From IMG/VR virus record IMGVR_UViG_3300035701_000001: DNA of 64,000 nt. One strand, given 5' to 3'. The translations under genes and the position numbers were made by a program. Source of the DNA: a virus. Positions within the stretch are counted from its first letter, which is position 1; the number at the start of each line of letters is the position of its first letter. This document shows positions 1 to 64,000 of the stretch, one piece after another. Below the pieces are notes generated by a model that ran no database searches, had not been told where the DNA came from, and worked only from the letters and a program-made list of their open reading frames with translations.

Positions 1-162
1 ATGGGGTATACTTCTTTTCAGCCAGGGGATCGGGTCAAGATTCTGCGTAAAAAGTGGTTCAAGGATATGATCAACGTACCTTTTGACTGGTCTGATCAGA
101 TGATTCTCCAGATTCTGGAAGCCTACGTCCACTTTGTTCCAGAAAAGAAGGACCGGGTATGA
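1..162 (+). CDS. small hypothetical protein (may extend beyond window start)
   Basis: Open frame MGYTSFQPGDRVKILRKK...KDRV* whose TGA overlaps the next ATG (ATGA). Confidence 0.5.
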   Translation: MGYTSFQPGDRVKILRKKWFKDMINVPFDWSDQMILQILEAYVHFVPEKKDRV

Positions 163-665
163 TCCTCATTTCCTGCCTGGCAATCTTCGGTGCGATGGCC
201 CTTGACGAGCCTGAGCACTTGCCCGTTCGATTCACCGTGCCTTTGCGGGACAAGGATCTGCAAGATCTCCTGTCTCTGGCCAATGTCCGCATCGAGGATC
301 TGTCGAAGGTTCCTCCAGAAGCAAAGCCGAATCTGGTACGGCTGGGTCTCTCGGCACTCATCCTTCTCTACCGTAGGAAGGAACTTGCCTATTTCGCGAA
401 AGACGCCGTACAGTGGACGGCGTTCTGGGCGGTCGTCATCCAGAGATATGGCCTGCGGGAGGCCGCAGCCGCCGCCCTGGCTTCTGCCGATGGTCCGATC
501 CCCGTCATGGACCTGATTGCCGTGGGTCTCACCCTGTGGACGATCCTCGACATCCTGTATGCGTGGGACGACCTGTGGAATCTGGTCGAGCCTAGTCTTG
601 TGGAAGATTCCCGACCGAGAACACGAACTCCAGGTCCTGCCGCGTCTCGCCCTGGTTCACCGTGA
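159..665 (+). CDS. hypothetical protein with N-terminal hydrophobic segment and an AAALASADGPIPVMD hydrophobic hairpin
   Basis: 168 aa ORF, ATGA-coupled to upstream ORF. Confidence 0.6.
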   Translation: MILISCLAIFGAMALDEPEHLPVRFTVPLRDKDLQDLLSLANVRIEDLSKVPPEAKPNLVRLGLSALILLYRRKELAYFAKDAVQWTAFWAVVIQRYGLREAAAAALASADGPIPVMDLIAVGLTLWTILDILYAWDDLWNLVEPSLVEDSRPRTRTPGPAASRPGSP

Positions 666-957
666 CCGAAACCCCGTAGAGACCGCAGATCCGAAGGATT
701 TCGCTGGCAATTCGCTCCATGAGGTCGAGGGGATTGTCGGTTTTCACGGTGACGGAGGCATACCGATTCCCTTCTCGGGTCGAACCGAAGCGGACATCCA
801 CATCCACGAGTCCGAGGATGACCTCCAGAAATCCCTGCAGTTGTCTTGCAGCGGTGTCGATGGCCTGGTTGGTCCGACTCATGGGAGGAGCCCCGTAGCG
901 AGCTTGGGGAGCGAGCAGGAGTTTTTGCAGGTACGGGTCGATCATCGGAGGCTCCAT
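592..957 (-). CDS. hypothetical protein
   Basis: 121 aa ORF, AGGAGG upstream, follows stop of 972..1514. Confidence 0.6.
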   Translation of the reverse strand: MEPPMIDPYLQKLLLAPQARYGAPPMSRTNQAIDTAARQLQGFLEVILGLVDVDVRFGSTREGNRYASVTVKTDNPLDLMERIASEILRICGLYGVSVTVNQGETRQDLEFVFSVGNLPQD

Positions 958-971
958 AGCTTTCTATCCTC

Positions 972-1514
972 CTAACCCTGGGAGTCCTCCTTGGCCTCTG
1001 AGTGTTCTTCGCGCAACTGCTTCATTCGTTCCCACATCTCTTGATCACTTGGCAGGTACGAGGAGACGTACGTGGTTGCGAATCCGCATCCGAAGACACC
1101 CTGTAGATTGGCGCGGACAGTTGGGACTGAGATGTCCAACAGTTTCCACCAGGCGACCAGACGGATGTTGGGCAGGATCAGCACGATGTTCCATTCCGGG
1201 GACATGACTTCGATCCGGAGGGCAGTTCCGAGGTCTTCCATCACGCGAGCCACGAGGGCTCCCTCTCGCTCGGCCAGGATCATCCAGAACTGGTTGGTCC
1301 TCGCGGAAGCCCCGAGTTCCTGTCGTTCTTTCGTCATCCAGATGGGGGTCGAGGGCTGTTCTCTGTCCACCCGGTGCGCGAGATGGGTTGCCAGGATCTC
1401 GTTGACGAGAGCACTGACGCTCTTCTTCTTGCGTGCATGGGCTTCCATCGTGAGATCGTCGATGAGATCCTTCCGGACACGGACGATGAGGCTGGACGAT
1501 TCGGTGGAACGCAT
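972..1514 (-). CDS. putative DNA-binding protein with N-terminal ribbon-helix-helix-like motif
   Basis: LIVRVRKDLIDDLTMEAHARKKKSVSALVNEILATHL fits the RHH beta-helix-helix pattern; start chosen at MRSTES. Confidence 0.55.
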   Translation of the reverse strand: MRSTESSSLIVRVRKDLIDDLTMEAHARKKKSVSALVNEILATHLAHRVDREQPSTPIWMTKERQELGASARTNQFWMILAEREGALVARVMEDLGTALRIEVMSPEWNIVLILPNIRLVAWWKLLDISVPTVRANLQGVFGCGFATTYVSSYLPSDQEMWERMKQLREEHSEAKEDSQG

Positions 1515-1610
1515 AGGGACTCCCGTTTGAATCCAGCCTATCCTTTCGGTCAAATGTACGCAATTCGCCACAGTTTTGTAAACAAACGTGAACACCTGAA
1601 ATCCATCCAC

Positions 1611-1639
1611 TTGACACAAGATGTGTCATCTGTTAGAAT
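1611..1639 (+). promoter_or_regulatory. sigma70-type promoter with overlapping palindromic operator
   Basis: TTGACA(1611)-N17-TAGAAT(1634); perfect palindrome TGACACA-AGA-TGTGTCA at 1612-1628. Confidence 0.75.
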
Positions 1640-1657
1640 TCAGGGAGGAGTGGTTTC

Positions 1658-2653
1658 ATGAAAATTCCAGATTCCGACGAAGTACTCAGATACCTCAGTC
1701 GATTTCCGAACTCGGTTCTCGCGGCAGCCCATGCACTGGCGGATGCCTTGGCTGTCCATGAAGGACGTCGGATTCACATTGACCGTTGGCGTCCTGTCGT
1801 CGGGGCTGTTCTCGAAAAGAAGCGGGTTCGAGACGAGCCGTTCGAGGCTGTTTTGAAAGTCGGTCAGGAGGCAGGGCTCTTCCAGATTGACCGAGAGAGT
1901 GGAGCCTATCCGTTCTTTGTCTTGCCCGAAGCGGATCCCGTGGTTCCCATCGAGGAACAGGTGGATGAGGTCGTCCTTCCGACCCCCGAGGAAGTCAAAG
2001 CCTTTCTCGACGTCCATCCAAATCCCTACGAGGCGGCAGCCCTGGCACTTCACCAGGCGGTTCGCCGGTATACGGGACGAAGGCTTCACATCGACCGCTG
2101 GCGGCCTGTTGTCGGGACCGTGCTCGGGCGCAAGCAGGTTCGGGATGTGGTCTACGATCCCGTGTTGCAGACTGCCGAGCGCATGGGTCTCTTGACGGTT
2201 GACCGGGAGAGCGGGGCCTATCCGTTTTTTGTCTGGCACATGCCTCCCTTGGAGCGCGAGGTCCAAGAATCTGGAGAGGAGTCTGAGGAGCCCGAGGATC
2301 CCTTCGACGAGGAATGGGAACGCCATGTCCATTGCTCCGAAGATCCCCAGCTTGTCCTTTCTCCTTCTCCGTTCGGACCGGAGCCTCCGGCTCCCTGGAA
2401 CTACCCGGACTACATGCCCTGTGGGCATTTGAACTTCACGTGTACCGAGACCGAATGCCGTCGTCCGAAGAACCAGCCGAACTACCGGTTCCTTTCCGGG
2501 GTGTACCGGGTCCCGGTCCCTGTGTTCCTCCGCCAGACGAAGGAGAAGATCACCCAGGGAGGATTCATCGGCCTTGTCGTCGATGAAGACGGCTACTACT
2601 GCGGGGGAGAATTCAACCAGTCTCCGAAACGGAGGAAGCGGAGGGCCCCATGA
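1658..2653 (+). CDS. hypothetical protein with two tandem ~90 aa repeats and Cys/His-containing C-terminus
   Basis: GRR(I/L)HIDRWRPVVG.VL...DRESGAYPFFV occurs twice; GGAGG RBS. Confidence 0.8.
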   Translation: MKIPDSDEVLRYLSRFPNSVLAAAHALADALAVHEGRRIHIDRWRPVVGAVLEKKRVRDEPFEAVLKVGQEAGLFQIDRESGAYPFFVLPEADPVVPIEEQVDEVVLPTPEEVKAFLDVHPNPYEAAALALHQAVRRYTGRRLHIDRWRPVVGTVLGRKQVRDVVYDPVLQTAERMGLLTVDRESGAYPFFVWHMPPLEREVQESGEESEEPEDPFDEEWERHVHCSEDPQLVLSPSPFGPEPPAPWNYPDYMPCGHLNFTCTETECRRPKNQPNYRFLSGVYRVPVPVFLRQTKEKITQGGFIGLVVDEDGYYCGGEFNQSPKRRKRRAP

Positions 2654-3162
2654 ATGTCCTCGTCTATCACGCGGATCGAAAGGAAGAAGGTCTCTGCTCC
2701 TGGCCGGTTGGATACACGGTCGTTGCACGGGTGCACTGCGGAATTCTCGCGGAAGCCGTGTTGGCAACCCAGAACGGGGATCAGAAGTGGTTCGAGCGGA
2801 CTTCGCTCGGGGATGTGCGGTGCGAACGGCTCCAGTCTTCGCCGATGCGCTCTACGCTCGTGGGAGACGTGTTTCTCATCGAGGAACAGAATCATGGGAA
2901 AGAAGAGGTCTCGATTCACCAGTTGAAGGCTGGAATGCGATTCGATGTCCACCAGGTTCGTCTTCCGAGTGGATATATCATGGAAAAGTTTGTTTCAAAG
3001 CATCTTTGTTCCAAGTCCAACCCTTCCGGACATCCAGGAGCAGGGCCCCGAGGTGAGTTCGAAGAACGGCGTTTGCTGTCGATTCTCCTTTCTCGTCTCA
3101 AAACCCTCGATGATCCGCGTGTCAACGAGATTCTGTGCTCGTTGGGAATCAAAGTATCCTGA
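2650..3162 (+). CDS. hypothetical protein, YodL-like motif
   Basis: MRSTLVGDVF resembles the YodL RSxSVGDV motif; ATGA-coupled. Confidence 0.55.
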   Translation: MNVLVYHADRKEEGLCSWPVGYTVVARVHCGILAEAVLATQNGDQKWFERTSLGDVRCERLQSSPMRSTLVGDVFLIEEQNHGKEEVSIHQLKAGMRFDVHQVRLPSGYIMEKFVSKHLCSKSNPSGHPGAGPRGEFEERRLLSILLSRLKTLDDPRVNEILCSLGIKVS

Positions 3163-3192
3163 CGGTTTTTTTCAATTTTTGTATTTTTGTTG

Positions 3193-3221
3193 TCGACACA
3201 CCCGGTGTCAATGGATAGTCT
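3193..3221 (+). promoter_or_regulatory. sigma70-type promoter with operator copy (likely leaderless mRNA)
   Basis: TCGACA-N17-TAGTCT; CGACAC-ACCCG-GTGTCA at 3194-3210; ATG 7 nt after -10. Confidence 0.55.
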
Positions 3222-3227
3222 GTTCTC

Positions 3228-3560
3228 ATGGCAACCCAAGTCGTTCGTCCCCTTTTCGCCCATCCTTCCCGGAGGGCTCCCATGGATCAGTGGCTACTGA
3301 TGTTCCGTGAGGTACAAGGCGCAATCCAGATTGCGTCGGCGGGACCGTTCGACGTTTCGGAAGTTGTTTCTGCCGCAGAGATTGCGTTCGAAGACGGGTA
3401 TGACGGGGTGTTGGCCATGGATCGCAAGCCGGACCTCGGACTGGCCGCACGTCGGGTGGCGGATGGACGCGCACTTGCGGGAATGGAAGGGGTCGTTCGC
3501 CGCTACGTTCCCGAGGAAGATTTGCCTGAGATCGAGAGAAGCCTGGCCAAGGCAGGATAG
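3228..3560 (+). CDS. hypothetical protein
   Basis: 110 aa ORF downstream of promoter. Confidence 0.6.
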   Translation: MATQVVRPLFAHPSRRAPMDQWLLMFREVQGAIQIASAGPFDVSEVVSAAEIAFEDGYDGVLAMDRKPDLGLAARRVADGRALAGMEGVVRRYVPEEDLPEIERSLAKAG

Positions 3561-3578
3561 CCGGTTAGGGGACAGGGG

Positions 3579-3607
3579 TTGACAACTGCACCGTCAACGG
3601 ATACCAT
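3579..3607 (+). promoter_or_regulatory. promoter for tnpA
   Basis: TTGACA(3579)-N17-TACCAT(3602). Confidence 0.6.
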
Positions 3608-3615
3608 TATACTCG

Positions 3616-4185
3616 ATGATGATACGACTTACTGAGTGGGCGACTCGACAAGGGATCGCGTATATCACGGCCTTTCGTTGGTCACAGGCTGGTAAAATCC
3701 CAGGACTGCACAAGTCCGTATCTGGACGGCTTTTTGTCGAGGTCGAGGAGTCAACCGGTAGGGAAACTGTGCTTTACGGTCGTGTTTCGTCTTCCGATCA
3801 AAAAGCAGATCTCGACCGACAGATGGACCGACTTCGAAGTTTTGCCGCAGCGCGCGGAATGATCGTGAATCGCGAGGTGCAAGAGATCGGTTCCGGGTTG
3901 AACGGACATCGAAAAAAACTCATTGGTCTTCTTCGCGATCCCAAAGTTAGTGTGATCGTCGTTGAGCATAGAGACCGATTGGCACGCTTCGGAGTCGAAT
4001 ACATTGAGGCTGCCATAGCTGCACAAGAACGGAACATTCTTGTCGTAAATGAAGGAGAACAGAAACTCGATCTCGTTCAGGATTTCATCGATGTGGTGAC
4101 TTCAATGTGTAGCCGTATTTACGGTCGACGTGCTGCATTGAACAGAGCAAAGGCTGCACTGGCTGCAACCAAGGTTATTCCATGA
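3616..4185 (+). CDS. tnpA: IS607-family serine recombinase/transposase
   Basis: N-terminal MerR-like HTH (LTEWATRQGIAYITAFRW), YGRVSSSDQKADLDRQ catalytic motif, VVEHRDRLARFG. Confidence 0.95.
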   Translation: MMIRLTEWATRQGIAYITAFRWSQAGKIPGLHKSVSGRLFVEVEESTGRETVLYGRVSSSDQKADLDRQMDRLRSFAAARGMIVNREVQEIGSGLNGHRKKLIGLLRDPKVSVIVVEHRDRLARFGVEYIEAAIAAQERNILVVNEGEQKLDLVQDFIDVVTSMCSRIYGRRAALNRAKAALAATKVIP

Positions 4186-5507
4186 TTCTCGCCCGTAGTT
4201 CCACTCTTCGTCCATCTTCCGAACAGGCCCGTGCCTTCGGTCGGGCGTGTGGAACGGCCAGGTGGGCGTGGAACTGGGGTCTCGCCAAGAAGCAGGAAGC
4301 GTGGAAGATCCGAAAAGCCGCCATCGAATCCGGAATCAAACCGTCTGACGCTCCGAAGGTGCCAACGGCCATTGACCTACATCGGGATCTGGTAAGATTC
4401 AAAAAGCTTCCCGTCGAGGAAGGTGGCGTCCCATGGATGTACGAAGTCTCGAAATGTGCTCCGCAAGAGGCTCTTAGAGACCTTGACGTAGCATTCGAGA
4501 ACTTCTTCAGACGGTTGAAGTGTGGAGAAACGCCAGGATACCCAAGATTCAAATCGCGTTTTCGTGATCCTGGACACTTTCGGCTTACGGGTGCTATCTC
4601 AGTCAAAAATGGACGGATTCGTCTCCCTCGGATCGGGGCTGTACGGTTCATGCCTGGAGATCGGAGCTACTTTTCTGACGGTGCCTTCGGTAGTGTCAGT
4701 ATCGTAGAAGACCATGGTCGCTGGTGTGTCTCCGTGAGGACGAACATTTTCGAGGCTCCTGTGGACAACACGCGGCCTACTGTTGGAATCGATGTGGGTG
4801 TTCGAGAACTCGCTCATCTCTCCGATGGAACCGTGATTCCGAATCCGCAGGCGCTGGACAGTGAGAACAGGCGACTCCGCAGGGCCAGGCTGACAATTGC
4901 CAGAAAGCAGCGTGCTGCTGATAAGCGATTTGGAAAGAGGAAGAAAGGAGAACGTCGTATCGAGTCAAAGCGACTGCAACGAGCCAGGAAAATCCATGCC
5001 CGTCTTGCTCGTCGTGTTACAGATCTCCGTGCGGATGCTCTTCACAAGTCAACGACATGGATTGCGAAGACGTACAGCACCGTCGTAGTCGAAGACCTTC
5101 ACGGGAAGAACATGACCCGTACCAGGAAAGGTAAAGGTCGAGCCTCGAAGGCCGGTCTGAATCGGTCGATTCTCGACAGCGGAATGCTACGTATTCGGCC
5201 TATTTTGGCTTACAAGATGCCGTTGTACGGTGGCTGGTTGGTTGCGGTTCCGGCAGCGGGGACGTCGCGTCGATGTTCTCGTTGTGGAGCGTACAACGAT
5301 CCAGGTTCCTCGAAAATTTACAAGTGCGAATCCTGCAAACTCGTCATTGATCGAGACGAGAATGCTTCGCTCAATATTCATGCCGCTGCGAGTTGCACAG
5401 TGGCCTCGACAGAAATGTCGGGATGTCGTGGAGCGGTTGTAAGACCCAAGGCGAAAGCCGGACGGCAGGCTGCTTTGATCCGACAGTTGGAGCCTGATCA
5501 TGTTTGA
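4182..5507 (+). CDS. tnpB: RNA-guided endonuclease TnpB, catalytically intact
   Basis: RuvC-I VGIDVG, RuvC-II VVVEDL, Zn finger CSRCG/CESC, RuvC-III DRDENAS; ATGA-coupled to tnpA. Confidence 0.95.
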   Translation: MILARSSTLRPSSEQARAFGRACGTARWAWNWGLAKKQEAWKIRKAAIESGIKPSDAPKVPTAIDLHRDLVRFKKLPVEEGGVPWMYEVSKCAPQEALRDLDVAFENFFRRLKCGETPGYPRFKSRFRDPGHFRLTGAISVKNGRIRLPRIGAVRFMPGDRSYFSDGAFGSVSIVEDHGRWCVSVRTNIFEAPVDNTRPTVGIDVGVRELAHLSDGTVIPNPQALDSENRRLRRARLTIARKQRAADKRFGKRKKGERRIESKRLQRARKIHARLARRVTDLRADALHKSTTWIAKTYSTVVVEDLHGKNMTRTRKGKGRASKAGLNRSILDSGMLRIRPILAYKMPLYGGWLVAVPAAGTSRRCSRCGAYNDPGSSKIYKCESCKLVIDRDENASLNIHAAASCTVASTEMSGCRGAVVRPKAKAGRQAALIRQLEPDHV

Positions 5508-5700
5508 TCATGTTCCGAGCAACGGACGTACCTGTTGCTTCTGCTCGATTTGGGCCGTCGCAAAAACCAGCCCATCGCTGTCGAACCCGATGGATGGACC
5601 TGGACACTGCTTTTCCCGGTCATTCCTCATACGGTGTATGACCCCCATCCGGTCGAGGCGCTCGTACGGGCATTCGAAGAAACGATACAGGACTCTGTCC

Positions 5701-6207
5701 ATGGATGAACCGAAGCCGATCCGCCGCATCGTGTTCCTGGACATCGACGGGGTCTTGAACTCCCGAGAGGTCTTCGAACGAATCTGCACGCAGATGCCCG
5801 AGATCCGTCGGAAGGGTCGGTTCGAGTACGACGTGGCTCAGTTGGACGAGGTGATGGTGGGCCGACTGAACCGGATTCTCGAACGAACGGGAGCCGAGGT
5901 CGTGCTTTCCAGCACCTGGCGCAAGCTGCACCTCGTTCACGAGGTGCAGGCCATGCTGGAATGCAAGGGATTCACGGGTCGGATCCTCAGCCAGACTCCC
6001 GTGATGAACACCTTGCGGGGCCATGAGATCGAGCGGTGGCTTCAGAAGAATGCTCCCTCGGCCTCCTACGTCATCCTGGACGACGATTCGGACATGGAGG
6101 GGTGTTTGGACAGGCTCGTGCAGACTTCCTGCCGTACGGGGCTGCAGGACGAGCACGTCGAAAGGGCAGTGGCCTTGCTGATGGAATCGTCGGGAGTCGA
6201 TTCCTAG
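5701..6207 (+). CDS. HAD-superfamily phosphatase (HAD_SAK_2 / RNA-repair-associated type)
   Basis: FLDIDGVLNS, LSSTWR, RGHEIERWL, YVILDDDSDM motifs. Confidence 0.85.
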   Translation: MDEPKPIRRIVFLDIDGVLNSREVFERICTQMPEIRRKGRFEYDVAQLDEVMVGRLNRILERTGAEVVLSSTWRKLHLVHEVQAMLECKGFTGRILSQTPVMNTLRGHEIERWLQKNAPSASYVILDDDSDMEGCLDRLVQTSCRTGLQDEHVERAVALLMESSGVDS

Positions 6208-6212
6208 AACGT

Positions 6213-6340
6213 GGAGTACGACCCGAACCTTCGTACTCTTTGTGTCCTTCGTGGTGGTCCTGTCGTTCTTTTTCACCGTTGAGGACGCGGAGATCGCGGA
6301 GTATGACCCGATCCTCCGCGTTCTCTGTGTTCTTTATGGT
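6213..6340 (-). repeat. dispersed palindromic repeat with 9-bp periodicity, copy 1
   Basis: Contains CTCCGCGATCTCCGCGTCCTC and ACCACGAAGGACAC modules also at 36.8, 42.6, 43.7 and 56.6 kb. Confidence 0.8.
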
Positions 6341-6344
6341 AAGG

Positions 6345-7052
6345 CTACCTTGCGCGGGGTGCGTGCTTCTTCTTCGTCACGAGCCCCTTCTTGTTCGAGC
6401 GCAGTTCGAGGTCGATCGGGCAGCCTTCCTTGTGGCCTTTCTCCTGTTTGGCCCCACAGGCTCCGCAGCGTCCATTCACCCATTCGAGGTTCTCCAAGAG
6501 TTCCTTGCGGCGCACGGCGTGGCTCTTGACCTTTGGCTTGATACGGCGGGGCGGGCCGTACTTGTTCAACTGGTTTGCGGCACTCATGAGTTCGGAGCGC
6601 ACGAAGCTCATGGCGATCTCGCCCTTCGCGTTCTTCGGCCATTCGATCTGGTCGATGAGCGTCGAGATGCGGATGAGCGCTGCCACCATCTGGCCGCAGA
6701 GCGCATGGTGTTCCGGGATGCGGCCCTTGGCTGCCACAGGGACGGGCTCCCCGCAGAACGAACACGTGATGCGCCTCGGGCGGCCTTTGGGCCAATAGGT
6801 TTCCGTCGGAAGGATCTCCGTCGGAAGGATCTCCGTCGGAAGGATCTCCGTCGGAAGGATCTCCGTCGGAAGGGTCTCCGTCGGGAGGGTCTCCGTCGGG
6901 AGGGTTTTCGTCGGGATGGTTTCCGTCGAGGGGGTCTCCGTCGAGGGGCTCTCGGTGGAGGGGCTCTCGGTGGAGGGGCTCTCGGTGGAGGGGCTCTCGG
7001 TGGAAGAAGCAAGGAAAACCGGGGTAGGCTCGGTCTGGGGGGTGGGGGTCAT
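6345..7052 (-). CDS. hypothetical protein with pentapeptide (TESPS/TEILP) repeat tract and C-terminal Cys/His Zn-binding motifs
   Basis: GGAGAGAGG RBS before ATG at 7052; CSFCG..HHALC and CGACG..HKEGC. Confidence 0.75.
   Translation of the reverse strand: MTPTPQTEPTPVFLASSTESPSTESPSTESPSTESPSTETPSTETIPTKTLPTETLPTETLPTEILPTEILPTEILPTEILPTETYWPKGRPRRITCSFCGEPVPVAAKGRIPEHHALCGQMVAALIRISTLIDQIEWPKNAKGEIAMSFVRSELMSAANQLNKYGPPRRIKPKVKSHAVRRKELLENLEWVNGRCGACGAKQEKGHKEGCPIDLELRSNKKGLVTKKKHAPRAR
6801..7004. repeat. 15-bp coding tandem repeat (~14 units)
   Basis: CTCCGTCGGAAGGAT / CTCGGTGGAGGGGCT units. Confidence 0.9.
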
Positions 7053-7117
7053 GTCCTCTCTCCATTTCTCATGAGGAATGTATCTGGAGAGAGCATATGC
7101 CACGACCGTGAACATGT

Positions 7118-7134
7118 CGACACTTTTTGTGGCA
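7118..7134 (-). promoter_or_regulatory. operator copy overlapping TTGCCA -35 box
   Basis: minus strand TGCCAC-AAAAA-GTGTCG upstream of gene 7052. Confidence 0.45.
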
Positions 7135-7153
7135 AAATGTTCAGACACGCGTT

Positions 7154-7894
7154 TTATGGCTTGTAGCGCGGATCTCCGGGTTCGAGGTTCTTTGTCCAGC
7201 CGGGGAAGAAGGTGTCCAGCATCTCCTCGATGGTTCCGAAGGAGAGGGGGATCATCGTCTCGCTGTAGCCTGAATGGCTTGCGGTCTCGGGGATGGTCCG
7301 GCCCCAGGACAACAGGACATTCCCCATGGGTTTTCCCGGTGCGACATGACGGGAGAAGGTTCCTCTCCAGCACAGGTAGGGCTGTTCCGGTTCACAGTCC
7401 TTCCACATGTCGACCAGGCGCTGGACGAGGTGGACCGGCTGGATACGGAGGAGGAGTTCCCATTCGAAGCGCCGAGCATACCGGATGCACAAGCTCCAGT
7501 ATTCCTCATAGACAGGTCGTGTCCGTTCTTTGGTCTTGAACAACCCCCAAGCCGGGGAGGCCTTGTCGTTCATGTCGATGGCACGAGGAATCGACAGGGG
7601 GCGAATCCGACCGGACCCGAACGCGTAGCAGGGAGACCAGGACTCGGGTACCGAAAAATACTCGGGAATGGGAAGGGTTGGGTCTTGCTGGTAGGGGAGC
7701 ATCCGGCTGCGGATCTGGAGGAGCATGGGCTTGGTCACGAACCAGATGCCGAGTTCGAATCCCATGGCGAACATCCCGAAGGGAACGGGGATCCCCTCAG
7801 GAAGATCGTTGAGTGGTCGGATCGTTGGATCTTTCTGTGGAGTCTCGGAGGCGAGCGCGAGACCCAGCGTCAGCAAGGACAGGGTTCCGATCAT
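7154..7894 (-). CDS. putative secreted hypothetical protein
   Basis: N-terminal MIGTLSLLTLGLALA-S signal-like sequence; 246 aa. Confidence 0.7.
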   Translation of the reverse strand: MIGTLSLLTLGLALASETPQKDPTIRPLNDLPEGIPVPFGMFAMGFELGIWFVTKPMLLQIRSRMLPYQQDPTLPIPEYFSVPESWSPCYAFGSGRIRPLSIPRAIDMNDKASPAWGLFKTKERTRPVYEEYWSLCIRYARRFEWELLLRIQPVHLVQRLVDMWKDCEPEQPYLCWRGTFSRHVAPGKPMGNVLLSWGRTIPETASHSGYSETMIPLSFGTIEEMLDTFFPGWTKNLEPGDPRYKP

Positions 7895-8673
7895 GGCGGT
7901 GTTTCCGGAAGCAGGAACCAGTCCATGAAGGTGCCCTTTCGGGCAGCGGAATGCCAGTCGAAAGCATCCAGAAATACGACAAGGGGTGCAAAGGAGGGCC
8001 GTGAGCCGAACTCTGATGGATGTTCATCGAGAAATGCCTTCAAATTCTCGTCCGTCTCGTAGAAATACTCCTTGCATTCCAGGATGTCTCCCCCTATATC
8101 GGAGGGGTTTCCATTGTGGAAGACGATTCCATAGGTATCGAGTTCCGTGGGAATCTGATGGAGCAGTCGTTTCATGAACTGAGCGGGACTCTTCCGGAAA
8201 GGTTTCAGGTCGACCTGCCAAGGATGGAGCGAAACAACAGGAAAATTTCGGACGTCCAGGGGGTCGAGTGGAAAAGAGGGGTCCAGGTCGATGGACCGGA
8301 TGGCGATGGGATCTCCTCCCAGGTAGACGGTTGAAACCCCGAAGCAGGTTTTTCCCCGTTTCCAGGAATTCGATCTGTCGATAGCTCGCTTGGGGTCAAA
8401 GCAATCCCATCCGGTGAGAGACCTTCCTGCCTGTCGAAGGAAAGGAATGGCTTTCTTCCGGGTAAGTTCTGGATGTCCTTTCATGATACCGGAAGGTAGG
8501 AAATCGGATTCAGGTGCTGTTAGGTGTACGAGGAGGGGGTCGATGCGCCCCTCGGGGCCAAGCCGGAAGACGGGGACCCAGATGGAGAGGGTGGAGCGGG
8601 ATGGGGAAGGGGCCGTCGCCGGGTCTGTCCCCAGTGCAACCGAGAGTGTGGCGAAGGCGAGGGGCCAGATCAT
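7891..8673 (-). CDS. putative secreted hypothetical protein
   Basis: Start at MIWPLAFATLSVALG with GAGGA RBS; coupled to 7154..7894. Confidence 0.7.
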   Translation of the reverse strand: MIWPLAFATLSVALGTDPATAPSPSRSTLSIWVPVFRLGPEGRIDPLLVHLTAPESDFLPSGIMKGHPELTRKKAIPFLRQAGRSLTGWDCFDPKRAIDRSNSWKRGKTCFGVSTVYLGGDPIAIRSIDLDPSFPLDPLDVRNFPVVSLHPWQVDLKPFRKSPAQFMKRLLHQIPTELDTYGIVFHNGNPSDIGGDILECKEYFYETDENLKAFLDEHPSEFGSRPSFAPLVVFLDAFDWHSAARKGTFMDWFLLPETPP

Positions 8674-8708
8674 CGGGAGTCCTCGTCTCCTTCCTAACCC
8701 AGGTGATC

Positions 8709-8736
8709 TTGACACAGGATGTGTCGTCGTTACTTT
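8709..8736 (+). promoter_or_regulatory. promoter with operator copy driving atypical tRNA
   Basis: TTGACA(8709)-N16-TACTTT; TGACAC-AGGAT-GTGTCG at 8710-8726. Confidence 0.6.
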
Positions 8737-8744
8737 GTCCATGC

Positions 8745-8817
8745 CCCCGCGTAGCTCAGCGGTAGAGCAGCGGAATTTCAAGTCCAGCGGTCGCAGGTTC
8801 GAGCCCTGTCGCGGGGT
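8745..8817 (+). tRNA. atypical tRNA; bulged anticodon stem, loop can be read as TT-TCA-AG (UCA anticodon)
   Basis: Acceptor CCCCGCG/CGCGGGG, canonical D arm TAGCTCAGCGGTAGAGC and T arm GCAGG-TTCGAGC-CCTGT; anticodon arm longer than canonical. Confidence 0.65.
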
Positions 8818-8979
8818 CTTTCCCTTGACGAGCCCATGGAATGGTCCTACGCTATGCCTATGACGACCTGGATCTTCGAGTTCACGTGAATGCGGGGCAT
8901 CTCCTCGATGCCGTGACCCTCCCGAATGGGTTGGATGAATCGGTTTCTTCCTTCCAACCCTTTTTCGAGAGAGAGTCCC

Positions 8980-9399
8980 ATGAAAAACGAACGTCTGGTC
9001 CATCTGAAGCTGAAACTGTCCTCCCTTGCCGCCGAGTCTCGGCTCATCCGGAACGAGGAGAACAAGCGCCTGAAGAAGCATCGCAAGGTGCTGGAGAAGA
9101 AGAAGCAGTCCGGAGAACTTGTCGATTCCTCCGAAGTGGCTCCTGGTTACCGGAGCTTGCACGACCATCGCACCGGAATCGTCCGGGAGACGGCGCGGCA
9201 CAACCACCTGGCCTACGGGTTCCTCCGGGAAGTCCCGTATGCGGTCATGGAATCCCGGTGCAAGGAAGAACCGGATTTTGGTCTCATCGAGAAGATCGCC
9301 CAGCGGTTTTCGACCGTATGGTCCGAGGAGATGTGGAAGACCTGGTCCGAGGAAGCACGGGGTCACCTCGCCCATCCTTCCGTTCCGGTCGCTGCCTAG
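8980..9399 (+). CDS. hypothetical phage protein
   Basis: MKNERLVHLKLKLSSLAAESRLIR...RHNHLAYGFLR; GAGAG upstream. Confidence 0.7.
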   Translation: MKNERLVHLKLKLSSLAAESRLIRNEENKRLKKHRKVLEKKKQSGELVDSSEVAPGYRSLHDHRTGIVRETARHNHLAYGFLREVPYAVMESRCKEEPDFGLIEKIAQRFSTVWSEEMWKTWSEEARGHLAHPSVPVAA

Positions 9400-9407
9400 A
9401 AATGCGA

Positions 9408-9447
9408 AGCGGCCAGGCCTTCCGGAGATGGGTGTGGAAGGCCTGGC
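9408..9447. terminator. GC-rich hairpin between convergent genes
   Basis: CGGCCAGGCCTTCC...GGAAGGCCTGGCCG 14-bp stem. Confidence 0.6.
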
Positions 9448-9508
9448 CGTGTCGTACCGCTTGACTGCATCGGGGTCGATGGAGTGAAGGAAGTCTATCC
9501 GGGTTGTC

Positions 9509-10417
9509 CTATCCGGACCATCCGGGTGGTGCGGGGCAGTTGCCCGCCGGAAACGGATCCGGGGCCTGGATTTCCTGGGACTTCGCCTGGTCGACCGGGA
9601 TGCCGAGCGCGGCCAACCGCTCCCTCGTCCCGTAGCGGAACACGAGTTCGAGGCAGGGGGCTTCCGTTGCGCGTTCGAAGGAAATGTCCCTTGTCCGAAG
9701 CTCGGCACGGGATCCGTATCCGGTCCCGAGGTCGACCTTGGAAGGATCGAGAGAACGGGTTGATTTCGTGGCGACACCCTCTGTGTGGACCGAGTTCACG
9801 ACGGCCGAGTCCAGGTGGTTGGAGAAGCTGGCATCAATGACTTGGGACTCGGAGTCATCACAGCATGCGGCTCCTCCGTGGGAGGATTCCCTGTTGGATC
9901 CGAGGGCTAAACACCGGGTGAAAGTGAGGTGGGGTTCGGGATATTCGAGGTAAGGAAAATCCCAGGGGTAGACCCTGCGACGATAGATTGGAATCTCCCG
10001 GATGACCGGGACCTCCACGATGCGGGGAACGAAGATCGGGTCCGGTACGCGGACCTTTTCGTCGAAGACCGCCACCGCGATGACCCCGGTGTTCCGCTTG
10101 CCATGTCCCATGGCCTGGCTGTAGGAGCCCTCGTTTTCGGTGAAGGTGAACCGAGCGACTTCCTGGTCGTTCCGCCGCCAGCCGGGGATGACCATCCGCT
10201 GCCAGGGGAAGAGGACATACCCGTTGCCGTCCCGGCTCGCGGGTTTGCCGTCGAGTACGGAGAGCCCGTCGACCGAGACGACGGCCAGGCGACGGTGGGG
10301 ACTGTTGTTCACGAGAACGATCTCGTAGTCGCCCGAGGGAGGAGCCAGCACCCAGTGCTGGGCCTCGTGGAAGAGTACGGGGAGGGGAACACCGTTCTGC
10401 TGGATCTGGACTTTCAT
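9509..10417 (-). CDS. conserved-looking hypothetical protein
   Basis: 302 aa; AVVSVDGLSVLDGK, IPGWR, NTGVIAVAVFDEK motifs typical of a widespread uncharacterised family (from memory). Confidence 0.75.
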   Translation of the reverse strand: MKVQIQQNGVPLPVLFHEAQHWVLAPPSGDYEIVLVNNSPHRRLAVVSVDGLSVLDGKPASRDGNGYVLFPWQRMVIPGWRRNDQEVARFTFTENEGSYSQAMGHGKRNTGVIAVAVFDEKVRVPDPIFVPRIVEVPVIREIPIYRRRVYPWDFPYLEYPEPHLTFTRCLALGSNRESSHGGAACCDDSESQVIDASFSNHLDSAVVNSVHTEGVATKSTRSLDPSKVDLGTGYGSRAELRTRDISFERATEAPCLELVFRYGTRERLAALGIPVDQAKSQEIQAPDPFPAGNCPAPPGWSG

Positions 10418-10746
10418 GGAATCACCTTGTCGGACGGGAAAGGGTTAGGGGAAAGGGAGATGTCTTCGGGAATGCAGCCCTCGCGCAATCCCCGGATCAA
10501 TTCTCGACAGGTCGTCTCCCAATCGAGGTCCTTGGACTCGAAGTGGTCGTAGAGGGAGGTGTCGAGGCGGAAGGAGAGCCGTTCGGAGAGGAATGGCTTC
10601 GTCTGGGCGTGGAGCTTTCCGTCTCGTACGGCATAGAGAAGCTCGTGCAGGACCCGAGTGGGGGTCGTCGAACGGGCCTTGGCATACGCAAACAGCCACT
10701 CCTTGTCGGAGGCGGTCACGTGAAGCTGGAGGGGCCGGGTGGGCAT
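10414..10746 (-). CDS. putative tandem ribbon-helix-helix regulator
   Basis: Two RHH-like segments (LQLHVTASDKEWLFAYAK..VLHELL; LSFRLDTSLYDHF..CRELI); leaderless start after promoter. Confidence 0.5.
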   Translation of the reverse strand: MPTRPLQLHVTASDKEWLFAYAKARSTTPTRVLHELLYAVRDGKLHAQTKPFLSERLSFRLDTSLYDHFESKDLDWETTCRELIRGLREGCIPEDISLSPNPFPSDKVIP

Positions 10747-10752
10747 GCAGGG

Positions 10753-10781
10753 AGTGTATGACGTGGTGTCATACGTGTCAA
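10753..10781 (-). promoter_or_regulatory. consensus sigma70 promoter
   Basis: TTGACA(10781)-N17-TACACT(10758). Confidence 0.7.
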
Positions 10782-10842
10782 GAGAAGAGTAGAAAAGTTT
10801 AGAAATCTGATATATAAACCAGGACAAAGCGAGGAACAGAGC

Positions 10843-11211
10843 ATGAAGAACGAGTCCGTGGGATCCAAGGATCTTTTTGAAATCGTAGATGTGGTGTTGC
10901 AGGATGGCGAAGTCCTCTCTGGGCTCGTCGATGGAAATGACAAAGTGGTAGCGGAAATCGCAATGACCAATGCCGAGGGGTGGGAAGTCGATCAGGCAGA
11001 GGTATTGACTGCCGAGTCCATGGGGTCTGATGAGATATTCTTCACTGCTTCGTTTCTTTTGATCGGTCAGCAGCGTGAAGATCGGATGGCGTGTGGTTCG
11101 AGGTTCAACGTCATGGCAGACGGCGTTGTGAAGCGGCTGGACGATTCATGGAAAATCGATCGGTTGAACGTGACGGATATTTCGTCCGATTTCGAAAACG
11201 AAGAAGTGTAG
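10843..11211 (+). CDS. acidic hypothetical protein
   Basis: 122 aa ORF with GAGG upstream. Confidence 0.65.
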   Translation: MKNESVGSKDLFEIVDVVLQDGEVLSGLVDGNDKVVAEIAMTNAEGWEVDQAEVLTAESMGSDEIFFTASFLLIGQQREDRMACGSRFNVMADGVVKRLDDSWKIDRLNVTDISSDFENEEV

Positions 11212-11220
11212 ATAAAAAAA

Positions 11221-11250
11221 CGGGGTCGACGCCGTGAAACGTCGACCCCG
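11221..11250 (-). terminator. intrinsic terminator
   Basis: CGGGGTCGACG/CGTCGACCCCG stem followed by T7 on minus strand. Confidence 0.7.
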
Positions 11251-11303
11251 CTGGGGCGAAACGGAAACCCCGTCCCGCCTCCACCACTCTCGCCTTGAGA
11301 GAT

Positions 11304-11918
11304 CTATAAATTTGCAATTGTTATTGGATCTATGATTTTCGCAGCAATAACTTTTCTCCGCACAACAGAAAAACCGTATTTTTTTGCTGTTAGTTCTTTT
11401 TCTTGATCCAACTTTTTCTGTGTTTCACAAAAATGATACGGGCCGTCAAATTCAACCAGGATTCTTACATCCAAGAGAGCCAAGTCGAAGACATATTCTT
11501 CAATTTTGTACTCAAGTTCAAATTTTCTATTGTTGTTAACAAGTACATCTCTTATGGCAGAGTATTTCCATTTTTCTCTTCTTTTCAATGTTTCTGACGC
11601 TGTAAGTAAATTTCCTTTTTGTAGAATTCCGCCAAGTCTTTGCGAGGATCTCCGTTCTTCAGACATGCTGGATGAACTAGCGCAAGAACGAGAACAATGT
11701 CTCTTGGCTTTGTTGTGTGTGGTCGTAATGAATGTTTTGCCACATCCTGGGCATACCATGATTATCTCTTTAGATTTTCTTGGTGCATTCATGGTCAATG
11801 CGGTACATGAAAGGCTGCAAAACATTTTTCTGCCAAGTCTTTTTGATCTGTTGAATTCGCTTGCAGATTTCAAGACTTTGGCCCCACAACCATCACACTG
11901 TATTTCAACTTTCTTCAA
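11304..11918 (-). CDS. free-standing putative homing endonuclease (Zn-finger repeats + DUF559/Vsr-like PD-(D/E)XK domain)
   Basis: CDGCG..FCSLSC and CPGCG..HCSRSC; YVFDLAL..ILVEFDGPYH; TTG start after GGAGG; AT-rich. Confidence 0.7.
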   Translation of the reverse strand: MKKVEIQCDGCGAKVLKSASEFNRSKRLGRKMFCSLSCTALTMNAPRKSKEIIMVCPGCGKTFITTTHNKAKRHCSRSCASSSSMSEERRSSQRLGGILQKGNLLTASETLKRREKWKYSAIRDVLVNNNRKFELEYKIEEYVFDLALLDVRILVEFDGPYHFCETQKKLDQEKELTAKKYGFSVVRRKVIAAKIIDPITIANL

Positions 11919-11935
11919 GTCAACCTCCACCGGAC

Positions 11936-11964
11936 ATTGTAGCAAAGTCCGATGGAGGTGACAA
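11936..11964 (-). promoter_or_regulatory. promoter for the endonuclease, immediately 3' of tmRNA
   Basis: TTGTCA(11964)-N17-TACAAT(11941). Confidence 0.65.
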
Positions 11965-11968
11965 GAGA

Positions 11969-12630
11969 TGGAGATGGCGGGAGTCGACACATTGTTGTCG
12001 CCGTGGCTTTTTATCCTCGGCTTCTGCCCGTTTTCTTCCGGACAGGTCGGCGTACGTTTTCCCCCTCGGGTTTCCTCGGTCGGGGGCTGGAGACTCTTGG
12101 GGGGATTCTTGCTGGCATCTGTGCTCACCCCCTACGCTCTACGAGGACCTCGTGCTCGCGAAGCCCTCTCGGCGTTCCCATCTCAGGGTTCACCGATATT
12201 CCCCAGTTCTCTTCCCTGAATTACGCCAGGGAACGGGCCTTCTCTCGACCCGCGTCCAGAACCAATCGACCTCAACGTCTACGCGCGTAGCGGGTTTGGC
12301 ATTCGGTTCCCCTTGGAGTTCCCACGTCCATCGAAGTTCCTACACGGCTGATCTCCCCCGAAGGAGAGAGAATCCGGTCGTCGTCCCCCGGAAACCCCGC
12401 CATTCCATCTCAGACACGCCCAGCCAGGTGGTGATGGAAGGTGAGTCTCGGACCTTCCTGGCCGGACGGGAGCGTCCCTTTCGGGACTAGGCAGCCAGAC
12501 GGGCCGCCTCTCCGAAGTGCTTGCTGTTGTTGGCAATTACTTTTGGTTTGCCCAGTGCTTTACGAGGTTCTGGACGACCTCGGCGCGCGGTCTTGGCCTT
12601 CCTCGGCCCTGTCGAAACCGGTGCATCCCC
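11969..12630 (-). ncRNA. ssrA: tmRNA, split: exon 1 12630-12248, exon 2 11987-11969
   Basis: 5' GGGGATGCACCGGTTTCGAC; tag reading frame ANNSKHFGEAARLAA* (stop 12487); spliced 3' end GGACGCGGGT|TCGACTCCCGCCATCTCCA; acceptor GGGGATG/CATCTCC. Confidence 0.93.
11988..12247 (-). mobile_element. group I intron (260 nt) in tmRNA T-loop
   Basis: U before 5' splice site pairs with G of IGS GCCCGU (P1), terminal G, P3 CUGGGGA/UCUCCAG, P7 GCGUA/UACGC, P8, P9 hairpins. Confidence 0.85.
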
Positions 12631-12721
12631 ATAGAGAAACGGGAGCCTTCGGGATGTCCCTTCGATCCAAGGAAAAAGCAGTAAGAGGCGGATCGGAAGG
12701 CTCCGGTCGATCAAAGAACGG

Positions 12722-12738
12722 TGACACAAGATGTGTCA
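12722..12738. promoter_or_regulatory. operator copy between tmRNA and secreted-protein gene
   Basis: TGACACAAGATGTGTCA identical to 1612-1628. Confidence 0.7.
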
Positions 12739-12818
12739 TGCAGAAGGTAGCGCAGGGGGAATTCCCCGTCAAGTCCCCGATGTCGCGTTCGTCGGTTAGG
12801 AGAAGACGAGGAGTCCCG

Positions 12819-13760
12819 ATGTTGGTCCCCCTGGCTCTCGCTGCGCTCGGCATGGCGGTCGCCTCTGCAGGAGAGGAGAGATCGCCTTCCGAACGAGTGC
12901 CATTTCCGGGGTTTGGACCGGAGGTACTTCTGCAGTTGATGCCGGGGTCCGCCTATTACGACATCGACAAGTGCTTCGGGCATCTGGATGGATGGTTCGT
13001 CCTGGCCTGGACGATTCCTACTTTGCTTTCGATGCGAAGTGCCGTGCGATCCCTGCTCAAGACCCCGCACATGGACATGGAGTGCCGGATCAGGTGTCCG
13101 GTTCCCATTGCCTGGTTTTTGCCGAAGGAGTCCCTGTCGGATCAGGCAAACAAGGTCCTGATGGAAATCCGGGGATATGACCTGGGCAGACACACCAAGG
13201 GTCATCCGGCTTACTTCAGGGATCGGGTTCTTCTTCTGAAGGAACTGGATGTCCTGCTCCGCCGGATCTTTGTCCCTTCGGAGCCAAACGAAGCCTTCGA
13301 GACTACATTTGGGATCGTTCAGACGGCGATAGGCCATACCCCTGTCCAAGTTCGGGAACTCGATGAGGTCAAGGAGGAGATCCGGGGGGCGTTGCTCAGT
13401 CGAGAAGAGTACGCCACTCGGATACTCAAGCCGTACTACGATTGGAGAACGCCGGACCCCAAAGAGCACAAGGAGATCCTTGTCGTCAAGTTGTGGGATT
13501 TCAAGCAGTCTTATATGAAAAAATTTCGGTATGGGGAACGCTGCGCGAATGTCAAGGTGCATTGGATCTATGAGGTAATCCAGGAACCCAAGGGGGATTT
13601 CTGGGCAGATGATTCCGTCGCCTCCTACGAGATCGACGACATGCTCGCAAGGCTCGGCTGGACTCCACCGCACCCGCGCAAGAAGAAGGACGGAGGAGAA
13701 GGAGAAGGAGGGGAAGAGGTTTCCGTAGACGATCTCATGAAATTGATTGGAAGTCATTGA
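12819..13760 (+). CDS. putative secreted hypothetical protein
   Basis: MLVPLALAALGMAVASA signal-like start, GAGGAG RBS; 313 aa. Confidence 0.75.
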   Translation: MLVPLALAALGMAVASAGEERSPSERVPFPGFGPEVLLQLMPGSAYYDIDKCFGHLDGWFVLAWTIPTLLSMRSAVRSLLKTPHMDMECRIRCPVPIAWFLPKESLSDQANKVLMEIRGYDLGRHTKGHPAYFRDRVLLLKELDVLLRRIFVPSEPNEAFETTFGIVQTAIGHTPVQVRELDEVKEEIRGALLSREEYATRILKPYYDWRTPDPKEHKEILVVKLWDFKQSYMKKFRYGERCANVKVHWIYEVIQEPKGDFWADDSVASYEIDDMLARLGWTPPHPRKKKDGGEGEGGEEVSVDDLMKLIGSH

Positions 13761-13795
13761 CAAAGCGTTGTTTTCGTTGATTCTTGTTTTTTTTG

Positions 13796-13824
13796 TTGCA
13801 CTTCTCGAAGCCCTTGGTTAGCCT
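13796..13824 (+). promoter_or_regulatory. promoter of tRNA block 1
   Basis: TTGCAC-N17-TAGCCT. Confidence 0.55.
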
Positions 13825-13830
13825 TTTTCC

Positions 13831-13923
13831 ATGACTCCCCGCAGTTCCATCACCTTCGCCACAAGCTTCCTGCTTCCGAGTTTGTCCTCGTGGCGGAAGT
13901 ACGTTCCGGAGGTGGGCCCGTAG
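13831..13923 (+). CDS. putative attenuator leader peptide 1 (MTPRSSITFATSFLLPSLSSWRKYVPEVGP)
   Basis: 30 codons between promoter and terminator; 3' end carries antiterminator arm. Confidence 0.55.
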   Translation: MTPRSSITFATSFLLPSLSSWRKYVPEVGP

Positions 13924-13950
13924 GGCTGGACTGCTTGTCTTCCCCCCCCT

Positions 13951-13995
13951 GAAGCCCCCTCCGGAACGAAAGCCCGGAGGGGGCTTCTGGTTTTT
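13951..13995 (+). terminator. attenuator/terminator hairpin upstream of tRNA block 1
   Basis: GAAGCCCCCTCCGG/CCGGAGGGGGCTTC 14-bp stem then TGGTTTTT. Confidence 0.75.
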
Positions 13996-14035
13996 CGGAT
14001 CCTTGAAATCGGGAATACGGATGGTTGTCCTGGAT

Positions 14036-14120
14036 GCGGATGTGGCGCAATCGGTAGATCGCGCGGGTCTCAAAAACCCGTGGGGGAAACCCCGTAGGAG
14101 TTCGAGTCTCCTCGTCCGCA
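14036..14120 (+). tRNA. trnL: tRNA-Leu(CAA)
   Basis: cloverleaf, CT-CAA-AA loop, long variable arm. Confidence 0.9.
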
Positions 14121-14124
14121 CTTT

Positions 14125-14202
14125 GGCTGGATAGCTGAGCGTGGGACAAGCGCCTGACTGAAGATCAGGAGTACGTCGGTTCAACTCCGACTCCAGCCAC
14201 CA
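14125..14202 (+). tRNA. trnF: tRNA-Phe(GAA)
   Basis: CCTGA-CTGAAGA-TCAGG; CCA encoded. Confidence 0.9.
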
Positions 14203-14203
14203 T

Positions 14204-14291
14204 GGGAGGAAGCCAGATGTTAAATAGCTGGGGCGGGCTGTAAACCCGTTGCCTTCGGGCTGGGAGCGTTCGAATCGCTCTTCTCCCACCA
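14204..14291 (+). tRNA. trnY: tRNA-Tyr(GTA)
   Basis: GCGGG-CTGTAAA-CCCGT; long variable arm; atypical D loop. Confidence 0.85.
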
Positions 14292-14300
14292 TTTTTCTGC

Positions 14301-14388
14301 GGAAGGTGAGGCCGGGCGTGGGCTGGTCGCTGGTTGGAAGCCAGATGGCATCTTCGGATGTGCGGTTCGATTCCGCCGCCTTCCGCCA
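14301..14388 (+). tRNA. trnS: tRNA-Ser(GGA)
   Basis: TT-GGA-AG loop, long variable arm, G73-CCA. Confidence 0.85.
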
Positions 14389-14395
14389 TTTTTTT

Positions 14396-14472
14396 GGGAT
14401 GTTAGCTCAGTAGAGTAGAGCCCCCGACTCTTAATCGGGCGGTCGTCGGTTCAAGCCCGACACATCCCACCA
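14396..14472 (+). tRNA. trnK: tRNA-Lys(CTT)
   Basis: CCCGA-CTCTTAA-TCGGG. Confidence 0.9.
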
Positions 14473-14478
14473 CTTTTT

Positions 14479-14561
14479 GCTCGGATGGTGGAACGCTAGA
14501 CACGCGGCGCTTAGAACGCCGTGGCCGAAAGGCTGTGCGGGTTGAATTCCCGCTCCGAGTA
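14479..14561 (+). tRNA. trnL: tRNA-Leu(TAG), C19:G56 variant
   Basis: CT-TAG-AA loop; D loop GC, T loop TTGAATT. Confidence 0.85.
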
Positions 14562-14568
14562 CTCTTTT

Positions 14569-14656
14569 GGGGGCGTGGTGGAATTTTGGTAGACACCATA
14601 GGCCGAGGACCTATGGGGGCGTAAGCCCCGTGCCGATTCGACTTCGGCCGTCCCCA
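14569..14656 (+). tRNA. trnL: tRNA-Leu(GAG)
   Basis: CATAGG-CCGAGGA-CCTATG. Confidence 0.85.
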
Positions 14657-14663
14657 CTCATTT

Positions 14664-14751
14664 GCACGCGTGATGGAAACCAGGAAGACATCCGAGGCTC
14701 AGAACCTCGGGAGACGAAAGTCTCGTGCCGGTTCGATCCCGGCCGCGTGCA
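14664..14751 (+). tRNA. trnL: tRNA-Leu(CAG)
   Basis: CCGAGG-CTCAGAA-CCTCGG. Confidence 0.9.
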
Positions 14752-14761
14752 CTCGTTTGTT

Positions 14762-14835
14762 AGGCACCGTGCGCTGGGACACACCCAGGATTCCAAATCC
14801 AGGGGGGCCCGGATCATCACCGGGGGTGCCTGCCA
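14762..14835 (+). tRNA. trnW: tRNA-Trp(CCA), atypical T loop
   Basis: AGGCACC/GGTGCCT-G-CCA; TT-CCA-AA loop; T loop ATCATCA. Confidence 0.7.
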
Positions 14836-14844
14836 TTTTTCCAA

Positions 14845-14928
14845 GGGATGAGGTCGGGTTCCTGTTTGGAACCTGCTAGAACAACGGAGGCGGGTGGTCG
14901 AATAGACCTGGGAATCCGACCTCATTCC
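14845..14928 (+). ncRNA. unidentified structured RNA in tRNA array
   Basis: 18-bp terminal stem GGGATGAGGTCGGGTTCC/GGAATCCGACCTCATTCC enclosing small hairpins. Confidence 0.45.
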
Positions 14929-14937
14929 TCTTCTTTT

Positions 14938-15018
14938 GCCCAGATGGCGAAAAGGCAGACGTAGAGGTCCTAAAAACCTTGTCCTTCGGGAGTGCGGGTT
15001 CGACTCCCGCTCTGGGCA
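14938..15018 (+). tRNA. trnL: tRNA-Leu(TAA)
   Basis: GAGGT-CCTAAAA-ACCTT. Confidence 0.85.
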
Positions 15019-15100
15019 CTTTTCGGAGTTCTCGGATAATACCTGTCGGACGGCCTGAAAAACCGATCGATGCCCGTGGGGGCGGGGACTCCGTTTCTTG

Positions 15101-15188
15101 GGAGGCGTGACCGAGTGCTCGATGGCACCAGTCTTGAAAACTGGAGGTTCGCAAGGACCCGTGGGTTGGAATCCCACCGCCTCCTCCA
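15101..15188 (+). tRNA. trnS: tRNA-Ser(TGA), C19:G56 variant
   Basis: CCAGT-CTTGAAA-ACTGG; D loop GAGTGCTCGA, T loop TTGGAAT. Confidence 0.85.
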
Positions 15189-15194
15189 TCTTGT

Positions 15195-15282
15195 GGAAAC
15201 GTGACCGAGAGGCCGATGGTCCCCGCCTGCTAAGCGGGGTGTGTTAACCCACACGCGGGTTCGAATCCCGCCGTTTCCGCCA
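15195..15282 (+). tRNA. trnS: tRNA-Ser(GCT)
   Basis: CCCGC-CTGCTAA-GCGGG. Confidence 0.9.
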
Positions 15283-15287
15283 TCTTT

Positions 15288-15375
15288 GGAGCAGTGGCCA
15301 AGAGCCTCATGGCCCCCGTCTCGAAAGCGGGTGGTGCGAAAGCACACGCGGGTTGAAATCCCGCCTGCTCCGCCA
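15288..15375 (+). tRNA. trnS: tRNA-Ser(CGA), C19:G56 variant
   Basis: CT-CGA-AA loop; D loop GAGCCTCA, T loop TTGAAAT. Confidence 0.85.
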
Positions 15376-15468
15376 GTTTGAGCGATTGTGACCGATCTTG
15401 TTGATGTTCCATTCGAGATAAACTAGGCTCTTTCCATCGGAAGTGTCGGGAAGATCGGGCAGTTACAA

Positions 15469-16326
15469 ATGGAGGATTTCACGGAATTGGTCGCAGAGAA
15501 AAAATCAGAGAGCCCTGGACAGAAGCTCATCACAGCAGGACGCCATTCCTGGGAAGAGATCGGGAAAGTCTGGGAAGTGATGGAGGAGGAGAATCAGGAG
15601 GCTGCTGTTCGGGAACTTCTTGGTCTCCTCAAGACGACAGAGGATCACGGGGTTCGTGACATCGCTGCGATGTTTTTCGGTGATTTGAAGGAACAGGATG
15701 CCGCTGTTATCCTGGCTGGACTTCTCACGGACCCTCGGACAAAGAACCATCGGGGTCGTCTCGTTGCTGCATTGGGAGACCTCGACTACCAGGAGTTCCT
15801 TCCTGTGATCGAGGGACTTGCGTCTCCGGATGAGAGTTTTGAGGTTCGGAGCATCGTCCAGTACCTGCTCCATCTTCCTTTGGTAAGCCCTCCAGTACAG
15901 GTCGAGGAAGTGGTGATGGCCCATGACCCTTTGAACGCGACCGAGGCCATCGCAATGGCCGTCCTGGCATTCCTTCCGAAGGCGGACGATGCCAGGTTGC
16001 GGGATACCATGGAGAGACATTTCTTCGAGCCCGCGCCGCGCAAGGTGATCGCCCGCCTGAACCCCCCAGAGGAACTACGGGAGGCCCTTGACCTCTGCGC
16101 AGAACTGGATGACGTGTGGGACCTCGGTACCGACGTGCAAAGGCAGAGTATTGAGGATATCCGCCGACTTCTTGTGGGCCTTATCGGGAAAGGCCCCTGC
16201 CACGAGATCACCCTTGACGATTGCGCGGTGTTCATCGAGGTCATCCGTCGCGAAGAAGAACACCATCCTCTCCCTGCCGAGGTCCAAGAACCGTTGCGGC
16301 GACGACTTGTCGGGGAGCCACGATGA
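15469..16326 (+). CDS. HEAT/PBS-lyase-repeat-like protein, possibly two domains
   Basis: VRDIAAMFFGDLKEQDAAVILAGLL, RGRLVAALGDL helical repeats; internal RBS+ATG near 15916. Confidence 0.65.
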   Translation: MEDFTELVAEKKSESPGQKLITAGRHSWEEIGKVWEVMEEENQEAAVRELLGLLKTTEDHGVRDIAAMFFGDLKEQDAAVILAGLLTDPRTKNHRGRLVAALGDLDYQEFLPVIEGLASPDESFEVRSIVQYLLHLPLVSPPVQVEEVVMAHDPLNATEAIAMAVLAFLPKADDARLRDTMERHFFEPAPRKVIARLNPPEELREALDLCAELDDVWDLGTDVQRQSIEDIRRLLVGLIGKGPCHEITLDDCAVFIEVIRREEEHHPLPAEVQEPLRRRLVGEPR

Positions 16327-16337
16327 CTTGCTGAATT

Positions 16338-16385
16338 CGGGTGGTGCGAAAGCACACGCAGGTCGAAATCCTGCCTGCTCCGCCA
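16338..16385 (+). repeat. direct repeat of tRNA-Ser(CGA) 3' half (att-like)
   Basis: 48 bp, 3 mismatches vs 15328-15375. Confidence 0.85.
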
Positions 16386-16400
16386 GATTCTAATTTTTTC

Positions 16401-16429
16401 TTGACGACCACCTTTGAACCAGGTACATC
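16401..16429 (+). promoter_or_regulatory. promoter of tRNA block 2
   Basis: TTGACG-N17-TACATC. Confidence 0.5.
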
Positions 16430-16457
16430 ATCCTTGTCTTACAGGAGTTCGTCTACC

Positions 16458-16583
16458 GTGTCTCCATTTGCCAAAACAAACGCCCAAACCGCAGCCATTC
16501 GGCCCGAAAGGTCCGGGTGCGTCGGTATGGTGCGCGAGCAGGCGAATCACCCGACGGTGAACCGGGGGCGCGGCATGCGGTAG
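16458..16583 (+). CDS. putative attenuator leader peptide 2 (MSPFAKTNAQTAAIRPERSGCVGMVREQANHPTVNRGRGMR)
   Basis: AGGAG RBS, GTG start, 41 codons, antiterminator arm at 3' end. Confidence 0.6.
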   Translation: MSPFAKTNAQTAAIRPERSGCVGMVREQANHPTVNRGRGMR

Positions 16584-16604
16584 ACGATTTTCACCTACCC
16601 GACC

Positions 16605-16650
16605 GAGGCCCCCGGCAGAGCAATCTTCCGGGGGCTTCGTCGTTTTCTGT
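16605..16650 (+). terminator. attenuator/terminator hairpin upstream of tRNA block 2
   Basis: GAGGCCCCCGG/CCGGGGGCTTC stem then T-rich tract. Confidence 0.7.
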
Positions 16651-16677
16651 TCTTTGATTTTTTGAACTTTTTGCTCC

Positions 16678-16753
16678 GGGGATGAAGCTGAATTGGAACA
16701 GCCCCGCGCTACGGACGCGGAGAATGCCCGTTCGATCCGGGTCATCCCCGCCA
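16678..16753 (+). tRNA. trnR: tRNA-Arg(ACG)
   Basis: CCGCG-CTACGGA-CGCGG. Confidence 0.9.
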
Positions 16754-16797
16754 TTTCGAAGCTCTTTTCCATCCTGAATACGAATGGTCTTGTACAC

Positions 16798-16886
16798 GAT
16801 GTTCCTGACCGGAGAGGGTCGAGTCCATCGGCGGACGCAGGGAAACCGTGCACGTCGGTGGGTGCTCCCCTCTTCGGCAGGACATC
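16798..16886 (+). ncRNA. unidentified rod-like RNA in tRNA array
   Basis: GATGTTCCTG..GGAGAGGG / CCCCTCTTC..CAGGACATC stem, inner stem capped by GAAA. Confidence 0.4.
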
Positions 16887-16891
16887 CCTTG

Positions 16892-16965
16892 GTTCCCGTA
16901 GCGCAGATGCACAGCGCGCCGCGCTCCGGACGCGGAGGTCACCGGTTGGAATCCGGTCGGGAACG
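16892..16965 (+). tRNA. trnR: tRNA-Arg(CCG), C19:G56 variant
   Basis: CCGCG-CTCCGGA-CGCGG; D loop AGATGCACA, T loop TTGGAAT. Confidence 0.85.
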
Positions 16966-16973
16966 CCTTCTAT

Positions 16974-17050
16974 GGTAAGCGAAGTTCTATTGGTTGAACG
17001 CCGGGTTGTGGCCTCGGAGGGTGCGGGTTCGATCCCCGTCGCTTACCCCA
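16974..17050 (+). tRNA. trnH: tRNA-His(GTG)
   Basis: G-1 and C73; TT-GTG-GC loop. Confidence 0.9.
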
Positions 17051-17158
17051 GTTCGGCAATGCGGACACGGTGTAAGCAGCCCCCGCGTTGCCGGGCTGTC
17101 CCAGCGGGACGTTTTTGAGGTCCTGTGAGTGCAGTCGCTTGCGACTGCCGGGACAGCC
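17051..17158 (+). ncRNA. unidentified structured RNA in tRNA array
   Basis: 14-bp hairpin 17051-17096 plus three-way junction GGCTGTCCC/GGGACAGCC. Confidence 0.4.
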
Positions 17159-17166
17159 TGGTTTTC

Positions 17167-17243
17167 GGGGTGGTAGTTGAGTCGGTCACAACACCGGCCT
17201 GTCACGTCGGAGTTCGCGGGTTCGAGCCCCGTCCATCCCGCCA
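17167..17243 (+). tRNA. trnD: tRNA-Asp(GTC)
   Basis: CCGGC-CTGTCAC-GTCGG. Confidence 0.9.
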
Positions 17244-17292
17244 TTTTGGAGGTCCACATGACCCGATTGAAACGTCGGTCGATCTACCCCGT

Positions 17293-17365
17293 GGGGCGGT
17301 AGGTCAACTGGCAGACAAACGGCCTTTTAAGCCGATAGTTCCGGGTTCGAGTCCCGGTCGCCCCA
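17293..17365 (+). tRNA. trnK: tRNA-Lys(TTT)
   Basis: CT-TTT-AA loop. Confidence 0.9.
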
Positions 17366-17373
17366 CTCCCTTT

Positions 17374-17450
17374 CCGAGCGTAGCGCAGCCTGGTAGCGCA
17401 CAAGCCTTGGGCGCTTGTGGTCAGAGGTTCAAATCCTCTCGCTCGGACCA
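17374..17450 (+). tRNA. trnP: tRNA-Pro(TGG)
   Basis: CAAGC-CTTGGGC-GCTTG. Confidence 0.9.
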
Positions 17451-17457
17451 TTTCTTT

Positions 17458-17571
17458 TCCGCCTCGCAGCGGAACCTGCCGTCGGGGGCGGGACCGGGTT
17501 TCCACGGGACAGCAACCTGTGAAACGCGGATAGGGAAACCCCGGTACACTCCTTTCCGATGGGCGAGGGAA
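17458..17571 (+). ncRNA. unidentified rod-like RNA in tRNA array
   Basis: Nested stems CCTCGC/GCGAGG, CCGTCGG/CCGATGG, ACCGGGTTTCC/GGAAACCCCGGT, CACGGG/CCTGTG. Confidence 0.4.
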
Positions 17572-17586
17572 GGAGCCCGATTCTTC

Positions 17587-17659
17587 GTTCCCATCGTCTA
17601 GTGGTCCAGGATGGCGGACTCTCGATCCGTCGACACCGGTTCGAATCCGGTTGGGAATG
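17587..17659 (+). tRNA. trnE: tRNA-Glu(CTC)
   Basis: GCGGA-CTCTCGA-TCCGT. Confidence 0.9.
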
Positions 17660-17670
17660 CCTTTTCAGAT

Positions 17671-17687
17671 GGACACACGATGTGTCC
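17671..17687. promoter_or_regulatory. operator copy
   Basis: GGACACA-CGA-TGTGTCC palindrome. Confidence 0.6.
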
Positions 17688-17748
17688 AATGGTACGTCTT
17701 CTCCGAGGTCAATCCATGAACTCCAGGTCTCGTTCAAAGCAGGAAGCG

Positions 17749-18207
17749 ATGGACAACCGATACCCTCTCTGGGTCGACTCCAGTGAACGGTTCAACCTGC
17801 GGGAGGTCGCCCCCAACCTTTACGTGGGCTCCCAGTGGTCGTTGGAGTGCAGGGATTGGCGGGCGGTCGTGGATCTCACGGGAAGCAGCCGCAGCGATCC
17901 CACTGCATATGGACGTTGCGACCGGCTCCTGCGCTGGACCCTGCATGACGGGGATCCCTTCCCGGAGGGATCCCTCACGGCCATCGAGGGATTCTGCCGG
18001 GACCGGAGTGGTCCGATCCTTCTGCACTGCGCGGCGGGTCTCTCCCGGTCCGCCTCCGCTGCCTACGGAATCCTGAGGACCCACCACCGGCTGCCTCCGA
18101 GGGAAGCCCTCCGCAGGATTCGGGTCCTGCCTCAGTTTCCCGTGAAGGAGACCTTGCTTTCTGTGGAACAGTGGGTCCGTCGCTGGAAATATCGGAATTC
18201 CAGGTAG
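17749..18207 (+). CDS. dual-specificity/tyrosine phosphatase family protein
   Basis: HCAAGLSRSA (CX5R) P-loop; LYVGS and DGDP motifs. Confidence 0.85.
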   Translation: MDNRYPLWVDSSERFNLREVAPNLYVGSQWSLECRDWRAVVDLTGSSRSDPTAYGRCDRLLRWTLHDGDPFPEGSLTAIEGFCRDRSGPILLHCAAGLSRSASAAYGILRTHHRLPPREALRRIRVLPQFPVKETLLSVEQWVRRWKYRNSR

Positions 18208-18279
18208 AGTGGAGACGGGAGATGGTCCTGTGACGTTCTTCCCTTCTGCGGATAGAAGAGAAGAAAGAGAAGATATTCC

Positions 18280-18768
18280 ATGCATTCCCTGGTCTGGCTC
18301 GGTGCACTCGTTCTCGGTGGCTCGGCTCTGGCCTCGCGCGAGTCGAAGCCATCGGGTCCTGAGCAAGATCCCCGTTTTCAGCCGGTGGGTCCAGGGAGAG
18401 ATCCCGAGACATTCGGGGGGCAGGAAGAAGCGGTCCGTCTGGCGGATGCACTCGTAGCCCTCTGTGATTACGCCGAGGAAAACTGGGAGGAACTCGGGAT
18501 TCACAGAGTCCGGGTTCCTGAGGACCAGGGGGGTACCCTGGAAGGGATCCTCATTGAGCACTCCGTGCATGGAGCCGAATTCGTGATCCTCTCCCAGGCA
18601 CTCGAACTGGCAGAGCAGTACGAGGTCCGAGCCGTCCACGTCCTCTCGGACAAGGGGATCTTCATCGGATTCACTCCGCTGTTCTCCACGTCGTTCGAGC
18701 CCATCGACCCCGCATTCGTTAACCAGGGATTGCTGTGGAGGTCATACGGCAATCCCCTGTGGAAATGA
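18280..18768 (+). CDS. membrane-anchored hypothetical protein (WLGA family 1)
   Basis: MHSLVWLGALVLGGSALAS N-terminus. Confidence 0.75.
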   Translation: MHSLVWLGALVLGGSALASRESKPSGPEQDPRFQPVGPGRDPETFGGQEEAVRLADALVALCDYAEENWEELGIHRVRVPEDQGGTLEGILIEHSVHGAEFVILSQALELAEQYEVRAVHVLSDKGIFIGFTPLFSTSFEPIDPAFVNQGLLWRSYGNPLWK

Positions 18769-18814
18769 CGGGGTAGGGATTTATGGATAGGAAAGGGGAA
18801 AGAGAGGACATTCC

Positions 18815-19513
18815 ATGGCACACAAGACCGACTTCACTCCCCTGTACTGGCTTGGCGCGGCGTTGGTCGGCGCGTGGGCATTGTCTTCTGGAGGTTCGAA
18901 GGAAGAAAGGAGACTGGAAGGTCACCGGGGAAGGGCACAGGAACCCTACAGGACTGAAGAGCCACCACGGGAACCCGTCTCGCAGATGCAGACGAGAATC
19001 CCCGGAGGATCGGAAAGGGTCGAATCCGAGGTCCAGAGGAGAAAACCTGTCTCTTCCACAATGGGTCCCCAGAGAGCCAGTGTGGAAGAACAGGCCAGAC
19101 AAGCGGCAAAGGAAATGATCCCTGCCCAGGGGGAGGTCCAGTCTGTGGATCCGGGGGATGAGACGACTCTGATCTACCGGTATCCATCGGAGGATTGGCT
19201 CGGGACGCCCACAAAGACCCCCTGGGGGATTGCACGGTCTGCCCAGATGTTTGGAATCACAGGGTACATCTTCCCCGATGCGGCGGGTCGATACCCGATG
19301 TACGCCGCACAGGTCGAAGAAGGGATTTTCTATCCCTACTACTTGGTCTCCAAAGGAAAAGTGATTCCTGCGAAGTCCACCTTTGAGATCCTGTCCCTCG
19401 ATCCCTCCAAGGCCGAAGGCAAGGTCTACCTTTTCTCTCCGGACAATCCGAAGGACGTTCCCGGAAGAAAAGCTGTTCTGCAGGGAGGTCGGGTGAAAAT
19501 GGAGCAGGAGTGA
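18815..19513 (+). CDS. membrane-anchored hypothetical protein (WLGA family 2)
   Basis: LYWLGAALVGAWALSS; TPWGIA, FPDAAGRYP. Confidence 0.75.
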   Translation: MAHKTDFTPLYWLGAALVGAWALSSGGSKEERRLEGHRGRAQEPYRTEEPPREPVSQMQTRIPGGSERVESEVQRRKPVSSTMGPQRASVEEQARQAAKEMIPAQGEVQSVDPGDETTLIYRYPSEDWLGTPTKTPWGIARSAQMFGITGYIFPDAAGRYPMYAAQVEEGIFYPYYLVSKGKVIPAKSTFEILSLDPSKAEGKVYLFSPDNPKDVPGRKAVLQGGRVKMEQE

Positions 19514-19576
19514 GCTTGTTCCAGGAATGACATTGGGATGTGCTGCGGATAAGAAGGGGAAAAGAGAGGTCGTGTC

Positions 19577-20671
19577 ATGAATTCCCTGTACTGGCTCGGC
19601 GCGGCATTGCTCGGGGGTTGGCTGGCCTCGGGCTACGGAGAGAAGACGGAGGCGACTCCCTCTCGTCCGGCTCCGATCCCTCCCCGTCGGAATGGGACCG
19701 GACATGGGGATCAAGGTCAGGAGAGATACCCCGAGGAACCGGTCCAGGAACGCGAAGGGGCCGAATCAGGTCTTTTCGAGCAGGAAGAGCAGTTCGGACG
19801 CAAAAAGCCACAGCCATCGAAACACGAAGTTCGTACCGGGACTCCTCCTGCCAAGCCCAAGAAGAAGCCCGCTGCCATTGCCCAGAGCGATGCACTCGGA
19901 CTTGACCTCAACCCCATCTCCCGCCTGGCAACTTTCTCGAATTGTGAGGCCGAGAAGGTGGCAGCGCAGGAAGCCATCCGTCCTTTCTCGGAGCCGGTCC
20001 CGAAGACGCCCAGGACATCCCTGGTTGCTCCCCCTCCTCCGCCCCTCGACTTCGACGAAGAACTGGATCTCCTCGAAGAGGGAATCGAGTCCGAATTCTT
20101 CGAGGGTGTTCCGGAAGGAAAAGGACCCGTTTCTGCCAAGGCAAAGAAGTCAGCCCGGATCGAAACCCAGAACCGGGCAGTCCAGCGTGGGAAAGAAAAC
20201 GTCATCTCGGAGTTTTCCCTCGAAGGATCCTCAGAAGGCCCCGAGGAAGACGAAGAGGAAGACTGGCTCGACTGGGCCGAGGCCGAGTTTTCAGAAGAGG
20301 CGATGACCCAGTGGCAGGAATTCGGCCGCAAGCCCAAGGGATCTATGGCGGGACCCGGCAGCGAGTTCGAGGATCTGGAGTCTGCCGACCCCTACGCGAA
20401 CCTCGGCAACATCTACAGCACACCTGCAGGACCCGTACGGCATCGTCAGATCGACACGCCGGACGGCCCCCGCAACCTCTACACGTTCCCCGATGCTCAG
20501 GGCCAGTACCCGACCGTCTTCGATACACCGGACGGTCCCCGCTACGTCTATCCGGGGACTCTGCCGGGACAGACCGTCGAGGCTGTGACGGAACGGCGGG
20601 GGGATTCGTACTTCCACATGTCTCCGCAGCGGCTTGTCGATCTGGATTCACTTGGGCTTTCGGTCGAATGA
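19577..20671 (+). CDS. membrane-anchored acidic hypothetical protein (WLGA family 3)
   Basis: MNSLYWLGAALLGGWLAS; FPDAQGQYP. Confidence 0.75.
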   Translation: MNSLYWLGAALLGGWLASGYGEKTEATPSRPAPIPPRRNGTGHGDQGQERYPEEPVQEREGAESGLFEQEEQFGRKKPQPSKHEVRTGTPPAKPKKKPAAIAQSDALGLDLNPISRLATFSNCEAEKVAAQEAIRPFSEPVPKTPRTSLVAPPPPPLDFDEELDLLEEGIESEFFEGVPEGKGPVSAKAKKSARIETQNRAVQRGKENVISEFSLEGSSEGPEEDEEEDWLDWAEAEFSEEAMTQWQEFGRKPKGSMAGPGSEFEDLESADPYANLGNIYSTPAGPVRHRQIDTPDGPRNLYTFPDAQGQYPTVFDTPDGPRYVYPGTLPGQTVEAVTERRGDSYFHMSPQRLVDLDSLGLSVE

Positions 20672-20746
20672 CCCCCTTGTTTTTTGCCACTTCTTCCTTC
20701 AACTCATCTTGTTCTTCGGGATATAGAAGAGCAGGAGGATGTCTTC

Positions 20747-21721
20747 ATGCACCCTGTGATCTGGATCGGCAGCCTCGTCCTCGGGGCCTGGGCTCTCTCG
20801 GGAACCTCGAAGAGAAAGGAACCTCCTGTCGCAGGTTCTCCCGAACCTTCTCGCTCCGTAGGGTTCCTGGGTCGTCCTCGCTATGGAGCTACGGAAATCC
20901 GGCAGGTTTCCCCAGATGAACTTGGGCTTCTTGTTGAAGTACCCTGGGGAATAGTAGCGAAAGCACGGCAACAAACGCTGAAAGATGGCTGGACTCACAC
21001 GTTTTTTCCTGACGCACGTGGAAAATTTCCCATCTGGGCAATCGGCCAGCACTACTACTACTTGCCTCCAGGCGACCCGTGGACAGATCAGTGGGCAATG
21101 TCCTCGACGTACGCCGATCCGTTCGATCCTCCGACAAGGAAGAGGATTTTCACCGTTCCTTCCAAAGATCCTCAGTACTTCGACCTGGTCGATAGAATGA
21201 CTGAAATCAATCTGGACGAAGCCTATGCAGGGCGGAAGTCACGTTCGGACCGTTTCGGGGCAGTGACGGAGGAGGACCGCCTGGCTGTAGCCATCCGGGA
21301 ATTCAGGCGCGCAGCCGAGGAGTTCAAACCGCACTATGACAGGGGGGACTCCGTCCTGAATGCGAAGACCTCGGACAGCAAGGGTAGGCCCCTTGTTGGC
21401 GTTCTCACCCCTGTGGGGGACTGGGAATACGGGAAACCCATCAACTACGGCGTGGACTATCTCCATGGAGAGGCCTGTCGCATCGCGGAGAAGTACCGGG
21501 TGAGGGCAGCGATGTCTCCGGTGGTGTCCGTTGGGGAGAACCAAGGGGTCGTCATCGGACTCACGTCGGCTTGGAACCCAGCATTCCAGACTCTCTTCCG
21601 TGGACAGAATCCAGAGCTTCAATGGGGGAGAGCCAGTCTGAAGGGACTCCAGTACCAGACAGGCATCTTGCCACGTCCTGGTTCGGGGGACTCGTACGGG
21701 AAGAAGGCCTCCGAGATCTAA
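20747..21721 (+). CDS. membrane-anchored hypothetical protein (WLGA family 4)
   Basis: MHPVIWIGSLVLGAWALSG; VPWGIV, FPDARGKFP; GGAGG RBS. Confidence 0.75.
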   Translation: MHPVIWIGSLVLGAWALSGTSKRKEPPVAGSPEPSRSVGFLGRPRYGATEIRQVSPDELGLLVEVPWGIVAKARQQTLKDGWTHTFFPDARGKFPIWAIGQHYYYLPPGDPWTDQWAMSSTYADPFDPPTRKRIFTVPSKDPQYFDLVDRMTEINLDEAYAGRKSRSDRFGAVTEEDRLAVAIREFRRAAEEFKPHYDRGDSVLNAKTSDSKGRPLVGVLTPVGDWEYGKPINYGVDYLHGEACRIAEKYRVRAAMSPVVSVGENQGVVIGLTSAWNPAFQTLFRGQNPELQWGRASLKGLQYQTGILPRPGSGDSYGKKASEI

Positions 21722-21794
21722 CGCAATCGAATAGCGCACCAGATTGGGGATCTGGTGAGTGATCGTTCCAATCAGGTGGTCCCGACTTGTTCAT

Positions 21795-21871
21795 GGGGTT
21801 GTAGCTCAGTTCGGGAGAGCGCGGCGTCCGCAACGCCGAGGCCGGGGGTTCGACTCCCCTCGACTCCACCA
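21795..21871 (+). tRNA. trnA: tRNA-Ala(CGC)
   Basis: CGGCG-TCCGCAA-CGCCG; G3:U70. Confidence 0.9.
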
Positions 21872-21876
21872 TTCAT

Positions 21877-21949
21877 GGGCCTGTAGTTCATCTGGGAGAA
21901 CACCTCGGTGGCATCGAGGAGGCAGTCGGTTCGAGTCCGATCAGGTCCA
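21877..21949 (+). tRNA. trnA: tRNA-Ala(GGC)
   Basis: CCTCG-GTGGCAT-CGAGG. Confidence 0.85.
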
Positions 21950-21958
21950 CTATTTCAC

Positions 21959-22035
21959 GGGGTTGTAGCTCAATGGTTTAGAGCAATCGGCCGTTAACCG
22001 ATAGGCTGTCCGTTCGAGTCGGACCTTCCCCGCCA
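21959..22035 (+). tRNA. trnN: tRNA-Asn(GTT), two U-U mismatches in acceptor
   Basis: ATCGG-CCGTTAA-CCGAT. Confidence 0.8.
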
Positions 22036-22040
22036 TCTTT

Positions 22041-22128
22041 GGGACGGTAGCTCAGTTGGGTAGAGCGCGGTTCTGATAAGACCGAGGCCGAGAGGATTTC
22101 GTGGGTTCGAGCCCCGCCCGTCCCACCA
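22041..22128 (+). tRNA. trnI: tRNA-Ile(GAT), enlarged variable region
   Basis: CGGTT-CTGATAA-GACCG. Confidence 0.85.
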
Positions 22129-22129
22129 T

Positions 22130-22206
22130 TGTCCCCTAGTTCAATTGGCAGAACGCTCGGCTCTGGACCGAGAGGTTTCAAGGTTCGAACCCTTGGGGGA
22201 CAACCA
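22130..22206 (+). tRNA. trnQ: tRNA-Gln(CTG)
   Basis: CTCGG-CTCTGGA-CCGAG. Confidence 0.9.
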
Positions 22207-22212
22207 TCTCGT

Positions 22213-22285
22213 GTCGGTGTAGCCCAAAGGCTGGGCACGACGCTGCAAACGTCGAAGAATGCCGGTTCGAATCCGGCCGCCGACT
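22213..22285 (+). tRNA. trnC: tRNA-Cys(GCA)
   Basis: CGACG-CTGCAAA-CGTCG; U73. Confidence 0.85.
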
Positions 22286-22292
22286 CCCTCTT

Positions 22293-22368
22293 CGGGGTGT
22301 AGCTCAGTTGGAGGAGCGCCTGGTTCGGGACCAGGAGGTTTTCGCCGGTTCGAGCCCGGCCACCCCGA
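22293..22368 (+). tRNA. trnP: tRNA-Pro(CGG)
   Basis: CCTGG-TTCGGGA-CCAGG. Confidence 0.9.
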
Positions 22369-22454
22369 CTCCTTCGTGTTACAACAAGGATACCGGCAGG
22401 CCGTGAGCCGGGACAACCGCACGGTACCTTCACCTCGATGTCAGGGAGAACGAC

Positions 22455-22883
22455 ATGAGACAGGTGCGTGCGAAGTTCCGGTGCATGGAGATCAGCCGTT
22501 TCTGGAACGGGGGGTGTACGCTCGTACGTTTTTTGCCTGTCATGGCAAAGAATGGATGCCGTGCGGACGAAGAGACCGCCAGCGAGGAGAACGCAGCCTT
22601 CTGGCAGGCAACCCCTTCCGGAGAAGCCAAGCTCCAGTTCCCCACGCTCGACCCCGTGTCCTACGAGATCGGGCACTGCTACTACCTCGACATGCGTCCA
22701 GACGAACAGGGGAGTTGGAAGCTCACCGAGCGCAAGCACAGTGAAGGCCAACTCGGGGTTGTCCTGTCCTGCTCCTGGCGGGACTCGGTCAGCATGAACA
22801 TCTGCAACGAGTCAGCCTGGGATGCCTTCGACGGTCCCATCGGGGGACCCTGGTCTGTCGAGTTCACGCACGCGGGGCCGTAG
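22455..22883 (+). CDS. hypothetical protein inside tRNA array
   Basis: 142 aa, GGAGA RBS, VRAKFRC and ENAAFWQATPSG motifs. Confidence 0.75.
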   Translation: MRQVRAKFRCMEISRFWNGGCTLVRFLPVMAKNGCRADEETASEENAAFWQATPSGEAKLQFPTLDPVSYEIGHCYYLDMRPDEQGSWKLTERKHSEGQLGVVLSCSWRDSVSMNICNESAWDAFDGPIGGPWSVEFTHAGP

Positions 22884-22898
22884 CGCTCCTTCTTTTGC

Positions 22899-22969
22899 CG
22901 GGGCGTTGGCAAGCGGCAAGCCACCAGGCTTTGGTCCTGGCATCGCAGGTTCGAATCCTGTCGCCCCCA
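22899..22969 (+). tRNA. trnQ: tRNA-Gln(TTG)
   Basis: CCAGG-CTTTGGT-CCTGG. Confidence 0.85.
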
Positions 22970-22977
22970 CCTTCGAA

Positions 22978-23054
22978 GGCAGCGTACCTCAGTTGGCCAG
23001 AGGAGGGCGCTCATATCGCCACGGTCGCCGGTTCGAGTCCGGCCGCTGCCACCA
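22978..23054 (+). tRNA. tRNA-Met/Ile2(CAT)
   Basis: CT-CAT-AT loop; identity Met vs Ile2 not resolved. Confidence 0.8.
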
Positions 23055-23063
23055 TCCTTTCAT

Positions 23064-23141
23064 CCGGCTGTAGCTCAGCCTGCTCAGAGCGCGTGGTCGG
23101 GGACCACGAGGTCGCCCGTTGAAGTCGGGCCAGCCGGACCA
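23064..23141 (+). tRNA. trnP: tRNA-Pro(GGG), C19:G56 variant
   Basis: CGTGG-TCGGGGA-CCACG; D loop AGCCTGCTCA, T loop TTGAAGT. Confidence 0.85.
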
Positions 23142-23145
23142 TTTT

Positions 23146-23220
23146 GCGGGTATGGCGCAATGGTAGCGCATCGGGTTGCCAATCCGAAGGTTGCCGGTTC
23201 GACTCCGGTTGCCCGCTCCA
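23146..23220 (+). tRNA. trnG: tRNA-Gly(GCC)
   Basis: TCGGG-TTGCCAA-TCCGA. Confidence 0.9.
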
Positions 23221-23339
23221 CTTTGAAATAATCTACAAAAAACGAAAGAAACGAAAATAATGACACAGAACTTGTATAGTCCGAGGCTTGGACTATACAG
23301 TTCCTGTGCAATTTCAAGAAAGATGCAGGTTCCTTCGTT

Positions 23340-23412
23340 GCTGACATAGCTCAGCCGGTAGAGCAGTGGTTTTGTAAACCTCAGGTCGTCGGTTCGAACC
23401 CGACTGTCAGCT
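23340..23412 (+). tRNA. trnT: tRNA-Thr(TGT)
   Basis: TT-TGT-AA loop. Confidence 0.9.
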
Positions 23413-23422
23413 TTCCTTCCTC

Positions 23423-23500
23423 GCCCCAGTAGCTCAGGTGGATCAGAGCGCGTCCTTGGTAAGGACGAGGTCATCGGTTCAAGTCCGATTTGGGGCTCCA
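23423..23500 (+). tRNA. trnT: tRNA-Thr(GGT)
   Basis: CGTCC-TTGGTAA-GGACG. Confidence 0.9.
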
Positions 23501-23506
23501 TTTTGT

Positions 23507-23584
23507 GCCTCAGTAGCTCAGATTGCTTGGAGCGCCTGCTTCGTACGCAGGAGGTCGTCGGTTGGAATCCGACCTGAGGCTCCA
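23507..23584 (+). tRNA. trnT: tRNA-Thr(CGT), C19:G56 variant
   Basis: CCTGC-TTCGTAC-GCAGG; D loop AGATTGCTTG, T loop TTGGAAT. Confidence 0.85.
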
Positions 23585-23587
23585 TTT

Positions 23588-23719
23588 CTCAGGACGCATC
23601 GAACGAGGCTAGGGCCCGTGTCTCCCTTCGGAATCGGTGGGAGGAGCTTCGGCTTCGTTTGCACCACCCCAACGCGGTGGATAATCGGGGTGGGAAGCGT
23701 GCGGATGACCTGTCCTGGG
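23588..23719 (+). ncRNA. unidentified multibranch RNA in tRNA array
   Basis: Terminal TCAGGAC/GTCCTGG stem enclosing CTCCC/GGGAG, GAGC-TTCG-GCTT and CCACCCC/GGGGTGG hairpins. Confidence 0.35.
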
Positions 23720-23727
23720 ATCTATTT

Positions 23728-23799
23728 GCGGGAGTAGCTCAATGGTAGAGCGCCAGCCTTCCAAGCTGGCCGTTGCGGGTTCGAGTCCCGTTTCCCGCT
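23728..23799 (+). tRNA. trnG: tRNA-Gly(TCC)
   Basis: CCAGC-CTTCCAA-GCTGG. Confidence 0.9.
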
Positions 23800-23807
23800 C
23801 TTTTTCC

Positions 23808-23882
23808 GGGTGTGTAGCTCAATGGTGGAGCACCGTTTCGACATGGCGGAGGCCGTTGGTTCGAGTCCAATCACACCCACCA
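23808..23882 (+). tRNA. trnV: tRNA-Val(GAC)
   Basis: CCGTT-TCGACAT-GGCGG. Confidence 0.85.
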
Positions 23883-23888
23883 TTTCTT

Positions 23889-23926
23889 GGGGACGTAGCT
23901 CAGTTGGGAGAGCGGCGTTGCACGCG
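23889..23926 (+). pseudogene. truncated 5' half of tRNA-Ala(TGC)
   Basis: GGGGACGTAGCTCAGTTGGGAGAGCGGCGTTGCACGCG with no T arm or 3' acceptor. Confidence 0.7.
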
Positions 23927-23952
23927 TAGTCCAGGTATGGTAGCACTAGGCT

Positions 23953-24444
23953 ATGTCGAAGTACCGCTTTGTGAAAGCTCCTCCTGACTACCCCGGCAAG
24001 GTGTACTCCTGGGGGTATCGGGTTCTTGAACATCACCTTGTTTGGTGGCAGAACACCAAGCGCCTCGTTGCAGAAGGTTTTGAGCTTCACCACAAGAACG
24101 AAAATGGGTTGGACAATCGCTTTGAGAACTTGGAGGAAATCAGGGCGCCGGATCATGGCAAGCTGCATCACCCAAAGGAACCGGATGTGGAGACAACCTG
24201 CGCTTACTGCGAAAAGCCTCTCACTAGAAGTGGCCGGGATGTCAAGTCCAAGAGAAAAGCTGGTCAGCAGCGATTCTTCTGCTCATCTTCTCATGCAGCC
24301 CTCATACGACAACGTGAGAAGAAAGGATCGAAGGCCGGTCACGGTACAAGCTCGATGTATAACATTCATGGCTGTCGATGTGAAGTCTGCAAAGTCTACA
24401 ATCAAGCCAAGTATCTCAGGTACAAGGCTAAAAAGGGGCGTTAG
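23953..24444 (+). CDS. HNH homing endonuclease (HNH_3-like)
   Basis: VLEHHLVWW..ELHHKNENGLDNRFENLE; CAYC/FCSSSH and CRCEVC Zn motifs. Confidence 0.85.
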   Translation: MSKYRFVKAPPDYPGKVYSWGYRVLEHHLVWWQNTKRLVAEGFELHHKNENGLDNRFENLEEIRAPDHGKLHHPKEPDVETTCAYCEKPLTRSGRDVKSKRKAGQQRFFCSSSHAALIRQREKKGSKAGHGTSSMYNIHGCRCEVCKVYNQAKYLRYKAKKGR

Positions 24445-24510
24445 TTCAGTTGCGAGAACACTCGGCTTGCACCCGAGAGGTCGCGGGTTGGAACCCCGCA
24501 CGCTCCACCA
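24435..24510 (+). tRNA. trnA: tRNA-Ala(TGC), C19:G56 variant, overlaps HNH stop codon
   Basis: CTCGG-CTTGCAC-CCGAG; D loop AGTTGCGA, T loop TTGGAAC. Confidence 0.85.
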
Positions 24511-24516
24511 TTTCTG

Positions 24517-24590
24517 TGCGGGGAGAGGTGTTGGTTTCCCAACCAGGACTCATACTCCAGGCCACGTCGGTTCGATTCCGGCCCCCGCTA
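24517..24590 (+). tRNA. tRNA-Met(CAT), initiator-like 1:72 mismatch
   Basis: CT-CAT-AC loop; U1-U72 mismatch; lacks the three anticodon-stem GC pairs of canonical fMet. Confidence 0.75.
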
Positions 24591-24599
24591 CCCTTGTTC

Positions 24600-24672
24600 G
24601 CGAGCATCGTCTAGCGGCCAGGACTCCGCCTTTACACGGCGGCTATCGGGGGTTCGAGTCCCTCTGCTCGCA
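24600..24672 (+). tRNA. trnV: tRNA-Val(TAC)
   Basis: CCGCC-TTTACAC-GGCGG. Confidence 0.85.
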
Positions 24673-24682
24673 CTTCTCCCAT

Positions 24683-24755
24683 GCCCCCGTCGTCTAACGG
24701 TCAGGACTCCGGGTTTTCAGCCCGGCTACTGCAGGTTCGAATCCTGTCGGGGGTA
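24683..24755 (+). tRNA. trnE: tRNA-Glu(TTC)
   Basis: CCGGG-TTTTCAG-CCCGG. Confidence 0.85.
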
Positions 24756-24761
24756 CTCCTT

Positions 24762-24836
24762 GCTCGCGTAGCTCAATGGAGGAGCACCGGAGTTCTACCT
24801 CGGTCGATGGAGGTTCGAATCCTCTCGCGAGCGCCA
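24762..24836 (+). tRNA. trnR: tRNA-Arg(TCT)
   Basis: GT-TCT-AC loop; weak anticodon stem. Confidence 0.75.
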
Positions 24837-24841
24837 ATCAC

Positions 24842-24916
24842 GGCCCCGTAGCTCAGTGGAATCAGAGCCTCCCGTTCCTACCGGGAAGGTCACCGGTTCG
24901 AGTCCGGTCGGGGCTG
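24842..24916 (+). tRNA. trnR: tRNA-Arg(CCT)
   Basis: TCCCG-TTCCTAC-CGGGA. Confidence 0.9.
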
Positions 24917-24976
24917 CTTTTCCTCGTCGTGCAAGACCGTCGTATCCAGGGTATTCCTCTGCTGCAGGAAACTGTC

Positions 24977-25558
24977 ATGCACGCCGTCCTTCTTCTCAAC
25001 GTCGACCATACCCCCATGAAGATCGTCCCCTGGCAGAAGGCCATGTGTCTTCTGCTCGCGGACAAGGTCCGGCTCATCGAGAGCTACGGGGACAAGGTCG
25101 TGCATTCCGCCTCGGGCAAGACCTGGCCCTGGCCTGCGGTCGTGGCCCTGAAGACCTATGAGCGGATCAAGAGGGCCGAGTCGAAGGTCAAGTTCAAGCG
25201 CCTCAACGTGCTGGCCCGAGACGGGTTTGCCTGCGCGTACTGCGGGGTCAAGCCCCAGACGTCCGCCGGGCTTCCTGACCTGTCTCGCCTCTCGGTCGAC
25301 CACGTCGTTCCGAAGTCCCGTGCGGTCGATGGCAAGGTGAAGCTGCCCTGGAACGGCCGGGTGGTCCCCATGACGTGCTGGGACAACGTCGTGTCCTCCT
25401 GCAACGCCTGCAACTACGCGAAGGCGGACCGGACCCCTGCCGAGGCGGGGATGAAGCTCCAGGTCGTCCCGAGACGACCCAATCCCTTCGACGTCGTCCG
25501 CATCGTGCTGTCTCGGATGGCCGTGCCTGCCGAGTGGGAACCACATTTGTCTTCTTGA
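24977..25558 (+). CDS. HNH endonuclease (McrA-like)
   Basis: VLARDGFACAYCG, SVDHVVPKSR, WDNVVSSCNACNYAKAD. Confidence 0.9.
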   Translation: MHAVLLLNVDHTPMKIVPWQKAMCLLLADKVRLIESYGDKVVHSASGKTWPWPAVVALKTYERIKRAESKVKFKRLNVLARDGFACAYCGVKPQTSAGLPDLSRLSVDHVVPKSRAVDGKVKLPWNGRVVPMTCWDNVVSSCNACNYAKADRTPAEAGMKLQVVPRRPNPFDVVRIVLSRMAVPAEWEPHLSS

Positions 25559-25562
25559 CCGT

Positions 25563-25591
25563 TTGACACCTGGAGTGTCATAGGGTAAGGT
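25563..25591 (+). promoter_or_regulatory. promoter of cas12f-like gene with operator copy
   Basis: TTGACA-N17-TAAGGT; TGACAC-CTGGA-GTGTCA at 25564-25580. Confidence 0.7.
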
Positions 25592-25621
25592 GGTCGCACA
25601 GGACAGGCCACGGCGGTTTGC

Positions 25622-26953
25622 ATGAAAAAGTCCAAGGTCTCCAAGACCCCCAAGATCATCATTTCCCATCCGGGTTTCCTCACGCGGGCCGTGCGGTTCG
25701 CGGTGAGCTTCCCTGGGATGCGGAAGGCCGATCTCAATGGGGAGAAGGGGCTGTTCTACCAGCTTACCGTCACACAGAGCGATGTGCGTCGAGCCGCCAA
25801 CCGCCTGATTCACCTCATCGCCTTGCTCGACCGTGGGATGATCGAACGGCCGATGAGGGAAGATGGAACAGGCCCCGAGTACGCCCAGACCCTTGGCTAT
25901 CGGGCCCTCAACGGAACCTGGCAGCCCTTCGACAAGCCTCTTTACGATCCGGAAGCCAAGCGGCTCGGCGGTGGATGCCTCTCTGCGCTGTCCGAGTTTG
26001 TCCGCAACCGGTATGCCAACGACAAGAAGGCAGTCCGGAAGGATCGGAATCGTCCGGAGTACAGCACGTTCAAGATCCTCCCCATCCCCATCCGGGCCCA
26101 GGAGACCCACATCCAAGAGGACGAGAAGGAGGGAATCACGATTTCCCTTGGCCTGTGGAGCAGGGATGCGGGGGGAGCCACTCGCCTGAAGGTCAAGCCG
26201 GTCAAACCCAACGCAGGGCAGAAGACCATCCTCCAGCGTCTCCTCGATGGAACCTACTCGTGTGGCGGTGCACAACTCACCCATCATCCCCGCAAGGCGA
26301 AGTGGATGCTGTCCGTCGTCTATACAGGCCTGGTCCAGCAAACACGGGGGGATTGGATTGCCGGGGTACGGCTCGATGCCTCTCCCTACGTCGAGATCGC
26401 CTACACCCCGAAGACTCCTGTTCCCGAAAATACTCCGAACCACGAAGCTCCTCGTCCGGATACGCTGCGTGTCTCGGAAGTCGCCCTGAGGGCGTGGTGC
26501 CAGGTGGAGGAACAGAAGAGGGAACGGCTGCACTTCAACCGGGACGTCTACGGGGCTCGGGAAGGACAAGGCCGGAACGGAAAGCTCAAGCCTGTCTCCG
26601 CAATCCAGGACAAGCATGCGAGGACGGTGAAGACAGCCCTGCAGCAGACCGCGTGTGCCGTCGTGGAGACGGCGAAGAAACGGGGTGCTTCGGTGCTCGC
26701 CCTTGGAGATGTGCAGGGTCTCGCCAGGAAATTCCTCCGCCAGACGGACGAGATGAGCCGCCGCAAGCGTGCCCACCTCCGCCGGATCCGGTTCTTGCAC
26801 CAGCAGCCGTCCGAACTGTACGGCTACATCCAGATGGCCGCAGAGCGGGAAGGCTTGGCCTTCCTCAAGGTCGGTCCTGCCGACTCCGCCCTCCATGCGG
26901 CCTTGCAAGGACGGGAAGCCATTCTGCAAGGAGAAATCCCATCCGTTTCTTGA
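25622..26953 (+). CDS. cas12f: nuclease-dead Cas12f/TnpB-derived type V effector
   Basis: Cas12f-like segments (LDGTYSCGGAQL..KWMLSVVY; GQGRNGKLKP..DK; AAEREGLAFLKVGP) but RuvC-I AGVRLD (D>R), RuvC-II ALGDV (E>G), no Zn finger or RuvC-III; adjacent to CRISPR array. Confidence 0.75.
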   Translation: MKKSKVSKTPKIIISHPGFLTRAVRFAVSFPGMRKADLNGEKGLFYQLTVTQSDVRRAANRLIHLIALLDRGMIERPMREDGTGPEYAQTLGYRALNGTWQPFDKPLYDPEAKRLGGGCLSALSEFVRNRYANDKKAVRKDRNRPEYSTFKILPIPIRAQETHIQEDEKEGITISLGLWSRDAGGATRLKVKPVKPNAGQKTILQRLLDGTYSCGGAQLTHHPRKAKWMLSVVYTGLVQQTRGDWIAGVRLDASPYVEIAYTPKTPVPENTPNHEAPRPDTLRVSEVALRAWCQVEEQKRERLHFNRDVYGAREGQGRNGKLKPVSAIQDKHARTVKTALQQTACAVVETAKKRGASVLALGDVQGLARKFLRQTDEMSRRKRAHLRRIRFLHQQPSELYGYIQMAAEREGLAFLKVGPADSALHAALQGREAILQGEIPSVS

Positions 26954-26974
26954 CTTTGAACGCTCTTTGACATT

Positions 26975-27180
26975 TCTGAGCATCCCCCTGTTGGTTCCCG
27001 CAGCGGCAGGGGTGTGGTGTTGGGCTGACTACGCAGCCAGAAGGGGAGTCCCTTTCTAGGGAAGCCACCCGAGCCCATGGGAAGCTCGGGGCGCGAAGTG
27101 GTCTACAGGGTTGCAAGCCTCGGTTCCCGGTGTCGAAACCGGTCCCCCCGAGGCCCCCCGCAAGGGGCAGGACCCGCTTG
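26975..27180 (+). ncRNA. putative tracrRNA (boundaries approximate)
   Basis: Anti-repeat CTACAG-GGTTG-CAAGCCTCGGTTCC (27103-27127) pairs 14+6 bp with the repeat using G-U wobbles; flanking hairpins. Confidence 0.65.
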
Positions 27181-27397
27181 ATCAACGCTCCTCAATCCTC
27201 TCCTTTTGCGAGTGGTCCGGCTTCGGCTGGATTCCCAGATGCCGCTCGCACGCTCGAAAGTGCAAATAAGGAAGGAACCTACTATTGAAAGATAGAAGAG
27301 TGGATCTCTGCGGGAACCTCTGTGGCTGCGTGGAAAAGGTGGATAACTCGCCATCCGAGTCGGAGAAGGGCTTGGTTTGCGGATCGTGAACGGGTCT

Positions 27398-29461
27398 GTT
27401 GCAGTGGAGGAACTGAGGTTTGATCTGCTGTAGCGCTCCTGGACACATCGACTTGCTGGCCGAGTTTCCAGGTTGCAGTGGAGGAACTGAGGTTTGATCT
27501 GCTGTAGCGCTCCTGGACACATCGACTTGCTGGCCGAGTTTCCAGGTTGCAGTGGAGGAACTGAGGTTTGATCTGCTGTAGCAAAAGACCGAACGTCCGG
27601 TCGAGACCAGCAATCCAAGTTGCAGTGGAAGGACTGAGGTTTGATCTGCTGTAGCATGATACAGCGCACGACCTATGCGCCCTTCGCGTCGTTGCAGTGG
27701 AAGGACTGAGGTTTGATCTGCTGTAGCATGCCCTGTCTGTCGGGAACGGATCCGTTGTACAGGCGTTGCAGTGGAAGGACTGAGGTTTGATCTGCTGTAG
27801 CCTACCAGCGGTCCGCCGGGATCACGGCGTCGGATCTGGTTGCAGTGGAGGAACTGAGGTTTGATCTGCTGTAGCCGCCCAAGTTCCGCTATCTCTCTCA
27901 GCACGTTCCGGGTTGCAGTGGAGGAACTGAGGTTGGATCTGCTGTAGCGCAGAGCTACTCCGTGAGTCCACGTCTCGCCCACTTGTTACAGTAGAGGAAC
28001 TGAGGTTTGATCTGCTGTAGCCGGCTCGTCGCCCTCCGCGACCACCTTCTGCACCATGGGTTGCAGTGGAGGAACTGAGGTTTGATCTGCTATAGCCAGG
28101 CCCGCAGTGTCTCCGGGCGGTGGCTAGAAGGCGGTTGCAGTGGAGGAACTGAGATTTGATCTGCTGTAGCAGCACCGGCCACCTGAGAACAGGTCACACT
28201 TCTCGGAGGTTGCAGTAGAGGAACTGAGGTTTGATCTGTTGTAGTTAGAGCGAGCGCGACAGGATGAGCGCGGACCTTTGAGTCGCAATGGAGGAAATGA
28301 AGTTTGATCTGCTGTGGCCCGCAATCTCGCTCGCTGTCCGAGCAATTTCCGGTGGTTTCAGTGGAGGAACTTAGGTTTGATTTGCTGTAGTTCCACGCGC
28401 GGACGCTACGCTGGGGCTGGCAGGTGAAATCGCAGTGAAGAAACTGAGGTTTGATCTGCTGTAATGACCCGGATACGCCCGCGTCCAATGCCAGTTCTGT
28501 GGTCGCAGTGGAAAAACTGAGGTTTGATCTGCTGTAATGACTTCCGGACGACCTTCTCTTCTGCAGATGATCAGTTGCAATGGAGGAACTTGGGTTTTAT
28601 CCGCTGTAGCAGGTACTCCGCTGCTTCATAGGTTTGATTCGCTGTAGCTTGGCGAGCGGAGGCTTCTTGTCAGGAAGATGAAGGAATCGCAATGGAGAAA
28701 CTTAGGTTTGTTCTACTGTAGTCTCGACCGTCTACCTTATGAGAGACCCTGTCATCGGTTGTAGTAGATGAATTGAGGTTTGATCCTCTGTAGCACTCGA
28801 ACTGACCATGGAAAAGTTGAGGTTTGATCTGCTGTAGCGAGGGTCCTCGATCCAAATCCAAAGGTCCTACCTTGTCACAATGGAAAAATTGAGGTTTGAT
28901 CCTCTGTAGCGGTGGAGCGACGTTGAGAGTTGGTTCCGCGAGCGCTTCGCAATAGAGAAATTGAGGTTTGATCCGTTGTAGCCGCAAGCCCGGTGACCAT
29001 CTGCCTGGTAAAATCGTGATTGCAGTAGAAAAGTTGAGGTTTGTTCCGCTGTAGTGCGGCTGCGGTCAACGGCAGGGGTTCCGTGGACATCGTTGCAGTG
29101 GAAAAGTCGAGGTTCGTTCCATTGTAGCAAGAGAAGCTCGAAGAATGGAAGGAGCATCCCGGTGGTTGCAGTGGAAAAGTCGAGGTTTGATCTGCTGTAG
29201 CAAGCCGTTCACCGGGGAACAGTCCTGGTATGGGGTCGGATATCTGAACCTCGTGATGTCCCATCGAATTGCAGGGGAAGAATTGAGGTTGGATCCACTG
29301 TAACATTGCCTGCCACGTTTCACAGGTAGAGGTCGATTGTCGTTGAGATGGAGGAAGGAAAGTCAGATCTGCTGTAGTGCGGCCCCCGTGCTGCCCCATG
29401 AAGTTCCTTGTGCCTGCCAAAGAGGTCAAGGGGGAAAAACATAGGTTGGATCCGCTGTAAT
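27398..29461 (+). CRISPR. CRISPR array, ~28 repeats, 37-bp consensus GTTGCAGTGGAGGAACTGAGGTTTGATCTGCTGTAGC, spacers mostly 35-37 bp
   Basis: Repeats at 27398, 27472, 27546, 27619, 27691 ... 29342, ~29425; degeneracy increases rightwards; spacers 1 and 2 identical. Confidence 0.97.
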
Positions 29462-29537
29462 GAGCCGATATCCCGGCGTCTGCTGATGTTTGGAGTGGGC
29501 ATGCCCATGCATGACCTGTATTTGACGAGGAGAAACC

Positions 29538-30356
29538 ATGGCTCATGTGACCTGGGTGGTTGAGACAGGCATTGAGCCTGCCTATGAAAAGGTTCTCCTG
29601 AAGTCTATTCAGAAAACCGGTTCGAAAGCCTTCGTTCGCAAGGTGCTACCGTTCGGGGAGGGGATGCTCGATCCTCCGGATCTTTCGGGGCATGTCGTGT
29701 TCCATGGAAGCCTCCAGGGGGCCCAGTGGGTCCGGGAACATACCGACTGGAAGCCCGGTGCCATCGAAAACACCTCGCAGTTGGAGTGTCGCTACTACTA
29801 CCCCCGGCTTGGACCCAGGCTTCTCAATCGGGAACACACTTTCCTCCCCTTCGGCTGCCTGGAGGAACGCAAGGACGACCTGTTCCGGTGGCTGGGGGAG
29901 GCGGACTGCATCTTCCTTCGCCCGGACTCCAACCGGAAGCCGTTCTCGGGGCAGATCATCCGGAAAGAGCAGTGGAATGAGGATATTGGCCTTGCTTCCT
30001 TTTACGGCGTAGATCCCGAGGTGATGGTGGTCGTGGCCCGACCTCAGGTGGTTCGGGCCGAATGGCGGTTCTTCGTGTGCCGGGGGCAGGTAGTCACGGG
30101 CTCCTGCTACCGTCGGGGGGACCAGCGGGTTCGGAAGCGTGCCGACGAGAAGAGGATGGACGTGGCGAGGAACATGCTCGCGTTTGCCCTGAGCCAGGGG
30201 TATGACCCCGACCCCGTGTGGGTACTGGACATCTGCGAGGACGGAGCAGGGGAGTACCGCATCTTGGAGGTGGGCGGTTTCTCCAGTGCCGGGCTCTATG
30301 CCTGCAACACCCACCTCCTGGTGCAGGCGGTCGAGGTCGCAGTCACGCAGCCTTGA
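29538..30356 (+). CDS. ATP-grasp domain protein (R2K clade / DUF4343-like)
   Basis: IFLRPDSNRKPFSGQI, EWRFFVCRGQVVTGSCY, WVLDIC..YRILEVGGFSSAGLYAC. Confidence 0.85.
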   Translation: MAHVTWVVETGIEPAYEKVLLKSIQKTGSKAFVRKVLPFGEGMLDPPDLSGHVVFHGSLQGAQWVREHTDWKPGAIENTSQLECRYYYPRLGPRLLNREHTFLPFGCLEERKDDLFRWLGEADCIFLRPDSNRKPFSGQIIRKEQWNEDIGLASFYGVDPEVMVVVARPQVVRAEWRFFVCRGQVVTGSCYRRGDQRVRKRADEKRMDVARNMLAFALSQGYDPDPVWVLDICEDGAGEYRILEVGGFSSAGLYACNTHLLVQAVEVAVTQP

Positions 30357-30921
30357 ACGTCTCCGTGTAGAGGTCCAGCAGTTCCCGGTTCGCCAGGGAC
30401 GCCATCATCCGAGACTCGGGGATCTCATCCTCGGGGTACTGATCGACATACCACCTGTCCCATGTTCGGTAGAACTTCCCACCAAATCCGAGCCAACCGC
30501 AGAAGCGGTACTCGTTCCCGTTCTTCTCCTGCGTGAGCCAGTCAACGAAGGACGCCCGGTCATGGGTGGGCTCCTTTCCCAGGCAGTTGCGGACGATGAT
30601 GTCGTACACCTTGTTCGCAACCTCGGGGGTGACGGTGAGAACCCTGTGGGTGTTGCGGGGCATGGCCACCCACTTTGCACAGGTTTCCTGGTTGATGGCT
30701 GCCACCAGCGGGTCGAGGCTGTACGCCAGGTAGGCATCCACTGCCCTCTTTCGGGTCTTGAACGGACCGAGTTTTTTCTGGGTGGTGAGCAGGATGAACC
30801 ACCCCTCTTCCTCCTTGTCGATCCAGCAGAGGTTTCGGAAGTTTGTGTCCACAGGTCCTTTGTAGAGGGCAGCGTAGGTTCCCTTTTCGATTTTCTTGAA
30901 CTTGTACGTTCCAAGGATCAT
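30343..30921 (-). CDS. hypothetical phage protein
   Basis: 192 aa; EYRFCGWLGFGGKFY..YVDQYPEDE motif. Confidence 0.7.
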   Translation of the reverse strand: MILGTYKFKKIEKGTYAALYKGPVDTNFRNLCWIDKEEEGWFILLTTQKKLGPFKTRKRAVDAYLAYSLDPLVAAINQETCAKWVAMPRNTHRVLTVTPEVANKVYDIIVRNCLGKEPTHDRASFVDWLTQEKNGNEYRFCGWLGFGGKFYRTWDRWYVDQYPEDEIPESRMMASLANRELLDLYTETFKAA

Positions 30922-30926
30922 GTCTG

Positions 30927-32368
30927 CCTGGTTTCGGAAAGTTGATGAAACTTCCCAGGCGTCCTTTCATTCGCCATTGGCATCCGACCGCTTTGCAGCA
31001 GTTGGATGACGGGATTGACCAGTTGTAGATCCCGATTCACCCCCAGGAATCTCGCCTGAGTTATCCCCTGTGCCAGCAGGATTGCTGGAGCCAGAGACAG
31101 GGCTGTGAGCCCGGCTATTCTTCGGACGAAGGAACGAGTCCTTCATCCACGACCACGCCTTCGGCTTGAGTGCATGGTTACGGGATCTTGCTTCCAGCTT
31201 CACCCGTGACCCACCCCGGCCTTGGAGCGTGTCCGTAAACGTCTGTCTCTCCTTGATTTCCATTCCACGACGAGCGATCACGAGGGCCGCCGCTGTGTGA
31301 CGATTCAAGGAGTACATACCGGCGTACTTGAGGAGACCGAGAACCGACGTGAACGCCGGATTGACTTCGATGGCCTCGACGCCCTCACTTGCTGCCCTGG
31401 ACTTGATGGCGTCCAGTATCCTCCTGTGGAGGAAGTTGTGCTTCATCCTCTGGAACTTCGCCCCACGCTGCTTCCCGCCCCAGAACCGCAACTCCTCCAA
31501 GACAAGGGGCTTGCGAACCTTCACCGCATAGTCCACCACCTGGATAGCAAGCTGCCGAACGTCGTAGGTCCGCTTGCCCTCACAGGCGAACTGAATGCGC
31601 TGCTCTTTCTCGTACCGATGGTCCAGGAGATTCCCGTCGGAGTTGACCTCAACCAGGGCCACTCCATCAGGATTGCAGTCCACCCCGATTGTCCCGTTGG
31701 AAGGGGAGGTCGTGATGACATGTGGAGCCAATTCGTCCCAGGATATCGAGACCTTGAACTTGTCCTCTCCCACCCACTTCAGGCGAACATCGTAGCAGGA
31801 CCAGTTCGGCTTGAATTTTGCGGGCATCCAAAACTTGCCCTCGATCCACAGCCCCCGTGCAGCCGGGTCATTGATGAGAATCTTGTCCTTCACGACACGG
31901 ATGTTGGGATTGCCCTTCTTGGTCTTGTCCCCTCGGCTGTAAAGAAGGGAGTTCCGACGCTGCTGCCAGTCTTCTTTGGCTAGCTCCCCAGACTGGAAGT
32001 TCTTCCACGCCTTCTTTCCCCCGAAGATCACGGAGGGCTTGTCCCTCATCTGAGCGGCGATGCCACAGGCGTCGGAGACGTATCGCTGGTTCAGATCAGC
32101 CATGTAGCGCGTCTTGACGTGCTTCTTCACCTCATTGGTGACGTGGCCAGTCCTCCGCATGAACTGGTAAGCCGACCGGACTGCACTGGACTGGACCAGC
32201 ATCAACTTGGCCACCCGATCCCTGTCGGATTGGGAGGAAAAGTAGGCAGTTCCATGAGCCACACGTCGCATGGAGAGAAGATAGAGGATTCTATTCCTCC
32301 CGTCAAGGCCGCTCCATACAATGAGGCTTCATCAAGTTTCATCAACTTTTTGGGTAGCTGCTGCTACC
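30927..32368 (-). mobile_element. non-autonomous tnpB-only element with IS607-like ends
   Basis: 16-bp inverted repeat AAAGTTGATGAAACTT (30938-30953 / 32334-32349); right end TTCCGAAACCAGG resembles TTCCGAGCAACGG of the IS607 copy. Confidence 0.65.
30967..32271 (-). CDS. tnpB: TnpB-related protein (Zn-finger-less subfamily)
   Basis: IGVDCN, LVLEEL, VNPAFTS, NRHTAAALVIARRG. Confidence 0.85.
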   Translation of the reverse strand: MRRVAHGTAYFSSQSDRDRVAKLMLVQSSAVRSAYQFMRRTGHVTNEVKKHVKTRYMADLNQRYVSDACGIAAQMRDKPSVIFGGKKAWKNFQSGELAKEDWQQRRNSLLYSRGDKTKKGNPNIRVVKDKILINDPAARGLWIEGKFWMPAKFKPNWSCYDVRLKWVGEDKFKVSISWDELAPHVITTSPSNGTIGVDCNPDGVALVEVNSDGNLLDHRYEKEQRIQFACEGKRTYDVRQLAIQVVDYAVKVRKPLVLEELRFWGGKQRGAKFQRMKHNFLHRRILDAIKSRAASEGVEAIEVNPAFTSVLGLLKYAGMYSLNRHTAAALVIARRGMEIKERQTFTDTLQGRGGSRVKLEARSRNHALKPKAWSWMKDSFLRPKNSRAHSPVSGSSNPAGTGDNSGEIPGGESGSTTGQSRHPTAAKRSDANGE

Positions 32369-32744
32369 TCCCATACCATGCGGTCAATTTCTCCCGGAGT
32401 TCCGGTTCCAGGGCCTTGGCCTTCCTCTGACCAGACTCGTATGCTTCAGGGAAGTTGCCGGGGAACACGCTCCGACGCCATCCAGAGTGGAGGTCCTTGA
32501 GAACCTGATCGACGGATCCGTGCTGGCGGTAGCCCATCAGGGTCTTGACCGCCTGGGTGGCCTGGTTTCCAGCACCGGGGATCTGGCCGTTTTCCTCCGC
32601 TGCCTTGAAATGTCTGCCGGTCGCTCCTGCTTCTTCGGGGCTGTCGTAGATGGCGACGATGTACGCCGCCGAAACGAGTGGCTGTCCGGGGTATTCGAAG
32701 AACTCTCGGAGCCTGCAATACTCGCTGTCGCTGATTTTTTTCAT
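32364..32744 (-). CDS. hypothetical protein
   Basis: 126 aa ORF. Confidence 0.6.
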   Translation of the reverse strand: MKKISDSEYCRLREFFEYPGQPLVSAAYIVAIYDSPEEAGATGRHFKAAEENGQIPGAGNQATQAVKTLMGYRQHGSVDQVLKDLHSGWRRSVFPGNFPEAYESGQRKAKALEPELREKLTAWYGR

Positions 32745-32773
32745 TTGGAAGTCTTATCCCTGGATCTGACAGT

Positions 32774-32802
32774 TTGCCACAACGAGTGTCATCGGGTAAG
32801 GT
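32774..32802 (+). promoter_or_regulatory. promoter with operator copy
   Basis: TTGCCA-N17-TAAGGT; TGCCAC-AACGA-GTGTCA; closely parallels the 25563 promoter. Confidence 0.65.
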
Positions 32803-32839
32803 TCTCCCACGAGGAAATGTTTCTTCTCAGGAGAAGCCC

Positions 32840-33076
32840 ATGGATTCCTTCACGGCGGTCGGTCTTGCGGAAGGCTTCCTTGATCCCACAAAACCGAACA
32901 AGGAAGAACAGAAGGCCGAGATCCTCGAAGCCTGGCAGTACCTCATCGACACCGGAGAGGTCTGGCAGATGCAGGGATGGTTCGGTCGGACAGCCCAGGC
33001 TCTCCTGGACCGAGGGCTCTGCCGTCCAGCCCCCTCTCCAGCCCCCTCGAACCCGCTCGAAGCGAAGGAAGGTTGA
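32840..33076 (+). CDS. small hypothetical phage protein
   Basis: EAWQYLIDTGEVWQMQGWFGRTAQALL; AGGAG RBS. Confidence 0.7.
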   Translation: MDSFTAVGLAEGFLDPTKPNKEEQKAEILEAWQYLIDTGEVWQMQGWFGRTAQALLDRGLCRPAPSPAPSNPLEAKEG

Positions 33077-33078
33077 CC

Positions 33079-33612
33079 ATGTGGGACATCGACTACCCCA
33101 AGACATCCTTCACCCCGTTCAACACCCTGGAAGAGGTCCGTGGATACGTCCTGGATCATCTCCGGTCTGGAGCGAGGTGTCCTTGCTGCGGTCAGACGGC
33201 GAAGGTCTACGGGCGCAAGTACAACCTCTCCGAGGCCTACTCACTCATCTGGCTCGTGAAGGAGTCCGGTCCCCTGATGCGCTGGGTGAACGTCCCGGAA
33301 AACGCACCAAAGGGTCTCATCAAGTCGAGGGAATTCCCCAAGAACCGGTACTGGGGCCTCATCGAGCCCAAGCCCAACGACGACGATCCGAAGAAGAAGG
33401 ACTCGGGGATCTGGCGTCCCACAGACAAGGGTGTGAACTTCGCCTACAACCGCATCCGGTTGGAGCAGAGGGTTTTCCTCTATGACAACCATGTGGTCGG
33501 CTTCGCCTCCGAGACGATGTCCATCCTGGACGCGCTCGGGACCCGGTTTGACTACGAGGAACTCATGTCGGACCGTTCCATGCCGGACCTCTGGAAGGAC
33601 TCCAAGAAGTAG
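33079..33612 (+). CDS. hypothetical protein with CPCCG motif and winged-helix-like region
   Basis: 177 aa; GAAGG upstream. Confidence 0.7.
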   Translation: MWDIDYPKTSFTPFNTLEEVRGYVLDHLRSGARCPCCGQTAKVYGRKYNLSEAYSLIWLVKESGPLMRWVNVPENAPKGLIKSREFPKNRYWGLIEPKPNDDDPKKKDSGIWRPTDKGVNFAYNRIRLEQRVFLYDNHVVGFASETMSILDALGTRFDYEELMSDRSMPDLWKDSKK

Positions 33613-33718
33613 AAGAGGTCCAAATTCTCCTGGAGATGCAGACTCTGCAGGAGTCTCAAAAAAACGTGTTTGTACGTAACTTTGTGTAGAGTACCTCCTT
33701 TTGGGTTAGAACGAGGAC

Positions 33719-34186
33719 ATGCAGATCCGTCGTACCCAGGACGGAATGTCAGGGTTTTTGTGCTGGAACCTTGTCAGCCCTGGACTCGTGGACCTCGTCC
33801 ATGCCTTCTTCTCGGGGGATCGCTTCGTGGTTTGGCCCTTCGTTCTGACACAGCACGTGCTTCCGGTTGAAGAAGAGCTTCACGAGGTCATCCACGCGGT
33901 TCAACAGGTCGAGTGCTCGATGGCCGGGACCCTGCTCGTTCTGTTGCTCTACCTCTCCTGTCTTTCCCCGGCCGTGCTCTGGCTGCTTCCCTTTGCCTGG
34001 CTGCCGGGGTCGAACCCCTACCACATCTTGACGATTGTTTTCTATGAAATTGGACTTTTCAGACACAAGAGTCGGAATGCAGCTTGGCACCGGATTCCAT
34101 TTGAACAAGAGGCCAGGGAAGGCAAATCCTGTCTGTATTACCTGGTAAAACGTCCATTATTGGCCTGGTGGTCGTACCAGATCTGA
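33719..34186 (+). CDS. putative membrane protein with HExxH motif
   Basis: LHEVIHAVQQVE; hydrophobic segments; IPFEQEA. Confidence 0.6.
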   Translation: MQIRRTQDGMSGFLCWNLVSPGLVDLVHAFFSGDRFVVWPFVLTQHVLPVEEELHEVIHAVQQVECSMAGTLLVLLLYLSCLSPAVLWLLPFAWLPGSNPYHILTIVFYEIGLFRHKSRNAAWHRIPFEQEAREGKSCLYYLVKRPLLAWWSYQI

Positions 34187-34224
34187 CCCTAGACATAACC
34201 CGAGGGTCCGGATAAGGACGCCGG

Positions 34225-34458
34225 ATGCCCCACTGGGAAGAAATCCTCGTGGAGTCCTACCGACTCCCGGCCGCTGGACGTGTCTGGACGTTCCACAAGG
34301 TACGCCTGCGGAGAGGACCGGATGGGAAGACGATCCTGCCTCGGGAAGAGCGGGATGCGATCCACACGGTCATCTCCCGAATCCTGCTGAAGAAAACCAC
34401 GCCACTCACGGAGGCGGAGCAGGCGTTTCTCGATGATCTGACCTACGAGTCGCTCTAG
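34225..34458 (+). CDS. small hypothetical protein
   Basis: 77 aa ORF. Confidence 0.5.
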   Translation: MPHWEEILVESYRLPAAGRVWTFHKVRLRRGPDGKTILPREERDAIHTVISRILLKKTTPLTEAEQAFLDDLTYESL

Positions 34459-34487
34459 GGCAAGGCGGGGCAGGTTAGAGAAACTCC

Positions 34488-35324
34488 ATGGCCCTTCCGC
34501 TTCTGGCTCTCGGAATGCTCGGATTTGCCGCTGCGGCGGACGGGTCAAAGCCATCGTCCTCCGTGGAGTCGATTTCTCCGAGCGAACGTCTCCGTCGAAT
34601 TCGACAGCGACATTTTCTCTTTTACTTCGTCGGTGTAGATGTCGAGTTCAACGAAGGATTCGATTATGACCGCAAGGAAGGTCTGGGGATATTCCAAAAA
34701 TCAGGCGATGCCATCGCGGTGATTCCCCACTCGTTCCTGTACTGGTTGAATCAGCAATTCAGAGTGTTGGGACAGTTGGATCCACGGTTTGACCGATGTG
34801 AATTTTCGTACGGAGGACAGGACGATCCTCTTCCTGTCGAGCTTTATTTCACCCAATCCATCCCGGTGGGTCCTCTGCGGGATTACCTGATGAATCTTGG
34901 AGATTTCGAGAATCCCGCCACACCGAAAGACATTGAGTGCCGCCATGCCATCTTGGATTATCTGCTCTACGGTACGGATGAGGACTTCGAGTTTGTCCAG
35001 GACCTCCTGATCCGGAACTACGGCATGGACTGGATGATCCATAAGAACCCTACGTTTGGCCCCATGGATTTGCAGCGGGTCAAGACGGAGTTGAAAGCAG
35101 AACCTCCTGTCCACATCCTTCCGACTTCGATTCCGGATTACTACCTGAACCCGAGAATCGGACTGTCCAAGTGGAAGTCCTGTGATCTTTCCTGGATGGA
35201 AGTGGAAGACACCTTCGAGTTGAACTGTTCGTTGCTCTCGAAGACAGAATGGGATTCCCTGGAAGGCTACCTTGCCTGGCTCAAGGCAAAAGGTGGATTC
35301 TCCTCTGTCCCACGACTCGGTTAA
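34488..35324 (+). CDS. putative secreted hypothetical protein
   Basis: MALPLLALGMLGFAAAA signal-like start. Confidence 0.75.
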   Translation: MALPLLALGMLGFAAAADGSKPSSSVESISPSERLRRIRQRHFLFYFVGVDVEFNEGFDYDRKEGLGIFQKSGDAIAVIPHSFLYWLNQQFRVLGQLDPRFDRCEFSYGGQDDPLPVELYFTQSIPVGPLRDYLMNLGDFENPATPKDIECRHAILDYLLYGTDEDFEFVQDLLIRNYGMDWMIHKNPTFGPMDLQRVKTELKAEPPVHILPTSIPDYYLNPRIGLSKWKSCDLSWMEVEDTFELNCSLLSKTEWDSLEGYLAWLKAKGGFSSVPRLG

Positions 35325-35351
35325 AGAAAAGAAGAACCCATTGGAGTCTCC

Positions 35352-36350
35352 ATGTTTCTTCCCCTTCTGCTCGGCGGTCTCGTCGGTTTCGTCGCGGCCC
35401 AGTCCATGGCCCCTACCGAGACGGAACTCGTGAAGGGGTTTTTGGGAGAGAAGGTCAAGGACGAGGACATCGAGAAGATCAAGTATGTCGTCGAGAACTT
35501 CTGGGACCAGATCCAGAACTTCATCTCCTTGATGGCTGCTCCTTCTGTGGCGAAGGAGGCAGCGGGAGGGTGCTATGGTTTGGCAGCGTGGCAAACCCTG
35601 GGTATGTCCGAGTCTGTGATCCCAGAAAGTGGGTATGAGCGTCAAAGTCGTGAGCGCAGAAGCATCCGCCGAACCCTCGGAGAGGTCCCCGGCGTCTTCG
35701 AGATGATCGCGATGTACTACCTGCTCGCGGATCCCCAGACCCCGCTCTACCTCAAGGCAGAACTCGCGAGCGTGCTGGCCTACGTGCTTTCTCCCGTCGA
35801 CCTCATCCCGGACGAGATCCCCGGCATCGGACAACTGGACGACCTCGGACTTCTCTACCTCGGCTACCAGCATGCCAAGGAGCATTTCCAGCCGCACCAC
35901 CTCGACCAGGCCGAGCAGTGGATCCGGGACCGGGGCAACGAGCCCTACCTCATGACGCCCAAGATTCTCTCCTCCTGGCTGCGCGCCAAGGCCCCGGCAG
36001 CCTTTGCCTCTCGGCCGACTTCCCACGAAGGATTCGGGGCCTCCGATCCATGGGAGATCTGTCCGGTCTGTGGAATGCCGGCAGAGGGCCGCTGCAAGTG
36101 CGCCTGGGGAGACCGGGAGTGCTCCTGTGGACATCACTGGGGCTGGTGCCCGGTTCATGGACGACGGGTTCTCTATCCTCCTGGTAAGAACTTGCATGCG
36201 CTGCCCACGCCCGAGTTCGGGACGTGCCTGTGCTCTTACGGAAAGCCCGTTCCGGAATCCCATCCTCCGACCCATGAAGGGTTTGGAGCACAAGATCGCA
36301 GGAGAGAAGAGGAACTTGTCCAGTTGTTCCTGGATGAACTCTACCCATGA
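35352..36350 (+). CDS. YkvA/DUF1232-domain protein with C-terminal Cys-rich Zn ribbon
   Basis: LAYVLSPVDLIPDEIPGIGQLDDLGLL; CPVCG..CKCAWGDRECSCGHHWGWCPVH. Confidence 0.75.
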   Translation: MFLPLLLGGLVGFVAAQSMAPTETELVKGFLGEKVKDEDIEKIKYVVENFWDQIQNFISLMAAPSVAKEAAGGCYGLAAWQTLGMSESVIPESGYERQSRERRSIRRTLGEVPGVFEMIAMYYLLADPQTPLYLKAELASVLAYVLSPVDLIPDEIPGIGQLDDLGLLYLGYQHAKEHFQPHHLDQAEQWIRDRGNEPYLMTPKILSSWLRAKAPAAFASRPTSHEGFGASDPWEICPVCGMPAEGRCKCAWGDRECSCGHHWGWCPVHGRRVLYPPGKNLHALPTPEFGTCLCSYGKPVPESHPPTHEGFGAQDRRREEELVQLFLDELYP

Positions 36351-36757
36351 TCCTCCCCGTCTTCCTCTTTACGCTGGCCGGAAGTCTCTTCACGGAGGAA
36401 GCCCGCAGGAGCGCCCAGTTCTCTCTCTGGTTGCAGAAGGTGTTCTACGATCCATCCGGAGAGAGAGTCGGTTCCGATCCCATCGTCTTCACGGCTCCGT
36501 TCTACGCAGACCGCTTGGAAGAGCTTCTCGGTCATCCGGACATCCTCGGGATTCCGTGGTCCCACTGGCAGCTTTCCCATGATCGGAAGACCCTGTTCCT
36601 GATCTCTTTTCGCAACCCGGTACCAAATTCCGACTATGACGTCGTGCTCGAAGCGGTCCTGCACAAGAACCTCGGCATCTTCATGGAAGCAGACCAGCTT
36701 GTCTTCGCCCTCTGGTCCGATCCCGACATCGTGCAGCAGAGCTACGGAAGTCTCTGA
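36347..36757 (+). CDS. hypothetical protein with hydrophobic N-terminus
   Basis: ATGA-coupled 136 aa ORF. Confidence 0.65.
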   Translation: MILPVFLFTLAGSLFTEEARRSAQFSLWLQKVFYDPSGERVGSDPIVFTAPFYADRLEELLGHPDILGIPWSHWQLSHDRKTLFLISFRNPVPNSDYDVVLEAVLHKNLGIFMEADQLVFALWSDPDIVQQSYGSL

Positions 36758-36765
36758 TTTCTTCT

Positions 36766-36931
36766 GAAGAACGACAGGATCACCACGAAGAACACGAAGG
36801 ACACGAAGGATCGGACTGGTCGGACCCCGCGCTCTCCGCGTTCTCTGCGGTAGAAAAGACCAGAAAAACCACCACGGAGGACACGGAGGACACGGAGGAT
36901 CGGACGGACCGGACTCCGCGTTTTCGGCGGT
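36766..36931 (+). repeat. dispersed palindromic repeat, copy 2
   Basis: ACCACGAAGAACACGAAGGACACGAAG...CTCCGCGTTCTCTGCGGT x2. Confidence 0.85.
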
Positions 36932-37009
36932 GACTTGTTCCCCAGACACAGAACGACGCATCAGCCCCGAAGGGCTGTGCGTCGTCCGTGGACTTCCCTG
37001 GAGTGGGCG

Positions 37010-37474
37010 TCAGACGATGAAGTGCATCGTCAGCCGGGCGGACCCGACGGTCGGGAATCCACTGATGGTCGCGATGACTGCCTCGGGGACCTCCGGGGGG
37101 ATGGGTCCTGGGACGGCGACCGTAAAGGTGCGCTCCGCGTTGACCGACTTGATGCCGGGGGTCAGCAGATTGACCGCATCCACGAGGTTGATGAGGGAGT
37201 TCGGAACGGCGGCCGAACCGACGATGAGGGTCGCCAGGTTGTCGAACGGGGTGAGGACCTCGATCTCGGCCCCGGTGAAGACCATGCCGTTCGGGTAGGT
37301 CGGGGGGGCCTGGTTCGGAGGAGACAGGGTCGGGTACGCCCCTGCCGCACCGGGTAGCGCGATGACGACCGCGATCTCCTGCGGGGAGATGTTGGCTCCC
37401 ATGTCGCCCTGCTCGCCATCGAACCGCTCGTCGCAGAACCGGCTGTTCAACCCATCGACGTTTTTCTTGCCCAT
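37010..37474 (-). CDS. hypothetical beta-rich protein, possibly structural
   Basis: 154 aa, GAGGA RBS, Pro/Ala/Val-rich beta pattern. Confidence 0.6.
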   Translation of the reverse strand: MGKKNVDGLNSRFCDERFDGEQGDMGANISPQEIAVVIALPGAAGAYPTLSPPNQAPPTYPNGMVFTGAEIEVLTPFDNLATLIVGSAAVPNSLINLVDAVNLLTPGIKSVNAERTFTVAVPGPIPPEVPEAVIATISGFPTVGSARLTMHFIV

Positions 37475-37710
37475 GATGTCCTCGTCCTCGTGTGGGAAGG
37501 TTCACCCCTCCTGTATCCGGCATCGGGGAAACCTTCCAATCCTCCGGGAGAGGCTTGGGGGGATGAAACAGGATTCATCCGGTTTGATGTGTGAAAATAA
37601 GCAGGATTCCCCTTGTGTATGACAAAGAGATGGTTCTGGTTGTCCTGGAAAAGCCTCCGTACGATTTGGACAGGGAGAGGAGGGTGGGCAAGACAGGTTA
37701 GGAAGAGTCC

Positions 37711-38178
37711 ATGATCTGGGAACTCGCCATGCTGGGACTCGCGCTCGCCTCGGATACACCTGAGGAAAATCCCGACAGCCCCTACTGGAACGATTGGCTG
37801 TGGGAAAAGCGGTTTGAGCACGCGGATCGGATCCGGAAATCCTTCGGAGTTCCCAAGATGACTCCCAGGGATCGAATGCGGGCATTGGTCCATGAACGGC
37901 CTTTTTCCCGCTATGTTGTCTATGGATTGACGATCTGGCTTGCCGAATACATTCCCCGTGACATCACTCCGGATGCTCCATGGGTTTTCGTTCAACACAC
38001 TCGTCTGCATGAGGCGTGGATTTCCCAACTCTGTGTCCCGCGTTCAAAGGGGGACATGTCCAAGAATATGCAGGTTCTGGCGAAGCAGATATTCCTGCCT
38101 TGGTTCGGTACCGGTGCGATCAGCCTCGGGTTCGTCTCGGAAGAAAAGATGCGCTCGTATTGCGGGACGCTGCCGTGA
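37711..38178 (+). CDS. array paralog 1
   Basis: family motif. Confidence 0.85.
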   Translation: MIWELAMLGLALASDTPEENPDSPYWNDWLWEKRFEHADRIRKSFGVPKMTPRDRMRALVHERPFSRYVVYGLTIWLAEYIPRDITPDAPWVFVQHTRLHEAWISQLCVPRSKGDMSKNMQVLAKQIFLPWFGTGAISLGFVSEEKMRSYCGTLP

Positions 38179-38672
38179 TCCTGGAATTGACTACACTGGG
38201 ATTCGCGCTTGCCTCGGATGCTTCCGAGGAGAATCCCGAGAGCCCATACTGGGATGAGTGGTCCTGGGAATGTCGGTTCGAGCACGCGGATCGGATTCGG
38301 GAATCCCTTGTCATTCCAAAGCTCACTCCGGGGGATCGGATGCGGGTAATGCTGGGACAACCTCCTCGGTCTCCCTACGTAATCTCTGAGGATCTCTATC
38401 TTGTCCAGAAAATCGACGAAAAGAAACTGACGCTCAACCGAAAACTGGGGATACAGGAGAAATCGTACTGGCATCTGGTGCGGTACCAGGATTTGTCTCC
38501 CAAACACATCATGGCATCTCTGATTTCAAGACGCGGGGATCGTGCTTCACAACCTATTTTTGAAGTCGAGAAGGTGCTCGGAGAACAGATTTTTCTACCC
38601 CAGATCACCTGGTTGCCCATGGGTTGGATCAACGAAGATCAAGTCCGTGAAATCTGTGGAATGGTTCCATGA
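38175..38672 (+). CDS. array paralog 2
   Basis: family motif, GTG start. Confidence 0.85.
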   Translation: MILELTTLGFALASDASEENPESPYWDEWSWECRFEHADRIRESLVIPKLTPGDRMRVMLGQPPRSPYVISEDLYLVQKIDEKKLTLNRKLGIQEKSYWHLVRYQDLSPKHIMASLISRRGDRASQPIFEVEKVLGEQIFLPQITWLPMGWINEDQVREICGMVP

Positions 38673-39148
38673 TCCTCGAACTCACCACGCTGGGCCTTGC
38701 ATTGGCTTCGGATGCTTCGGGTTCCGAAGAAGAAGCCTGGATCCAGAAATTCGAGGAGACCAACATCCTTCGAGCTTCCTACGGAATTCCTGTGCTCACG
38801 GCTGCAGAACGCATGGCGTGGATGATCGGTGAAAATCCGATCTCGAAAAGCCATATGGTCTGTGGATATGTCGAGACAGGAAAACTCGGCACACTTTCCG
38901 ATTATCTTGTCTGGATTGCAGAAGCAAAACCGGACTTGGTACTTGGATACTCTACAGGTTCCATCAAGGGATTTCAACTTCACCTATTTTATGCATTCCG
39001 AAAAAAGTTTACGGACTCATGGGAAGTCTCCATTTTCGAGCAGGAAATCGCCAGGAAGTTGTTCCTTCCCTGTTCTCTTGTTCCCCGACGTCCAGGAACC
39101 GTCACAACAGTGAACAGCTTCCTGACATTGAGGAATGATCTTCGATGA
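38669..39148 (+). CDS. array paralog 3
   Basis: family motif. Confidence 0.85.
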   Translation: MILELTTLGLALASDASGSEEEAWIQKFEETNILRASYGIPVLTAAERMAWMIGENPISKSHMVCGYVETGKLGTLSDYLVWIAEAKPDLVLGYSTGSIKGFQLHLFYAFRKKFTDSWEVSIFEQEIARKLFLPCSLVPRRPGTVTTVNSFLTLRNDLR

Positions 39149-39657
39149 TCCTCGAACTCGCCATGCTGGGACTTGCGGTGGCCTCGGACTCCGAGTCGGA
39201 CGGCAATGAGCAAGAATGGACAAGGCGATTCGAAGAGGTGGACAAGCTGAGAGTCCAGTATGGGGTCCCGCCTCTCACGGCACAGGACAGGATCCGGTGG
39301 ATGATCGGGCAGCAGCCTTCGAAGGAGTACGTGCTGGTCTGGCGGTTCGACCGTTTTCACGAGAGACAGACTCTCGACGACGTCATACTTTCCTTTTACC
39401 GAAAAGAAGTGGAGGAGCCTGCTTCATACCGACGGATGGTTTTCTCTTTTCTACCGAGTTGGAAGCTCTATGAGTTCGCACGGATCGCCAAGCAAACCTC
39501 ATTGAAAATAGAGGATCAGATCAGGTCTTACGCCGAAGTTCTCGAAAATCAGATGTTTTTGCGACGGGCGATCTCCGATGTCGGAGCAGGACTGATCGAT
39601 GTCCATCCTCCCAACGAGGTCCTGGGAATCATCCTTCATGGGGAGAAGAAGGGATGA
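39145..39657 (+). CDS. array paralog 4
   Basis: family motif. Confidence 0.85.
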   Translation: MILELAMLGLAVASDSESDGNEQEWTRRFEEVDKLRVQYGVPPLTAQDRIRWMIGQQPSKEYVLVWRFDRFHERQTLDDVILSFYRKEVEEPASYRRMVFSFLPSWKLYEFARIAKQTSLKIEDQIRSYAEVLENQMFLRRAISDVGAGLIDVHPPNEVLGIILHGEKKG

Positions 39658-40124
39658 TTCTCGAACTCTCCATCCTGGGTCTCGCGATTCTCTCGGATTC
39701 CGAACCAGAGCCCGAAGGGTCTGAATGGATTCGGCGATTTGAAGAGATCGACAGCCTGCGTTTCAACTGCGAAATCCCCTTTCTTTCTGCTCAGGAACGG
39801 ATGGCAGTTGTCCTCGGAAAAAACCCGACCTCCAAAGATTACATTCTTTCGACTTTTCACGAACAAACCAAGCACCAGGGTTGGTTTCGAATCTTTGTTG
39901 GCAAATTGGAAGAAGGAGAGCTTTTGGATGGAAAAAGGTCGTTCTTGTTGAGAAGATGGTGCTTGTTCGCAGACAAGTTCAAGAGTATCTTCGATGCCAT
40001 GTCGGCACGGAACGGAATGGCGAAAGCACTGTTCCTCCCTGCTACCGCACTCTCTTTTTCCACAAGGGAACCCCACCATACGACCCAGGAAAGCCTGGAC
40101 GGCAACTGGATTGACCTGAGATGA
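39654..40124 (+). CDS. array paralog 5
   Basis: family motif. Confidence 0.85.
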   Translation: MILELSILGLAILSDSEPEPEGSEWIRRFEEIDSLRFNCEIPFLSAQERMAVVLGKNPTSKDYILSTFHEQTKHQGWFRIFVGKLEEGELLDGKRSFLLRRWCLFADKFKSIFDAMSARNGMAKALFLPATALSFSTREPHHTTQESLDGNWIDLR

Positions 40125-40591
40125 TTCTCGAACTCGTCACCCTTGCGTTCTCCGCCCTCTCCGATCAGGAGAAGGTCTCTGAGCAGGACTGGTCTCAACG
40201 GTTCCAGGAAATGGATCTGAGGAGATCTGAAGTTGGGATTCCACCGCTTACACCAAGGGAACGGATGCAAAGGATGCTCGGAGAGCCCCCCTCTTCGGAC
40301 CAGTACGTATTGTATGCGAGAGAAGAGTGGGATTCTGATCTACATTTTTCCGTCTATGTCTTTGGCATGGCAAAGCTCGAAAAGTCCCCATCAGGATACG
40401 GATATCGCGTACGAAACTTTCAGCGCTTGATGGAAGAGGAGAAAGACCTTACAAAAGCGATGATCCGCCTTGGAGAATTGGCAAAGGAACTCCATGTCCT
40501 GTACAGCACACTCGTCAGTACATTGACTCCGGATTGGTTCGATGTCGACCACCTCGAAGAAATGCGGAAGAACTGGCTGGACATCCCATGA
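40121..40591 (+). CDS. array paralog 6
   Basis: family motif. Confidence 0.85.
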   Translation: MILELVTLAFSALSDQEKVSEQDWSQRFQEMDLRRSEVGIPPLTPRERMQRMLGEPPSSDQYVLYAREEWDSDLHFSVYVFGMAKLEKSPSGYGYRVRNFQRLMEEEKDLTKAMIRLGELAKELHVLYSTLVSTLTPDWFDVDHLEEMRKNWLDIP

Positions 40592-41145
40592 TTCTCGAAC
40601 TCGTCACCCTTGCACTCGCCGCTGCCTCAGATGGAGAAGACTCCTCCGAAATCGACTGGACCCGGTGGTTCGACGAGATTGACTGGATGCGGATTTCCCT
40701 CGGAATGGCCCCGCTCTCTCCCCAGGAACGGATGTGCCTTCTACTCGGTGAAACCATTCCTGGAAACACCATTCCAACCCGATATGCCATCGGGTGTCTG
40801 CTCTCAGGGAAGGGCGAGGTTTCGGCCGAGGAATACCTGGTGAAACAGCGGATGATCGTGCAGGCCTTCCAAGCCATACACCTGGGTCCTTCCTCCACGG
40901 TGTTCGGGGCGAACTGGTTCTGGAAGAAGGTCGGACAGCGGGAGTTCCCCGATTCAACCTGGATGGATATCGAAGTCAATGGCCACAAACAGGCATACCC
41001 TGTCTCTCGCATCTCGCTCGCGACCCAGCGTTTGGCCAGGCAACTCTTCGTCCATTTTGCGGGATACGATGCGGCAGAGGGCCAGAGGCTCTCGACCTAC
41101 GATGTCCAGTGCATGGTCGGTCCTGTGAGGTCCCAAGTGCCATGA
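40588..41145 (+). CDS. array paralog 7
   Basis: family motif. Confidence 0.85.
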   Translation: MILELVTLALAAASDGEDSSEIDWTRWFDEIDWMRISLGMAPLSPQERMCLLLGETIPGNTIPTRYAIGCLLSGKGEVSAEEYLVKQRMIVQAFQAIHLGPSSTVFGANWFWKKVGQREFPDSTWMDIEVNGHKQAYPVSRISLATQRLARQLFVHFAGYDAAEGQRLSTYDVQCMVGPVRSQVP

Positions 41146-41615
41146 TCGGAGAACTCGCGCTGGTTTCGCTCGCACTGGCTGCCTCCTCGGAGGAAGGTCC
41201 AGAGGAGTCCACATGGATTGGCCGGTTCGAAGAACTCGACGCACTGCGGGGGAAGTACGGGGTGCCTCCGCTCACTCCCCAGGAACGGATGGGGCTCTTG
41301 ATCGGGGGAACGATTCCGTTTGTCTACGCCATTACGGATGTCCTTTCCTCGAAGAACTGCCCGCCGGGTCCATTCACGATCCAGGTTCTCACCTACCAAC
41401 CGGTCTGGGAAGGAGGGGAGTGGGTCTGGGAACAGGTGGGGTCGTCCTCTCCCAGCAGGGAACTCCTGCAGACCCTTTCTCATGAGAAAGTGGATGTCGA
41501 TGAGATCATGGAGGAACTGGCTCGAACATTGCGCGTACAGTACTTCTACATGATTCATCTGGGGCAGGAGGTACGGGGCTGGGAACTCGAACGCATGAAG
41601 GCGGGTGTGGAGTGA
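41142..41615 (+). CDS. array paralog 8
   Basis: family motif. Confidence 0.85.
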   Translation: MIGELALVSLALAASSEEGPEESTWIGRFEELDALRGKYGVPPLTPQERMGLLIGGTIPFVYAITDVLSSKNCPPGPFTIQVLTYQPVWEGGEWVWEQVGSSSPSRELLQTLSHEKVDVDEIMEELARTLRVQYFYMIHLGQEVRGWELERMKAGVE

Positions 41616-42142
41616 TTTCTGCTCTTTCGCTCCTCGGCCTGGCATTCGCCTCTGCCTCGGACGGGGAGTCGAGCGGGGAGATCTCCTCCGAACAGGAGTG
41701 GACTCGTCGGTTCGAAGAAGTCGATCAGCTTCGGAAGAAGTACCAGATCCCTGCTCTTTCTGCACAGGAACGCATGGCGTTGTTGCTCGGGCGTCCAAAC
41801 TATCCTGGCTATGCGATCAAGGGAACGGCATATCACCAGGACGATTACGGGAATTACGAAATCGAGATTCGTGTGTATCGACCCCGGTTTTTCCAATACA
41901 AAGATCTGGAGCCCCTGTGGGTTTGGAAGAAGTGCCATACGTCCGCCGGGGATGCGTCTTTGTGGAAGAGCACGGAATCCTACATGGCTGAATGGGTGAG
42001 CGAACGGATCGACCGGATTGTCCAAGAATTGGCAAAGAGGATGTACGTGTATTCGAGCACTCTTTCGATTACGGAGGAAGAATATCTATCTCATCGGGAG
42101 ATCGAAGCGGTCCTCGGTCCCCACCCGAAGGTTTTGCCATGA
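41612..42142 (+). CDS. array paralog 9
   Basis: family motif, GTG start. Confidence 0.85.
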   Translation: MISALSLLGLAFASASDGESSGEISSEQEWTRRFEEVDQLRKKYQIPALSAQERMALLLGRPNYPGYAIKGTAYHQDDYGNYEIEIRVYRPRFFQYKDLEPLWVWKKCHTSAGDASLWKSTESYMAEWVSERIDRIVQELAKRMYVYSSTLSITEEEYLSHREIEAVLGPHPKVLP

Positions 42143-42579
42143 CCCTCTCGCTGCTTTCCCTGGCCAGCTTGGCGTTTGCCTCTTCTTCGGACGAAGAGTT
42201 CAGCAGGGAGGTCTCCTCCGAGCAGGACTGGGCCCAGCGGTTTGCGGAAGCGGATCATCTCCGTGCCCTCTGCAAGATCCCCGCAATGACGCAGAAAGAG
42301 CGCATGGCGCGGATGCTCGGGCTTCCCTTTGTCTGTCCCTACACGTTCTCCTTGTCTCTAGGAGGACCGTGCACCCACGCGATCTGCCGTGCCTGGGAAT
42401 CGGAACAAACAGGAATTCGGTACTGGAGATGGCTGAGGTTTGTGGATCAGGAGTCCGAGTCCGAAGACCAGGCAGATCGAATGTTCGTTCACCGGTTTTC
42501 CGTTCCGTATTCAGGGAGAATCATGCAGAACTGGGAATGGCAGTTTGTGCAGTCGGGCCGTCTTTACCTGCCTGAATAG
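42139..42579 (+). CDS. array paralog 10
   Basis: family motif. Confidence 0.85.
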   Translation: MTLSLLSLASLAFASSSDEEFSREVSSEQDWAQRFAEADHLRALCKIPAMTQKERMARMLGLPFVCPYTFSLSLGGPCTHAICRAWESEQTGIRYWRWLRFVDQESESEDQADRMFVHRFSVPYSGRIMQNWEWQFVQSGRLYLPE

Positions 42580-42593
42580 CGCGGAGCACATCT

Positions 42594-42875
42594 ACCGCAG
42601 AGGACGCGGAGATCGCGGAGTACGACCCGATCCTTCGTGTTCTTCGTGTTCTTCGTGGTGATCTTGTCGTTCTTTTCTGCTGCAGAGGACGCGGAGATCG
42701 CGGAGTCCAACCCGATCCTTCGTGTCCTTCGTGTTCTTCGTGGTAGTCCTGTCGTTCTTTTCTACCGCTGAGAGTACGGAGATCGCGGAGTCCAACCCGA
42801 TCCTTCGTGTCCTTCGTGTTCTTCGTGGTGATCTTGTCGTTCTTTTCCACCGCAGAGGACGCTGAGATCGCGGGG
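42594..42875 (-). repeat. dispersed palindromic repeat, copy 3 (~3.5 tandem ~84-bp units)
   Basis: GAGGACGCGGAGATCGCGGAG..CCCGATCCTTCGTG(T)CCTTCGTGTTCTTCGTGGT repeated. Confidence 0.9.
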
Positions 42876-42923
42876 CAGAGCCCAACGGGATAAAGCTTCT
42901 TCAGCCCTTTCCTGGAGAGTCCA

Positions 42924-43640
42924 ATGCCTGTTTTACGCGATGGTTCGATTGCCCTCGACCCCCGACTCACCTGGATTCCCTTCTTCGACCCGAAGTCCAT
43001 CCTGTACAAGATCTCGGATCTCTTCGAAAAGGACGCGGTCCTCAAGACCAAGACCTGGCGCTGCCTGCAGGTCCTGGACCAGGGCAACGAAGGGGCCTGC
43101 ACCGGATTTGCAGTCGCTCACGAACTCATCGCGGCTCCCGTCGAAGTCAAGGGAATCGACGCGAAGTTTGCCAAGGAGAAGATCTACTGGGAGGCCCAGA
43201 AGATCGATCAATGGCCGGGAGGGGCGTATCCCGGAGCCGATCCCTACAAGGAAGGTTCTTCGGTGATCGCGGCGATGAAGGTTGCGAAGAGCCTCGGGTA
43301 CATCCAGGAGTACCGCTGGGCGTTCGGAATCGAGGACATCAAGCGGGCACTCTCGGAAATCGGTCCCGTGGTCCTCGGCATCCCCTGGTACAAGGACATG
43401 TTCAATCCTTCCCCCTGCGGAGCCATCCATCCGACGGGGAAGAAGGTCGGAGGTCATGCCCTCCTTGCCCGTGGAATCAACGTGAAGGAGAAGAAGATCC
43501 TGTTGCATAACTCGTGGGGAGAGCACTGGGGAGACGACGGGTGTACCTGGATCTACTGGGACGATCTCGCCACGCTCGTCCATGGTATGCAGGCGGAGGC
43601 CTGCGTTCCGCTCGTCCGGTCGCTCACACCGCAGCCATAG
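42924..43640 (+). CDS. papain-like (C1) cysteine peptidase
   Basis: DQGNEGACTGFA (Q..C), GGHA (H), LHNSWG (N); GGAG RBS. Confidence 0.9.
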   Translation: MPVLRDGSIALDPRLTWIPFFDPKSILYKISDLFEKDAVLKTKTWRCLQVLDQGNEGACTGFAVAHELIAAPVEVKGIDAKFAKEKIYWEAQKIDQWPGGAYPGADPYKEGSSVIAAMKVAKSLGYIQEYRWAFGIEDIKRALSEIGPVVLGIPWYKDMFNPSPCGAIHPTGKKVGGHALLARGINVKEKKILLHNSWGEHWGDDGCTWIYWDDLATLVHGMQAEACVPLVRSLTPQP

Positions 43641-43667
43641 GTGGGTGTGATTCATGAACCGGTTGTT

Positions 43668-43744
43668 CTCCGCGATCTCCGCGTCCTTTGCGGTAGAAGA
43701 TAAGGACAGGATCACCACGAAGAACACGAAGAACACGAAGGATC
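43668..43744 (+). repeat. dispersed palindromic repeat, copy 4
   Basis: CTCCGCGATCTCCGCGTCCTTTGCGGT..ACCACGAAGAACACGAAGAACACGAAG. Confidence 0.85.
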
Positions 43745-43775
43745 TCGTAAGATTACACCTCCATAGGGTGATATC

Positions 43776-44249
43776 GTGATTTCCACGCTGGCTCTGGCTT
43801 CCCTGATACTTGCTACTGCAACTGAGCCGGGGGATGAAGAAACCTGGGCCGAGCGGTTCGCAGGAATAGACCAGATGCGGGCCCAGTACAAGATTCCTCC
43901 GCTCACACCCGCTGAACGGATGGGATGGTTGTTCCAAAAGGCCCCTCCTTTCCCAAGGAAATACGCCGTCTCGTATGGAAAGGTCAAATCAAGGGAAGAG
44001 CCGGGGAAGATGTACGAGTCCGTCAAGATTTTCCGATGTTAGAAAGACAAGGAAGGAACCTGGAGATGGAAGCTCGTCCACCAGGACGACGCCCAGTTCG
44101 ATCCCTGGGGAACTGGGTTTCGGCAAGCACGAAAAAAGGCGGAACTGCTTTCTGAGCAACTTGGAATTGTCTTTCTACACTACTTGGTGGAGGGAAAACC
44201 CCTGGTCTCGTGGATGAACGAGGCCATGTTCGGGACGAAAATTCCATGA
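43776..44249 (+). pseudogene. array paralog 11 with single in-frame TAG (44040-44042)
   Basis: Frame continues KDKEGTWRWK...KKAELLSEQL..FGTKIP* to a TGA overlapping the next ATG. Confidence 0.75.
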
Positions 44250-44737
44250 GCCTTGCCCTGCCTCTTCTCGGTGTGGCCTTCGCGCTGGCATCGGATGCTG
44301 AGCCGGGAGAAGAGGAGGCATGGACTCTGCGATTCGAAGAGTGCGATCATCTGCGAGCCCGGTACAAGATTCCTCCACTCACGGCTGCCGAGAGAATGGC
44401 ATGGGTGTTCGGAGGATTCCCTCCCTTTCCGCGCAAGTACGTCGTCTCGTATGGCAGGGTCCGATCAAAACTCCATCCTGGAAGGATGACGAGAGTCCTG
44501 AAGATCTTCCAGGTTCCTTCTCTTTTGGAAGTACAGGAATGGGATAAAGGATTCAAGCTTCTCTTCAAGGACAACATCGAGTTCGAGCTTCACTCTCAAA
44601 AAGGTTCGATTCAAATTCAAGGAATGGCAAAAGAACTCTCGGATCGGTTCCGTGTTCTCTACTGGCTCTATCTCTCTGACAAGGAACCCCTGCGTCCCTG
44701 GATGCTGCCCCTCCTGTACGGGACCCACAATCCATGA
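44246..44737 (+). CDS. array paralog 12
   Basis: family motif; closest to paralog 11. Confidence 0.85.
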   Translation: MSLALPLLGVAFALASDAEPGEEEAWTLRFEECDHLRARYKIPPLTAAERMAWVFGGFPPFPRKYVVSYGRVRSKLHPGRMTRVLKIFQVPSLLEVQEWDKGFKLLFKDNIEFELHSQKGSIQIQGMAKELSDRFRVLYWLYLSDKEPLRPWMLPLLYGTHNP

Positions 44738-45261
44738 GCCTGCCTCTCTTCCTCGCTTCCCTTGCATTGGCCTCTGCCTCGGAGGAAGAGTCCCCGGAAG
44801 AGATCTGGGAAAAGAAATTCGCGGTCATTGACGGGATGAGAGAACATCTCCGCATTCCTCTGCTCACCCCAAGGGAGCGCATGGCGGTGATGCTGGGGAT
44901 GCTTCCGCCCATTCCCCAGTTTTTTGTACTCTCGGCTGGGGAAATCCGGACTCCCTGTCCACGGAGGAATGAACGTCTTCTTCCTATGGAGGTGGGTTCC
45001 TACAAGACCCACAACTGTGTGAAGGTCTACCAGATCGTACAGCGAAAGAAAGACAAGGTCTGGATCTGGAGGTACCTCACACAGGTTCCCACGCTGTACC
45101 CCGGTGGGCACGGTGGGTACTCCATGGCTCTTTTCAAGGGTTACGAGCTTTCAGATCTTCTTCATGTCCCTTTCATTTCCGGTCACCCCATACAGGGACA
45201 TCCGGTTATGCCGGTGGGTCTCAAGAGTTTGACGGGAATCGACCTGGAGAAAAACCCATGA
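44734..45261 (+). CDS. array paralog 13
   Basis: family motif. Confidence 0.85.
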   Translation: MSLPLFLASLALASASEEESPEEIWEKKFAVIDGMREHLRIPLLTPRERMAVMLGMLPPIPQFFVLSAGEIRTPCPRRNERLLPMEVGSYKTHNCVKVYQIVQRKKDKVWIWRYLTQVPTLYPGGHGGYSMALFKGYELSDLLHVPFISGHPIQGHPVMPVGLKSLTGIDLEKNP

Positions 45262-45779
45262 TTTCCATGGCTGTTTCCCTTGCGTTGGCCTCGCTTGGCT
45301 TTGCCTCGGTCTCGGATGAAGAACCCATCTTGGAAGAAGCTTGGTTCCAGAAGTTTGAAGAAGCCAATCGGCTGCGGGCAGAACTCAATATCCGACCGTT
45401 GACTCCCAAGGAACGGATGAACATTCTCCTCGGGCAGTTTTTTCCTCCCTGGTGTGGGGTTTCTCTACGAGAATCTGTCCCTACCCTCATCGCCGCATTC
45501 GTCCCGGAATACAAAGGAAAAGGGCGTTTGAAGACGTGGTTCTGGAAAGAGATTGGACGCCAGGAGATCCCCGAGTCGACCTGGAAGAACTTCGAAGGGT
45601 TGAAGGGGCTTCCATCCTGGATGTCCTCCACTGATCTTCACAAGATGAACGGTGTGATAGGGGAGAGAGCCAAGAAGATGTACGTGTCCTGGCTCGGCAT
45701 CCACGTACGGAACGGAGATCCGATGGACACGGAGATCGAGCTTCCGTTGATCATTGGAGAGGGAAAGGCCTCGCGATGA
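45258..45779 (+). CDS. array paralog 14
   Basis: family motif. Confidence 0.85.
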   Translation: MISMAVSLALASLGFASVSDEEPILEEAWFQKFEEANRLRAELNIRPLTPKERMNILLGQFFPPWCGVSLRESVPTLIAAFVPEYKGKGRLKTWFWKEIGRQEIPESTWKNFEGLKGLPSWMSSTDLHKMNGVIGERAKKMYVSWLGIHVRNGDPMDTEIELPLIIGEGKASR

Positions 45780-45847
45780 TCCTCTCAGGGAAAGACATCG
45801 GGTTAGAACCCTTGTAGGGGCCTGCAGGAGCCCCGAGGACACGTTCG

Positions 45848-46318
45848 ATGCTCATACCCCTGGCTCTTCTAACCCTCGCATTCTCCGTGGCCTCCCAGGG
45901 GCCGGAAACGGAGTCTACCGAGGAGTGGGCCTGGCAGTTCGAGGAGGCAGATCGGATCCGGGCAAGCCTGGGGATTCCTCCCTTGATCCCCAAGGAGCGC
46001 ATGGAGATTTTGCTTGGAAACCGCCTCCTGCTCTGCCCCTTCGTTGTCTCGGTCGGTCGCTACGGTTCGATGACGGCGAGCATACGATGGGGAAGCATCT
46101 CCCTGAGGTTCCCGATCTACAGCGTGAAGATCTACCGGGCCGTGCCGAGGCAATCCGATGGGGTCACCACCCGGAGGCTCTTCCGGACCGTGGGAACTCC
46201 GAGGGCTTGTCAGCATGAACCGAGTCAGAAGCTGATTGACGAAGGAGAGGCAATCGCCGAACAGATGGGGTTGCCGTTCGATCTCGACATCCGGCACGGG
46301 CAGGAGGCCTTCGCATGA
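45848..46318 (+). CDS. array paralog 15
   Basis: family motif. Confidence 0.85.
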   Translation: MLIPLALLTLAFSVASQGPETESTEEWAWQFEEADRIRASLGIPPLIPKERMEILLGNRLLLCPFVVSVGRYGSMTASIRWGSISLRFPIYSVKIYRAVPRQSDGVTTRRLFRTVGTPRACQHEPSQKLIDEGEAIAEQMGLPFDLDIRHGQEAFA

Positions 46319-46779
46319 TCGGCCTTCTCGCCCCGGTGTTTGCCTTGGCCGTCGCCTCGGATGCCGAGACGTCCTCGGATGCGAACGAAAAGGTCTGGGC
46401 CGAGCGGTTCCGTCAGGCAGATGTACTGCGGAAACTCTATGGAGTCCCCATGCTGACCCCCAGGGAGAGGATGACCATCCTCCTCCGGGGAGATCCAACA
46501 GGATTTCACCATCTCGTAGGGTCCGAGACAGAAAAGGACGAATGGATCGCAGAGGATAAAAAGTTCTGTGTATGCCTGTACACCCAGGTGAAATCCATCT
46601 CGGACGATACATGGGTATGGGAGAGCCAACGGTTTCTCTTGGAGTCTTTCCCCACGTATCGCCAGGTCAACGAGGCCATCGAAGACTGGGCCAGGCTCCT
46701 GCTTCTTCCGATGAATACATTGATTGAATCCTATGACGAGGTGGGTAACCACAGCCGACATACCCGGTGGCCATCTTGA
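46315..46779 (+). CDS. array paralog 16
   Basis: family motif. Confidence 0.85.
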   Translation: MIGLLAPVFALAVASDAETSSDANEKVWAERFRQADVLRKLYGVPMLTPRERMTILLRGDPTGFHHLVGSETEKDEWIAEDKKFCVCLYTQVKSISDDTWVWESQRFLLESFPTYRQVNEAIEDWARLLLLPMNTLIESYDEVGNHSRHTRWPS

Positions 46780-47240
46780 TGGAAATACTGCTTCCCATCC
46801 TGCTTCTGGCCGTCGCCTCCGACTCTGAAGACGGCAATGAAGAGACCTGGGTCGAGCGGTTTGACCAGATCGATGCAGACCGGAATCATTACGGAGTTCC
46901 TCTGCTTTCGGCACGGGAACGGATGTCCATGATCCTGGGGAAACCAGATCCGAACCCGGATTGGATTGTGGGGGTCGTGTGGGACTACGGGATCCACGCC
47001 ATGGCTCTCTGTCTATACCGACTTGTCAACGAGGAGTTCCCTACTGCAGTCCGTTGGAAACTCGCCTGCGTTCTCGGAAAGTATGTCCACAATAACTACG
47101 GAGAAGAAGACAGGGCTTTGTTGGATCGAGACGCCGGGCAATGGGGGAGAAAACTGCACCTGGGAATTAACCTGCAAGCCCGTGACAGTTCGGAATGGTT
47201 CCTGTCTTTCTGGGCTTTCAAGACGGATCACCTGAAATGA
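46779..47240 (+). CDS. array paralog 17
   Basis: family motif. Confidence 0.85.
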   Translation: MEILLPILLLAVASDSEDGNEETWVERFDQIDADRNHYGVPLLSARERMSMILGKPDPNPDWIVGVVWDYGIHAMALCLYRLVNEEFPTAVRWKLACVLGKYVHNNYGEEDRALLDRDAGQWGRKLHLGINLQARDSSEWFLSFWAFKTDHLK

Positions 47241-47734
47241 TCGGAATCCTGCTCCCTACGCTGTTCCTGGCCGCTGTCTCTGATTCCGAAGGCAGCAACG
47301 AGGAGGTTTGGACTGAACGGTTCCGCAAGGCAGACAAGGAACGAAAACGGGTGGAGGTTCCCCTGCTCACTCCCAAGGAGAAGATGCAGATTCTACTCGG
47401 GGCGCATCCTACTCTCGATGAGACCACGTTCCTCGTAGGGTTTGTCTGGAAGACCCCGGCGAGCATCACAGGGGAGGAACCCAGACGGTTCCAGTTCCGA
47501 TGGCAGGCTTGTGTCTATGAGACGGAATGGGACATTCTGGCCGCTCGACCCATCGTATACCGGACTCCTTATGCAGAGCCCTCTCGTTTTCTCGTCTCCG
47601 GAGACTCTACGGATGGATGGGAAGAAGCGTGTCTCGATGCCAAGGAACTGGCAACTCGACTTCTTTTGCCGTTTAGTATCGGAATTGCAGATGGATACTA
47701 TGTGGTTCAAGAGGGGCTGGAGGTTCCATGGTAG
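47237..47734 (+). CDS. array paralog 18
   Basis: family motif. Confidence 0.85.
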   Translation: MIGILLPTLFLAAVSDSEGSNEEVWTERFRKADKERKRVEVPLLTPKEKMQILLGAHPTLDETTFLVGFVWKTPASITGEEPRRFQFRWQACVYETEWDILAARPIVYRTPYAEPSRFLVSGDSTDGWEEACLDAKELATRLLLPFSIGIADGYYVVQEGLEVPW

Positions 47735-48210
47735 GCCTGGTTCTCCCCGTGCTGCTCCTGTCCGTTGCCTCCGATTCCGAAGGCAGCAACGAAGAGGCCT
47801 GGACCGAGCGGTTCCGGAAAGCGGACGAAGCGAGAAAAAGCCTCGACATTCCCCCTCTCACCGCACGGGAACGGATGGCCATTTTACTGGGACAACCCCT
47901 TTCTCTCCAGGAAGGATCGTTGATCCTCGGGTACGAGGAAGACGAGATTGTCTTGGAAGGAAAAAGATATTCCGTGATGTATGTGCGGGCATTTCGCTGC
48001 AGCAAACCCGTTCGTGGTTTTTTTGACACTCTGGAATCCATCGGGAAAGCGAAGATCTGGAAGTTTTCCGGAGGGTGGGCACGCCGCAATCGGCTCGCTG
48101 CGGTGGACGAGGTCTTGAGTCTCGCGATAGTTCTCCTTCTTCCTTATGATGTTTCAATCAATACACCCGGATTCAAAGGGGACGTTCAGGATGTGGAGTA
48201 CCCATGGTAG
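47728..48210 (+). CDS. array paralog 19
   Basis: family motif, MVGLVLP clade. Confidence 0.85.
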   Translation: MVGLVLPVLLLSVASDSEGSNEEAWTERFRKADEARKSLDIPPLTARERMAILLGQPLSLQEGSLILGYEEDEIVLEGKRYSVMYVRAFRCSKPVRGFFDTLESIGKAKIWKFSGGWARRNRLAAVDEVLSLAIVLLLPYDVSINTPGFKGDVQDVEYPW

Positions 48211-48686
48211 GCCTGGTCCTTCCCGTATTGCTCCTGGCCGCTGCCTCCGACTTCGAAGGCAGCAGCGAAGAGGACTGGACCGAGCGGTTCGCATGGGTGA
48301 ATGAAGAACGAAAGAAAATCGGAATTCCACTGCTCACGGCCAAGGAACGGATGTTGATCCTGATTGGTCAACACGAGATGAAACCAGGATTTTACGTGGT
48401 TGGATACCAGTTGATTGATGTTTCTGGAGTCCAGAATTACCTGGGATGGAGAACGTGTGTTTTCAAGACGGATAAGGATGGATATGCAAGAACATCAGTC
48501 TTAGAGTGTCCTTTGCACAAGTTCGAGGATTCATCGCATCCATGGAGTCAAAGAGAAACCATCGAAAGTGATCGTGAGATCGAGAAACTGGCATATCAGT
48601 TGATGATTCCTTATTCCGTTTCCCTACATCGAGGTGGCAACGTCATTGATCTCATCGAGATAGGCTCGATAACATACCCATGGTAG
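48204..48686 (+). CDS. array paralog 20
   Basis: family motif, MVGLVLP clade. Confidence 0.85.
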   Translation: MVGLVLPVLLLAAASDFEGSSEEDWTERFAWVNEERKKIGIPLLTAKERMLILIGQHEMKPGFYVVGYQLIDVSGVQNYLGWRTCVFKTDKDGYARTSVLECPLHKFEDSSHPWSQRETIESDREIEKLAYQLMIPYSVSLHRGGNVIDLIEIGSITYPW

Positions 48687-49117
48687 GCCTGGTTCTCCCC
48701 GTGCTGCTCCTGGCAGTTGCCTCCGATTCCGAAGGCAGCAACGAAGAGGACTGGGCCGAACGGTTTCGGAAAGCGGATGAAGCACGCAGAAAAGTAGGGA
48801 TTCCGCTACTCACTCCTCGGGAGAAGATGAGGGCGATCCTCGGAGAGGTCGTGAGGGGTAACTACGTCATTGGAGTTGTCTCTGCCAGGAAATTCGCCCC
48901 TGTTGGAGTCTATGTACAAGCTGGATTGTTCAAGAGGAATCTCGAACTATCGTATTTTCCCTTTCAATACACGGGTCATTTCCGTGGAGGCGGGAGGTAT
49001 TTTGAAATTCTTCGGGACATGAAGCTATGGGCAAAGGAACTCCTAATCCCATGGAGTACCGAAGTCGATAGCGGGTTACCACTATCCGAGAATGGCTACG
49101 AGAATCCACTTCAATGA
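48680..49117 (+). CDS. array paralog 21
   Basis: family motif, MVGLVLP clade. Confidence 0.85.
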   Translation: MVGLVLPVLLLAVASDSEGSNEEDWAERFRKADEARRKVGIPLLTPREKMRAILGEVVRGNYVIGVVSARKFAPVGVYVQAGLFKRNLELSYFPFQYTGHFRGGGRYFEILRDMKLWAKELLIPWSTEVDSGLPLSENGYENPLQ

Positions 49118-49554
49118 TGATTTTCTCCCTGATTTCGCTTGCACTGGCCGCCGCCTCTGACTCCGAAGGCGAAAACGAGGAGGCTTGGGCCGAACGGTTT
49201 GCACAAGCGGACAAAGAACGCGTGAAGAAGAAGGTTCCTCTGCTGACACCGATGGAAAAATTCCAGATTCTGGTTCGGAAAATTCCTGCTCTACCCATCT
49301 ATCTCGTTGGAATCCTGGAAATAGATGATGAAAAGGGTTGGCCTCTCTGCTATTCCGTCCTGTACCAGTTTGGAAGCCAAGGGGCCAAAGAATGGGAAAG
49401 GGAGGAGTACTTGACGGGTCCCTACTCGGATTTTCGAAGGGCCGAGGAAGATGCGAAAGAATGGGCATCTCGTCTGCTTCTTCCCTTGAACTTGTCCATT
49501 TTGCCTGGCCACCCCCATGAGTGGTGTGCCCATGAAACCCGGTGGTCCCTATGA
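49114..49554 (+). CDS. array paralog 22
   Basis: family motif. Confidence 0.85.
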   Translation: MMIFSLISLALAAASDSEGENEEAWAERFAQADKERVKKKVPLLTPMEKFQILVRKIPALPIYLVGILEIDDEKGWPLCYSVLYQFGSQGAKEWEREEYLTGPYSDFRRAEEDAKEWASRLLLPLNLSILPGHPHEWCAHETRWSL

Positions 49555-50009
49555 TGGAACTGATTTTTCCCGCGCTGCTGTTGGCCGCTGCCTCCGACTC
49601 CGAAGGCGGCAACGAAGAGGCATGGACAGAGCAGTTCCGAGTAGCGGATGAAAAACGGAAGAAGATTGGAATTCCTCTTCTCACTTCCAAGGAGAAGATG
49701 CGGATCTTGCTCGGTGTTCGAGAGATGTTCGACGGGATGTACATCGTTGGGTTCCAGTTGGGAGGATCGGGGAAAATACACCTATGGAATCCCGTTATCT
49801 TCCGGTGCCAGAAGTTGAAGACCTCGTTCGTCACCCAAGAAGTCCTGTATCGAGGTCCACAAACCCCCCATGACATCGAAGACGACTGCTTCACGGCCAA
49901 CGAGGCAGTCCTTGTTCTCGCGAAAGAACTGCTCATCGCCTCCAGCGGCCAGGTATCCTACCAAGGACAACGGATTCACGACGACGAGACATTGAGGTTT
50001 CCATGGTAG
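49551..50009 (+). CDS. array paralog 23
   Basis: family motif. Confidence 0.85.
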   Translation: MMELIFPALLLAAASDSEGGNEEAWTEQFRVADEKRKKIGIPLLTSKEKMRILLGVREMFDGMYIVGFQLGGSGKIHLWNPVIFRCQKLKTSFVTQEVLYRGPQTPHDIEDDCFTANEAVLVLAKELLIASSGQVSYQGQRIHDDETLRFPW

Positions 50010-50551
50010 GCCTGGTTCTCCCCGCACTGTTCCTGGCCGTCGCCTCGGATTCCGAAGACAGCAACGAAGAGGTCTGGGCCGAGCGGTTCCGGGTGGCCGA
50101 TGAAGAGCGGAAGACCTGGAACGTCCCCCCGCTTACCCTGAAAGAACGCATGGCCGCATTGCTCGGGGCTTCCCTCGGAACTGGTTCTCACGTGGTCGGG
50201 CTCCAGGTCGAGTCCTTCTTTTCCAAACCTCAGATTCCCACTACGGGAGACCCCTCGGATCCGGGGGATCCCTTTCGGCAGAAGTGGTTCTTGTGCATCT
50301 ACCGCGTCGAAAGAATTTGCAAGGCCATCCCCGGAGATTTTCCGCGTTCGGGACAAACGGTTCGGTTCATCGACCGCTGGACGGTGGACCGCAAGGTTCC
50401 CCTTCCGGGTCCCTTCCAGTCGACTCAGACAGCCTACTCAGCCTGCCGGGTGCTCGCATACCAGGTGATTCTTCCTTTCGACCCGATGTTGCGGGAGGAG
50501 AACCCGGTCCGGAGACGGCATTTCCAGAACTTCGCGAAGGCACCCTCATGA
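50003..50551 (+). CDS. array paralog 24
   Basis: family motif, MVGLVLP clade. Confidence 0.85.
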   Translation: MVGLVLPALFLAVASDSEDSNEEVWAERFRVADEERKTWNVPPLTLKERMAALLGASLGTGSHVVGLQVESFFSKPQIPTTGDPSDPGDPFRQKWFLCIYRVERICKAIPGDFPRSGQTVRFIDRWTVDRKVPLPGPFQSTQTAYSACRVLAYQVILPFDPMLREENPVRRRHFQNFAKAPS

Positions 50552-51042
50552 CGGAACTCGCGATCCTGTCGCTTGTACTGGCCGTTGCTTCGGATTCCGA
50601 AGGCAGCAACGAGGAGGCTTGGGCTGAGCGGTTCAAACGGGTGGATGAGGAAAGGAAGACCTGGGGTGTTCCTCCGATGACCGCGAAGGAACGCATGGCG
50701 GCGATGCTCGGGACTCCCCTTGGGACCGGTCTGCACGTGGTGGGGCTAGAAGTAAGAATGAAACGAGAGATCCCCGGACACTTTGTCTACCGATGGATTC
50801 TCTGTGTCTACCAGGTTCAAAAAGCGACAGGAAGTACCCAGTTCCCTCGCTGGACCGATCGATGGGAATTGGGGAGGGATGAAGTCCTTCCTGAACCTCT
50901 TGCACTCAAGGAACTCCGAGATGTAGAACCGAGTTGCCGTGACCTGGCGTTTCGACTGATGCTTCCCTACGATGTCCGCATCCGGAAAGGCAACAAGATC
51001 AAGAAACAGCACTTCCAGCGTTTTGCCGAGACCTCCCCATGA
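50548..51042 (+). CDS. array paralog 25
   Basis: family motif. Confidence 0.85.
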   Translation: MTELAILSLVLAVASDSEGSNEEAWAERFKRVDEERKTWGVPPMTAKERMAAMLGTPLGTGLHVVGLEVRMKREIPGHFVYRWILCVYQVQKATGSTQFPRWTDRWELGRDEVLPEPLALKELRDVEPSCRDLAFRLMLPYDVRIRKGNKIKKQHFQRFAETSP

Positions 51043-51557
51043 CGGAACTCGCGATCCTGTCGCTTGTACTGGCCGCTGCCTCCGATGTGGAACGAGGAGA
51101 GGAAGAGGCCTGGGCTGATCGGTTCGAAGAGGCGGATCGGTTGCGGAAGAAATATGGAATCCCCTCACTCACTCCAAAGGAGCGGATGACGATTCTGCTT
51201 GGGCAGCCCTTTTTCACTGGATACGCGGTCCAGTCGACTGGATACTGCAAGAACTCGGACAGACCGGACATCCGAGAGACAGGAATCCTGTTCACCATCT
51301 ACAAGCCTTCCTTGGGACTACTGGGCGGATTTCATCTGGACCCGGAGAAATGCTGTTGGAAATGGGATCTCGTCTTGAAGAACCGGATTCCGTACAACCG
51401 GGAGGTCTCCTTCACAGAGGCCAAGGCATTCGGCCGAGAAGAAGCCCAACGCCTGTTCGTGACCCATGCCCCAGGTCTCCTCTTCGAAGGACTCTGGCTG
51501 ACGCGGGAGTCGGCCCTTTGTGTGCTGGGGCCCACGTCCCTGGGGCAGATCCGATGA
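51039..51557 (+). CDS. array paralog 26
   Basis: family motif; leader identical to paralog 25. Confidence 0.85.
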   Translation: MTELAILSLVLAAASDVERGEEEAWADRFEEADRLRKKYGIPSLTPKERMTILLGQPFFTGYAVQSTGYCKNSDRPDIRETGILFTIYKPSLGLLGGFHLDPEKCCWKWDLVLKNRIPYNREVSFTEAKAFGREEAQRLFVTHAPGLLFEGLWLTRESALCVLGPTSLGQIR

Positions 51558-51607
51558 AGAGTAGAGGCCAAACGGGATAGAAGGAAGGTGGAACCCCGGA
51601 GCCGTTC

Positions 51608-52087
51608 GTGATCCTGGAACTCACCATTCTTGCCCTGGCCGTCGCCTCCGATCTCGAAGGCGAGGAGACCTGGGAAGACCGCTTTGCTCGGTGCGATGCG
51701 GAACGGGCGAAGTACGGGATCGAGCCCCTTTCCGCTCGGGAGCGCATGGCCTGGATGATCGGAGTCCACCCCTGTGCTCCTCGCTATATCATTACCGACT
51801 TTTATGGCAAGGTGCTTGCTGGACATGCTCGGTTCCTCCGGATCCTCAAAGCGACTCCCCGTAAGAAGGATGGGGAGTTGATCTGGAAGCCTCACACCAT
51901 AGATGATCTGGAACGACTCGGGTACGTCACGGAGAGAAAGAAAGGATGGGACGAGGCGTACCGAATGTCCGAACGACTCAGGATTCCATTTGGTAGATCC
52001 TCTGGAATGTCGAATTTTCTCGTCCATGACTCCGAGTATCGGTACCTGGACGACGCCCCCGGAGTCTGGAGGAAATACCCCGCATGA
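51608..52087 (+). CDS. array paralog 27
   Basis: family motif, GTG start. Confidence 0.85.
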   Translation: MILELTILALAVASDLEGEETWEDRFARCDAERAKYGIEPLSARERMAWMIGVHPCAPRYIITDFYGKVLAGHARFLRILKATPRKKDGELIWKPHTIDDLERLGYVTERKKGWDEAYRMSERLRIPFGRSSGMSNFLVHDSEYRYLDDAPGVWRKYPA

Positions 52088-52617
52088 TCTCTGGACTTGC
52101 CCTTGCCACGCTCACCTTGGCCTTTGCCTCCGACTCCGAAGGTGAGGAGTCCTGGAAGGACCGCTTCGACCGGTGCGATGCGGAACGGGCGATGTATGGG
52201 ATCGAACCCCTGACAGCGGCCGAGCGAATGACGTGGATGCTCGGGCAGGCCCCTCCAATCCCCTGTTACCTGCTCCAGGCCTGGTGGCACAAAGCCAAGG
52301 CGTACATCCAGACGTACAAGGACAACGCCACGTGGACCCTCCGGATCTACAAGGCGACCCCCCGCAAGAAGGACGGAGTGTTGATCTGGAAGGTCCACCG
52401 GATCGATGACTTCGAAGGAATGGGGCTGATTCGGTTCGAAAAAGAGTTTGGCTGGGGACCTATGCGGAAGGAAGTTGCACGGATCTCCGAACGGCTCCGG
52501 GTTCCCATGGCAGGAAACTGTGGGTCGAACTTCGAACTTCTCCGTACGACCTACCGTTTTCCCTGGGATCCTCTCCCTACCTACACAAAGCTCGGCGCAA
52601 AGAGGGGAATGCCATGA
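52084..52617 (+). CDS. array paralog 28
   Basis: family motif; shares KATPRKKDG.LIWK with 27. Confidence 0.85.
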   Translation: MISGLALATLTLAFASDSEGEESWKDRFDRCDAERAMYGIEPLTAAERMTWMLGQAPPIPCYLLQAWWHKAKAYIQTYKDNATWTLRIYKATPRKKDGVLIWKVHRIDDFEGMGLIRFEKEFGWGPMRKEVARISERLRVPMAGNCGSNFELLRTTYRFPWDPLPTYTKLGAKRGMP

Positions 52618-53258
52618 TCTCTGCCCTCTCCCTGCTTTCTCTTGTTTTTTCCGTTGTTTCGGACGGGGAAGAAACCGAGTCGTGGGAAGAGATTTTTGAG
52701 AGGGCGGATGCCCTGCGGGCCCAGTATGGAGTCCCGCCGATTCCGCCTTCCGAACGCATGAAGATCCTGATCGGAAAATCGACGCTTTCCTTCTCGGAAT
52801 CCGAGTTCGAAAGAGCGAATCTTCTGCGTGAAAAGATCGGTATTCCTCAAATCGTAAAGAATGAAGGAGCTTCTCTTCTTACGAGAACCCACTTGTTTCC
52901 TCCGGAATGGATGGTTGGATTCTTGGATGAGGAGACGAGGAAAGCCTCTGGAATTCGCAGGAAGAAGGGAGGACCTCTCGACCGGGATCGATACGGACGG
53001 TACGTTGGAATCTACCGGTTGAAACCAGGTCCAGAGCCGGATCGTCCCTTCTACGATCTCGTCTCGTTTCTTTCGATGAAAGATCCGTTTTTTTCAAAAG
53101 AAATTCGCAAGATGGAAAACCATCAGATTGTCGAAGTGGCCTCGAAGATGCTGCTTGTTCCATCCTATTATTACATGTGGTTGATTTTTCAGTATCCTGG
53201 TTGTGGAAGAGCTTTTCATCCCCTCGAAGAGCACCTCGTGGTCTGGCCATGGGAATGA
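52614..53258 (+). CDS. array paralog 29 (partial internal duplication of scaffold)
   Basis: FERADALRAQYGVP then FERANLLREKIGIP. Confidence 0.85.
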   Translation: MISALSLLSLVFSVVSDGEETESWEEIFERADALRAQYGVPPIPPSERMKILIGKSTLSFSESEFERANLLREKIGIPQIVKNEGASLLTRTHLFPPEWMVGFLDEETRKASGIRRKKGGPLDRDRYGRYVGIYRLKPGPEPDRPFYDLVSFLSMKDPFFSKEIRKMENHQIVEVASKMLLVPSYYYMWLIFQYPGCGRAFHPLEEHLVVWPWE

Positions 53259-53701
53259 TCTGGACTCTACCATTTCTGGCCTTGGCCGCTGCCTCGGATT
53301 CCGAAGGCGGAAACGAAGAGGCCTGGGCCGAGCGGTTTGCCCAGATCGATGCCTGGCGGAAGGATTGTGGAATCCCTGTGCTCAGTCCCCAGGAGCGGAT
53401 GTCGTTCCTCCTTGGGTTTCCCCAGGTTCCCCGTGATTGGATCGTGACGTACCATTTCCTGCGCGAGGATATTGATCAATTGAAGACGCCGGAATCGGTT
53501 GGGTTTTCCGTCGTCTTGCTGCGACAGGAACCCGGTACGACCTACTGGACCCTCCACCGGAAATGGGGTGGGTATCGAATCGACCAGGCCATCGAGGAGG
53601 CCACACGGATTTCCCGGAATCTACTCGTGGGGCTTGACCTCAGCATCACCCTGTTCCGTCCTGTGTCCGAGACGAAGTACGAGACGGAGCACCTGAAATG
53701 A
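53255..53701 (+). CDS. array paralog 30
   Basis: family motif. Confidence 0.85.
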   Translation: MIWTLPFLALAAASDSEGGNEEAWAERFAQIDAWRKDCGIPVLSPQERMSFLLGFPQVPRDWIVTYHFLREDIDQLKTPESVGFSVVLLRQEPGTTYWTLHRKWGGYRIDQAIEEATRISRNLLVGLDLSITLFRPVSETKYETEHLK

Positions 53702-54192
53702 TCGAGACCCTGCTGTTGTCGCTTGGACTCGCTGCCCTTTCCGACGAGGAGAAAGAGAACGAAGAGGACTGGGCCAAGCGATTTGCGCAGATAGATACCG
53801 AGCGAAGCAAGTATGGATTTCCTCAGCTCACAGCCCCGGAACGGATGAAGATCTTTCTCGGGCAGACCTGTGTGAACCCCCGGTATGCTCTCGGGCTCGA
53901 AGGATTGGATCTACCTGATCACAGCGGGTGGGGCTGGGCGATGAGCCTGTATGAGGCATGTGAACCCACTCTGGAAGTCCGGTACCGGTTCTGGATGATT
54001 CCGAAAGGATTTCAACCTGTTTTTCTTCAACCTCGTTTTCGGTCAAGACAATCAGAAAGAATGTCGAGGTGGAAACGTGTCTGTTCCATTGCCAGCCAAT
54101 GCTGGATTCCCTGTCATCTTTCTGTTGGTCGGTGGAATGATGTGCAAAAGATCTCTGCCGAGGAGTACGAGTCCCAGTGGAGATTCCAGTGA
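53698..54192 (+). CDS. array paralog 31
   Basis: family motif. Confidence 0.85.
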   Translation: MIETLLLSLGLAALSDEEKENEEDWAKRFAQIDTERSKYGFPQLTAPERMKIFLGQTCVNPRYALGLEGLDLPDHSGWGWAMSLYEACEPTLEVRYRFWMIPKGFQPVFLQPRFRSRQSERMSRWKRVCSIASQCWIPCHLSVGRWNDVQKISAEEYESQWRFQ

Positions 54193-54713
54193 TTGGTCTT
54201 ATACTCCTACCGCTGGTCCTGGCCGCCGCCTTCGATTCCGAAGGCAAGAGCGAAGAGGACTGGGCCAAGCGGTTTGCAGAGGTTGACGCCCTGCGCACCT
54301 CCATGAGGGTTCGACCCCTCACCGCACGAGAACGGATGAGCCTGGTGATCGGGGGGTCGTTTGGAAAGAAGCCAAAGAATGTAGATCTCGAATCCGTGGA
54401 GGTCCCCGAGTATCTCGTCGGGTACGTGGCGGTTGGAGAGCATGGGACCACGATGGCGAGCATTTCCTGGTACCTCATCGTACTGCAGAGGGAGTCTGAC
54501 GAGGATGGAACTTTTTGGAACGAAATCCACCGTCGGTTGATCCTGCAACACCACTGGGATCTCTGCAGCGAGGAATCCGTCCAGGAGGTACGGATGGCCC
54601 GTGAACAGGTGGAGGAGTGGGCGAGGAAACTTTTGTTACCATTCGAACCCTTTGTACGACACGGGGAACGGATCGATTCCGACTGGATGGATCACGTGGA
54701 ATGGCCACTATGA
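54189..54713 (+). CDS. array paralog 32
   Basis: family motif, GTG start. Confidence 0.8.
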   Translation: MIGLILLPLVLAAAFDSEGKSEEDWAKRFAEVDALRTSMRVRPLTARERMSLVIGGSFGKKPKNVDLESVEVPEYLVGYVAVGEHGTTMASISWYLIVLQRESDEDGTFWNEIHRRLILQHHWDLCSEESVQEVRMAREQVEEWARKLLLPFEPFVRHGERIDSDWMDHVEWPL

Positions 54714-55201
54714 CGGGAATCGTGCTGCTACCGCTTGTGCTTGCCGCCCTCTCCGACGAGGAGAGGGGTGGGGAAGGGGTGTGGGTCGAACGGTTTGCAC
54801 GGTGCGATGCCCTGCGGATTCAGCGAGGGGTTCGCCCCCTCACAGCACGGGAACGGATGCGGATACTCCTCTCGGATCCCTTCGACCCGCTGAACGAAGT
54901 CCCGGAGTACATGGTCGGATACCATCCCTCCGAAGATCACAAGACCTGGCTTGTCGGAATCTACCGGAATAGCAAGTTTGTCCATCCCCACGAACGCTTC
55001 AAGTGGATTCTGATCCATGAGAAGTCGATGGATCCATTGGACCCTGGAAAACTTGTCTTCTTCGAAGAAGCGACCGTAGGGCAACTTTTGCCGACTGTCC
55101 GTCGGTATGCCTTCGAGATGTACCTGCCCATCGACCCCTACTTGACACCGCAGAATTCCATCTGGGAAGACTGGCGTAGAGACGTGGAGTATCCATGGTG
55201 A
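54710..55201 (+). CDS. array paralog 33
   Basis: family motif. Confidence 0.85.
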   Translation: MTGIVLLPLVLAALSDEERGGEGVWVERFARCDALRIQRGVRPLTARERMRILLSDPFDPLNEVPEYMVGYHPSEDHKTWLVGIYRNSKFVHPHERFKWILIHEKSMDPLDPGKLVFFEEATVGQLLPTVRRYAFEMYLPIDPYLTPQNSIWEDWRRDVEYPW

Positions 55202-55671
55202 TGGGTCTGGCTTTGCTTCCGCTGTGGCTGGCGGCTACTTCCGATGAAGAAGGAGGAAACGAGGAGGCGTGGGCCGAACGGTTTGCCCAGGTCGACGCGG
55301 AACGAAAATCCTGTGGTATTCCACCGCTTTCTCTACGGGAACGGACGAATGCGATAATCAAGGGACATCCATGGCCCCGTCCGGGGGATCTGGTCGTTGG
55401 ATTTCACGCCAAGAAAACCTGGTATGCCTGCGTATTCTGGGTTCAGTCCATTCCCAGCAGGGCGCTTCCCGGTGGAATATGGAAAAAGGGAATGACCGTG
55501 AACGAGATCATCCATCGGGGTCCTGGTCACACCCTTTCAAAGGGGTGGAAGGCGGGTTCCATCGAAGCCTGCAACAAGGAAATCAAAGAGATGGCCCAGA
55601 GATTTCTGTTGCCCTATGGGTACAACATTCACCTGGAATGCGTGATAGAGGAAGTTCATTACCCATGGTGA
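55195..55671 (+). CDS. array paralog 34
   Basis: family motif. Confidence 0.85.
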   Translation: MVMGLALLPLWLAATSDEEGGNEEAWAERFAQVDAERKSCGIPPLSLRERTNAIIKGHPWPRPGDLVVGFHAKKTWYACVFWVQSIPSRALPGGIWKKGMTVNEIIHRGPGHTLSKGWKAGSIEACNKEIKEMAQRFLLPYGYNIHLECVIEEVHYPW

Positions 55672-56144
55672 CTCTAGCTCTTCCTCTGCTATTCCTGGCC
55701 GCTGCCTCCGATTCAGAAGACAGCAACGAAGGGGCTTGGACCAGGCGGTTTGCAGAGGTCGACGCGAAACGGGCGAAATATGGTATCGAACCTCTCTCTC
55801 CCCAGGAACGCATGGCGTGGATGATTGGAACTTCTCCGCCTCTTCCGTCTTACGGCCTCATGTATTCCCGTGCCGATCTCTGGGGAAACGGTGTGTATAC
55901 ATATGGCATCCGGTTCTACAAGGTTGCGTTTCGAAGAGGGACCGAAGAATTTTCCTGGCGATACTGCATCGAAGATGACGTCCATCGGAATGAAATCAAA
56001 TGGTGTTCTGATTCCATCCTCTTCGAACGTCAATTGTCGGAGGATCTCAGGATTCCCATCCTATTAGCCGTCCAAGGACAAGGAAGCAGGCAATACCGGT
56101 ATGCGGACGATCCGCCCTCAAAATGGAGGGTGTTTCCAAAATGA
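55665..56144 (+). CDS. array paralog 35
   Basis: family motif. Confidence 0.85.
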   Translation: MVTLALPLLFLAAASDSEDSNEGAWTRRFAEVDAKRAKYGIEPLSPQERMAWMIGTSPPLPSYGLMYSRADLWGNGVYTYGIRFYKVAFRRGTEEFSWRYCIEDDVHRNEIKWCSDSILFERQLSEDLRIPILLAVQGQGSRQYRYADDPPSKWRVFPK

Positions 56145-56632
56145 TTCCTGGGATTTCCATCCTGGTTTTCGTGCTGTCCGCCGCCTCGGATTCCGAAGGT
56201 GAGAGCGAAGAGACTTGGGCCGAACGGTTTGCCCGGTGTGATGCGATCCGTGAAAAATACAGAATCCCGCTGCTCACCGCAAAGGAGCGAATGTCGATTC
56301 TCCTCGGACAACACCGTATTTCGACGGACAATCCTCCAAGCCATCTCGTTGGATATTACTGGAGTTCCGGGGAATGGATCGTAGCCTTATACAAGAAAAA
56401 ACCCATTTTTTCAAGGATTCCATATCACAAGGGAGAATCGATCTCCAGAAGCTCAATCTGGAAGACGGTGTGGAAGATTTCCATCGGTGTGGCGAGCGAC
56501 ATTCCAGTCCAGAAAGTACAGGATAAAGCATTGGGAATTGCACGTGAACTTTTGCTCGGCTTCGACGACAGGGTCTGCCCGGATGATCTGGTCGGTTTTC
56601 AATGGGACGAGAACGTGCAGTGGCCATGGTAA
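56141..56632 (+). CDS. array paralog 36
   Basis: family motif. Confidence 0.85.
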   Translation: MIPGISILVFVLSAASDSEGESEETWAERFARCDAIREKYRIPLLTAKERMSILLGQHRISTDNPPSHLVGYYWSSGEWIVALYKKKPIFSRIPYHKGESISRSSIWKTVWKISIGVASDIPVQKVQDKALGIARELLLGFDDRVCPDDLVGFQWDENVQWPW

Positions 56633-56638
56633 ATCTTC

Positions 56639-56760
56639 ACCACGAAGAACACGAAGGACACAAAGGAAGACGGAGGACCATCCGATCTCTGCATTCTCCG
56701 CGTCCTCGGCGGTAGAAAAGAACGATAGAATTACCACGGAGGACACAGAGGACACAGAGC
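56639..56760 (+). repeat. dispersed palindromic repeat, copy 5
   Basis: ACCACGAAGAACACGAAGGACAC..CTCCGCGTCCTCGGCGGTAGAAAAGAACG..ACCACGGAGGACACAGAG. Confidence 0.85.
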
Positions 56761-56786
56761 AGCTATAGAGAACCTGGAGTCTCCCC

Positions 56787-57179
56787 ATGGTCCTCGAACT
56801 TGCCTTCGTCCCCCTGGTCCTCTCGGTGGTCTCCGACGACGAATCGGAAGGGGAGAAGAACTGGGCCGAACGGTTCGAAGCCATTGACAAGGCTCGGAGT
56901 GTCCGGGGCCTTCCCCTGCTCACCCCGGCGGACCGGTTCCAGTTCTTGATGGGAGAGTTCCCGAAGAACTCGGAGTACGTGATCATGGGGTACGAGACGA
57001 GCCAGGGGGATTACCACGTTTCCATTCTGTGCGTAAACAAGGACAACCCACAGGCCTTCCACTACTTTCGACTCCTCGGCCTCCAGGAATGCCCTCCGAA
57101 AGATGCACGGGCAGAACGACTCCTGCTGCAGTCCTACGGGGAGAAGCTGGCACTTCCCGTCCGGGTGAGGATGAAATGA
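56787..57179 (+). CDS. array paralog 37
   Basis: family motif. Confidence 0.85.
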   Translation: MVLELAFVPLVLSVVSDDESEGEKNWAERFEAIDKARSVRGLPLLTPADRFQFLMGEFPKNSEYVIMGYETSQGDYHVSILCVNKDNPQAFHYFRLLGLQECPPKDARAERLLLQSYGEKLALPVRVRMK

Positions 57180-57619
57180 TCGAGGCCCTTGCTCTCGCCA
57201 CGATGACGCTTGCACTCGGTATGGGACCGGACATGCCCGAGGAAGTGCTCTGGACAGGAATCTTCGATGCCATCGACGAAGCCCGGAAACGCTACGAAGT
57301 GCCTCCCCTCTCGGCCGAGGAGCGGATGCGGAAAATGCTCGGGGAAGACCCTCGGGAAGGGGAGTATCTCCTCACGATACTGAGGGGGAAACCCTACAAG
57401 GAAACCGATCCACTCCACAAGATTTTTCCGCCAGATCAGCATTCCCAGTACTTCCTGGCGATCTTGAGAAGAAAAGAAAAGGAAGACGGGGTCCCGTACT
57501 GGGTCCTATACCGTAAACTGACAGTGGAGATGGACTACGCGCCTCTGCGGCTCGGAACGGACAGTCCCGTGGAACGATTCGAGAAGCTCCTGTATCTTGC
57601 CTATCGGAGAAACGGATGA
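57176..57619 (+). CDS. array paralog 38
   Basis: family motif (divergent). Confidence 0.8.
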   Translation: MIEALALATMTLALGMGPDMPEEVLWTGIFDAIDEARKRYEVPPLSAEERMRKMLGEDPREGEYLLTILRGKPYKETDPLHKIFPPDQHSQYFLAILRRKEKEDGVPYWVLYRKLTVEMDYAPLRLGTDSPVERFEKLLYLAYRRNG

Positions 57620-58326
57620 TCCCGGAACTCCTCCTCGCAAGTCTCATCCTGGCCGCTGCCTCAGACGGGGAATCGGCCGAGGAGGAAGCCTGGGTTGAAC
57701 GGTTCCGGGAAACGGATGCCTACCGCGCGAGCTTCGGGCTCGGACCCCTGACCGCTGCCCAGCGTATGAGGGTGTTGCTGGGACAACCTCCGATTCCAAA
57801 GAAGGAGTATGATCGATGGAGAGAGGACCGAACTGAAGCCAAGAATGCATGTCGGTTTCACCTGATGTATCTCTTGTGGGGTGAGGAACAGGTTCTTGGG
57901 GGAGCCCTCTGTCCCGATGAGGGGTTCTGGAAGACACGGATCACAACGATCAATGCCAACCGGGCTCGACTCTCGGAAGCTGCCCTCGATCATGTCTGGG
58001 AACCGCAACCGACCCCCATTGGAAATGTGCTGGCTCCTGTGACGATTGGTCCCCTGACTCCCGTGGAGATCGGACGGATCCGAAAAGGACAACCTCCTGT
58101 TCTTGGCCTCTTTGTCCTCACGTTCTCTCCTTCCAATTCCGAGACTGATTTTCAGGGAGGTCCCAACATCGAGTTCTGCCGAAAACTCGAATCCGGAAAT
58201 TGGAAGATGCACGACACGCTCTTCATCAAAAACCGAGGCGACTCAGTTGGATCGGACTTTTGTGCGAAGGTATATTCTCAGGAAATCTACCTGCCATTCG
58301 TCCCCCGTCTGAAGGGGGTTGTATGA
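57616..58326 (+). CDS. array paralog 39 (long variable region)
   Basis: family motif; 236 aa. Confidence 0.85.
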   Translation: MIPELLLASLILAAASDGESAEEEAWVERFRETDAYRASFGLGPLTAAQRMRVLLGQPPIPKKEYDRWREDRTEAKNACRFHLMYLLWGEEQVLGGALCPDEGFWKTRITTINANRARLSEAALDHVWEPQPTPIGNVLAPVTIGPLTPVEIGRIRKGQPPVLGLFVLTFSPSNSETDFQGGPNIEFCRKLESGNWKMHDTLFIKNRGDSVGSDFCAKVYSQEIYLPFVPRLKGVV

Positions 58327-58796
58327 TCCTGACCCTTTCCCTTGCCGCACTGGGCTTGGCCACCGTTTCGAACGGAGAGTCGGCCGAGGGAAAAGCCTGG
58401 ATACAACGGTTCGAAACCATCGACCAGAACCGCACAAAATGGGGCATCCCCCTGCTTACACCTCGGGAACGCATGGAGGCGATGCTCGGACAGAAGTCCA
58501 CGAATTCCCTCTACTGCATCACGACGAATTTCAACCGTGAGTTCTACGATGGCCAGGGCAGACACCAGTGGATTTACTGCATCCACTTCTGGAGGTGGAT
58601 GAAGCTGCCCAGGAGCTATTCCGAGGAAGGAGGAATGTGGTCTCCCGAGAAGGCCCCTGCCGAGTTTCAGATGTTCATCCAGGGATACTTCATGGATCTC
58701 ATCGAACAGGCCCGGCAGTTGGCTCGGGACTTGTATCTACCCTTTGCCGTCGGGGAGATCGATGCGTTCTCCCATGCGCTGCCGGAGGAACGATGA
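58323..58796 (+). CDS. array paralog 40
   Basis: family motif. Confidence 0.85.
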   Translation: MILTLSLAALGLATVSNGESAEGKAWIQRFETIDQNRTKWGIPLLTPRERMEAMLGQKSTNSLYCITTNFNREFYDGQGRHQWIYCIHFWRWMKLPRSYSEEGGMWSPEKAPAEFQMFIQGYFMDLIEQARQLARDLYLPFAVGEIDAFSHALPEER

Positions 58797-59254
58797 TTTC
58801 GACCCTTGCTTTCGCCGTACTCGGACTGGCCGCCGCATCGGAACCAGAAACGTCGGACGAAAAAGCCTGGGAAAAACGATTCCAGGACACGGATCGCCTT
58901 CGGAAGACCTGGGGCGTTCCTCCCCTCACCGCACGGGAACGGTTTGCGATGCTGCTGGGGCAATCGGCTCCACGGGATACCCATGTCGTCCAGGTCGTCC
59001 ATGTCATCGACCAGATCGGTTGGTGTCCGGAACCCCGGTATCCGGAACGGTACGACATCCTCATCTGGCAATTCTTGGGGACGAAAAATGAAGGGGAACC
59101 CCTCTGGAAAGATGCAGGCCGGTACAAGTGGTCTTCCAAAGATTCGAACGAAGGAGAAAAGACTGCAAAACACCTGTCCGACATTCTCTACATTCCCTTC
59201 TCGGAAGAAAATCCCAAGAACTCCATCGGCATTCCGAAGTTCAGGGAGGGTTGA
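58793..59254 (+). CDS. array paralog 41
   Basis: family motif. Confidence 0.85.
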   Translation: MISTLAFAVLGLAAASEPETSDEKAWEKRFQDTDRLRKTWGVPPLTARERFAMLLGQSAPRDTHVVQVVHVIDQIGWCPEPRYPERYDILIWQFLGTKNEGEPLWKDAGRYKWSSKDSNEGEKTAKHLSDILYIPFSEENPKNSIGIPKFREG

Positions 59255-59257
59255 TCG

Positions 59258-59692
59258 ATGTCCGTCCTTCCCTTGACACTCATCTCCCTCGCACTTGCCG
59301 CCGGTTCGGACGGGGAATCCTCCGGGGAGAAGACCTGGGAAGAGCGGTTCGACGCCCTGGACGCTGCACGGAGAGAATTCTTCGTTCCTCCACTTTCCGC
59401 CGAGGAACGGATGCGGGTACTGCTCGGGGAACTCCCAAACAACAAGGAGTACGTGGTCTCTGCGGAATACGTGAGCAGTGGCTGGTACGGAATCGTCCTG
59501 CACCCGATGGAACAGAAAAGGAAGTCCCGGTTGAGCCAGGTCCAGAAGAGCCCCTGGGCGTGGGGTCGATTTGCGGGACATGTCGAGTTTCACGTGCTCT
59601 ACCATTCCCGGTGGATCGAAGAGCTTTCGAAACGCTTGTTCCTTCCTGCACGGGAGGATTTGCGGGTGGGGTCGCCATGTTCGAAGGGCTGA
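59258..59692 (+). CDS. array paralog 42
   Basis: family motif. Confidence 0.85.
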   Translation: MSVLPLTLISLALAAGSDGESSGEKTWEERFDALDAARREFFVPPLSAEERMRVLLGELPNNKEYVVSAEYVSSGWYGIVLHPMEQKRKSRLSQVQKSPWAWGRFAGHVEFHVLYHSRWIEELSKRLFLPAREDLRVGSPCSKG

Positions 59693-60099
59693 GCCTGATC
59701 ACCCTGGCCCTCTCGGCACTCTCCGAGGGAGAGGGCTCCGGGGAGGAATCCTGGGTCCAGCGGTTCGAAGAGGTCAATGCCCTGCGCTTCAAGTACGGAA
59801 TCCCGGTACTCACGGCTCGGGAACGGATGGAGGTGATGCTGGGAGAACCCCCCTCGTCCCATTTGACATGGGCCATTCGATTCCAAGAAAATTCCCTCAA
59901 TCCAAACGCCTACGACACCACGCTGGACCGTTACGATGGAGAACGGGAGAGATGGACCTTTGTGAACGTCTTGCGCACGGAGGTTGTCGGGTCAAACCGT
60001 GACGAGGACAAGAAGTGGGAGAAAAACTTTCATCTCCTCGAAGGACGAGCAGAGGACCTTGCTCGGTTCCTCCACATTCCCTTTGAATCTGTCGTCTAG
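59677..60099 (+). CDS. array paralog 43
   Basis: family motif. Confidence 0.85.
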   Translation: MFEGLSLITLALSALSEGEGSGEESWVQRFEEVNALRFKYGIPVLTARERMEVMLGEPPSSHLTWAIRFQENSLNPNAYDTTLDRYDGERERWTFVNVLRTEVVGSNRDEDKKWEKNFHLLEGRAEDLARFLHIPFESVV

Positions 60100-60113
60100 G
60101 CAAGACAGGATAA

Positions 60114-60861
<748 letters not shown>

Positions 60862-60865
<4 letters not shown>

Positions 60866-61293
60866 TGTTGCCCGTTCTTTCCCTCGCATTCCTCGGGATG
60901 GCCGCTGCCTTGGACGGGGAAGAGTCTGGGGAGCAGTCGTGGGCTCGATGGTTCGAAGAATGCGACCGACTGCGGGCTCAATATCACCTTCCTCCACTCA
61001 CAAGGCGGGAGCGGATGAAGAAAATGCTCGGAGAACCCAATCGGACGGAAGAATACTTTGTCGAAATCGGAAGTTGGAGGAAAACCAAAAAGGGAATCCT
61101 CTTGTTTGACCTGGAGATTTACAAGGAACAACAACCAGAACCTTTCTACCGAATGAGGTCCTGGCTCAGGATAGGGGTCAAACACTTGAAATCCGGGAAG
61201 TTCGAGGGAAAAGTGATTCGATTGAACAAGCAATGGATCCAGGCAGGAAGGACGTTTGCCGAAAAACTCTATCTCCCGTTCAAACTCACATGA
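60862..61293 (+). CDS. array paralog 46
   Basis: family motif. Confidence 0.85.
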
Positions 61294-61754
61294 CTCTGCC
61301 TTTTTTCATCGTTGCGCTCGGACTCGCCGCTGCCTCGGAGGGGTCATTTCTCGACGAATCCGCCTGGCAAGAACGGTTCCAGCAGATCGACGATCTCCGT
61401 GTCCTTCATGGGATTCCCCGGCTGTCTCCACGAGAACGGATAAACCGGATGCTCGGACATTCCCCGCTTGACTACTTCTACTCCGTGACCGTCGAGCAGA
61501 ACGTTCACAACGGGCTACAGTACGATACCGTCCTGTGGAAGTGGAAACGGGACTTCCGTCACAAGGAAGCGAATCGAAAAGAGTGGGTTGCCGTTGCTGT
61601 GGAACAATTGGATAATGACTTTCTGGAAGACTACAACCTGGAAATCGGAGAACAGACAGCGGACTTGATGCGGATGGAAAAATCAGCACGAGAAAGAGCA
61701 CGTTCCCTCTACATCCGATACGGGTCTCCATGGATCTGGGGGCAAGAACCCTGA
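61290..61754 (+). CDS. array paralog 47
   Basis: family motif. Confidence 0.85.
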   Translation: MTLPFFIVALGLAAASEGSFLDESAWQERFQQIDDLRVLHGIPRLSPRERINRMLGHSPLDYFYSVTVEQNVHNGLQYDTVLWKWKRDFRHKEANRKEWVAVAVEQLDNDFLEDYNLEIGEQTADLMRMEKSARERARSLYIRYGSPWIWGQEP

Positions 61755-62149
61755 TGTTCCCACTTCTTTCCCTTGCTACCCTTGCCCTTGCCTCTGGTTC
61801 GGACAGAGAAGAATCCAGTGAAGAGGCCTGGGCCGAACGGTTCCTCCGATGTGACGCACTCAGGACCCGATTCGGAATTCCACCGTTGACTCCTGGGGAC
61901 CGGATGAAAGTTCTTCTCGGGCAAGGTGGAATCAATCCCGAGTATCGGCTCAACGTCCGGAGAAATACTTCCCTTCCACCATCCGGGTATTTTGTAATAC
62001 TCGAAAAGAACAAAGATTTCCCTGCGACTTGTTGGTGTCCTCTGCAACGGGTGAGCCCTCTGTACTCAACCGATAGAGAAGCCAACGCGGAAGGCTACCG
62101 GTTGAGCCGGGAGATGTGGATTGTCGTTTCTCAGTGGATTACAGAGTAG
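61754..62149 (+). CDS. array paralog 48
   Basis: family motif. Confidence 0.85.
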   Translation: MFPLLSLATLALASGSDREESSEEAWAERFLRCDALRTRFGIPPLTPGDRMKVLLGQGGINPEYRLNVRRNTSLPPSGYFVILEKNKDFPATCWCPLQRVSPLYSTDREANAEGYRLSREMWIVVSQWITE

Positions 62150-62151
62150 AA

Positions 62152-62523
62152 ATGATATTCGTCCTTCCTACGCTGTGTCTCAGCCTGGCCATCGCTTCGG
62201 ATACCGAGGTAGAAAGCGAACAAGCCTGGGCTGAACGGTTTGAAGCCATTGACCGGAACCGAGCGGAATTAGAAATCCCTCCACTCATGGCAAAAGAAAG
62301 GATGGGTCTTCTGCTTGGAAAATGGCCGAACCCGGACTTCTACTATATCGACGTTCACGAATTTCCACGTCGGCAAGATCGTTTTCGAATGGCGTTATAT
62401 CGGCACGGAAAGAAAGAGAGGGACTTGCCGTTGAAGAACCAGGAGCACGGATTCGAAGCCGGTCAGGAAGCCATTGCCCTGGCAAAGTCTCTCTACATTT
62501 CCTGGGGACCTGACCCCGCCTGA
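62152..62523 (+). CDS. array paralog 49
   Basis: family motif. Confidence 0.85.
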   Translation: MIFVLPTLCLSLAIASDTEVESEQAWAERFEAIDRNRAELEIPPLMAKERMGLLLGKWPNPDFYYIDVHEFPRRQDRFRMALYRHGKKERDLPLKNQEHGFEAGQEAIALAKSLYISWGPDPA

Positions 62524-62539
62524 CACGATAGAGGATCCT

Positions 62540-63004
62540 ATGTTCCCCGCCCTTTCCCTTGTCACCCTCGCCCTTGCCTCCGGATCGGACGGAGAAGAAT
62601 CCAGCGAAAAAGCCTGGTTTGAACGATTCGAAGCCATCGATCAAGCACGGAAAGGCTTGAATATACCACCTCTTTCGAAGAAAGAGCGGATGGCTTTGTT
62701 GTTGGGGCAGGGACCCATCTGCACGACGTTTGTCCTCAACGTCTGCCAGAGCCGGGACCCTACCTCCTACGACGAAGCGATGCATCGTTCCGAGTTCAAC
62801 TACGACATTTCCCTTGCCCGCTGGGAGAAAGATCCCGTCTATCCCGCATCTACGACGTGGTTTCTGAAGCCCATGAGGACGGAGTACTGCATCACGGATG
62901 CCTTGCGGAAGGTCCGGGAGTACAGCCAGGACTTGAACTTGAAGTTCCTGTGGTGTGAACCCCACGACTTACCTCCTCCTCCCTACATCTCAGCCTACGA
63001 GTAG
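62540..63004 (+). CDS. array paralog 50
   Basis: family motif. Confidence 0.85.
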   Translation: MFPALSLVTLALASGSDGEESSEKAWFERFEAIDQARKGLNIPPLSKKERMALLLGQGPICTTFVLNVCQSRDPTSYDEAMHRSEFNYDISLARWEKDPVYPASTTWFLKPMRTEYCITDALRKVREYSQDLNLKFLWCEPHDLPPPPYISAYE

Positions 63005-63010
63005 GCCCCC

Positions 63011-63442
63011 ATGTGGACTGCCTTTTCCCTTGTCATCCTCGCGCTTGCCGCCAGATCGGACAGAGAAATCCCGGACGAGGAAGCGTGGATCCAGCGGTTC
63101 GAGGCCATCGACCGGTTGCGGGAGAAATACGGAGTCCCCTCCCTCACGGCAGCCGAGCGGATACGGGTCGTGATCGGGGAGCCTCCACTCGACCATCGCT
63201 ATGGACTCTACCTGCAAGAACGATCTTCGGGTTCCTACGGTCGCTACGGGGTCATCCTCATGGTCTGGCGTGAGTTTCCCTCTTCTTCCAAGCTTGTTGA
63301 GAAAGGAGAATGGATCGGGATCAAAGACGTCGAGGAAACCGATCCGGACCGACAGGCACTGCGTTTGAGGGAAGAGGCGATGGTCTATGTCCAGTCCCTC
63401 GCGGACCGGATGTTCCTTCCCTTCGTCCACTGGGGAGGATGA
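63011..63442 (+). CDS. array paralog 51
   Basis: family motif. Confidence 0.85.
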   Translation: MWTAFSLVILALAARSDREIPDEEAWIQRFEAIDRLREKYGVPSLTAAERIRVVIGEPPLDHRYGLYLQERSSGSYGRYGVILMVWREFPSSSKLVEKGEWIGIKDVEETDPDRQALRLREEAMVYVQSLADRMFLPFVHWGG

Positions 63443-63465
63443 ACCAGACGGGATAGGAGATCCCC

Positions 63466-63861
63466 ATGCTCTCCGCCCTTGCCCTTGCCACCCTTGCTTT
63501 CGCTTCCGCTTCGGACGGCGAGAATCCAGACAAGAGTACTTGGGTTGAACGGTTCGAAGCCATCGACCGACGCCGTGCGGAATTTGGAATTCCACCGCTC
63601 TCGCCACGGGAGCGGATGGCGATGATGCTCGGCAAGGGTCCTGTTTCTTCCCTGTACTACATAGATGTACTGGAAGATGAAGATCGGGAACGTTGCTATC
63701 GGATCATGCTGTACCGGTGGGTGGAAAAGAAGAAGGGAAGGGCCGACTGGGTAGAAGAGAAGGAGCTACCCTGCGTGGTCTTCGCGGATTACATCGGTTC
63801 CAACGACGAAGCCTATCTCCTGGCGAAGTCCCTGTACCTGCCCATGAATCCGCCGTTCTGA
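63466..63861 (+). CDS. array paralog 52
   Basis: family motif. Confidence 0.85.
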   Translation: MLSALALATLAFASASDGENPDKSTWVERFEAIDRRRAEFGIPPLSPRERMAMMLGKGPVSSLYYIDVLEDEDRERCYRIMLYRWVEKKKGRADWVEEKELPCVVFADYIGSNDEAYLLAKSLYLPMNPPF

Positions 63862-63871
63862 GGAAGACCTC

Positions 63872-64000
63872 ATGATCCTCCCCCTTTCCCTTGTCATCCT
63901 CGCACTCTCCACTGGATCGGACGCGGAATCCCCCGAGAACGAGTCCGCCTGGACACAGAAGTTCGAGGCCTGTGACCGCGCACGGTACGAACTCGACATC
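63872..64000 (+). CDS. array paralog 53 (partial, runs off window)
   Basis: MILPLSLVILALSTGSDAESPENESAWTQKFEACDRARYELDI. Confidence 0.8.
   Translation, partial: MILPLSLVILALSTGSDAESPENESAWTQKFEACDRARYELDI

Follow-up and report, generated by a model that had tools for sequence, protein, structure and literature searches.

What determines when a phage expresses the tRNA genes that it carries? To our knowledge, the regulation of phage tRNA arrays is largely unknown. Recent work ties these arrays to the loss of host tRNAs and to anti-phage tRNA nucleases. The question is raised by a stretch of 64,000 nucleotides of viral DNA (hereafter, the window), in which a block of tRNA genes lies behind a short open reading frame (ORF) and a terminator hairpin. 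A previous sequence-only reading had proposed that this ORF reports on the tRNAs behind a switchable terminator. Here, we ask whether the ORF, the terminator and the tRNA genes fit together in this way.

The tRNA arrays of an uncultured phage

The window belongs to an uncultured, phage-like replicon (a giant phage). A near-identical protein is encoded on a contig of 204.5 kb. The window has a G+C content of about 57%, and most of its proteins have no family match. Between 13 and 26 kb, there are 43 tRNA genes. ARAGORN called 40 of these at its standard threshold; Ser(GGA) and Trp(CCA) were called only at a lowered threshold, and we assigned Tyr(GTA) by reading the anticodon loop by hand. (ARAGORN miscalls this gene.) All three of these less certain calls are in the first block of 13 tRNAs. 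With that qualification, the make-up that the sequence-only reading had given for this block (five tRNAs for Leu, four for Ser, and one each for Phe, Tyr, Trp and Lys(CTT)) was confirmed. The other 30 tRNA genes lie further downstream, behind a second leader. The features of both leaders are listed in Table 1.

Table 1. Positions of the leader elements and tRNA blocks. Numbering is that of the window, except for the last row. Promoter-like sites, pairings and alternative hairpins are predictions.
Feature	Positions	Strand	Description
Promoter-like site P1	13779-13824	+	GATTCT, T-run, TTGCAC (13796-13801), 17-nt spacer, TAGCCT (13819-13824)
Leader ORF 1 (ORF1)	13831-13923	+	ATG to TAG, 30 codons; no Shine-Dalgarno sequence; U-rich stretch just upstream
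Hairpin 1:2 (anti-antiterminator or pause hairpin)	13850-13915	+	Outer helix 13851-13858 / 13907-13914; -30.4 kcal/mol, z = -3.6
Roster core, codons 12-24 of ORF1	13864-13902	+	S F L L P S L S S W R K Y; 11/13 codons read by block-1 tRNAs via 10 different anticodons
Segment 2 of leader 1 (antiterminator 5' strand)	13902-13917	+	Near-copy of the T1 3' arm; overlaps the last codons of ORF1
Hairpin 2:3 (antiterminator)	13902-13968	+	-40 kcal/mol, z = -4.9
Intrinsic terminator T1 (hairpin 3:4)	13948-13995	+	14 G+C-rich pairs (13951-13964 / 13974-13987) plus 2 extra pairs, 9-nt loop, U5 at 13991-13995
tRNA block 1	14036-15375	+	Leu(CAA), Phe, Tyr, Ser(GGA), Lys(CTT), Leu(TAG, GAG, CAG), Trp, Leu(TAA), Ser(TGA, GCT, CGA); n = 13
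Promoter-like site P2	16386-16429	+	GATTCT, T-run, TTGACG, 17-nt spacer, TACATC
Leader ORF 2 (ORF2)	16458-16583	+	GTG start, 41 codons; AGGAG at 16444-16448, 10 nt before the GTG
Segment 2 of leader 2	16562-16569	+	CCGGGGGC, identical to the core of the T2 3' arm; near the end of ORF2
Intrinsic terminator T2	16600-16665	+	Hairpin 16600-16642, long T-rich tail; -32.2 kcal/mol, z = -5.5
tRNA blocks 2 and later	16678-24917	+	30 tRNA genes, 28 different anticodons; protein genes interspersed
phiCbK leader cassettes	2141-2370 and 3942-4103 of the examined locus (JX100813)		Small ORF, annotated terminator, tRNA block

Another tRNA, with the anticodon UCA, lies apart from the arrays at 8745-8818 (+ strand), within a long open frame on the minus strand. 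ARAGORN reports it as a tRNA for selenocysteine (SeC), and it also matches the Rfam tRNA model. It could be a UGA-reading tRNA. There is also a full-length match to tmRNA (74.6 bits) at 12250-12622 on the minus strand, which is opposite to the strand of the tRNA arrays. Within block 1, a gap of about 90 nt between tRNA-Trp and tRNA-Leu(TAA), at 14846-14937, is unannotated and gave neither a tRNA call nor an Rfam match; it has a long-range stem (GATGAGGTCGG ... CCGACCTCATTC). Towards the end of the arrays, in the stretch 23887-24444, a tRNA-like 5' half (GGGGACGTAGCTCAGTTGGGAGAGCG) is followed by an ORF for an HNH endonuclease (23953-24444; PHROG HNH families, E = 3e-9), and the end of this ORF (24444) is the start of tRNA-Ala(TGC).

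Elsewhere in the window, back-to-back ORFs of about 155-215 residues run from 38669 to 58326 (+ strand). Many of these start with ATGATCCTC, ATGATTCTC or ATGGTAGGC, which suggests a tandemly amplified gene family. At 4182-5507 (+ strand), there is a protein of the TnpB / IS605 OrfB type, with HTH, OrfB_IS605 and Cas12f1-like TNB domains.

The elements of the first leader

The 30-codon ORF that had been described upstream of block 1 is present, with the composition that had been given for it: 6 Ser, 3 Leu, 2 Phe, 1 Trp, 1 Tyr and 1 Lys (AAG). In most of the genes in the window that we checked, GGAG or a motif like it lies about 9-12 nt 5' of the start codon; ORF1 has no such motif. Because it has no Shine-Dalgarno sequence, ORF1 would need either leaderless initiation or U-rich, S1-type initiation.

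The promoter-like site P1 is a weak match to a sigma-70 promoter. Its -10 hexamer (TAGCCT) agrees with the consensus at only 3 of 6 positions, and the site is absent from the list that a consensus scan produced. Sites of this build (GATTCT, a T-run, TTGnnn, 17 nt, and TAnnnY) are found just twice in the 64-kb window, at P1 and at P2. That P1 is a promoter and that ORF1 has a leaderless start are inferred; the position of the transcription start is a guess, and P1 is the weakest element of leader 1.

A 17-nt inverted repeat (82% complementary) has one arm at the end of the upstream gene (13749-13765) and the other around the leader's ATG (13823-13839). This repeat could mask the start codon of leader 1 in transcripts that read through from the upstream gene. 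Transcripts that started at P1 would be without the repeat's 5' arm.

The 14-bp terminator is there as well, with its U5 tail. Its energy is -34.5 kcal/mol (z = -5.9). In a 50-nt scan of both strands, T1 is the strongest combination of a hairpin and a T-tract in the 64 kb (-33.8 kcal/mol). T2 is second at -32.2 kcal/mol, and the next-best terminator-like structure reaches -27.6. Between T1 and the first tRNA of block 1, we saw only a weak candidate for a promoter.

ORF1 contains codons for most of the tRNAs behind T1

How well does ORF1 match the tRNAs behind T1? Plain amino-acid composition gave only modest support for a match, and in its place we adopted a test of anticodon coverage. Coverage is the number of different anticodons in a block that have a cognate codon in the ORF behind which the block sits.

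Of the 13 block-1 anticodons, 10 have a cognate codon among the 29 codons that follow the ATG of ORF1. Segments of the same length from the phage's own genes cover 5.7 +/- 1.5 (P = 0.003 for ORF1), and the other frames cover 3-7. Compared with dinucleotide shuffles, the coverage of ORF1 has P = 0.006. In the composition test, the codons that are read by block-1 tRNAs make up 14/29 in ORF1 (shuffle P = 0.012) and 3/40 in ORF2 (P = 0.048). A caveat is that the other 15 of the 29 codons in ORF1 have no reader in block 1, so if ORF1 is a sensor, it is not an exclusive one.

Among 100,182 open windows of 13 codons (both strands), the core of the roster, at codons 12-24, has the highest coverage and shares it with no other window; outside ORF1, the coverage reaches 8 at most. 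More generally, ORF1 holds the maximum of the 64 kb for window sizes from 8 to 20 codons, and holds it alone at sizes of 12-15. With wobble reading, 12 codons in ORF1 are readable by all 13 block-1 tRNAs, as is the case in no other of 102,053 windows.

A second leader lists codons for the remaining tRNAs

A companion to this leader, with a similar layout, lies between block 1 and the later tRNAs. All of these later tRNAs together have 28 different anticodons, and the companion's ORF (ORF2) covers 26 of them. Gene segments cover 16.8 +/- 1.9 of these 28 anticodons, and none of 20,000 segments reached 26 (P < 5e-5). The other frames cover 16-20, and the maximum for dinucleotide shuffles was 25. 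Among 63,034 open windows of 40 codons, the coverage in ORF2 is the maximum, and it is reached in ORF2's frame only.

The two ORFs divide the tRNAs between them. ORF2 covers just 2 of the 13 block-1 anticodons (P ~ 0.001), which indicates avoidance; ORF1 covers the anticodons of block 2 at the expected rate. Isoacceptors are split as well: ORF1 has the Lys codon AAG, with tRNA-Lys(CTT) behind it, and ORF2 has the Lys codon AAA, with tRNA-Lys(TTT) behind it. For each of Thr, Ala and Pro, ORF2 contains three different codons, matching three isoacceptors. Together, the two rosters cover 36 of 41 anticodons, or 40 of 41 with wobble reading. (The UCA tRNA described above is absent from both rosters.)

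From the end of T2 to the first tRNA behind it (at 16678) is only about 12 nt, too short a distance to hold a promoter of its own for block 2. Block 2 would therefore be reachable only by read-through of T2.

ORF2 has also been called as a gene of 41 residues, with an identical sequence, on an independent ENA contig, where a neighbouring protein is 96% identical. This recurrence is the only comparative evidence from relatives, and it is weak.

Just before P2, at 16340-16386, there is a duplicate of the 3' half of tRNA-Ser(CGA) (15328-15375), the last tRNA of block 1. Because of this copy, an ORF with HEAT repeats (15469-16326) is flanked by two tRNA 3' ends. If that ORF is an insertion, then leader 2 may once have lain directly after block 1.

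Alternative hairpins in the leaders

The sequence-only reading had also claimed that the 3' end of ORF1 is complementary to the 5' arm of the terminator. We found this complementarity: TTCCGGAGG-T-GGGC (13904-13917) can pair with GCCCCCTCCGGAA (13954-13966), which is in the 5' arm of T1. In full, the predicted duplex has 15 pairs and a single bulged U (13902-13917 / 13954-13968). It is rarer than expected by chance, as judged from dinucleotide shuffles of the 110 nt upstream (P = 0.003 with the 14-nt arm, and 0 of 2000 shuffles with a wider arm). In leader 2, the complementarity is modest (P ~ 0.03-0.04 from shuffles).

In each leader, segment 2 copies the 3' arm of its own terminator (CCGGAGG(T)GGGC in leader 1 and CCGGGGGC in leader 2). 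Because of this, the two leaders differ from each other on all three of the interacting strands.

In leader 1, segment 2 could also pair upstream, and three hairpins can be drawn: 1:2, 2:3 (the antiterminator) and 3:4 (T1). They are mutually exclusive, and each is significant individually (z = -3.6, -4.9 and -5.9, respectively).

Which of these hairpins is predicted to form? In the classical model, the position of the stalled ribosome would set the equilibrium fold of the full-length leader. This failed for most codons: at most stall positions, equilibrium folding of the full-length leader prefers the terminator. Because of this preference, an attenuation model for these leaders has to depend on kinetics. 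Before the 3' arm of T1 is made, the minimum-energy fold of the nascent RNA is predicted to be the antiterminator, unless the ribosome's A site is at or beyond 13894-13903. The same prediction holds for the nascent RNA of leader 2, with the exception applying from an A-site position of 16554 onwards. In these folding calculations, a kinetic race on the nascent RNA fits.

Two complications emerge from the modelling. The nascent RNA is predicted to prefer the antiterminator even if it is free of ribosomes, so the default state without translation is uncertain. Also, the Lys and Tyr codons of ORF1 adjoin segment 2, and a ribosome that stalled there would itself mask segment 2. Overall, the predicted energies are compatible with a choice that is set by the ribosome; that transcription actually terminates is inferred.

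A proposed mechanism

We propose that the locus works as follows. Transcripts would start at or just before 13831 and carry ORF1, which is a roster of the tRNAs that are encoded behind T1. The lead ribosome would read this roster while RNA polymerase heads for T1. With fast decoding of every codon, the ribosome would have arrived in the last 7-9 codons and would cover segment 2, leaving the 5' arm of T1 free; T1 would then fold, and transcription would stop at the U5 tract. If any tRNA on the roster is scarce, the ribosome would lag behind, and segment 2 would pair with the 5' arm of T1. Once this antiterminator has formed, T1 could not fold, and the tRNA genes would be transcribed. A delay at any of the first ~20 codons of leader 1 (or ~32 codons of leader 2) should leave segment 2 free. 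The net effect would be negative feedback on decoding capacity, with leader 2 (16386-16665) acting likewise for all of the other tRNAs.

Given the codon match, the same pattern at leader 2, the significant hairpins and the geometry of the switch, the idea of a leader ORF that reports on the tRNAs behind a switchable terminator is supported. We think that the region from P1 to T1 is probably a ribosome-mediated (leader-peptide) transcription attenuator that gates block 1. This rests on sequence statistics and RNA folding. We have no RNA data, and the translation of ORF1, termination at T1, and the dependence of read-through on charged tRNA are all inferred. The trigger, which might be the loss of host tRNAs during infection or their cleavage by host defence nucleases, is inferred as well.

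The presence of about one codon per tRNA suggests that the leaders sense the cumulative transit time of the ribosome. By a narrow balance of the evidence, we favor the broader proposal that the two roster peptides act as transit-time sensors of decoding capacity: the arrays would be turned on when host tRNAs are lost (due to host shut-off or anticodon nucleases) and turned off once the phage's tRNAs have restored decoding.

Similar cassettes in phiCbK and the search for relatives

We found a similar arrangement in phiCbK (JX100813), a cultured phage of Caulobacter. There, an annotated 45-residue protein, gp083, and an annotated rho-independent terminator precede nine tRNAs. The gene for gp083 covers all 9 anticodons of the block that follows (background mean 4.2, P = 2.8e-4). 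A 31-codon ORF that precedes the following annotated terminator covers 7/7 anticodons (P = 1.7e-3). The gene for gp083 also has 8 Thr codons and 8 Ala codons, and phiCbK has no tRNA for these. The paper that describes the phiCbK genome does not mention a match between the codons of these ORFs and the tRNAs.

The phiCbK cassettes resemble the leaders in the window in their order (a small ORF, a terminator and a tRNA block) and in that the ORF covers the anticodons of the block. But phiCbK is unrelated to the window's phage and has no sequence similarity to it, and the likeness rests on layout and codon coverage, not on antiterminator pairing.

Closer relatives were hard to find. Among phages in GenBank, only generic pieces of tRNAs matched the window. 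Searches of IMG/VR with two flanking proteins, a 24-mer from a tRNA, or the motif that is common to both leaders found no relatives, nor did searches of JGI metagenome contigs by protein alignment or with the both-leader motif. Large protein collections, searched with three neighbouring proteins, gave only near-identical copies, apart from a fragment at 54% and a homologue at 74%, each on a short contig (of 2.1 kb, in ERZ27248148, for the homologue). In the one locus that we examined, there was no tRNA. The phage's lineage is isolated, and the codon roster and the pairing are without an evolutionary test in diverged relatives.

Other explanations

Could the switch be real but be set by something other than a ribosome? 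An RNA-binding protein of the phage or the host, a small molecule, direct binding of tRNA, or the speed of the polymerase might choose between the hairpins, and the ORF would be incidental. The pairing and folding support an RNA switch by themselves, without reference to translation; ORF1 has no Shine-Dalgarno sequence; and shuffled sequences yield a similarly placed ORF in 13-24% of cases for leader 1 and in 9-12% for leader 2. But this would leave it unexplained why each ORF, and only in its own frame, is at the extreme of the window in matching the anticodons of the tRNAs that follow its own terminator. Furthermore, no riboswitch, T-box or other Rfam family matched, even at E <= 10 (for a match to part of one leader model, see below). 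We consider a switch without the ribosome to be unlikely, but not so unlikely that it can be set aside. We have still more doubt that P1 and T1 delimit a small gene that is complete in itself. The product of such a gene, either a peptide of 30 residues or a small RNA (about 165 nt) with its own terminator, would act in trans, and expression of the tRNAs would depend on leakage or on another source. In favor of this, the promoter-like site, the short transcript and the very strong T1 would together make up a full unit, and attenuator RNAs and leader peptides that act in trans are reported from Sinorhizobium (PMC6614838, PMC7298713). Yet a small gene of this kind needs no segment that is complementary to the 5' arm of its terminator, a trans-acting peptide has no obvious use for a codon roster, and block 2 has no room for a promoter of its own after T2. 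A role in trans alongside attenuation could still exist.

The simplest account is that T1 is a plain terminator for the upstream gene, whose stop codon is at 13760, and that chance alone produced the ORF, its complementarity to T1 and its codon match. T1 does lie downstream of a gene on the + strand, and at 57% G+C, open frames of 30 codons are common (we estimate that, in about one case in three, a given frame remains open for 30 codons). However, coincidence would have to account jointly for the pairing and the codon statistics, which recur at leader 2 and (in the case of codon coverage) in phiCbK. Also, 190 nt separate the stop codon from T1, and a promoter-like site lies within this distance. 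We view this account as very improbable, and we continue to interpret the locus as a leader-peptide attenuator.

Comparison with known regulatory leaders

In the amino-acid operons of enterobacteria, leader-peptide attenuators are known from trpL, hisL, leuL and pheL, and some leaders respond to several amino acids: the ilvGMEDA leader senses Leu, Val and Ile, and the thr leader senses Thr and Ile. The phage leaders resemble the ilv/thr type in having a promoter (or in the phage, a promoter-like site), a short ORF with regulatory codons, hairpins 1:2, 2:3 and 3:4, and a terminator before the genes. They are also alike in that the position of the ribosome picks the hairpin (as we propose for the phage) and in that one leader serves several amino acids. 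There are three differences. First, ilv/thr-type leaders regulate biosynthetic enzymes, while the phage leaders precede tRNAs. Second, ilv/thr-type leaders have runs of one codon, while the phage leaders have about one codon per isoacceptor (10-13 of 13 for leader 1 and 26 of 28 for leader 2). Third, unlike in ilv/thr-type leaders, the ORF of phage leader 1 runs through segment 2. Neither leader matched the Rfam leader families for Trp, His, Leu or Thr at the gathering score. The only Rfam leader match, at 21.6 bits (the gathering score is 49), was to the His leader model, whose terminator part matched the T2 hairpin.

T-boxes contain no ORF; they recognize uncharged tRNA by direct binding, through their specifier loop and T-box sequence. 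They resemble the proposed switch in that the status of tRNA is sensed and decides between a terminator and an antiterminator, but they differ in binding the tRNA directly and in lacking an ORF. The T-box was absent from the Rfam matches for both leaders, up to E = 10.

In E. coli, expression of phenylalanyl-tRNA synthetase (pheST) is controlled by how quickly the cognate codons in the pheM leader are read. As proposed for the phage, a component of the translation machinery is under the control of the decoding of its own codons. pheST differs in that a single amino acid is involved, in that the regulated gene encodes a synthetase and is not a tRNA gene, and in being a cellular gene.

As for the leaderless start that we infer for ORF1, leaderless short ORFs encoding polycysteine are reported to be Cys-responsive attenuators in mycobacteria (bioRxiv 10.1101/834739). 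These ORFs are a precedent for a leaderless attenuator ORF at the 5' end of a transcript, but they respond to one amino acid, and the operons that they control encode proteins.

In full-text searches of the literature, we did not find any description of the attenuation of tRNA genes. This agrees with the sequence-only reading, which knew of no described example for tRNA arrays. The attenuator is likely real, and it departs from known leader-peptide attenuators in that tRNAs are the regulated genes and the leader holds a nearly complete list of isoacceptor codons.

Implications for phage tRNA arrays

A sensor of decoding speed that works codon by codon would account for both the timing of array expression and the reason for it. 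With such a sensor, the reach of leader-peptide attenuation would grow from the supply of amino acids to the supply of tRNAs. The sensor would also provide a compact and testable genetic part, in which read-through of a terminator reports on the availability of chosen tRNAs. The codon-roster statistic is simple enough for a survey of all phages, and it picks out the small ORFs before the tRNA blocks of phiCbK. If the proposal is true, then this phage maintains homeostatic feedback on its tRNA supply by means of classical attenuation.

Follow-up and report, generated by a model that had tools for sequence, protein, structure and literature searches.

Swapped elbow pairs in a phage tRNA array

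The window, a stretch of 64,000 nucleotides, contains an array of 41 tRNA genes, all of which were detected on the + strand by ARAGORN (Table 1). The array is carried by an uncultured giant phage with a phage-like genome of about 204 kb; no close relative of the array was found in IMG/VR or INPHARED. A HAD_SAK_2 gene of the RNA-repair type lies at 5500-6207. The G19-C56 pair, which connects the D-loop to the T-loop at the elbow, is among the most conserved contacts in tRNA. In 7 of the 41 tRNAs, this pair is flipped to C19-G56 by matched changes in the two loops. By structure-based parsing, the D-loop of all seven contains G18-C19 and the T-loop contains T54-T55-G56. Their D-loops are GAACGCTAGA, AGTGCTCGA, AGAGCCTCA, AGATGCACA, AGCCTGCTCA, AGATTGCTTG and AGTTGCGA: GG is present in none of them and GC occupies the place of positions 18 and 19 in each. 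Their T-loops are TTGAATT, TTGGAAT, TTGAAAT, TTGGAAT, TTGAAGT, TTGGAAT and TTGGAAC. The remaining 34 tRNAs all possess TTC (C56) and 32 of them possess GG, the exceptions being Lys-CUU at 14396, which has AG, and the Pro-GGG copy at 21712, which is degenerate. Thus, the seven swaps reported in the preliminary description are confirmed. Positions 19 and 56 covary (7/7 versus 0/34, Fisher p = 4.4e-8), and within the window G56 never occurs without C19 or C19 without G56. For Ala, Leu, Ser-UGA, Thr and Pro, Rfam RF00005 alignments assign the changes to G19 and C56 of the model; the D-loop of Ser-CGA aligns with low posterior, and the swap of Arg-CCG was assigned from ARAGORN only.

Table 1 Swapped tRNA genes and associated features in the window
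Feature	Position	Strand	Evidence
tRNA-Leu(UAG), C19:G56	14479..14562	+	ARAGORN; Rfam 48.3 bits, G19->C and C56->G aligned
tRNA-Ser(UGA), C19:G56	15101..15188	+	structure parsing, Rfam alignment
tRNA-Ser(CGA), C19:G56	15288..15375	+	structure parsing, Rfam alignment
duplicated 3' half of tRNA-Ser(CGA)	16333..16385	+	local alignment to 15288-15375
tRNA-Arg(CCG), C19:G56, bacterial swapped-Arg type	16892..16967	+	ARAGORN
tRNA-Pro(GGG), C19:G56, plus C33	23064..23141	+	structure parsing, Rfam alignment
tRNA-Thr(CGU), C19:G56	23507..23584	+	structure parsing, Rfam alignment
canonical tRNA-Ala(UGC) 5' half, D-loop AGTTGGGA	23889..23925	+	sequence, alignment
HNH endonuclease gene	23953..24444	+	Pfam HNH_3 E = 4.6e-5; PHROG HNH endonuclease E = 3e-9
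tRNA-Ala(UGC), C19:G56, G3:U70 retained	24435..24510	+	Rfam, structure parsing
second HNH endonuclease gene, array end	24980..25558	+	Pfam HNH E = 6.8e-5; PHROG_16726 E = 5.5e-25

All seven swapped tRNAs score 45.9-63.2 bits against RF00005 (gathering score, 29), and their cloverleaves are intact, with 0-2 mismatches or unpaired positions in the stems according to ARAGORN. The spacers to neighboring tRNAs are 5-10 nt and CCA is encoded by five of the seven genes. Identity elements are present in tRNA-Ala (G3:U70), tRNA-Pro (C1:G72 and A73) and tRNA-Arg (A20 and C35), and the Leu and Ser tRNAs possess long variable arms. By these features the seven genes are intact and not decayed, they carry their identity elements, and they are predicted to be tightly co-transcribed. 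They share the cloverleaf, the 7-nt T-loop, G18, T54, T55, R57, A58, G53:C61 and the isotype identity elements with canonical RF00005 tRNA, in which the elbow consists of G18-Psi55, G19:C56 and T54-A58; they differ from it in C19 and G56. Throughout the window, T54, A58, G53 and C61 are kept in the T-arms (G53 and C61 deviate once each). Therefore, the T-arms of the window are not degenerate. In six window tRNAs, U33 is replaced by C.

The swapped tRNAs had been described as seven unrelated isotypes. They indeed form no clade (mean identity 0.62, versus 0.60 in random sets), and their nearest neighbors are mostly canonical tRNAs, of the same isotype in five of the seven cases. However, Ser-UGA and Ser-CGA are mutual nearest neighbors (75% identity), and so may share one swap event, and Arg-CCG resembles bacterial Arg tRNAs that are already swapped. 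Identity between window and bacterial tRNAs is only about 70%, which is consistent with long independent evolution. Codon usage did not predict the swap (RSCU 1.03 versus 1.04).

Two gene fragments lie in the array. The 3'-half copy of tRNA-Ser(CGA) is located at the far end of the insertion with ORF 15469-16326, and its T-loop, TCGAAAT (C55, G56), represents a third allele of the Ser(CGA) T-loop. The canonical tRNA-Ala(UGC) remnant breaks off in the anticodon arm and its best matches are the 5' halves of canonical tRNAs. The first HNH ORF runs 10 nt into the start of the swapped tRNA-Ala(UGC). The second HNH ORF is listed from 24776, with homology beginning near 24980. The tRNA arrays described in 2021 (PMC8421152) likewise contain dozens of packed tRNA genes and embedded HNH genes and spread horizontally; the window array differs in lying on a phage-like genome. 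A term search of that text found no mention of elbow changes, and our literature search found no paper that describes swapped elbows.

Comparison with a syntenic array

Orthologues were compared in one relative, the metagenomic array L343, which has the same gene order as the window array at 76-85% identity, spacers included. Two swaps are common to both arrays. The Ser-UGA orthologue (86% identical) is C19:G56 as well, with compensatory changes in both its acceptor stem and its anticodon stem, and the Thr-CGU orthologue (91% identical) retains C19:G56 with one compensated acceptor pair. Thus, for these two tRNAs, purifying selection on the fold is seen in this one relative. Ser-CGA is C:G in the window, whereas it is U19:A56 with C55 in L343 (90% identity). 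The Arg-CCG elbow of L343 is canonical, and Pro-GGG has G19:C56, yet its T-loop is ATCGAAG. Leu-UAG is canonical and only 67% identical to the window copy; Ala-UGC at the same slot is also canonical (64%). The elbows of Met, Val-UAC and Thr-GGU are non-G:C in L343 only. As a whole, tRNAs without C56 account for 7 of 41 in the window and 6 of 37 in L343, and C55 is found in two L343 tRNAs and one window remnant. In every variant seen in the two arrays, 19:56 is a Watson-Crick pair, with the states G:C, C:G, U:A and A:U.

Of 12 clear orthologues, 3 differ at the 19:56 pair, and 14% of the stem pairs in this set differ on both sides; of 35 same-anticodon pairs, 8 differ at 19:56, and the corresponding value for stem pairs is 30%. 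Thus, between the window and L343 the elbow pair turns over about as often as ordinary stem pairs. Because it changes about as freely as a helix pair, the pairing and not the bases is kept. The earlier view that the covariation reflects selection for pairing and not decay is borne out: the genes are intact, two swaps are conserved in L343 and all variants are Watson-Crick.

Such elbows are rare in phage tRNAs. Among 489 bystander phage tRNAs, six lack C56 and none has G56; with 748 other phage tRNAs as background, of which 6 are non-C56, the 7 of 41 in the window gives a binomial p of 4e-8. Non-G:C elbows of all types cluster by genome (26/243 versus 6/489). Rewired elbows also occur in tRNA arrays of the Acidobacteriota and Chloroflexota assemblies examined. 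Arg-CCG of Tunturi_5 and of a Holophaga array is U19:A56.

Proposed compensated turnover of the elbow pair

The reading that we tentatively favor, giving it slightly less than an even chance, is that 19:56 complementarity alone is selected and not base identity, and that the turnover arises from compensated mutation together with allele replacement. The driver would be nearly neutral compensated turnover in an old, fast-evolving tRNA array resident in a phage, and the swap would need no dedicated function. C19:G56 is isosteric with G19:C56. Therefore, the two loops should still intercalate with each other and the outer face of the elbow should stay flat, and readers that only stack on this face (RNase P, the ribosomal L1 stalk and T-boxes) would be expected to accept the swapped pair. 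The pair changed in place in Ser-CGA, Met and Val-UAC. Whole tRNA alleles have probably also been replaced via mobile elements, as suggested by the HNH gene beside Ala-UGC and the inserted islet at Ser-CGA.

Several points count against this reading. The enrichment of non-G:C elbows is strongly lineage-specific, and for neutrality alone to work something more must be assumed, such as an old or fast-evolving array or a host that tolerates the change. A change from G:C to C:G requires two transversions through a mismatch. Furthermore, the changes at U55 (to C55) and U33 suggest that the loops themselves may be under pressure.

A possible role of homing endonucleases that recognize T-loop DNA

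The best-placed rival to compensated turnover, which we regard as possible but rather unlikely, is that endonucleases resident in the array cut the conserved T-loop motif in competing genomes and spare altered T-loop DNA. The RNA would tolerate C56 to G only together with G19 to C, and the endonuclease gene and the immune allele would spread jointly by gene conversion. Because a change at 56 would be tolerated only with its match at 19, selfish DNA would drive compensated evolution of the elbow. If this is true, an arms race with endonucleases that read the T-loop motif would rewire the "invariant" elbow in phage and mobile tRNA arrays.

There is a precedent. SegB is encoded within the T4 tRNA cluster and recognizes 27 bp, of which the essential core, GGTTCRANTCC, is the T-stem-loop motif; it drives inheritance of the flanking tRNA genes (PMC2330249). 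HNH genes are regular neighbors of bacterial and phage tRNA arrays (PMC8421152), and the window array contains two of them. As in the T4/T2L cluster, a free-standing endonuclease gene lies inside a phage tRNA cluster and the relative without it has a different allele: L343 possesses canonical Ala-UGC, and tblastn with the HNH gene at 23953-24444 as a query found no match in L343. The window adds a truncated candidate target gene alongside, since this HNH gene is flanked by the truncated canonical tRNA-Ala(UGC) on one side and abutted by the intact swapped copy. SegB is a GIY-YIG enzyme, in contrast to the HNH enzymes in the window. To our knowledge, descriptions of SegB include no compensated T-loop allele that escapes it.

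Among IMG/VR loci selected because they contain a swapped tRNA, 5 of 26 have an HNH ORF no more than 1 kb from that tRNA, and among loci selected for a canonical one, 1 of 50 does (p = 0.016), a comparison that is confounded by genome type; when only array loci are counted, the values are 5/18 and 0/15 (p = 0.049). Cutting of T-loop DNA would also cover the use of any Watson-Crick alternative, the C55 variants and the clustering by genome. However, within arrays the swapped tRNAs are not significantly nearer to an HNH gene than other tRNAs (combined p = 0.16). Targeting by homing endonucleases at the DNA level, which had been suggested from the sequence alone, thus gains real though incomplete support from the SegB precedent, the HNH gene beside Ala and the excess between loci, and is weakened by the negative result for proximity within arrays. 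In addition, 34 canonical T-loop motifs persist in the window, some directly beside HNH genes, and the HNH gene was inserted at the anticodon arm and not at the T-loop. The window HNH enzymes, known from sequence, are unrelated to SegB and to the HNH enzyme of Tunturi_5. The HNH count covers IMG/VR loci; on chromosomes, tRNA-Arg genes are swapped in single-tRNA loci.

Other explanations

The swap had also been proposed as an escape at the RNA level: the bases of the elbow or T-loop would be recognized by a host nuclease, sensor or modification enzyme, from which a flipped pair would hide the tRNA. We consider this improbable. Any non-G:C pair would serve, which matches the observed states, and the RNA-repair-type gene of the phage would fit such a conflict. 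A tRNase that cuts inside the T-loop, CdiA-CT E479, exists (PMC9086364). According to van den Berg et al. (2023, PMC10264068), tRNAs of T5-type phages escape anticodon nucleases by loop substitutions. Escape at the elbow would share the idea that phage tRNAs differ from those of the host at nuclease-read sites with function kept, but the T5-type substitutions affect the anticodon loop and have been connected with known nucleases, whereas the window change is a compensated tertiary pair. In the portions of the literature covered by our search, tRNA-cutting defenses target the anticodon arm or the variable loop, and no defense nuclease is described as reading G19:C56. Moreover, a general elbow reader would still attack the 34 tRNAs that are canonical, the window and its close relative L343 do not have the same swapped set, and the rate of change at 19:56 equals that of stem pairs. 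Other tRNA-cutting defenses act on the 3' end of tRNA. We know of no reader of the compensated 19:56 change.

It is very unlikely that the swap was simply inherited from host-lineage tRNAs that were already swapped, with nothing specific to the phage. When one genome per species was scanned, 51 swapped tRNAs were confirmed, of which 33 were single tRNA-Arg(CCU) genes on chromosomes of several phyla. Chromosomal tRNA-Arg(CCU/CCG) is C19:G56 in CP065003.1 and in many Pseudomonadota and Acidobacteriota assemblies, and one complete Acidobacteriota genome has C:G in Arg-CCG and Arg-CCU and A:U in Arg-UCG. In the two Acidobacteriota chromosomes sampled in full, non-G:C elbows were found in arginine tRNAs only (1-3 of 38-45 tRNAs), with C19:G56 in Arg-CCU of both and also in Arg-CCG of the first. 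The window Arg-CCG shows identities of 0.81 with the swapped Arg-CCU and 0.77 with the swapped Arg-CCG of Acidobacteriota CP065003.1, and of only 0.63-0.67 with the canonical Arg tRNAs of that genome; like the chromosomal type, it has the D-loop ..TGCA.. and the T-loop TTGGAAT. Among the seven, Arg-CCG at 16892 is the only tRNA that combines A20, C35, ..TGCA.., TTGRA.. and this similarity. It simply has the same swap as the chromosomal arginine tRNAs in the sampled Acidobacteriota. A swap common in host-lineage tRNAs, which would count against the escape idea, is therefore seen for arginine only, and the other isotypes of both chromosomes are all canonical, whereas the window swap extends to Leu, two Ser, Pro, Thr and Ala. 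These six have no close relative among the sampled phage and bacterial tRNAs, and the Leu, Arg, Pro and Ala counterparts in L343 are canonical.

Finally, one other array gene, Pro-GGG at 21712, is truly degenerate, but the idea that the seven swapped tRNAs are decaying pseudogenes or assembly artefacts has almost no likelihood, since it is contradicted by seven exact double changes with zero single ones in intact cloverleaves and by two swapped genes in an independent metagenome with compensatory stem changes.

Seven tRNA genes with a C19:G56 elbow pair

The G19:C56 pair is taught as near-invariant and forms a docking face for RNase P, the ribosome and T-boxes. As the preliminary description had noted, seven tRNA genes of the window (Leu-UAG, Ser-UGA, Ser-CGA, Arg-CCG, Pro-GGG at 23064, Thr-CGU and Ala-UGC) have C19:G56 instead. 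In the ARAGORN structures, the T-loops of all seven start with TTG and those of the 34 others with TTC. In the D-loops of the seven, GC stands at the place of the GG that is present in 32 of the other 34. The association of TTG with GC (7 of 7 versus 0 of 34) was significant among the 41 window tRNAs (Fisher p = 4.4e-8). In Rfam alignments, the changes fall at model positions G19 and C56 in Ala, Leu, Ser-UGA, Thr and Pro; the D-loop alignment of Ser-CGA is uncertain in Rfam, and the position call for Arg-CCG is that of ARAGORN only. T54, T55 and A58 are invariant in the window tRNAs, and G53 and C61 each depart once. Therefore, the T-arms of the window are not generally degenerate.

From their sequences, the seven swapped tRNAs look functional. 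Their stems contain 0-2 unpaired positions, and they score 46-63 bits in Rfam. Identity elements could be read in Ala-UGC (G3:U70), Pro-GGG at 23064 (C1:G72 and A73), Arg-CCG (A20 and C35) and Thr-CGU (G1:C72 and C2:G71), and Leu-UAG and both Ser tRNAs have long variable arms. CCA is encoded in five of the seven genes. A common origin was rejected, as the seven are not a clade: their mean pairwise identity is 0.62 versus 0.60 in random sets, and the tRNAs most similar to them are mostly canonical, in five cases of the same isotype. Ser-UGA and Ser-CGA are each other's nearest neighbours.

The tRNA array and its surroundings

The window belongs to a phage-like genome from an uncultured virus. 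ARAGORN predicted 41 tRNA genes at 8745-24917, all on the + strand; Rfam confirmed 36 of these and found one tmRNA. The tRNA genes form five blocks, with only 5-10 nt between neighbours, and adjacent tRNAs must therefore be excised from common precursors. Large ORFs (15469-16326 and 17611-21721) break up the array; the databases searched yielded no relatives of them, and they are missing from L343, a syntenic metagenome relative with a compact array. Orphan genes have invaded the window array. The second Pro-GGG is probably a decaying copy, the tRNA with anticodon UCA may be an opal suppressor, and the recombinase and TnpB-type ORF pair at 3616-5507 is an IS607-like element layout.

Features in and around the tRNA array of the window
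Feature	Coordinates	Strand	Remarks
Serine-recombinase ORF	3616-4185		Resolvase domain
TnpB-type ORF	4182-5507		Directly follows the recombinase ORF
HAD-domain ORF	5500-6207		Upstream of array; stand-alone, "Swiss Army Knife" RNA-repair type (PF18143, E = 3e-29)
tRNA, anticodon UCA	8745-8818	+	Stand-alone; irregular anticodon stem; labelled SeC by ARAGORN, yet no long arm
tRNA-Lys(CUU)	14396-14472	+	D-loop AGTAGAGTA, A at the expected G18; normal TTC T-loop; GG in L343 orthologue
Duplicated Ser-CGA 3' half	16333-16385	+	Beyond inserted ORF; T-loop TCGAAAT, with C55
Second tRNA-Pro(GGG), degenerate	21712-21786	+	8 unpaired stem positions; T-loop TTCCAAT; at end of 4-kb ORF insertion
Canonical tRNA-Ala(UGC) 5' half	23889-23925	+	D-loop AGTTGGGA; broken off in anticodon arm
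HNH endonuclease ORF	23953-24444	+	Follows Ala remnant; 3' end overlaps first 10 nt of intact swapped Ala-UGC
Second HNH gene	About 24980-25558, at array end		
R2K-clade ATP-grasp protein	29538-30356		Downstream of array

No close relative of the window was present among 50,697 curated phage records, and megablast gave one tRNA-sized match only. The best distant blastn match among curated phages was the Acidobacteriota jumbo phage Tunturi_5. It was rejected as a close relative because its tRNAs are no nearer than generic same-anticodon pairs (0.69 vs 0.61); only 2 of its 41 tRNAs have non-canonical elbows. Protein anchors (ORFs 19577-20671, 15469-16326 and 12441-13760) recovered no relatives from IMG/VR, and ORF 20684-21721 matched only itself among 5.8 billion proteins. 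ORF 22259-22744 overlaps tRNA-Pro(CGG), which produced artefactual protein matches; the loci of these matches were reused as a tRNA control.

Turnover of the elbow pair between orthologous arrays

We searched metagenomes with a Thr-CGU pattern in which G or C was permitted at 19 and at 56. One match, Ga0315295_10016590 (L343), is a 6.5-kb contig with 37 tRNA genes. Its gene order is the same as that of the window, with 76-85% identity including the spacers and leader region. Same-anticodon pairs are 0.60-0.91 identical, and the 12 pairs with at least 0.79 identity were taken as clear orthologues.

State of the 19:56 pair in the window and in L343
tRNA	Window	L343	Remarks
Ser-UGA	C:G	C:G	Compensated changes in other stems
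Thr-CGU	C:G	C:G	Compensated changes in other stems
Ser-CGA	C:G	U:A	90% identical; C55 in L343
Met (22978)	G:C	C:G	C55 in L343
Val-UAC	G:C	U:A	
Thr-GGU	G:C	A:U	Less similar pair
Leu-UAG, Arg-CCG, Pro-GGG, Ala-UGC	C:G	G:C	Less similar pairs

The 19:56 pair is Watson-Crick in every state of this comparison. Among the 12 clear orthologues it differs in 3, and among 35 same-anticodon pairs in 8; for base pairs of the acceptor, anticodon and T-stems, changes of both bases amount to 14% and 30%, respectively. These rates, which come from the one relative L343, are similar, and the "invariant" elbow pair thus acts like an ordinary helix pair here. Because other Watson-Crick pairs stand in place of G:C, the identity of the bases appears dispensable and the pairing does not. 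A non-G:C Watson-Crick pair occupies 19:56 in about one-sixth of the tRNAs of this phage lineage.

The switches in place make this phage lineage a natural experiment on the elbow pair, and they raise the question of what holds G:C fixed in cells. The 19:56 pair could be varied in orthogonal or engineered tRNAs. Furthermore, tRNA gene finders and covariance models penalise genes with a swapped elbow. We found no description of C19:G56 in phage tRNAs in the literature searched; what the window adds is an orthologous array pair that displays turnover directly, together with a concrete endonuclease locus.

Distribution of swapped elbows in phages and bacteria

The search with the swapped-tRNA pattern matched only 37 stretches. 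Among 489 bystander tRNAs at loci fetched for a canonical tRNA, six lacked C56 (five U56 with A available at 19, and one A56 with U) and none had G56. Similarly, 127 further phage tRNAs from the control loci of ORF 22259-22744 included one U56 and no G56. At loci fetched for a swapped tRNA, 26 of 243 bystander tRNAs lacked C56 (12 C:G, 8 U56 and 6 A56). Therefore, non-G:C elbows cluster by genome. A swapped tRNA-Ala(UGC) (D-loop AGTTGCCTA, T-loop TTGGAAT) is common to L009, L015, L023-L025, L027 and L029, IMG/VR loci in which it is about 93% identical; several of these contigs align over little beyond the tRNA.

Over one bacterial genome per species, the pattern found real swapped tRNAs at at least 51 loci. 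Among the matches listed, 33 of 51 are a single chromosomal tRNA-Arg(CCU), in Acidobacteriota, Pseudomonadota and other phyla, and the remainder lie mostly in dense tRNA arrays. In the Acidobacteriota chromosome CP065003.1 (45 tRNAs), Arg-CCG and Arg-CCU are C:G, Arg-UCG is A:U and all others are G:C; in a Silvibacterium assembly (38 tRNAs), only Arg-CCU is swapped. The identity of the window Arg-CCG is 0.81 and 0.77 with the swapped Arg tRNAs of CP065003.1 and 0.63-0.67 with the canonical ones. Thus, one of the seven is of an ordinary bacterial type. The isotypes of the other six are canonical in both chromosomes. Host assignment by tRNA similarity was uninformative (about 0.70 identity to both genomes), and Acidobacteriota as host is only a lead.

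In four dense bacterial arrays (L162 and L209 from Chloroflexota, L176 and L224 from Acidobacteriota), the elbows of many or most tRNAs are rewired; for example, TGC-starting T-loops occur with D-loops that have no GG, and there are ATCG-starting T-loops, C:G and U:A. The motifs AGATGTA.A / TTAGAGT are common to the Arg-CCG of a Holophaga array and of Tunturi_5.

Possible causes of the elbow changes

We tentatively favour a nearly neutral, compensated turnover of the pair, because it fits the rate of change, the spread of the swaps over isotypes, the contrast between window and L343, and the use of all Watson-Crick alternatives. If the array is old, resident in phages and evolving fast, this could account for the excess in this lineage; identity of the window tRNAs to bacterial ones is only about 70%.

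Allele replacement probably contributes as a second source of elbow change. The HNH ORF between the Ala remnant and the swapped Ala-UGC is absent from L343, whose Ala-UGC in the same slot is canonical. At the Ser-CGA locus there are three T-loop alleles: TTGAAAT in the window, that of the duplicated 3' half, and TCAAAAT in L343.

It is possible, although less likely, that homing endonucleases which read T-loop DNA select the altered alleles. SegB resides in the tRNA cluster of phage T4, recognizes 27 bp with the essential core GGTTCRANTCC, which is the T-stem-loop motif, and drives the tRNA genes around it to be inherited (PMC2330249). tRNA arrays are regularly accompanied by HNH genes (PMC8421152). 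A change of C56 to G would destroy the SegB core, and the RNA would tolerate it only with G19 to C; the Ala locus, with its remnant, HNH ORF and swapped copy, is consistent with such selection. Of 26 loci selected because they contain a swapped tRNA, 5 have an HNH ORF no further than 1 kb from the focal tRNA, compared with 1 of 50 controls (p = 0.016); when only array loci are compared, the counts are 5 of 18 and 0 of 15 (p = 0.049). Both samples are small, and genome type is a confounder. However, within arrays, the distance to an HNH gene is not significantly shorter for swapped tRNAs (p = 0.16), and 34 canonical motifs persist in the window. The window HNH has no homology to the HNH of the Tunturi_5 array. 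If the endonuclease link is true, it would clearly exemplify DNA-level conflict shaping RNA tertiary structure.

The preliminary description took the seven swaps to imply selection, mainly for escape from a nuclease or sensor that recognizes the elbow or T-loop. We consider such RNA-level escape improbable. It has precedents in kind, namely escape through the anticodon loop (PMC10264068), a tRNase that acts on the T-loop (PMC9086364) and the contact of TruB with base 56 (PMC8051267). However, it does not readily explain why only some tRNAs are swapped and why this set shifts, and the literature searched contained no elbow-reading defence. A link to rare codons (RSCU 1.03 vs 1.04, p = 0.99) and avoidance of the restriction sites TTCGAA or TCGA, which are kept in most of the 34 canonical tRNAs, were rejected.

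Unusual residues at positions 33 and 55

U33 is near-universal in tRNA, and U or Psi at 55 is universal. Six window tRNAs between 14569 and 23882 have C33 (Leu-GAG, Leu-UAA, Ala-CGC, Asn-GUU, Pro-GGG at 23064 and Val-GAC); Pro-GGG at 23064 combines it with the elbow swap. C33 occurs in 5 of 37 tRNAs in L343 and in 39 of 621 control phage tRNAs. The two L343 tRNAs with C55, Ser-CGA (5318-5407) and Met (2429-2505), both have G18. In addition, the T-loop of L343 Pro-GGG is ATCGAAG, with A54.

Follow-up and report, generated by a model that had tools for sequence, protein, structure and literature searches.

Phage tRNA genes are usually viewed as simply coexpressed with early or late genes, and to our knowledge the regulation of its own tRNA genes by a phage is largely unknown. 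A short ORF followed by a hairpin, immediately ahead of a large tRNA array, raises the question of whether the tRNA genes behind it are under attenuation control. The 64-kb stretch of viral DNA analyzed here (the window) is phage-like, with HNH endonuclease genes among the tRNA genes and a tmRNA gene. ARAGORN called 41 tRNA genes by default, and a lower threshold added three that the default search had missed, all in block 1: a Tyr-like class II tRNA with GTA in the anticodon loop (14204-14291), Ser(GGA) (14301-14388), and Trp(CCA) (14762-14835). Block 1 (14036-15375) comprises 13 tRNAs for Leu, Ser, Phe, Tyr, Trp, and Lys(CTT). The downstream blocks (16678-24917) comprise 30 tRNAs with 28 anticodon species. 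They begin with block 2 (16678-17661, plus strand; Arg ACG, Arg CCG, His, Asp, Lys TTT, Pro TGG, and Glu CTC) and continue with further blocks at 21712-24917 (plus strand), which hold 23 tRNAs with anticodons that are also represented in the short ORF. By simple wobble, block 1 accounts for 18 sense codons and the downstream blocks for 43, and the two sets together cover 60 of 61. An earlier note, made from the letters of the DNA, had interpreted the region at 16401-16650 as the second of two attenuators, with a leader peptide complementary in codon content to that of the first. The two elements are called leader 1 and leader 2 below.

Anatomy and folding of leader 2

The ORF of leader 2 (protein P0005; 16458-16583, plus strand) has a GTG start, 41 sense codons, and a TAG stop, and it was annotated as a 41-aa gene in an independent assembly too. 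A Shine-Dalgarno box, AGGAG, was read directly at 16443-16447 on the plus strand, 10 nt before the GTG. Both the AGGAG site and the 41-codon ORF of the earlier note are thus present, and a short ORF with a translation start occupies 16443-16583 of the 5' leader. The note had also named a promoter. Its candidate −35 box, TTGACG (16401-16406, plus strand), is convincing and is kept in one relative, whereas the −10 candidate, TACATC, located 17 nt 3' of it, is weak. On the plus strand between 12.5 and 26 kb, the pattern TTGACN-17-TAnnn was matched by this site and by one other at 25563, beyond the last tRNA gene.

From the end of the upstream gene at 16326, a tRNA-Ser fragment, TTGACG, the leader 2 ORF, and the hairpin follow in this order. 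The hairpin is therefore separated from the upstream gene by a candidate promoter and an ORF, unlike an ordinary terminator, which follows its gene with neither between. In this G+C-rich stretch nearly all six frames are open, so that openness of the frame carries no weight. An 80-aa ORF at 16341-16583 was considered and rejected as a real gene; its start lies inside the tRNA-Ser fragment, which is absent from the relative. The fragment itself (16333-16389, just 5' of the leader 2 promoter) copies the 3' half of tRNA-Ser(CGA) (15323-15379) at 89% identity. Because of this copy, the HEAT-repeat gene at 15469-16326 sits between two tRNA-Ser(CGA) 3' halves. By sequence the arrangement looks like an insertion footprint in the tRNA array, with block 1 once abutting leader 2. 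A single relative of the HEAT-repeat protein was found, 54% identical and located on a 902-bp contig.

The leader 2 region folds far better than its shuffles (z −3.9). Folding of the growing transcript yielded four segments that form the mutually exclusive helices 1:2, 2:3, and 3:4. Segment 1 (16449-16465, plus strand) consists of the Shine-Dalgarno spacer, the GTG, and codons 2-3, and pairs with 16564-16587 in the minimum-energy fold, so that the start codon is sequestered in helix 1:2. Segment 2 (16564-16587, plus strand), which carries the last codons and the TAG, is the partner of either segment 1 or segment 3. Folding also placed inner hairpins within the ORF at 16466-16547 and 16547-16560 (plus strand), which are mostly invariant in the relative; that they act as an RNA polymerase pause hairpin would be a guess. 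The antiterminator hairpin 2:3 (16562-16615, plus strand) spans 54 nt with helices of 8, 3, and 5 bp, and its 5' strand is formed by the last seven codons and the stop codon of the ORF. The intrinsic terminator 3:4 (16600-16658, plus strand) has an 11-bp G+C-rich stem (16605-16615 with 16628-16638) and four outer pairs (16600-16603 with 16639-16642), followed by a T-rich run that is interrupted and is weaker still in the relative. A predicted stem of 11 + 4 bp (16600-16642) thus stands between the leader ORF and the first gene that it would regulate. This gene, tRNA-Arg(ACG), starts at 16678, 35 nt after the terminator stem. Because the gap leaves no room for a promoter, block 2 appears to be reachable only through the terminator.

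As the earlier note had claimed, CCGGGGGC in the last codons (16562-16569) is perfectly complementary to GCCCCCGG in the 5' arm of the terminator (16608-16615). The second copy of CCGGGGGC, placed at 16627 in that note, lies at 16628-16635 and constitutes the 3' arm of the terminator; in the 64 kb the motif occurs three times. A perfect 8-nt complement of the terminator arm within the last 45 nt before the terminator had a p value of 0.012, and a start/stop complement of at least 10 nt in leader 2 a p value of 0.0016. The energy of the antiterminator was −31.1 kcal/mol compared with −21.2 ± 2.8 kcal/mol in shuffles (p = 0.006).

The balance between the helices shifted with the length of the transcript. 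For a transcript ending at 16616, folding favored the 2:3 state (−75.8 kcal/mol) over the 1:2 state (−68.9 kcal/mol) by 6.9 kcal/mol. With the end at 16650, the terminator state (−98.8 kcal/mol) was better than the 2:3 state (−84.0 kcal/mol) by 14.8 kcal/mol. In the leader of the relative, the 2:3 state had −75.2 versus −69.0 kcal/mol for 1:2 before segment 4, and the terminator −97.5 versus −87.2 kcal/mol for 2:3 after it. When ribosome footprints were masked on leader 2, helix 2:3 stayed intact with A-site codons 2-32 and was abolished from codon 34 to the stop. A ribosome halted at the TAG covers about 16563-16595, which corresponds to segment 2. The predicted antiterminator and terminator are mutually exclusive, and a ribosome that has reached the last codons would cover the 5' strand of the antiterminator. 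The leader ORF, antiterminator, and terminator described in the earlier note were borne out computationally, and the complete 1:2 / 2:3 / 3:4 switch is fuller than had been noted.

Codon content of the two leaders

The amino acid composition given in the earlier note was right for six Arg, five Ala, and four Gly codons and for the lack of Leu, Tyr, and Trp. It omitted two Ser codons and one Phe codon (TCT, TCC, and TTT), which are served by block 1 tRNAs, and it passed over the missing Asp codon, which is absent although tRNA-Asp is encoded downstream. Its list of downstream tRNAs, including Lys(TTT), agreed with the ARAGORN calls. Downstream tRNAs read 37 of the 40 codons that follow the start. 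When wobble is allowed, the ORF touches every downstream anticodon species except Asp (27 of 28), and 22 of the 28 are matched exactly. The codons of the leader therefore match what the genes behind it supply, in the form of a roster rather than a run. For Ala, Thr, and Pro, three isoacceptors each are encoded downstream, and each isoacceptor is matched by its exact complementary codon in leader 2.

The wobble coverage was compared with several null models, using a statistic that had been chosen after the leader 2 ORF had been seen. Stop-free 40-codon windows from all six frames of the 64-kb window had a mean of 18.2 ± 2.4 (p = 1.6e-4), and iid draws from the codon usage a mean of 19.0 (p = 1.5e-4). 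For 40-codon windows of 65 long ORFs the mean was 18.3, and 0 of 2801 were as high. Dinucleotide shuffles of the leader 2 ORF yielded a mean of 20.5 (p = 2e-4, and 1.6e-3 for exact coverage). The other five frames of the same stretch had wobble coverages of 16-21. Avoidance of block 1 codons was not significant when the local dinucleotide composition was kept (p = 0.11). The unusual feature of leader 2 is the evenness of its coverage, rather than avoidance of block 1 codons.

A twin element, attenuator 1 (13831-13999, plus strand), consists of a 30-codon ORF (13831-13923) and a terminator (13951-13987) and precedes the 13 tRNAs of block 1. Its three helices are laid out in the same 1:2 / 2:3 / 3:4 order, with an energy flip as in leader 2: the 2:3 state had −59.6 versus −51.1 kcal/mol for 1:2 before segment 4, and the terminator −83.1 versus −73.6 kcal/mol for 2:3 after it. 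Leader 1 is without a Shine-Dalgarno box. It covers all 13 block 1 anticodons (p = 1e-4 against six-frame windows, 6.5e-4 against shuffles). It touches 15 of the 28 downstream anticodons, and leader 2 touches 2 of the 13 block 1 anticodons. Block 1 tRNAs read 14 of the 29 codons of leader 1 and 3 of the 40 codons of leader 2 (Fisher p = 1.5e-4), and the claim that the same design occurs twice with reciprocal codon content was upheld. The split extends to Lys, for which leader 2 uses AAA (tRNA TTT, downstream) and leader 1 AAG (tRNA CTT, block 1). For the 314-aa protein 5' of leader 1, no relatives were found.

A relative from a metagenome

A search with the P0005 peptide against a library of 1.8 billion representatives returned one homologue, P0006, of 43 aa and 74% identity. 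A profile search with the leader peptide detected nothing beyond P0005 and P0006. P0006 is encoded on a 17.7-kb Logan contig (L001/L002) from a metagenome, where it is annotated as a 43-aa gene. The window phage and this relative occur in the samples ERZ27248148, SRR11719878, SRR9617952, and SRR22387926. The tRNAs after this leader follow the same order as in the window (Arg, Arg, His, Asp, Lys, Pro, Glu, Ala, Ala, Asn, etc.) and number 30 in all. From the Shine-Dalgarno box to the terminator, the two leaders are 83% identical, compared with a mean of 73% (57-100%) over 28 tRNA pairs. The spacers on either side of the leader are not alignable, and the upstream proteins are unrelated.

The signals of the leader are largely retained. 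TTGACG is identical in the relative (L001 894-899), with adjoining bases diverged, and lies 17 nt before a hexamer starting with TA. An SD-like GAGG is found at the spacing of AGGAG, and the GTG and TAG are kept at equal places relative to the helices. No change affects the 16 pairs of helix 2:3 or the 11 pairs of the 3:4 stem. Two registers of helix 1:2 behaved differently: the one pairing 16456-16465 with 16564-16573 keeps 10 of 10 pairs, two of them changed from G-U to Watson-Crick, whereas the 11-bp register pairing 16449-16459 with 16577-16587 is not kept (8 of 11 pairs). These counts of conserved pairs come from one relative and include no two-sided covariation.

Between the two ORFs there are 17 substitutions, distributed 5/6/6 over the codon positions, and two indels, each of 3 nt. 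Four of the codon changes are synonymous and 10 are nonsynonymous. The leader peptide is thus not conserved as a protein at the level of sequence, whereas frame, start, and stop are conserved. The even substitution pattern fits a leader peptide whose sequence is irrelevant, and it fits a non-coding RNA equally well.

Codon coverage was retained despite the divergence. The earlier note had proposed a statistical comparison of leader codons with downstream anticodons in homologs; this gave 27/28 for leader 2 (p about 2e-4) and 28/28 for the relative (p = 2e-4), the other frames of which cover 15-22. The CAA and GAG codons each disappeared from one position and returned elsewhere in the ORF, and the relative gained an Asp codon. 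Simulated drift of equal size from the window leader led to 23.8 ± 1.7 anticodons, and 28 were reached in 0.6% of the runs. Retention of exact-codon coverage was not significant (p = 0.19).

Other searches were performed with the leader and its surroundings. A cmscan of 8000-27000 against Rfam at E values up to 1 found nothing within 16387-16677, and the T-box (RF00230) and the other Rfam leaders (His, Leu, Thr, Trp, and others) were rejected as candidates, with no covariance-model match at E up to 1. Scans of IMG/VR with two proteins and three DNA patterns returned nothing save one unrelated coding match (L016). A metagenome scan with a conserved 19-mer of the leader hit 13 loci, all of them unrelated coding sequences. 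Among GenBank phages, blastn of the leader gave chance matches only, and the 2.3-kb region matched only single tRNAs. In Xanthomonas phage XacN1, a possible cultured model, the tRNAs are scattered among many small ORFs. A full-text search of the literature found no account of leader-peptide control of tRNA genes.

Proposed mechanism, alternatives, and reach of control

We consider it reasonably probable that leader 2 is a ribosome-mediated transcription attenuator, which would gate read-through from a promoter near 16.40 kb into the tRNA genes from 16678. This reading, built on sequence and folding models, starts from the anatomy, energetics, statistics, and conservation of the element, from which we infer that the ORF would be translated, that termination and switching would take place, and that control may reach beyond block 2. 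The polymerase would transcribe the 41-codon ORF while the first ribosome loads at AGGAG/GTG. If all 41 codons were decoded fast, the ribosome would be at the TAG on segment 2 when segments 3 and 4 emerge. With segment 2 covered, the terminator would form and transcription would end 35 nt before tRNA-Arg. A ribosome delayed at any codon would leave segment 2 free to pair with segment 3 as the antiterminator 16562-16615, which would remain the more stable structure until segment 4 exists, and the polymerase would run on into the tRNA genes. Judging from the energetics, the antiterminator would form whenever no ribosome covers segment 2 as segment 3 appears.

In such a device a delay at any codon would count, which would give the codon roster its purpose. 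The leader 2 ORF would act as a summed test of decoding speed for 27 of the 28 downstream anticodon species, and leader 1 as a like test for the Leu, Ser, Phe, Tyr, Trp, and Lys(CTT) block. Helix 1:2 would later hide the start codon and so limit the test to the first ribosome. Slow decoding caused by too little, uncharged, or cleaved tRNA would trigger leader 2 in the same way, and the phage probably makes its downstream tRNAs when decoding is slow. As a wider and tentative proposal, large phages may carry decoding-speed sensors in which two reciprocal leaders split the sense codons (18/43), each switching on its own tRNA set. The tRNA pool would thereby be placed in a closed feedback loop that could answer depletion or cleavage of host tRNAs (e.g. 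by anticodon nucleases) or the destruction of host tRNAs by the phage itself, and such sensors might be common in tRNA-rich phages.

Other accounts of the element have to be weighed against this one. It could be an RNA switch independent of translation, or a structured non-coding RNA, with a protein, a small RNA, a tRNA, or a metabolite as ligand and the frame incidental. The excess folding stability of the region (z −3.9) would be expected of such an RNA, and so would the even spread of substitutions over the codon positions, with the peptide altered at 10 of 14 changed codons. Burial of the start codon in helix 1:2 and the high conservation of the inner hairpin also fit, and most frames are open anyway. 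We nevertheless regard this account as unlikely. Coverage is specific to one frame in both phages and improbable under shuffles that keep the composition, and the roster codons relocate instead of vanishing. Moreover, the Shine-Dalgarno box, GTG, and TAG are kept at fixed places relative to the helices, the TAG is sited such that a terminating ribosome covers segment 2, and no Rfam family, T-box included, matched at E up to 1.

If leader 2 were an ordinary small protein gene with a leaky terminator, the tRNAs would be expressed by constitutive read-through and the alternative pairings would be non-regulatory. Annotation as 41-aa and 43-aa genes in independent assemblies would follow naturally, as would the Shine-Dalgarno box and the terminator. 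This is improbable in view of the lack of any sign of selection on the peptide and its single homologue among 1.8 billion representatives; in addition, the antiterminator overlaps the end of the ORF and is fully conserved, the energy flips as in attenuators in three independent or diverged copies, and the design recurs before block 1 with the complementary codon set. Chance would require no more than a G+C-rich spacer with an open frame beside the terminator of the upstream gene, and open frames are indeed common at this composition and the statistics were chosen after the fact. We hold it to be very improbable, since several separate features had p values between 0.012 and 2e-4, the element is more conserved than the neighboring tRNAs while its flanks are not conserved, and the upstream gene is separated from the ORF by a conserved −35 box.

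The attenuator reading places leader 2 in a known class. Leader-peptide attenuators of enterobacteria include the multivalent leaders of ilvGMEDA, ilvBN, and thr, as well as trpL, hisL, leuL, and pheL. Leader 2 resembles the ilv/thr type in its short 5' leader ORF, its 1:2, 2:3, and 3:4 segments, and its intrinsic terminator; a ribosome at the stop codon would likewise mask segment 2, and slow decoding would favor the antiterminator. It differs in preceding tRNA genes rather than genes for biosynthetic enzymes, and in carrying about one codon for each of ~27 anticodon species throughout the ORF, where the ilv/thr-type leaders have runs for one to three amino acids. It also differs in that 2:3 is more stable than 1:2, because of which leader 2 without translation may, according to the folding model, give read-through rather than superattenuation. 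In E. coli, a leader-peptide attenuator (the pheM leader of pheST) controls a component of the decoding machinery, not a biosynthetic pathway. That system is bacterial, acts on a synthetase gene, and uses Phe codons only, whereas leader 2 is viral. T-box riboswitches share with leader 2 a terminator/antiterminator switch with the state of tRNA as input, but they act without a ribosome, recognizing a single uncharged tRNA by direct contact with a specifier codon and the T-box bulge, and they control synthetase or amino acid genes.

In antibiotic-sensing attenuators (e.g. vmlR; erm or cat type), stalling on a leader ORF refolds the RNA and activates a gene that brings relief from the block in translation (PMC9226507, PMC6851288). 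Stalling on a short leader ORF that changes the RNA fold is also what is proposed for leader 2. In these systems, unlike in leader 2, a drug-bound ribosome stalls at a defined peptide motif, and they are not known to have a codon roster or downstream tRNA genes. The class of mechanism (leader-peptide attenuation of the ilv/thr/his/trp type) is textbook knowledge, and its application to tRNA genes and the codon roster would be new. If the reading is true, no attenuator of tRNA genes would have been known before leader 2, nor any with the summed decoding time of ~27 anticodon species as input, where known attenuators respond to the supply of one to three amino acids. The near-complete tRNA sets of tRNA-rich phages could then be on-demand replacements for use when the host pool fails. 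The element is compact, at ~200 nt, and could be reused as a decoding-speed sensor.

How far control would extend beyond block 2 is a separate matter. The leader roster covers the distal tRNAs in both the window phage and the relative, yet it is doubtful that the 30 downstream tRNAs are controlled together on a single transcript, which in the window would span 16.4-25.5 kb. In the window, five codirectional protein genes lie between block 2 and block 3. In the relative, a single transcript for all rostered tRNAs is hard to envisage because real opposite-strand genes (DUF2201 and AAA_5) are part of its array. Promoter-like sites were found in spacers at 23232 and 23658, a number no greater than expected by chance. 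No further roster-like leader ORF was seen inside the array, and the gap at 22370-22898, considered as a further leader, is occupied by an ordinary 142-aa gene instead. The AT-rich spacer from tRNA-Gly(GCC) to tRNA-Thr(TGT) (23221-23339) contains a promoter-like TCTACA-18-AATAAT and a perfect 10-bp hairpin and is, by its sequence, a candidate internal promoter for the distal tRNAs.

Inside block 2, a hairpin with T5 was found at 17097-17116. The surrounding tRNA-His/tRNA-Asp spacer (17051-17166) has several alternative helices, and within it GGCTGTCCC can pair either nearby or with GGGACAGCC 50 nt further on; the spacer may hold a second stop or switch.

Several irregularities were observed among the tRNA genes themselves. 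A fragment resembling the 5' half of a tRNA (23886-23930) stands directly before an HNH endonuclease gene (23953-24444), after which comes tRNA-Ala(TGC); from its sequence the fragment may be another insertion footprint. The tRNA-Ile(GAT) of the window is unusually long (88 nt). In the relative, tRNA-Ile is split, with its ends (L001 3184-3194 and 3981-4005) about 790 nt apart and an opposite-strand ORF between them, representing either an intron or a disrupting insertion. In block 1, a long closed hairpin or tRNA-like element at 14845-14930 had no tRNA or Rfam match. Outside the array, the gene at 8745-8818 on the plus strand encodes a tRNA whose UCA anticodon would read UGA; both leader ORFs would be unaffected by it because both end in TAG.
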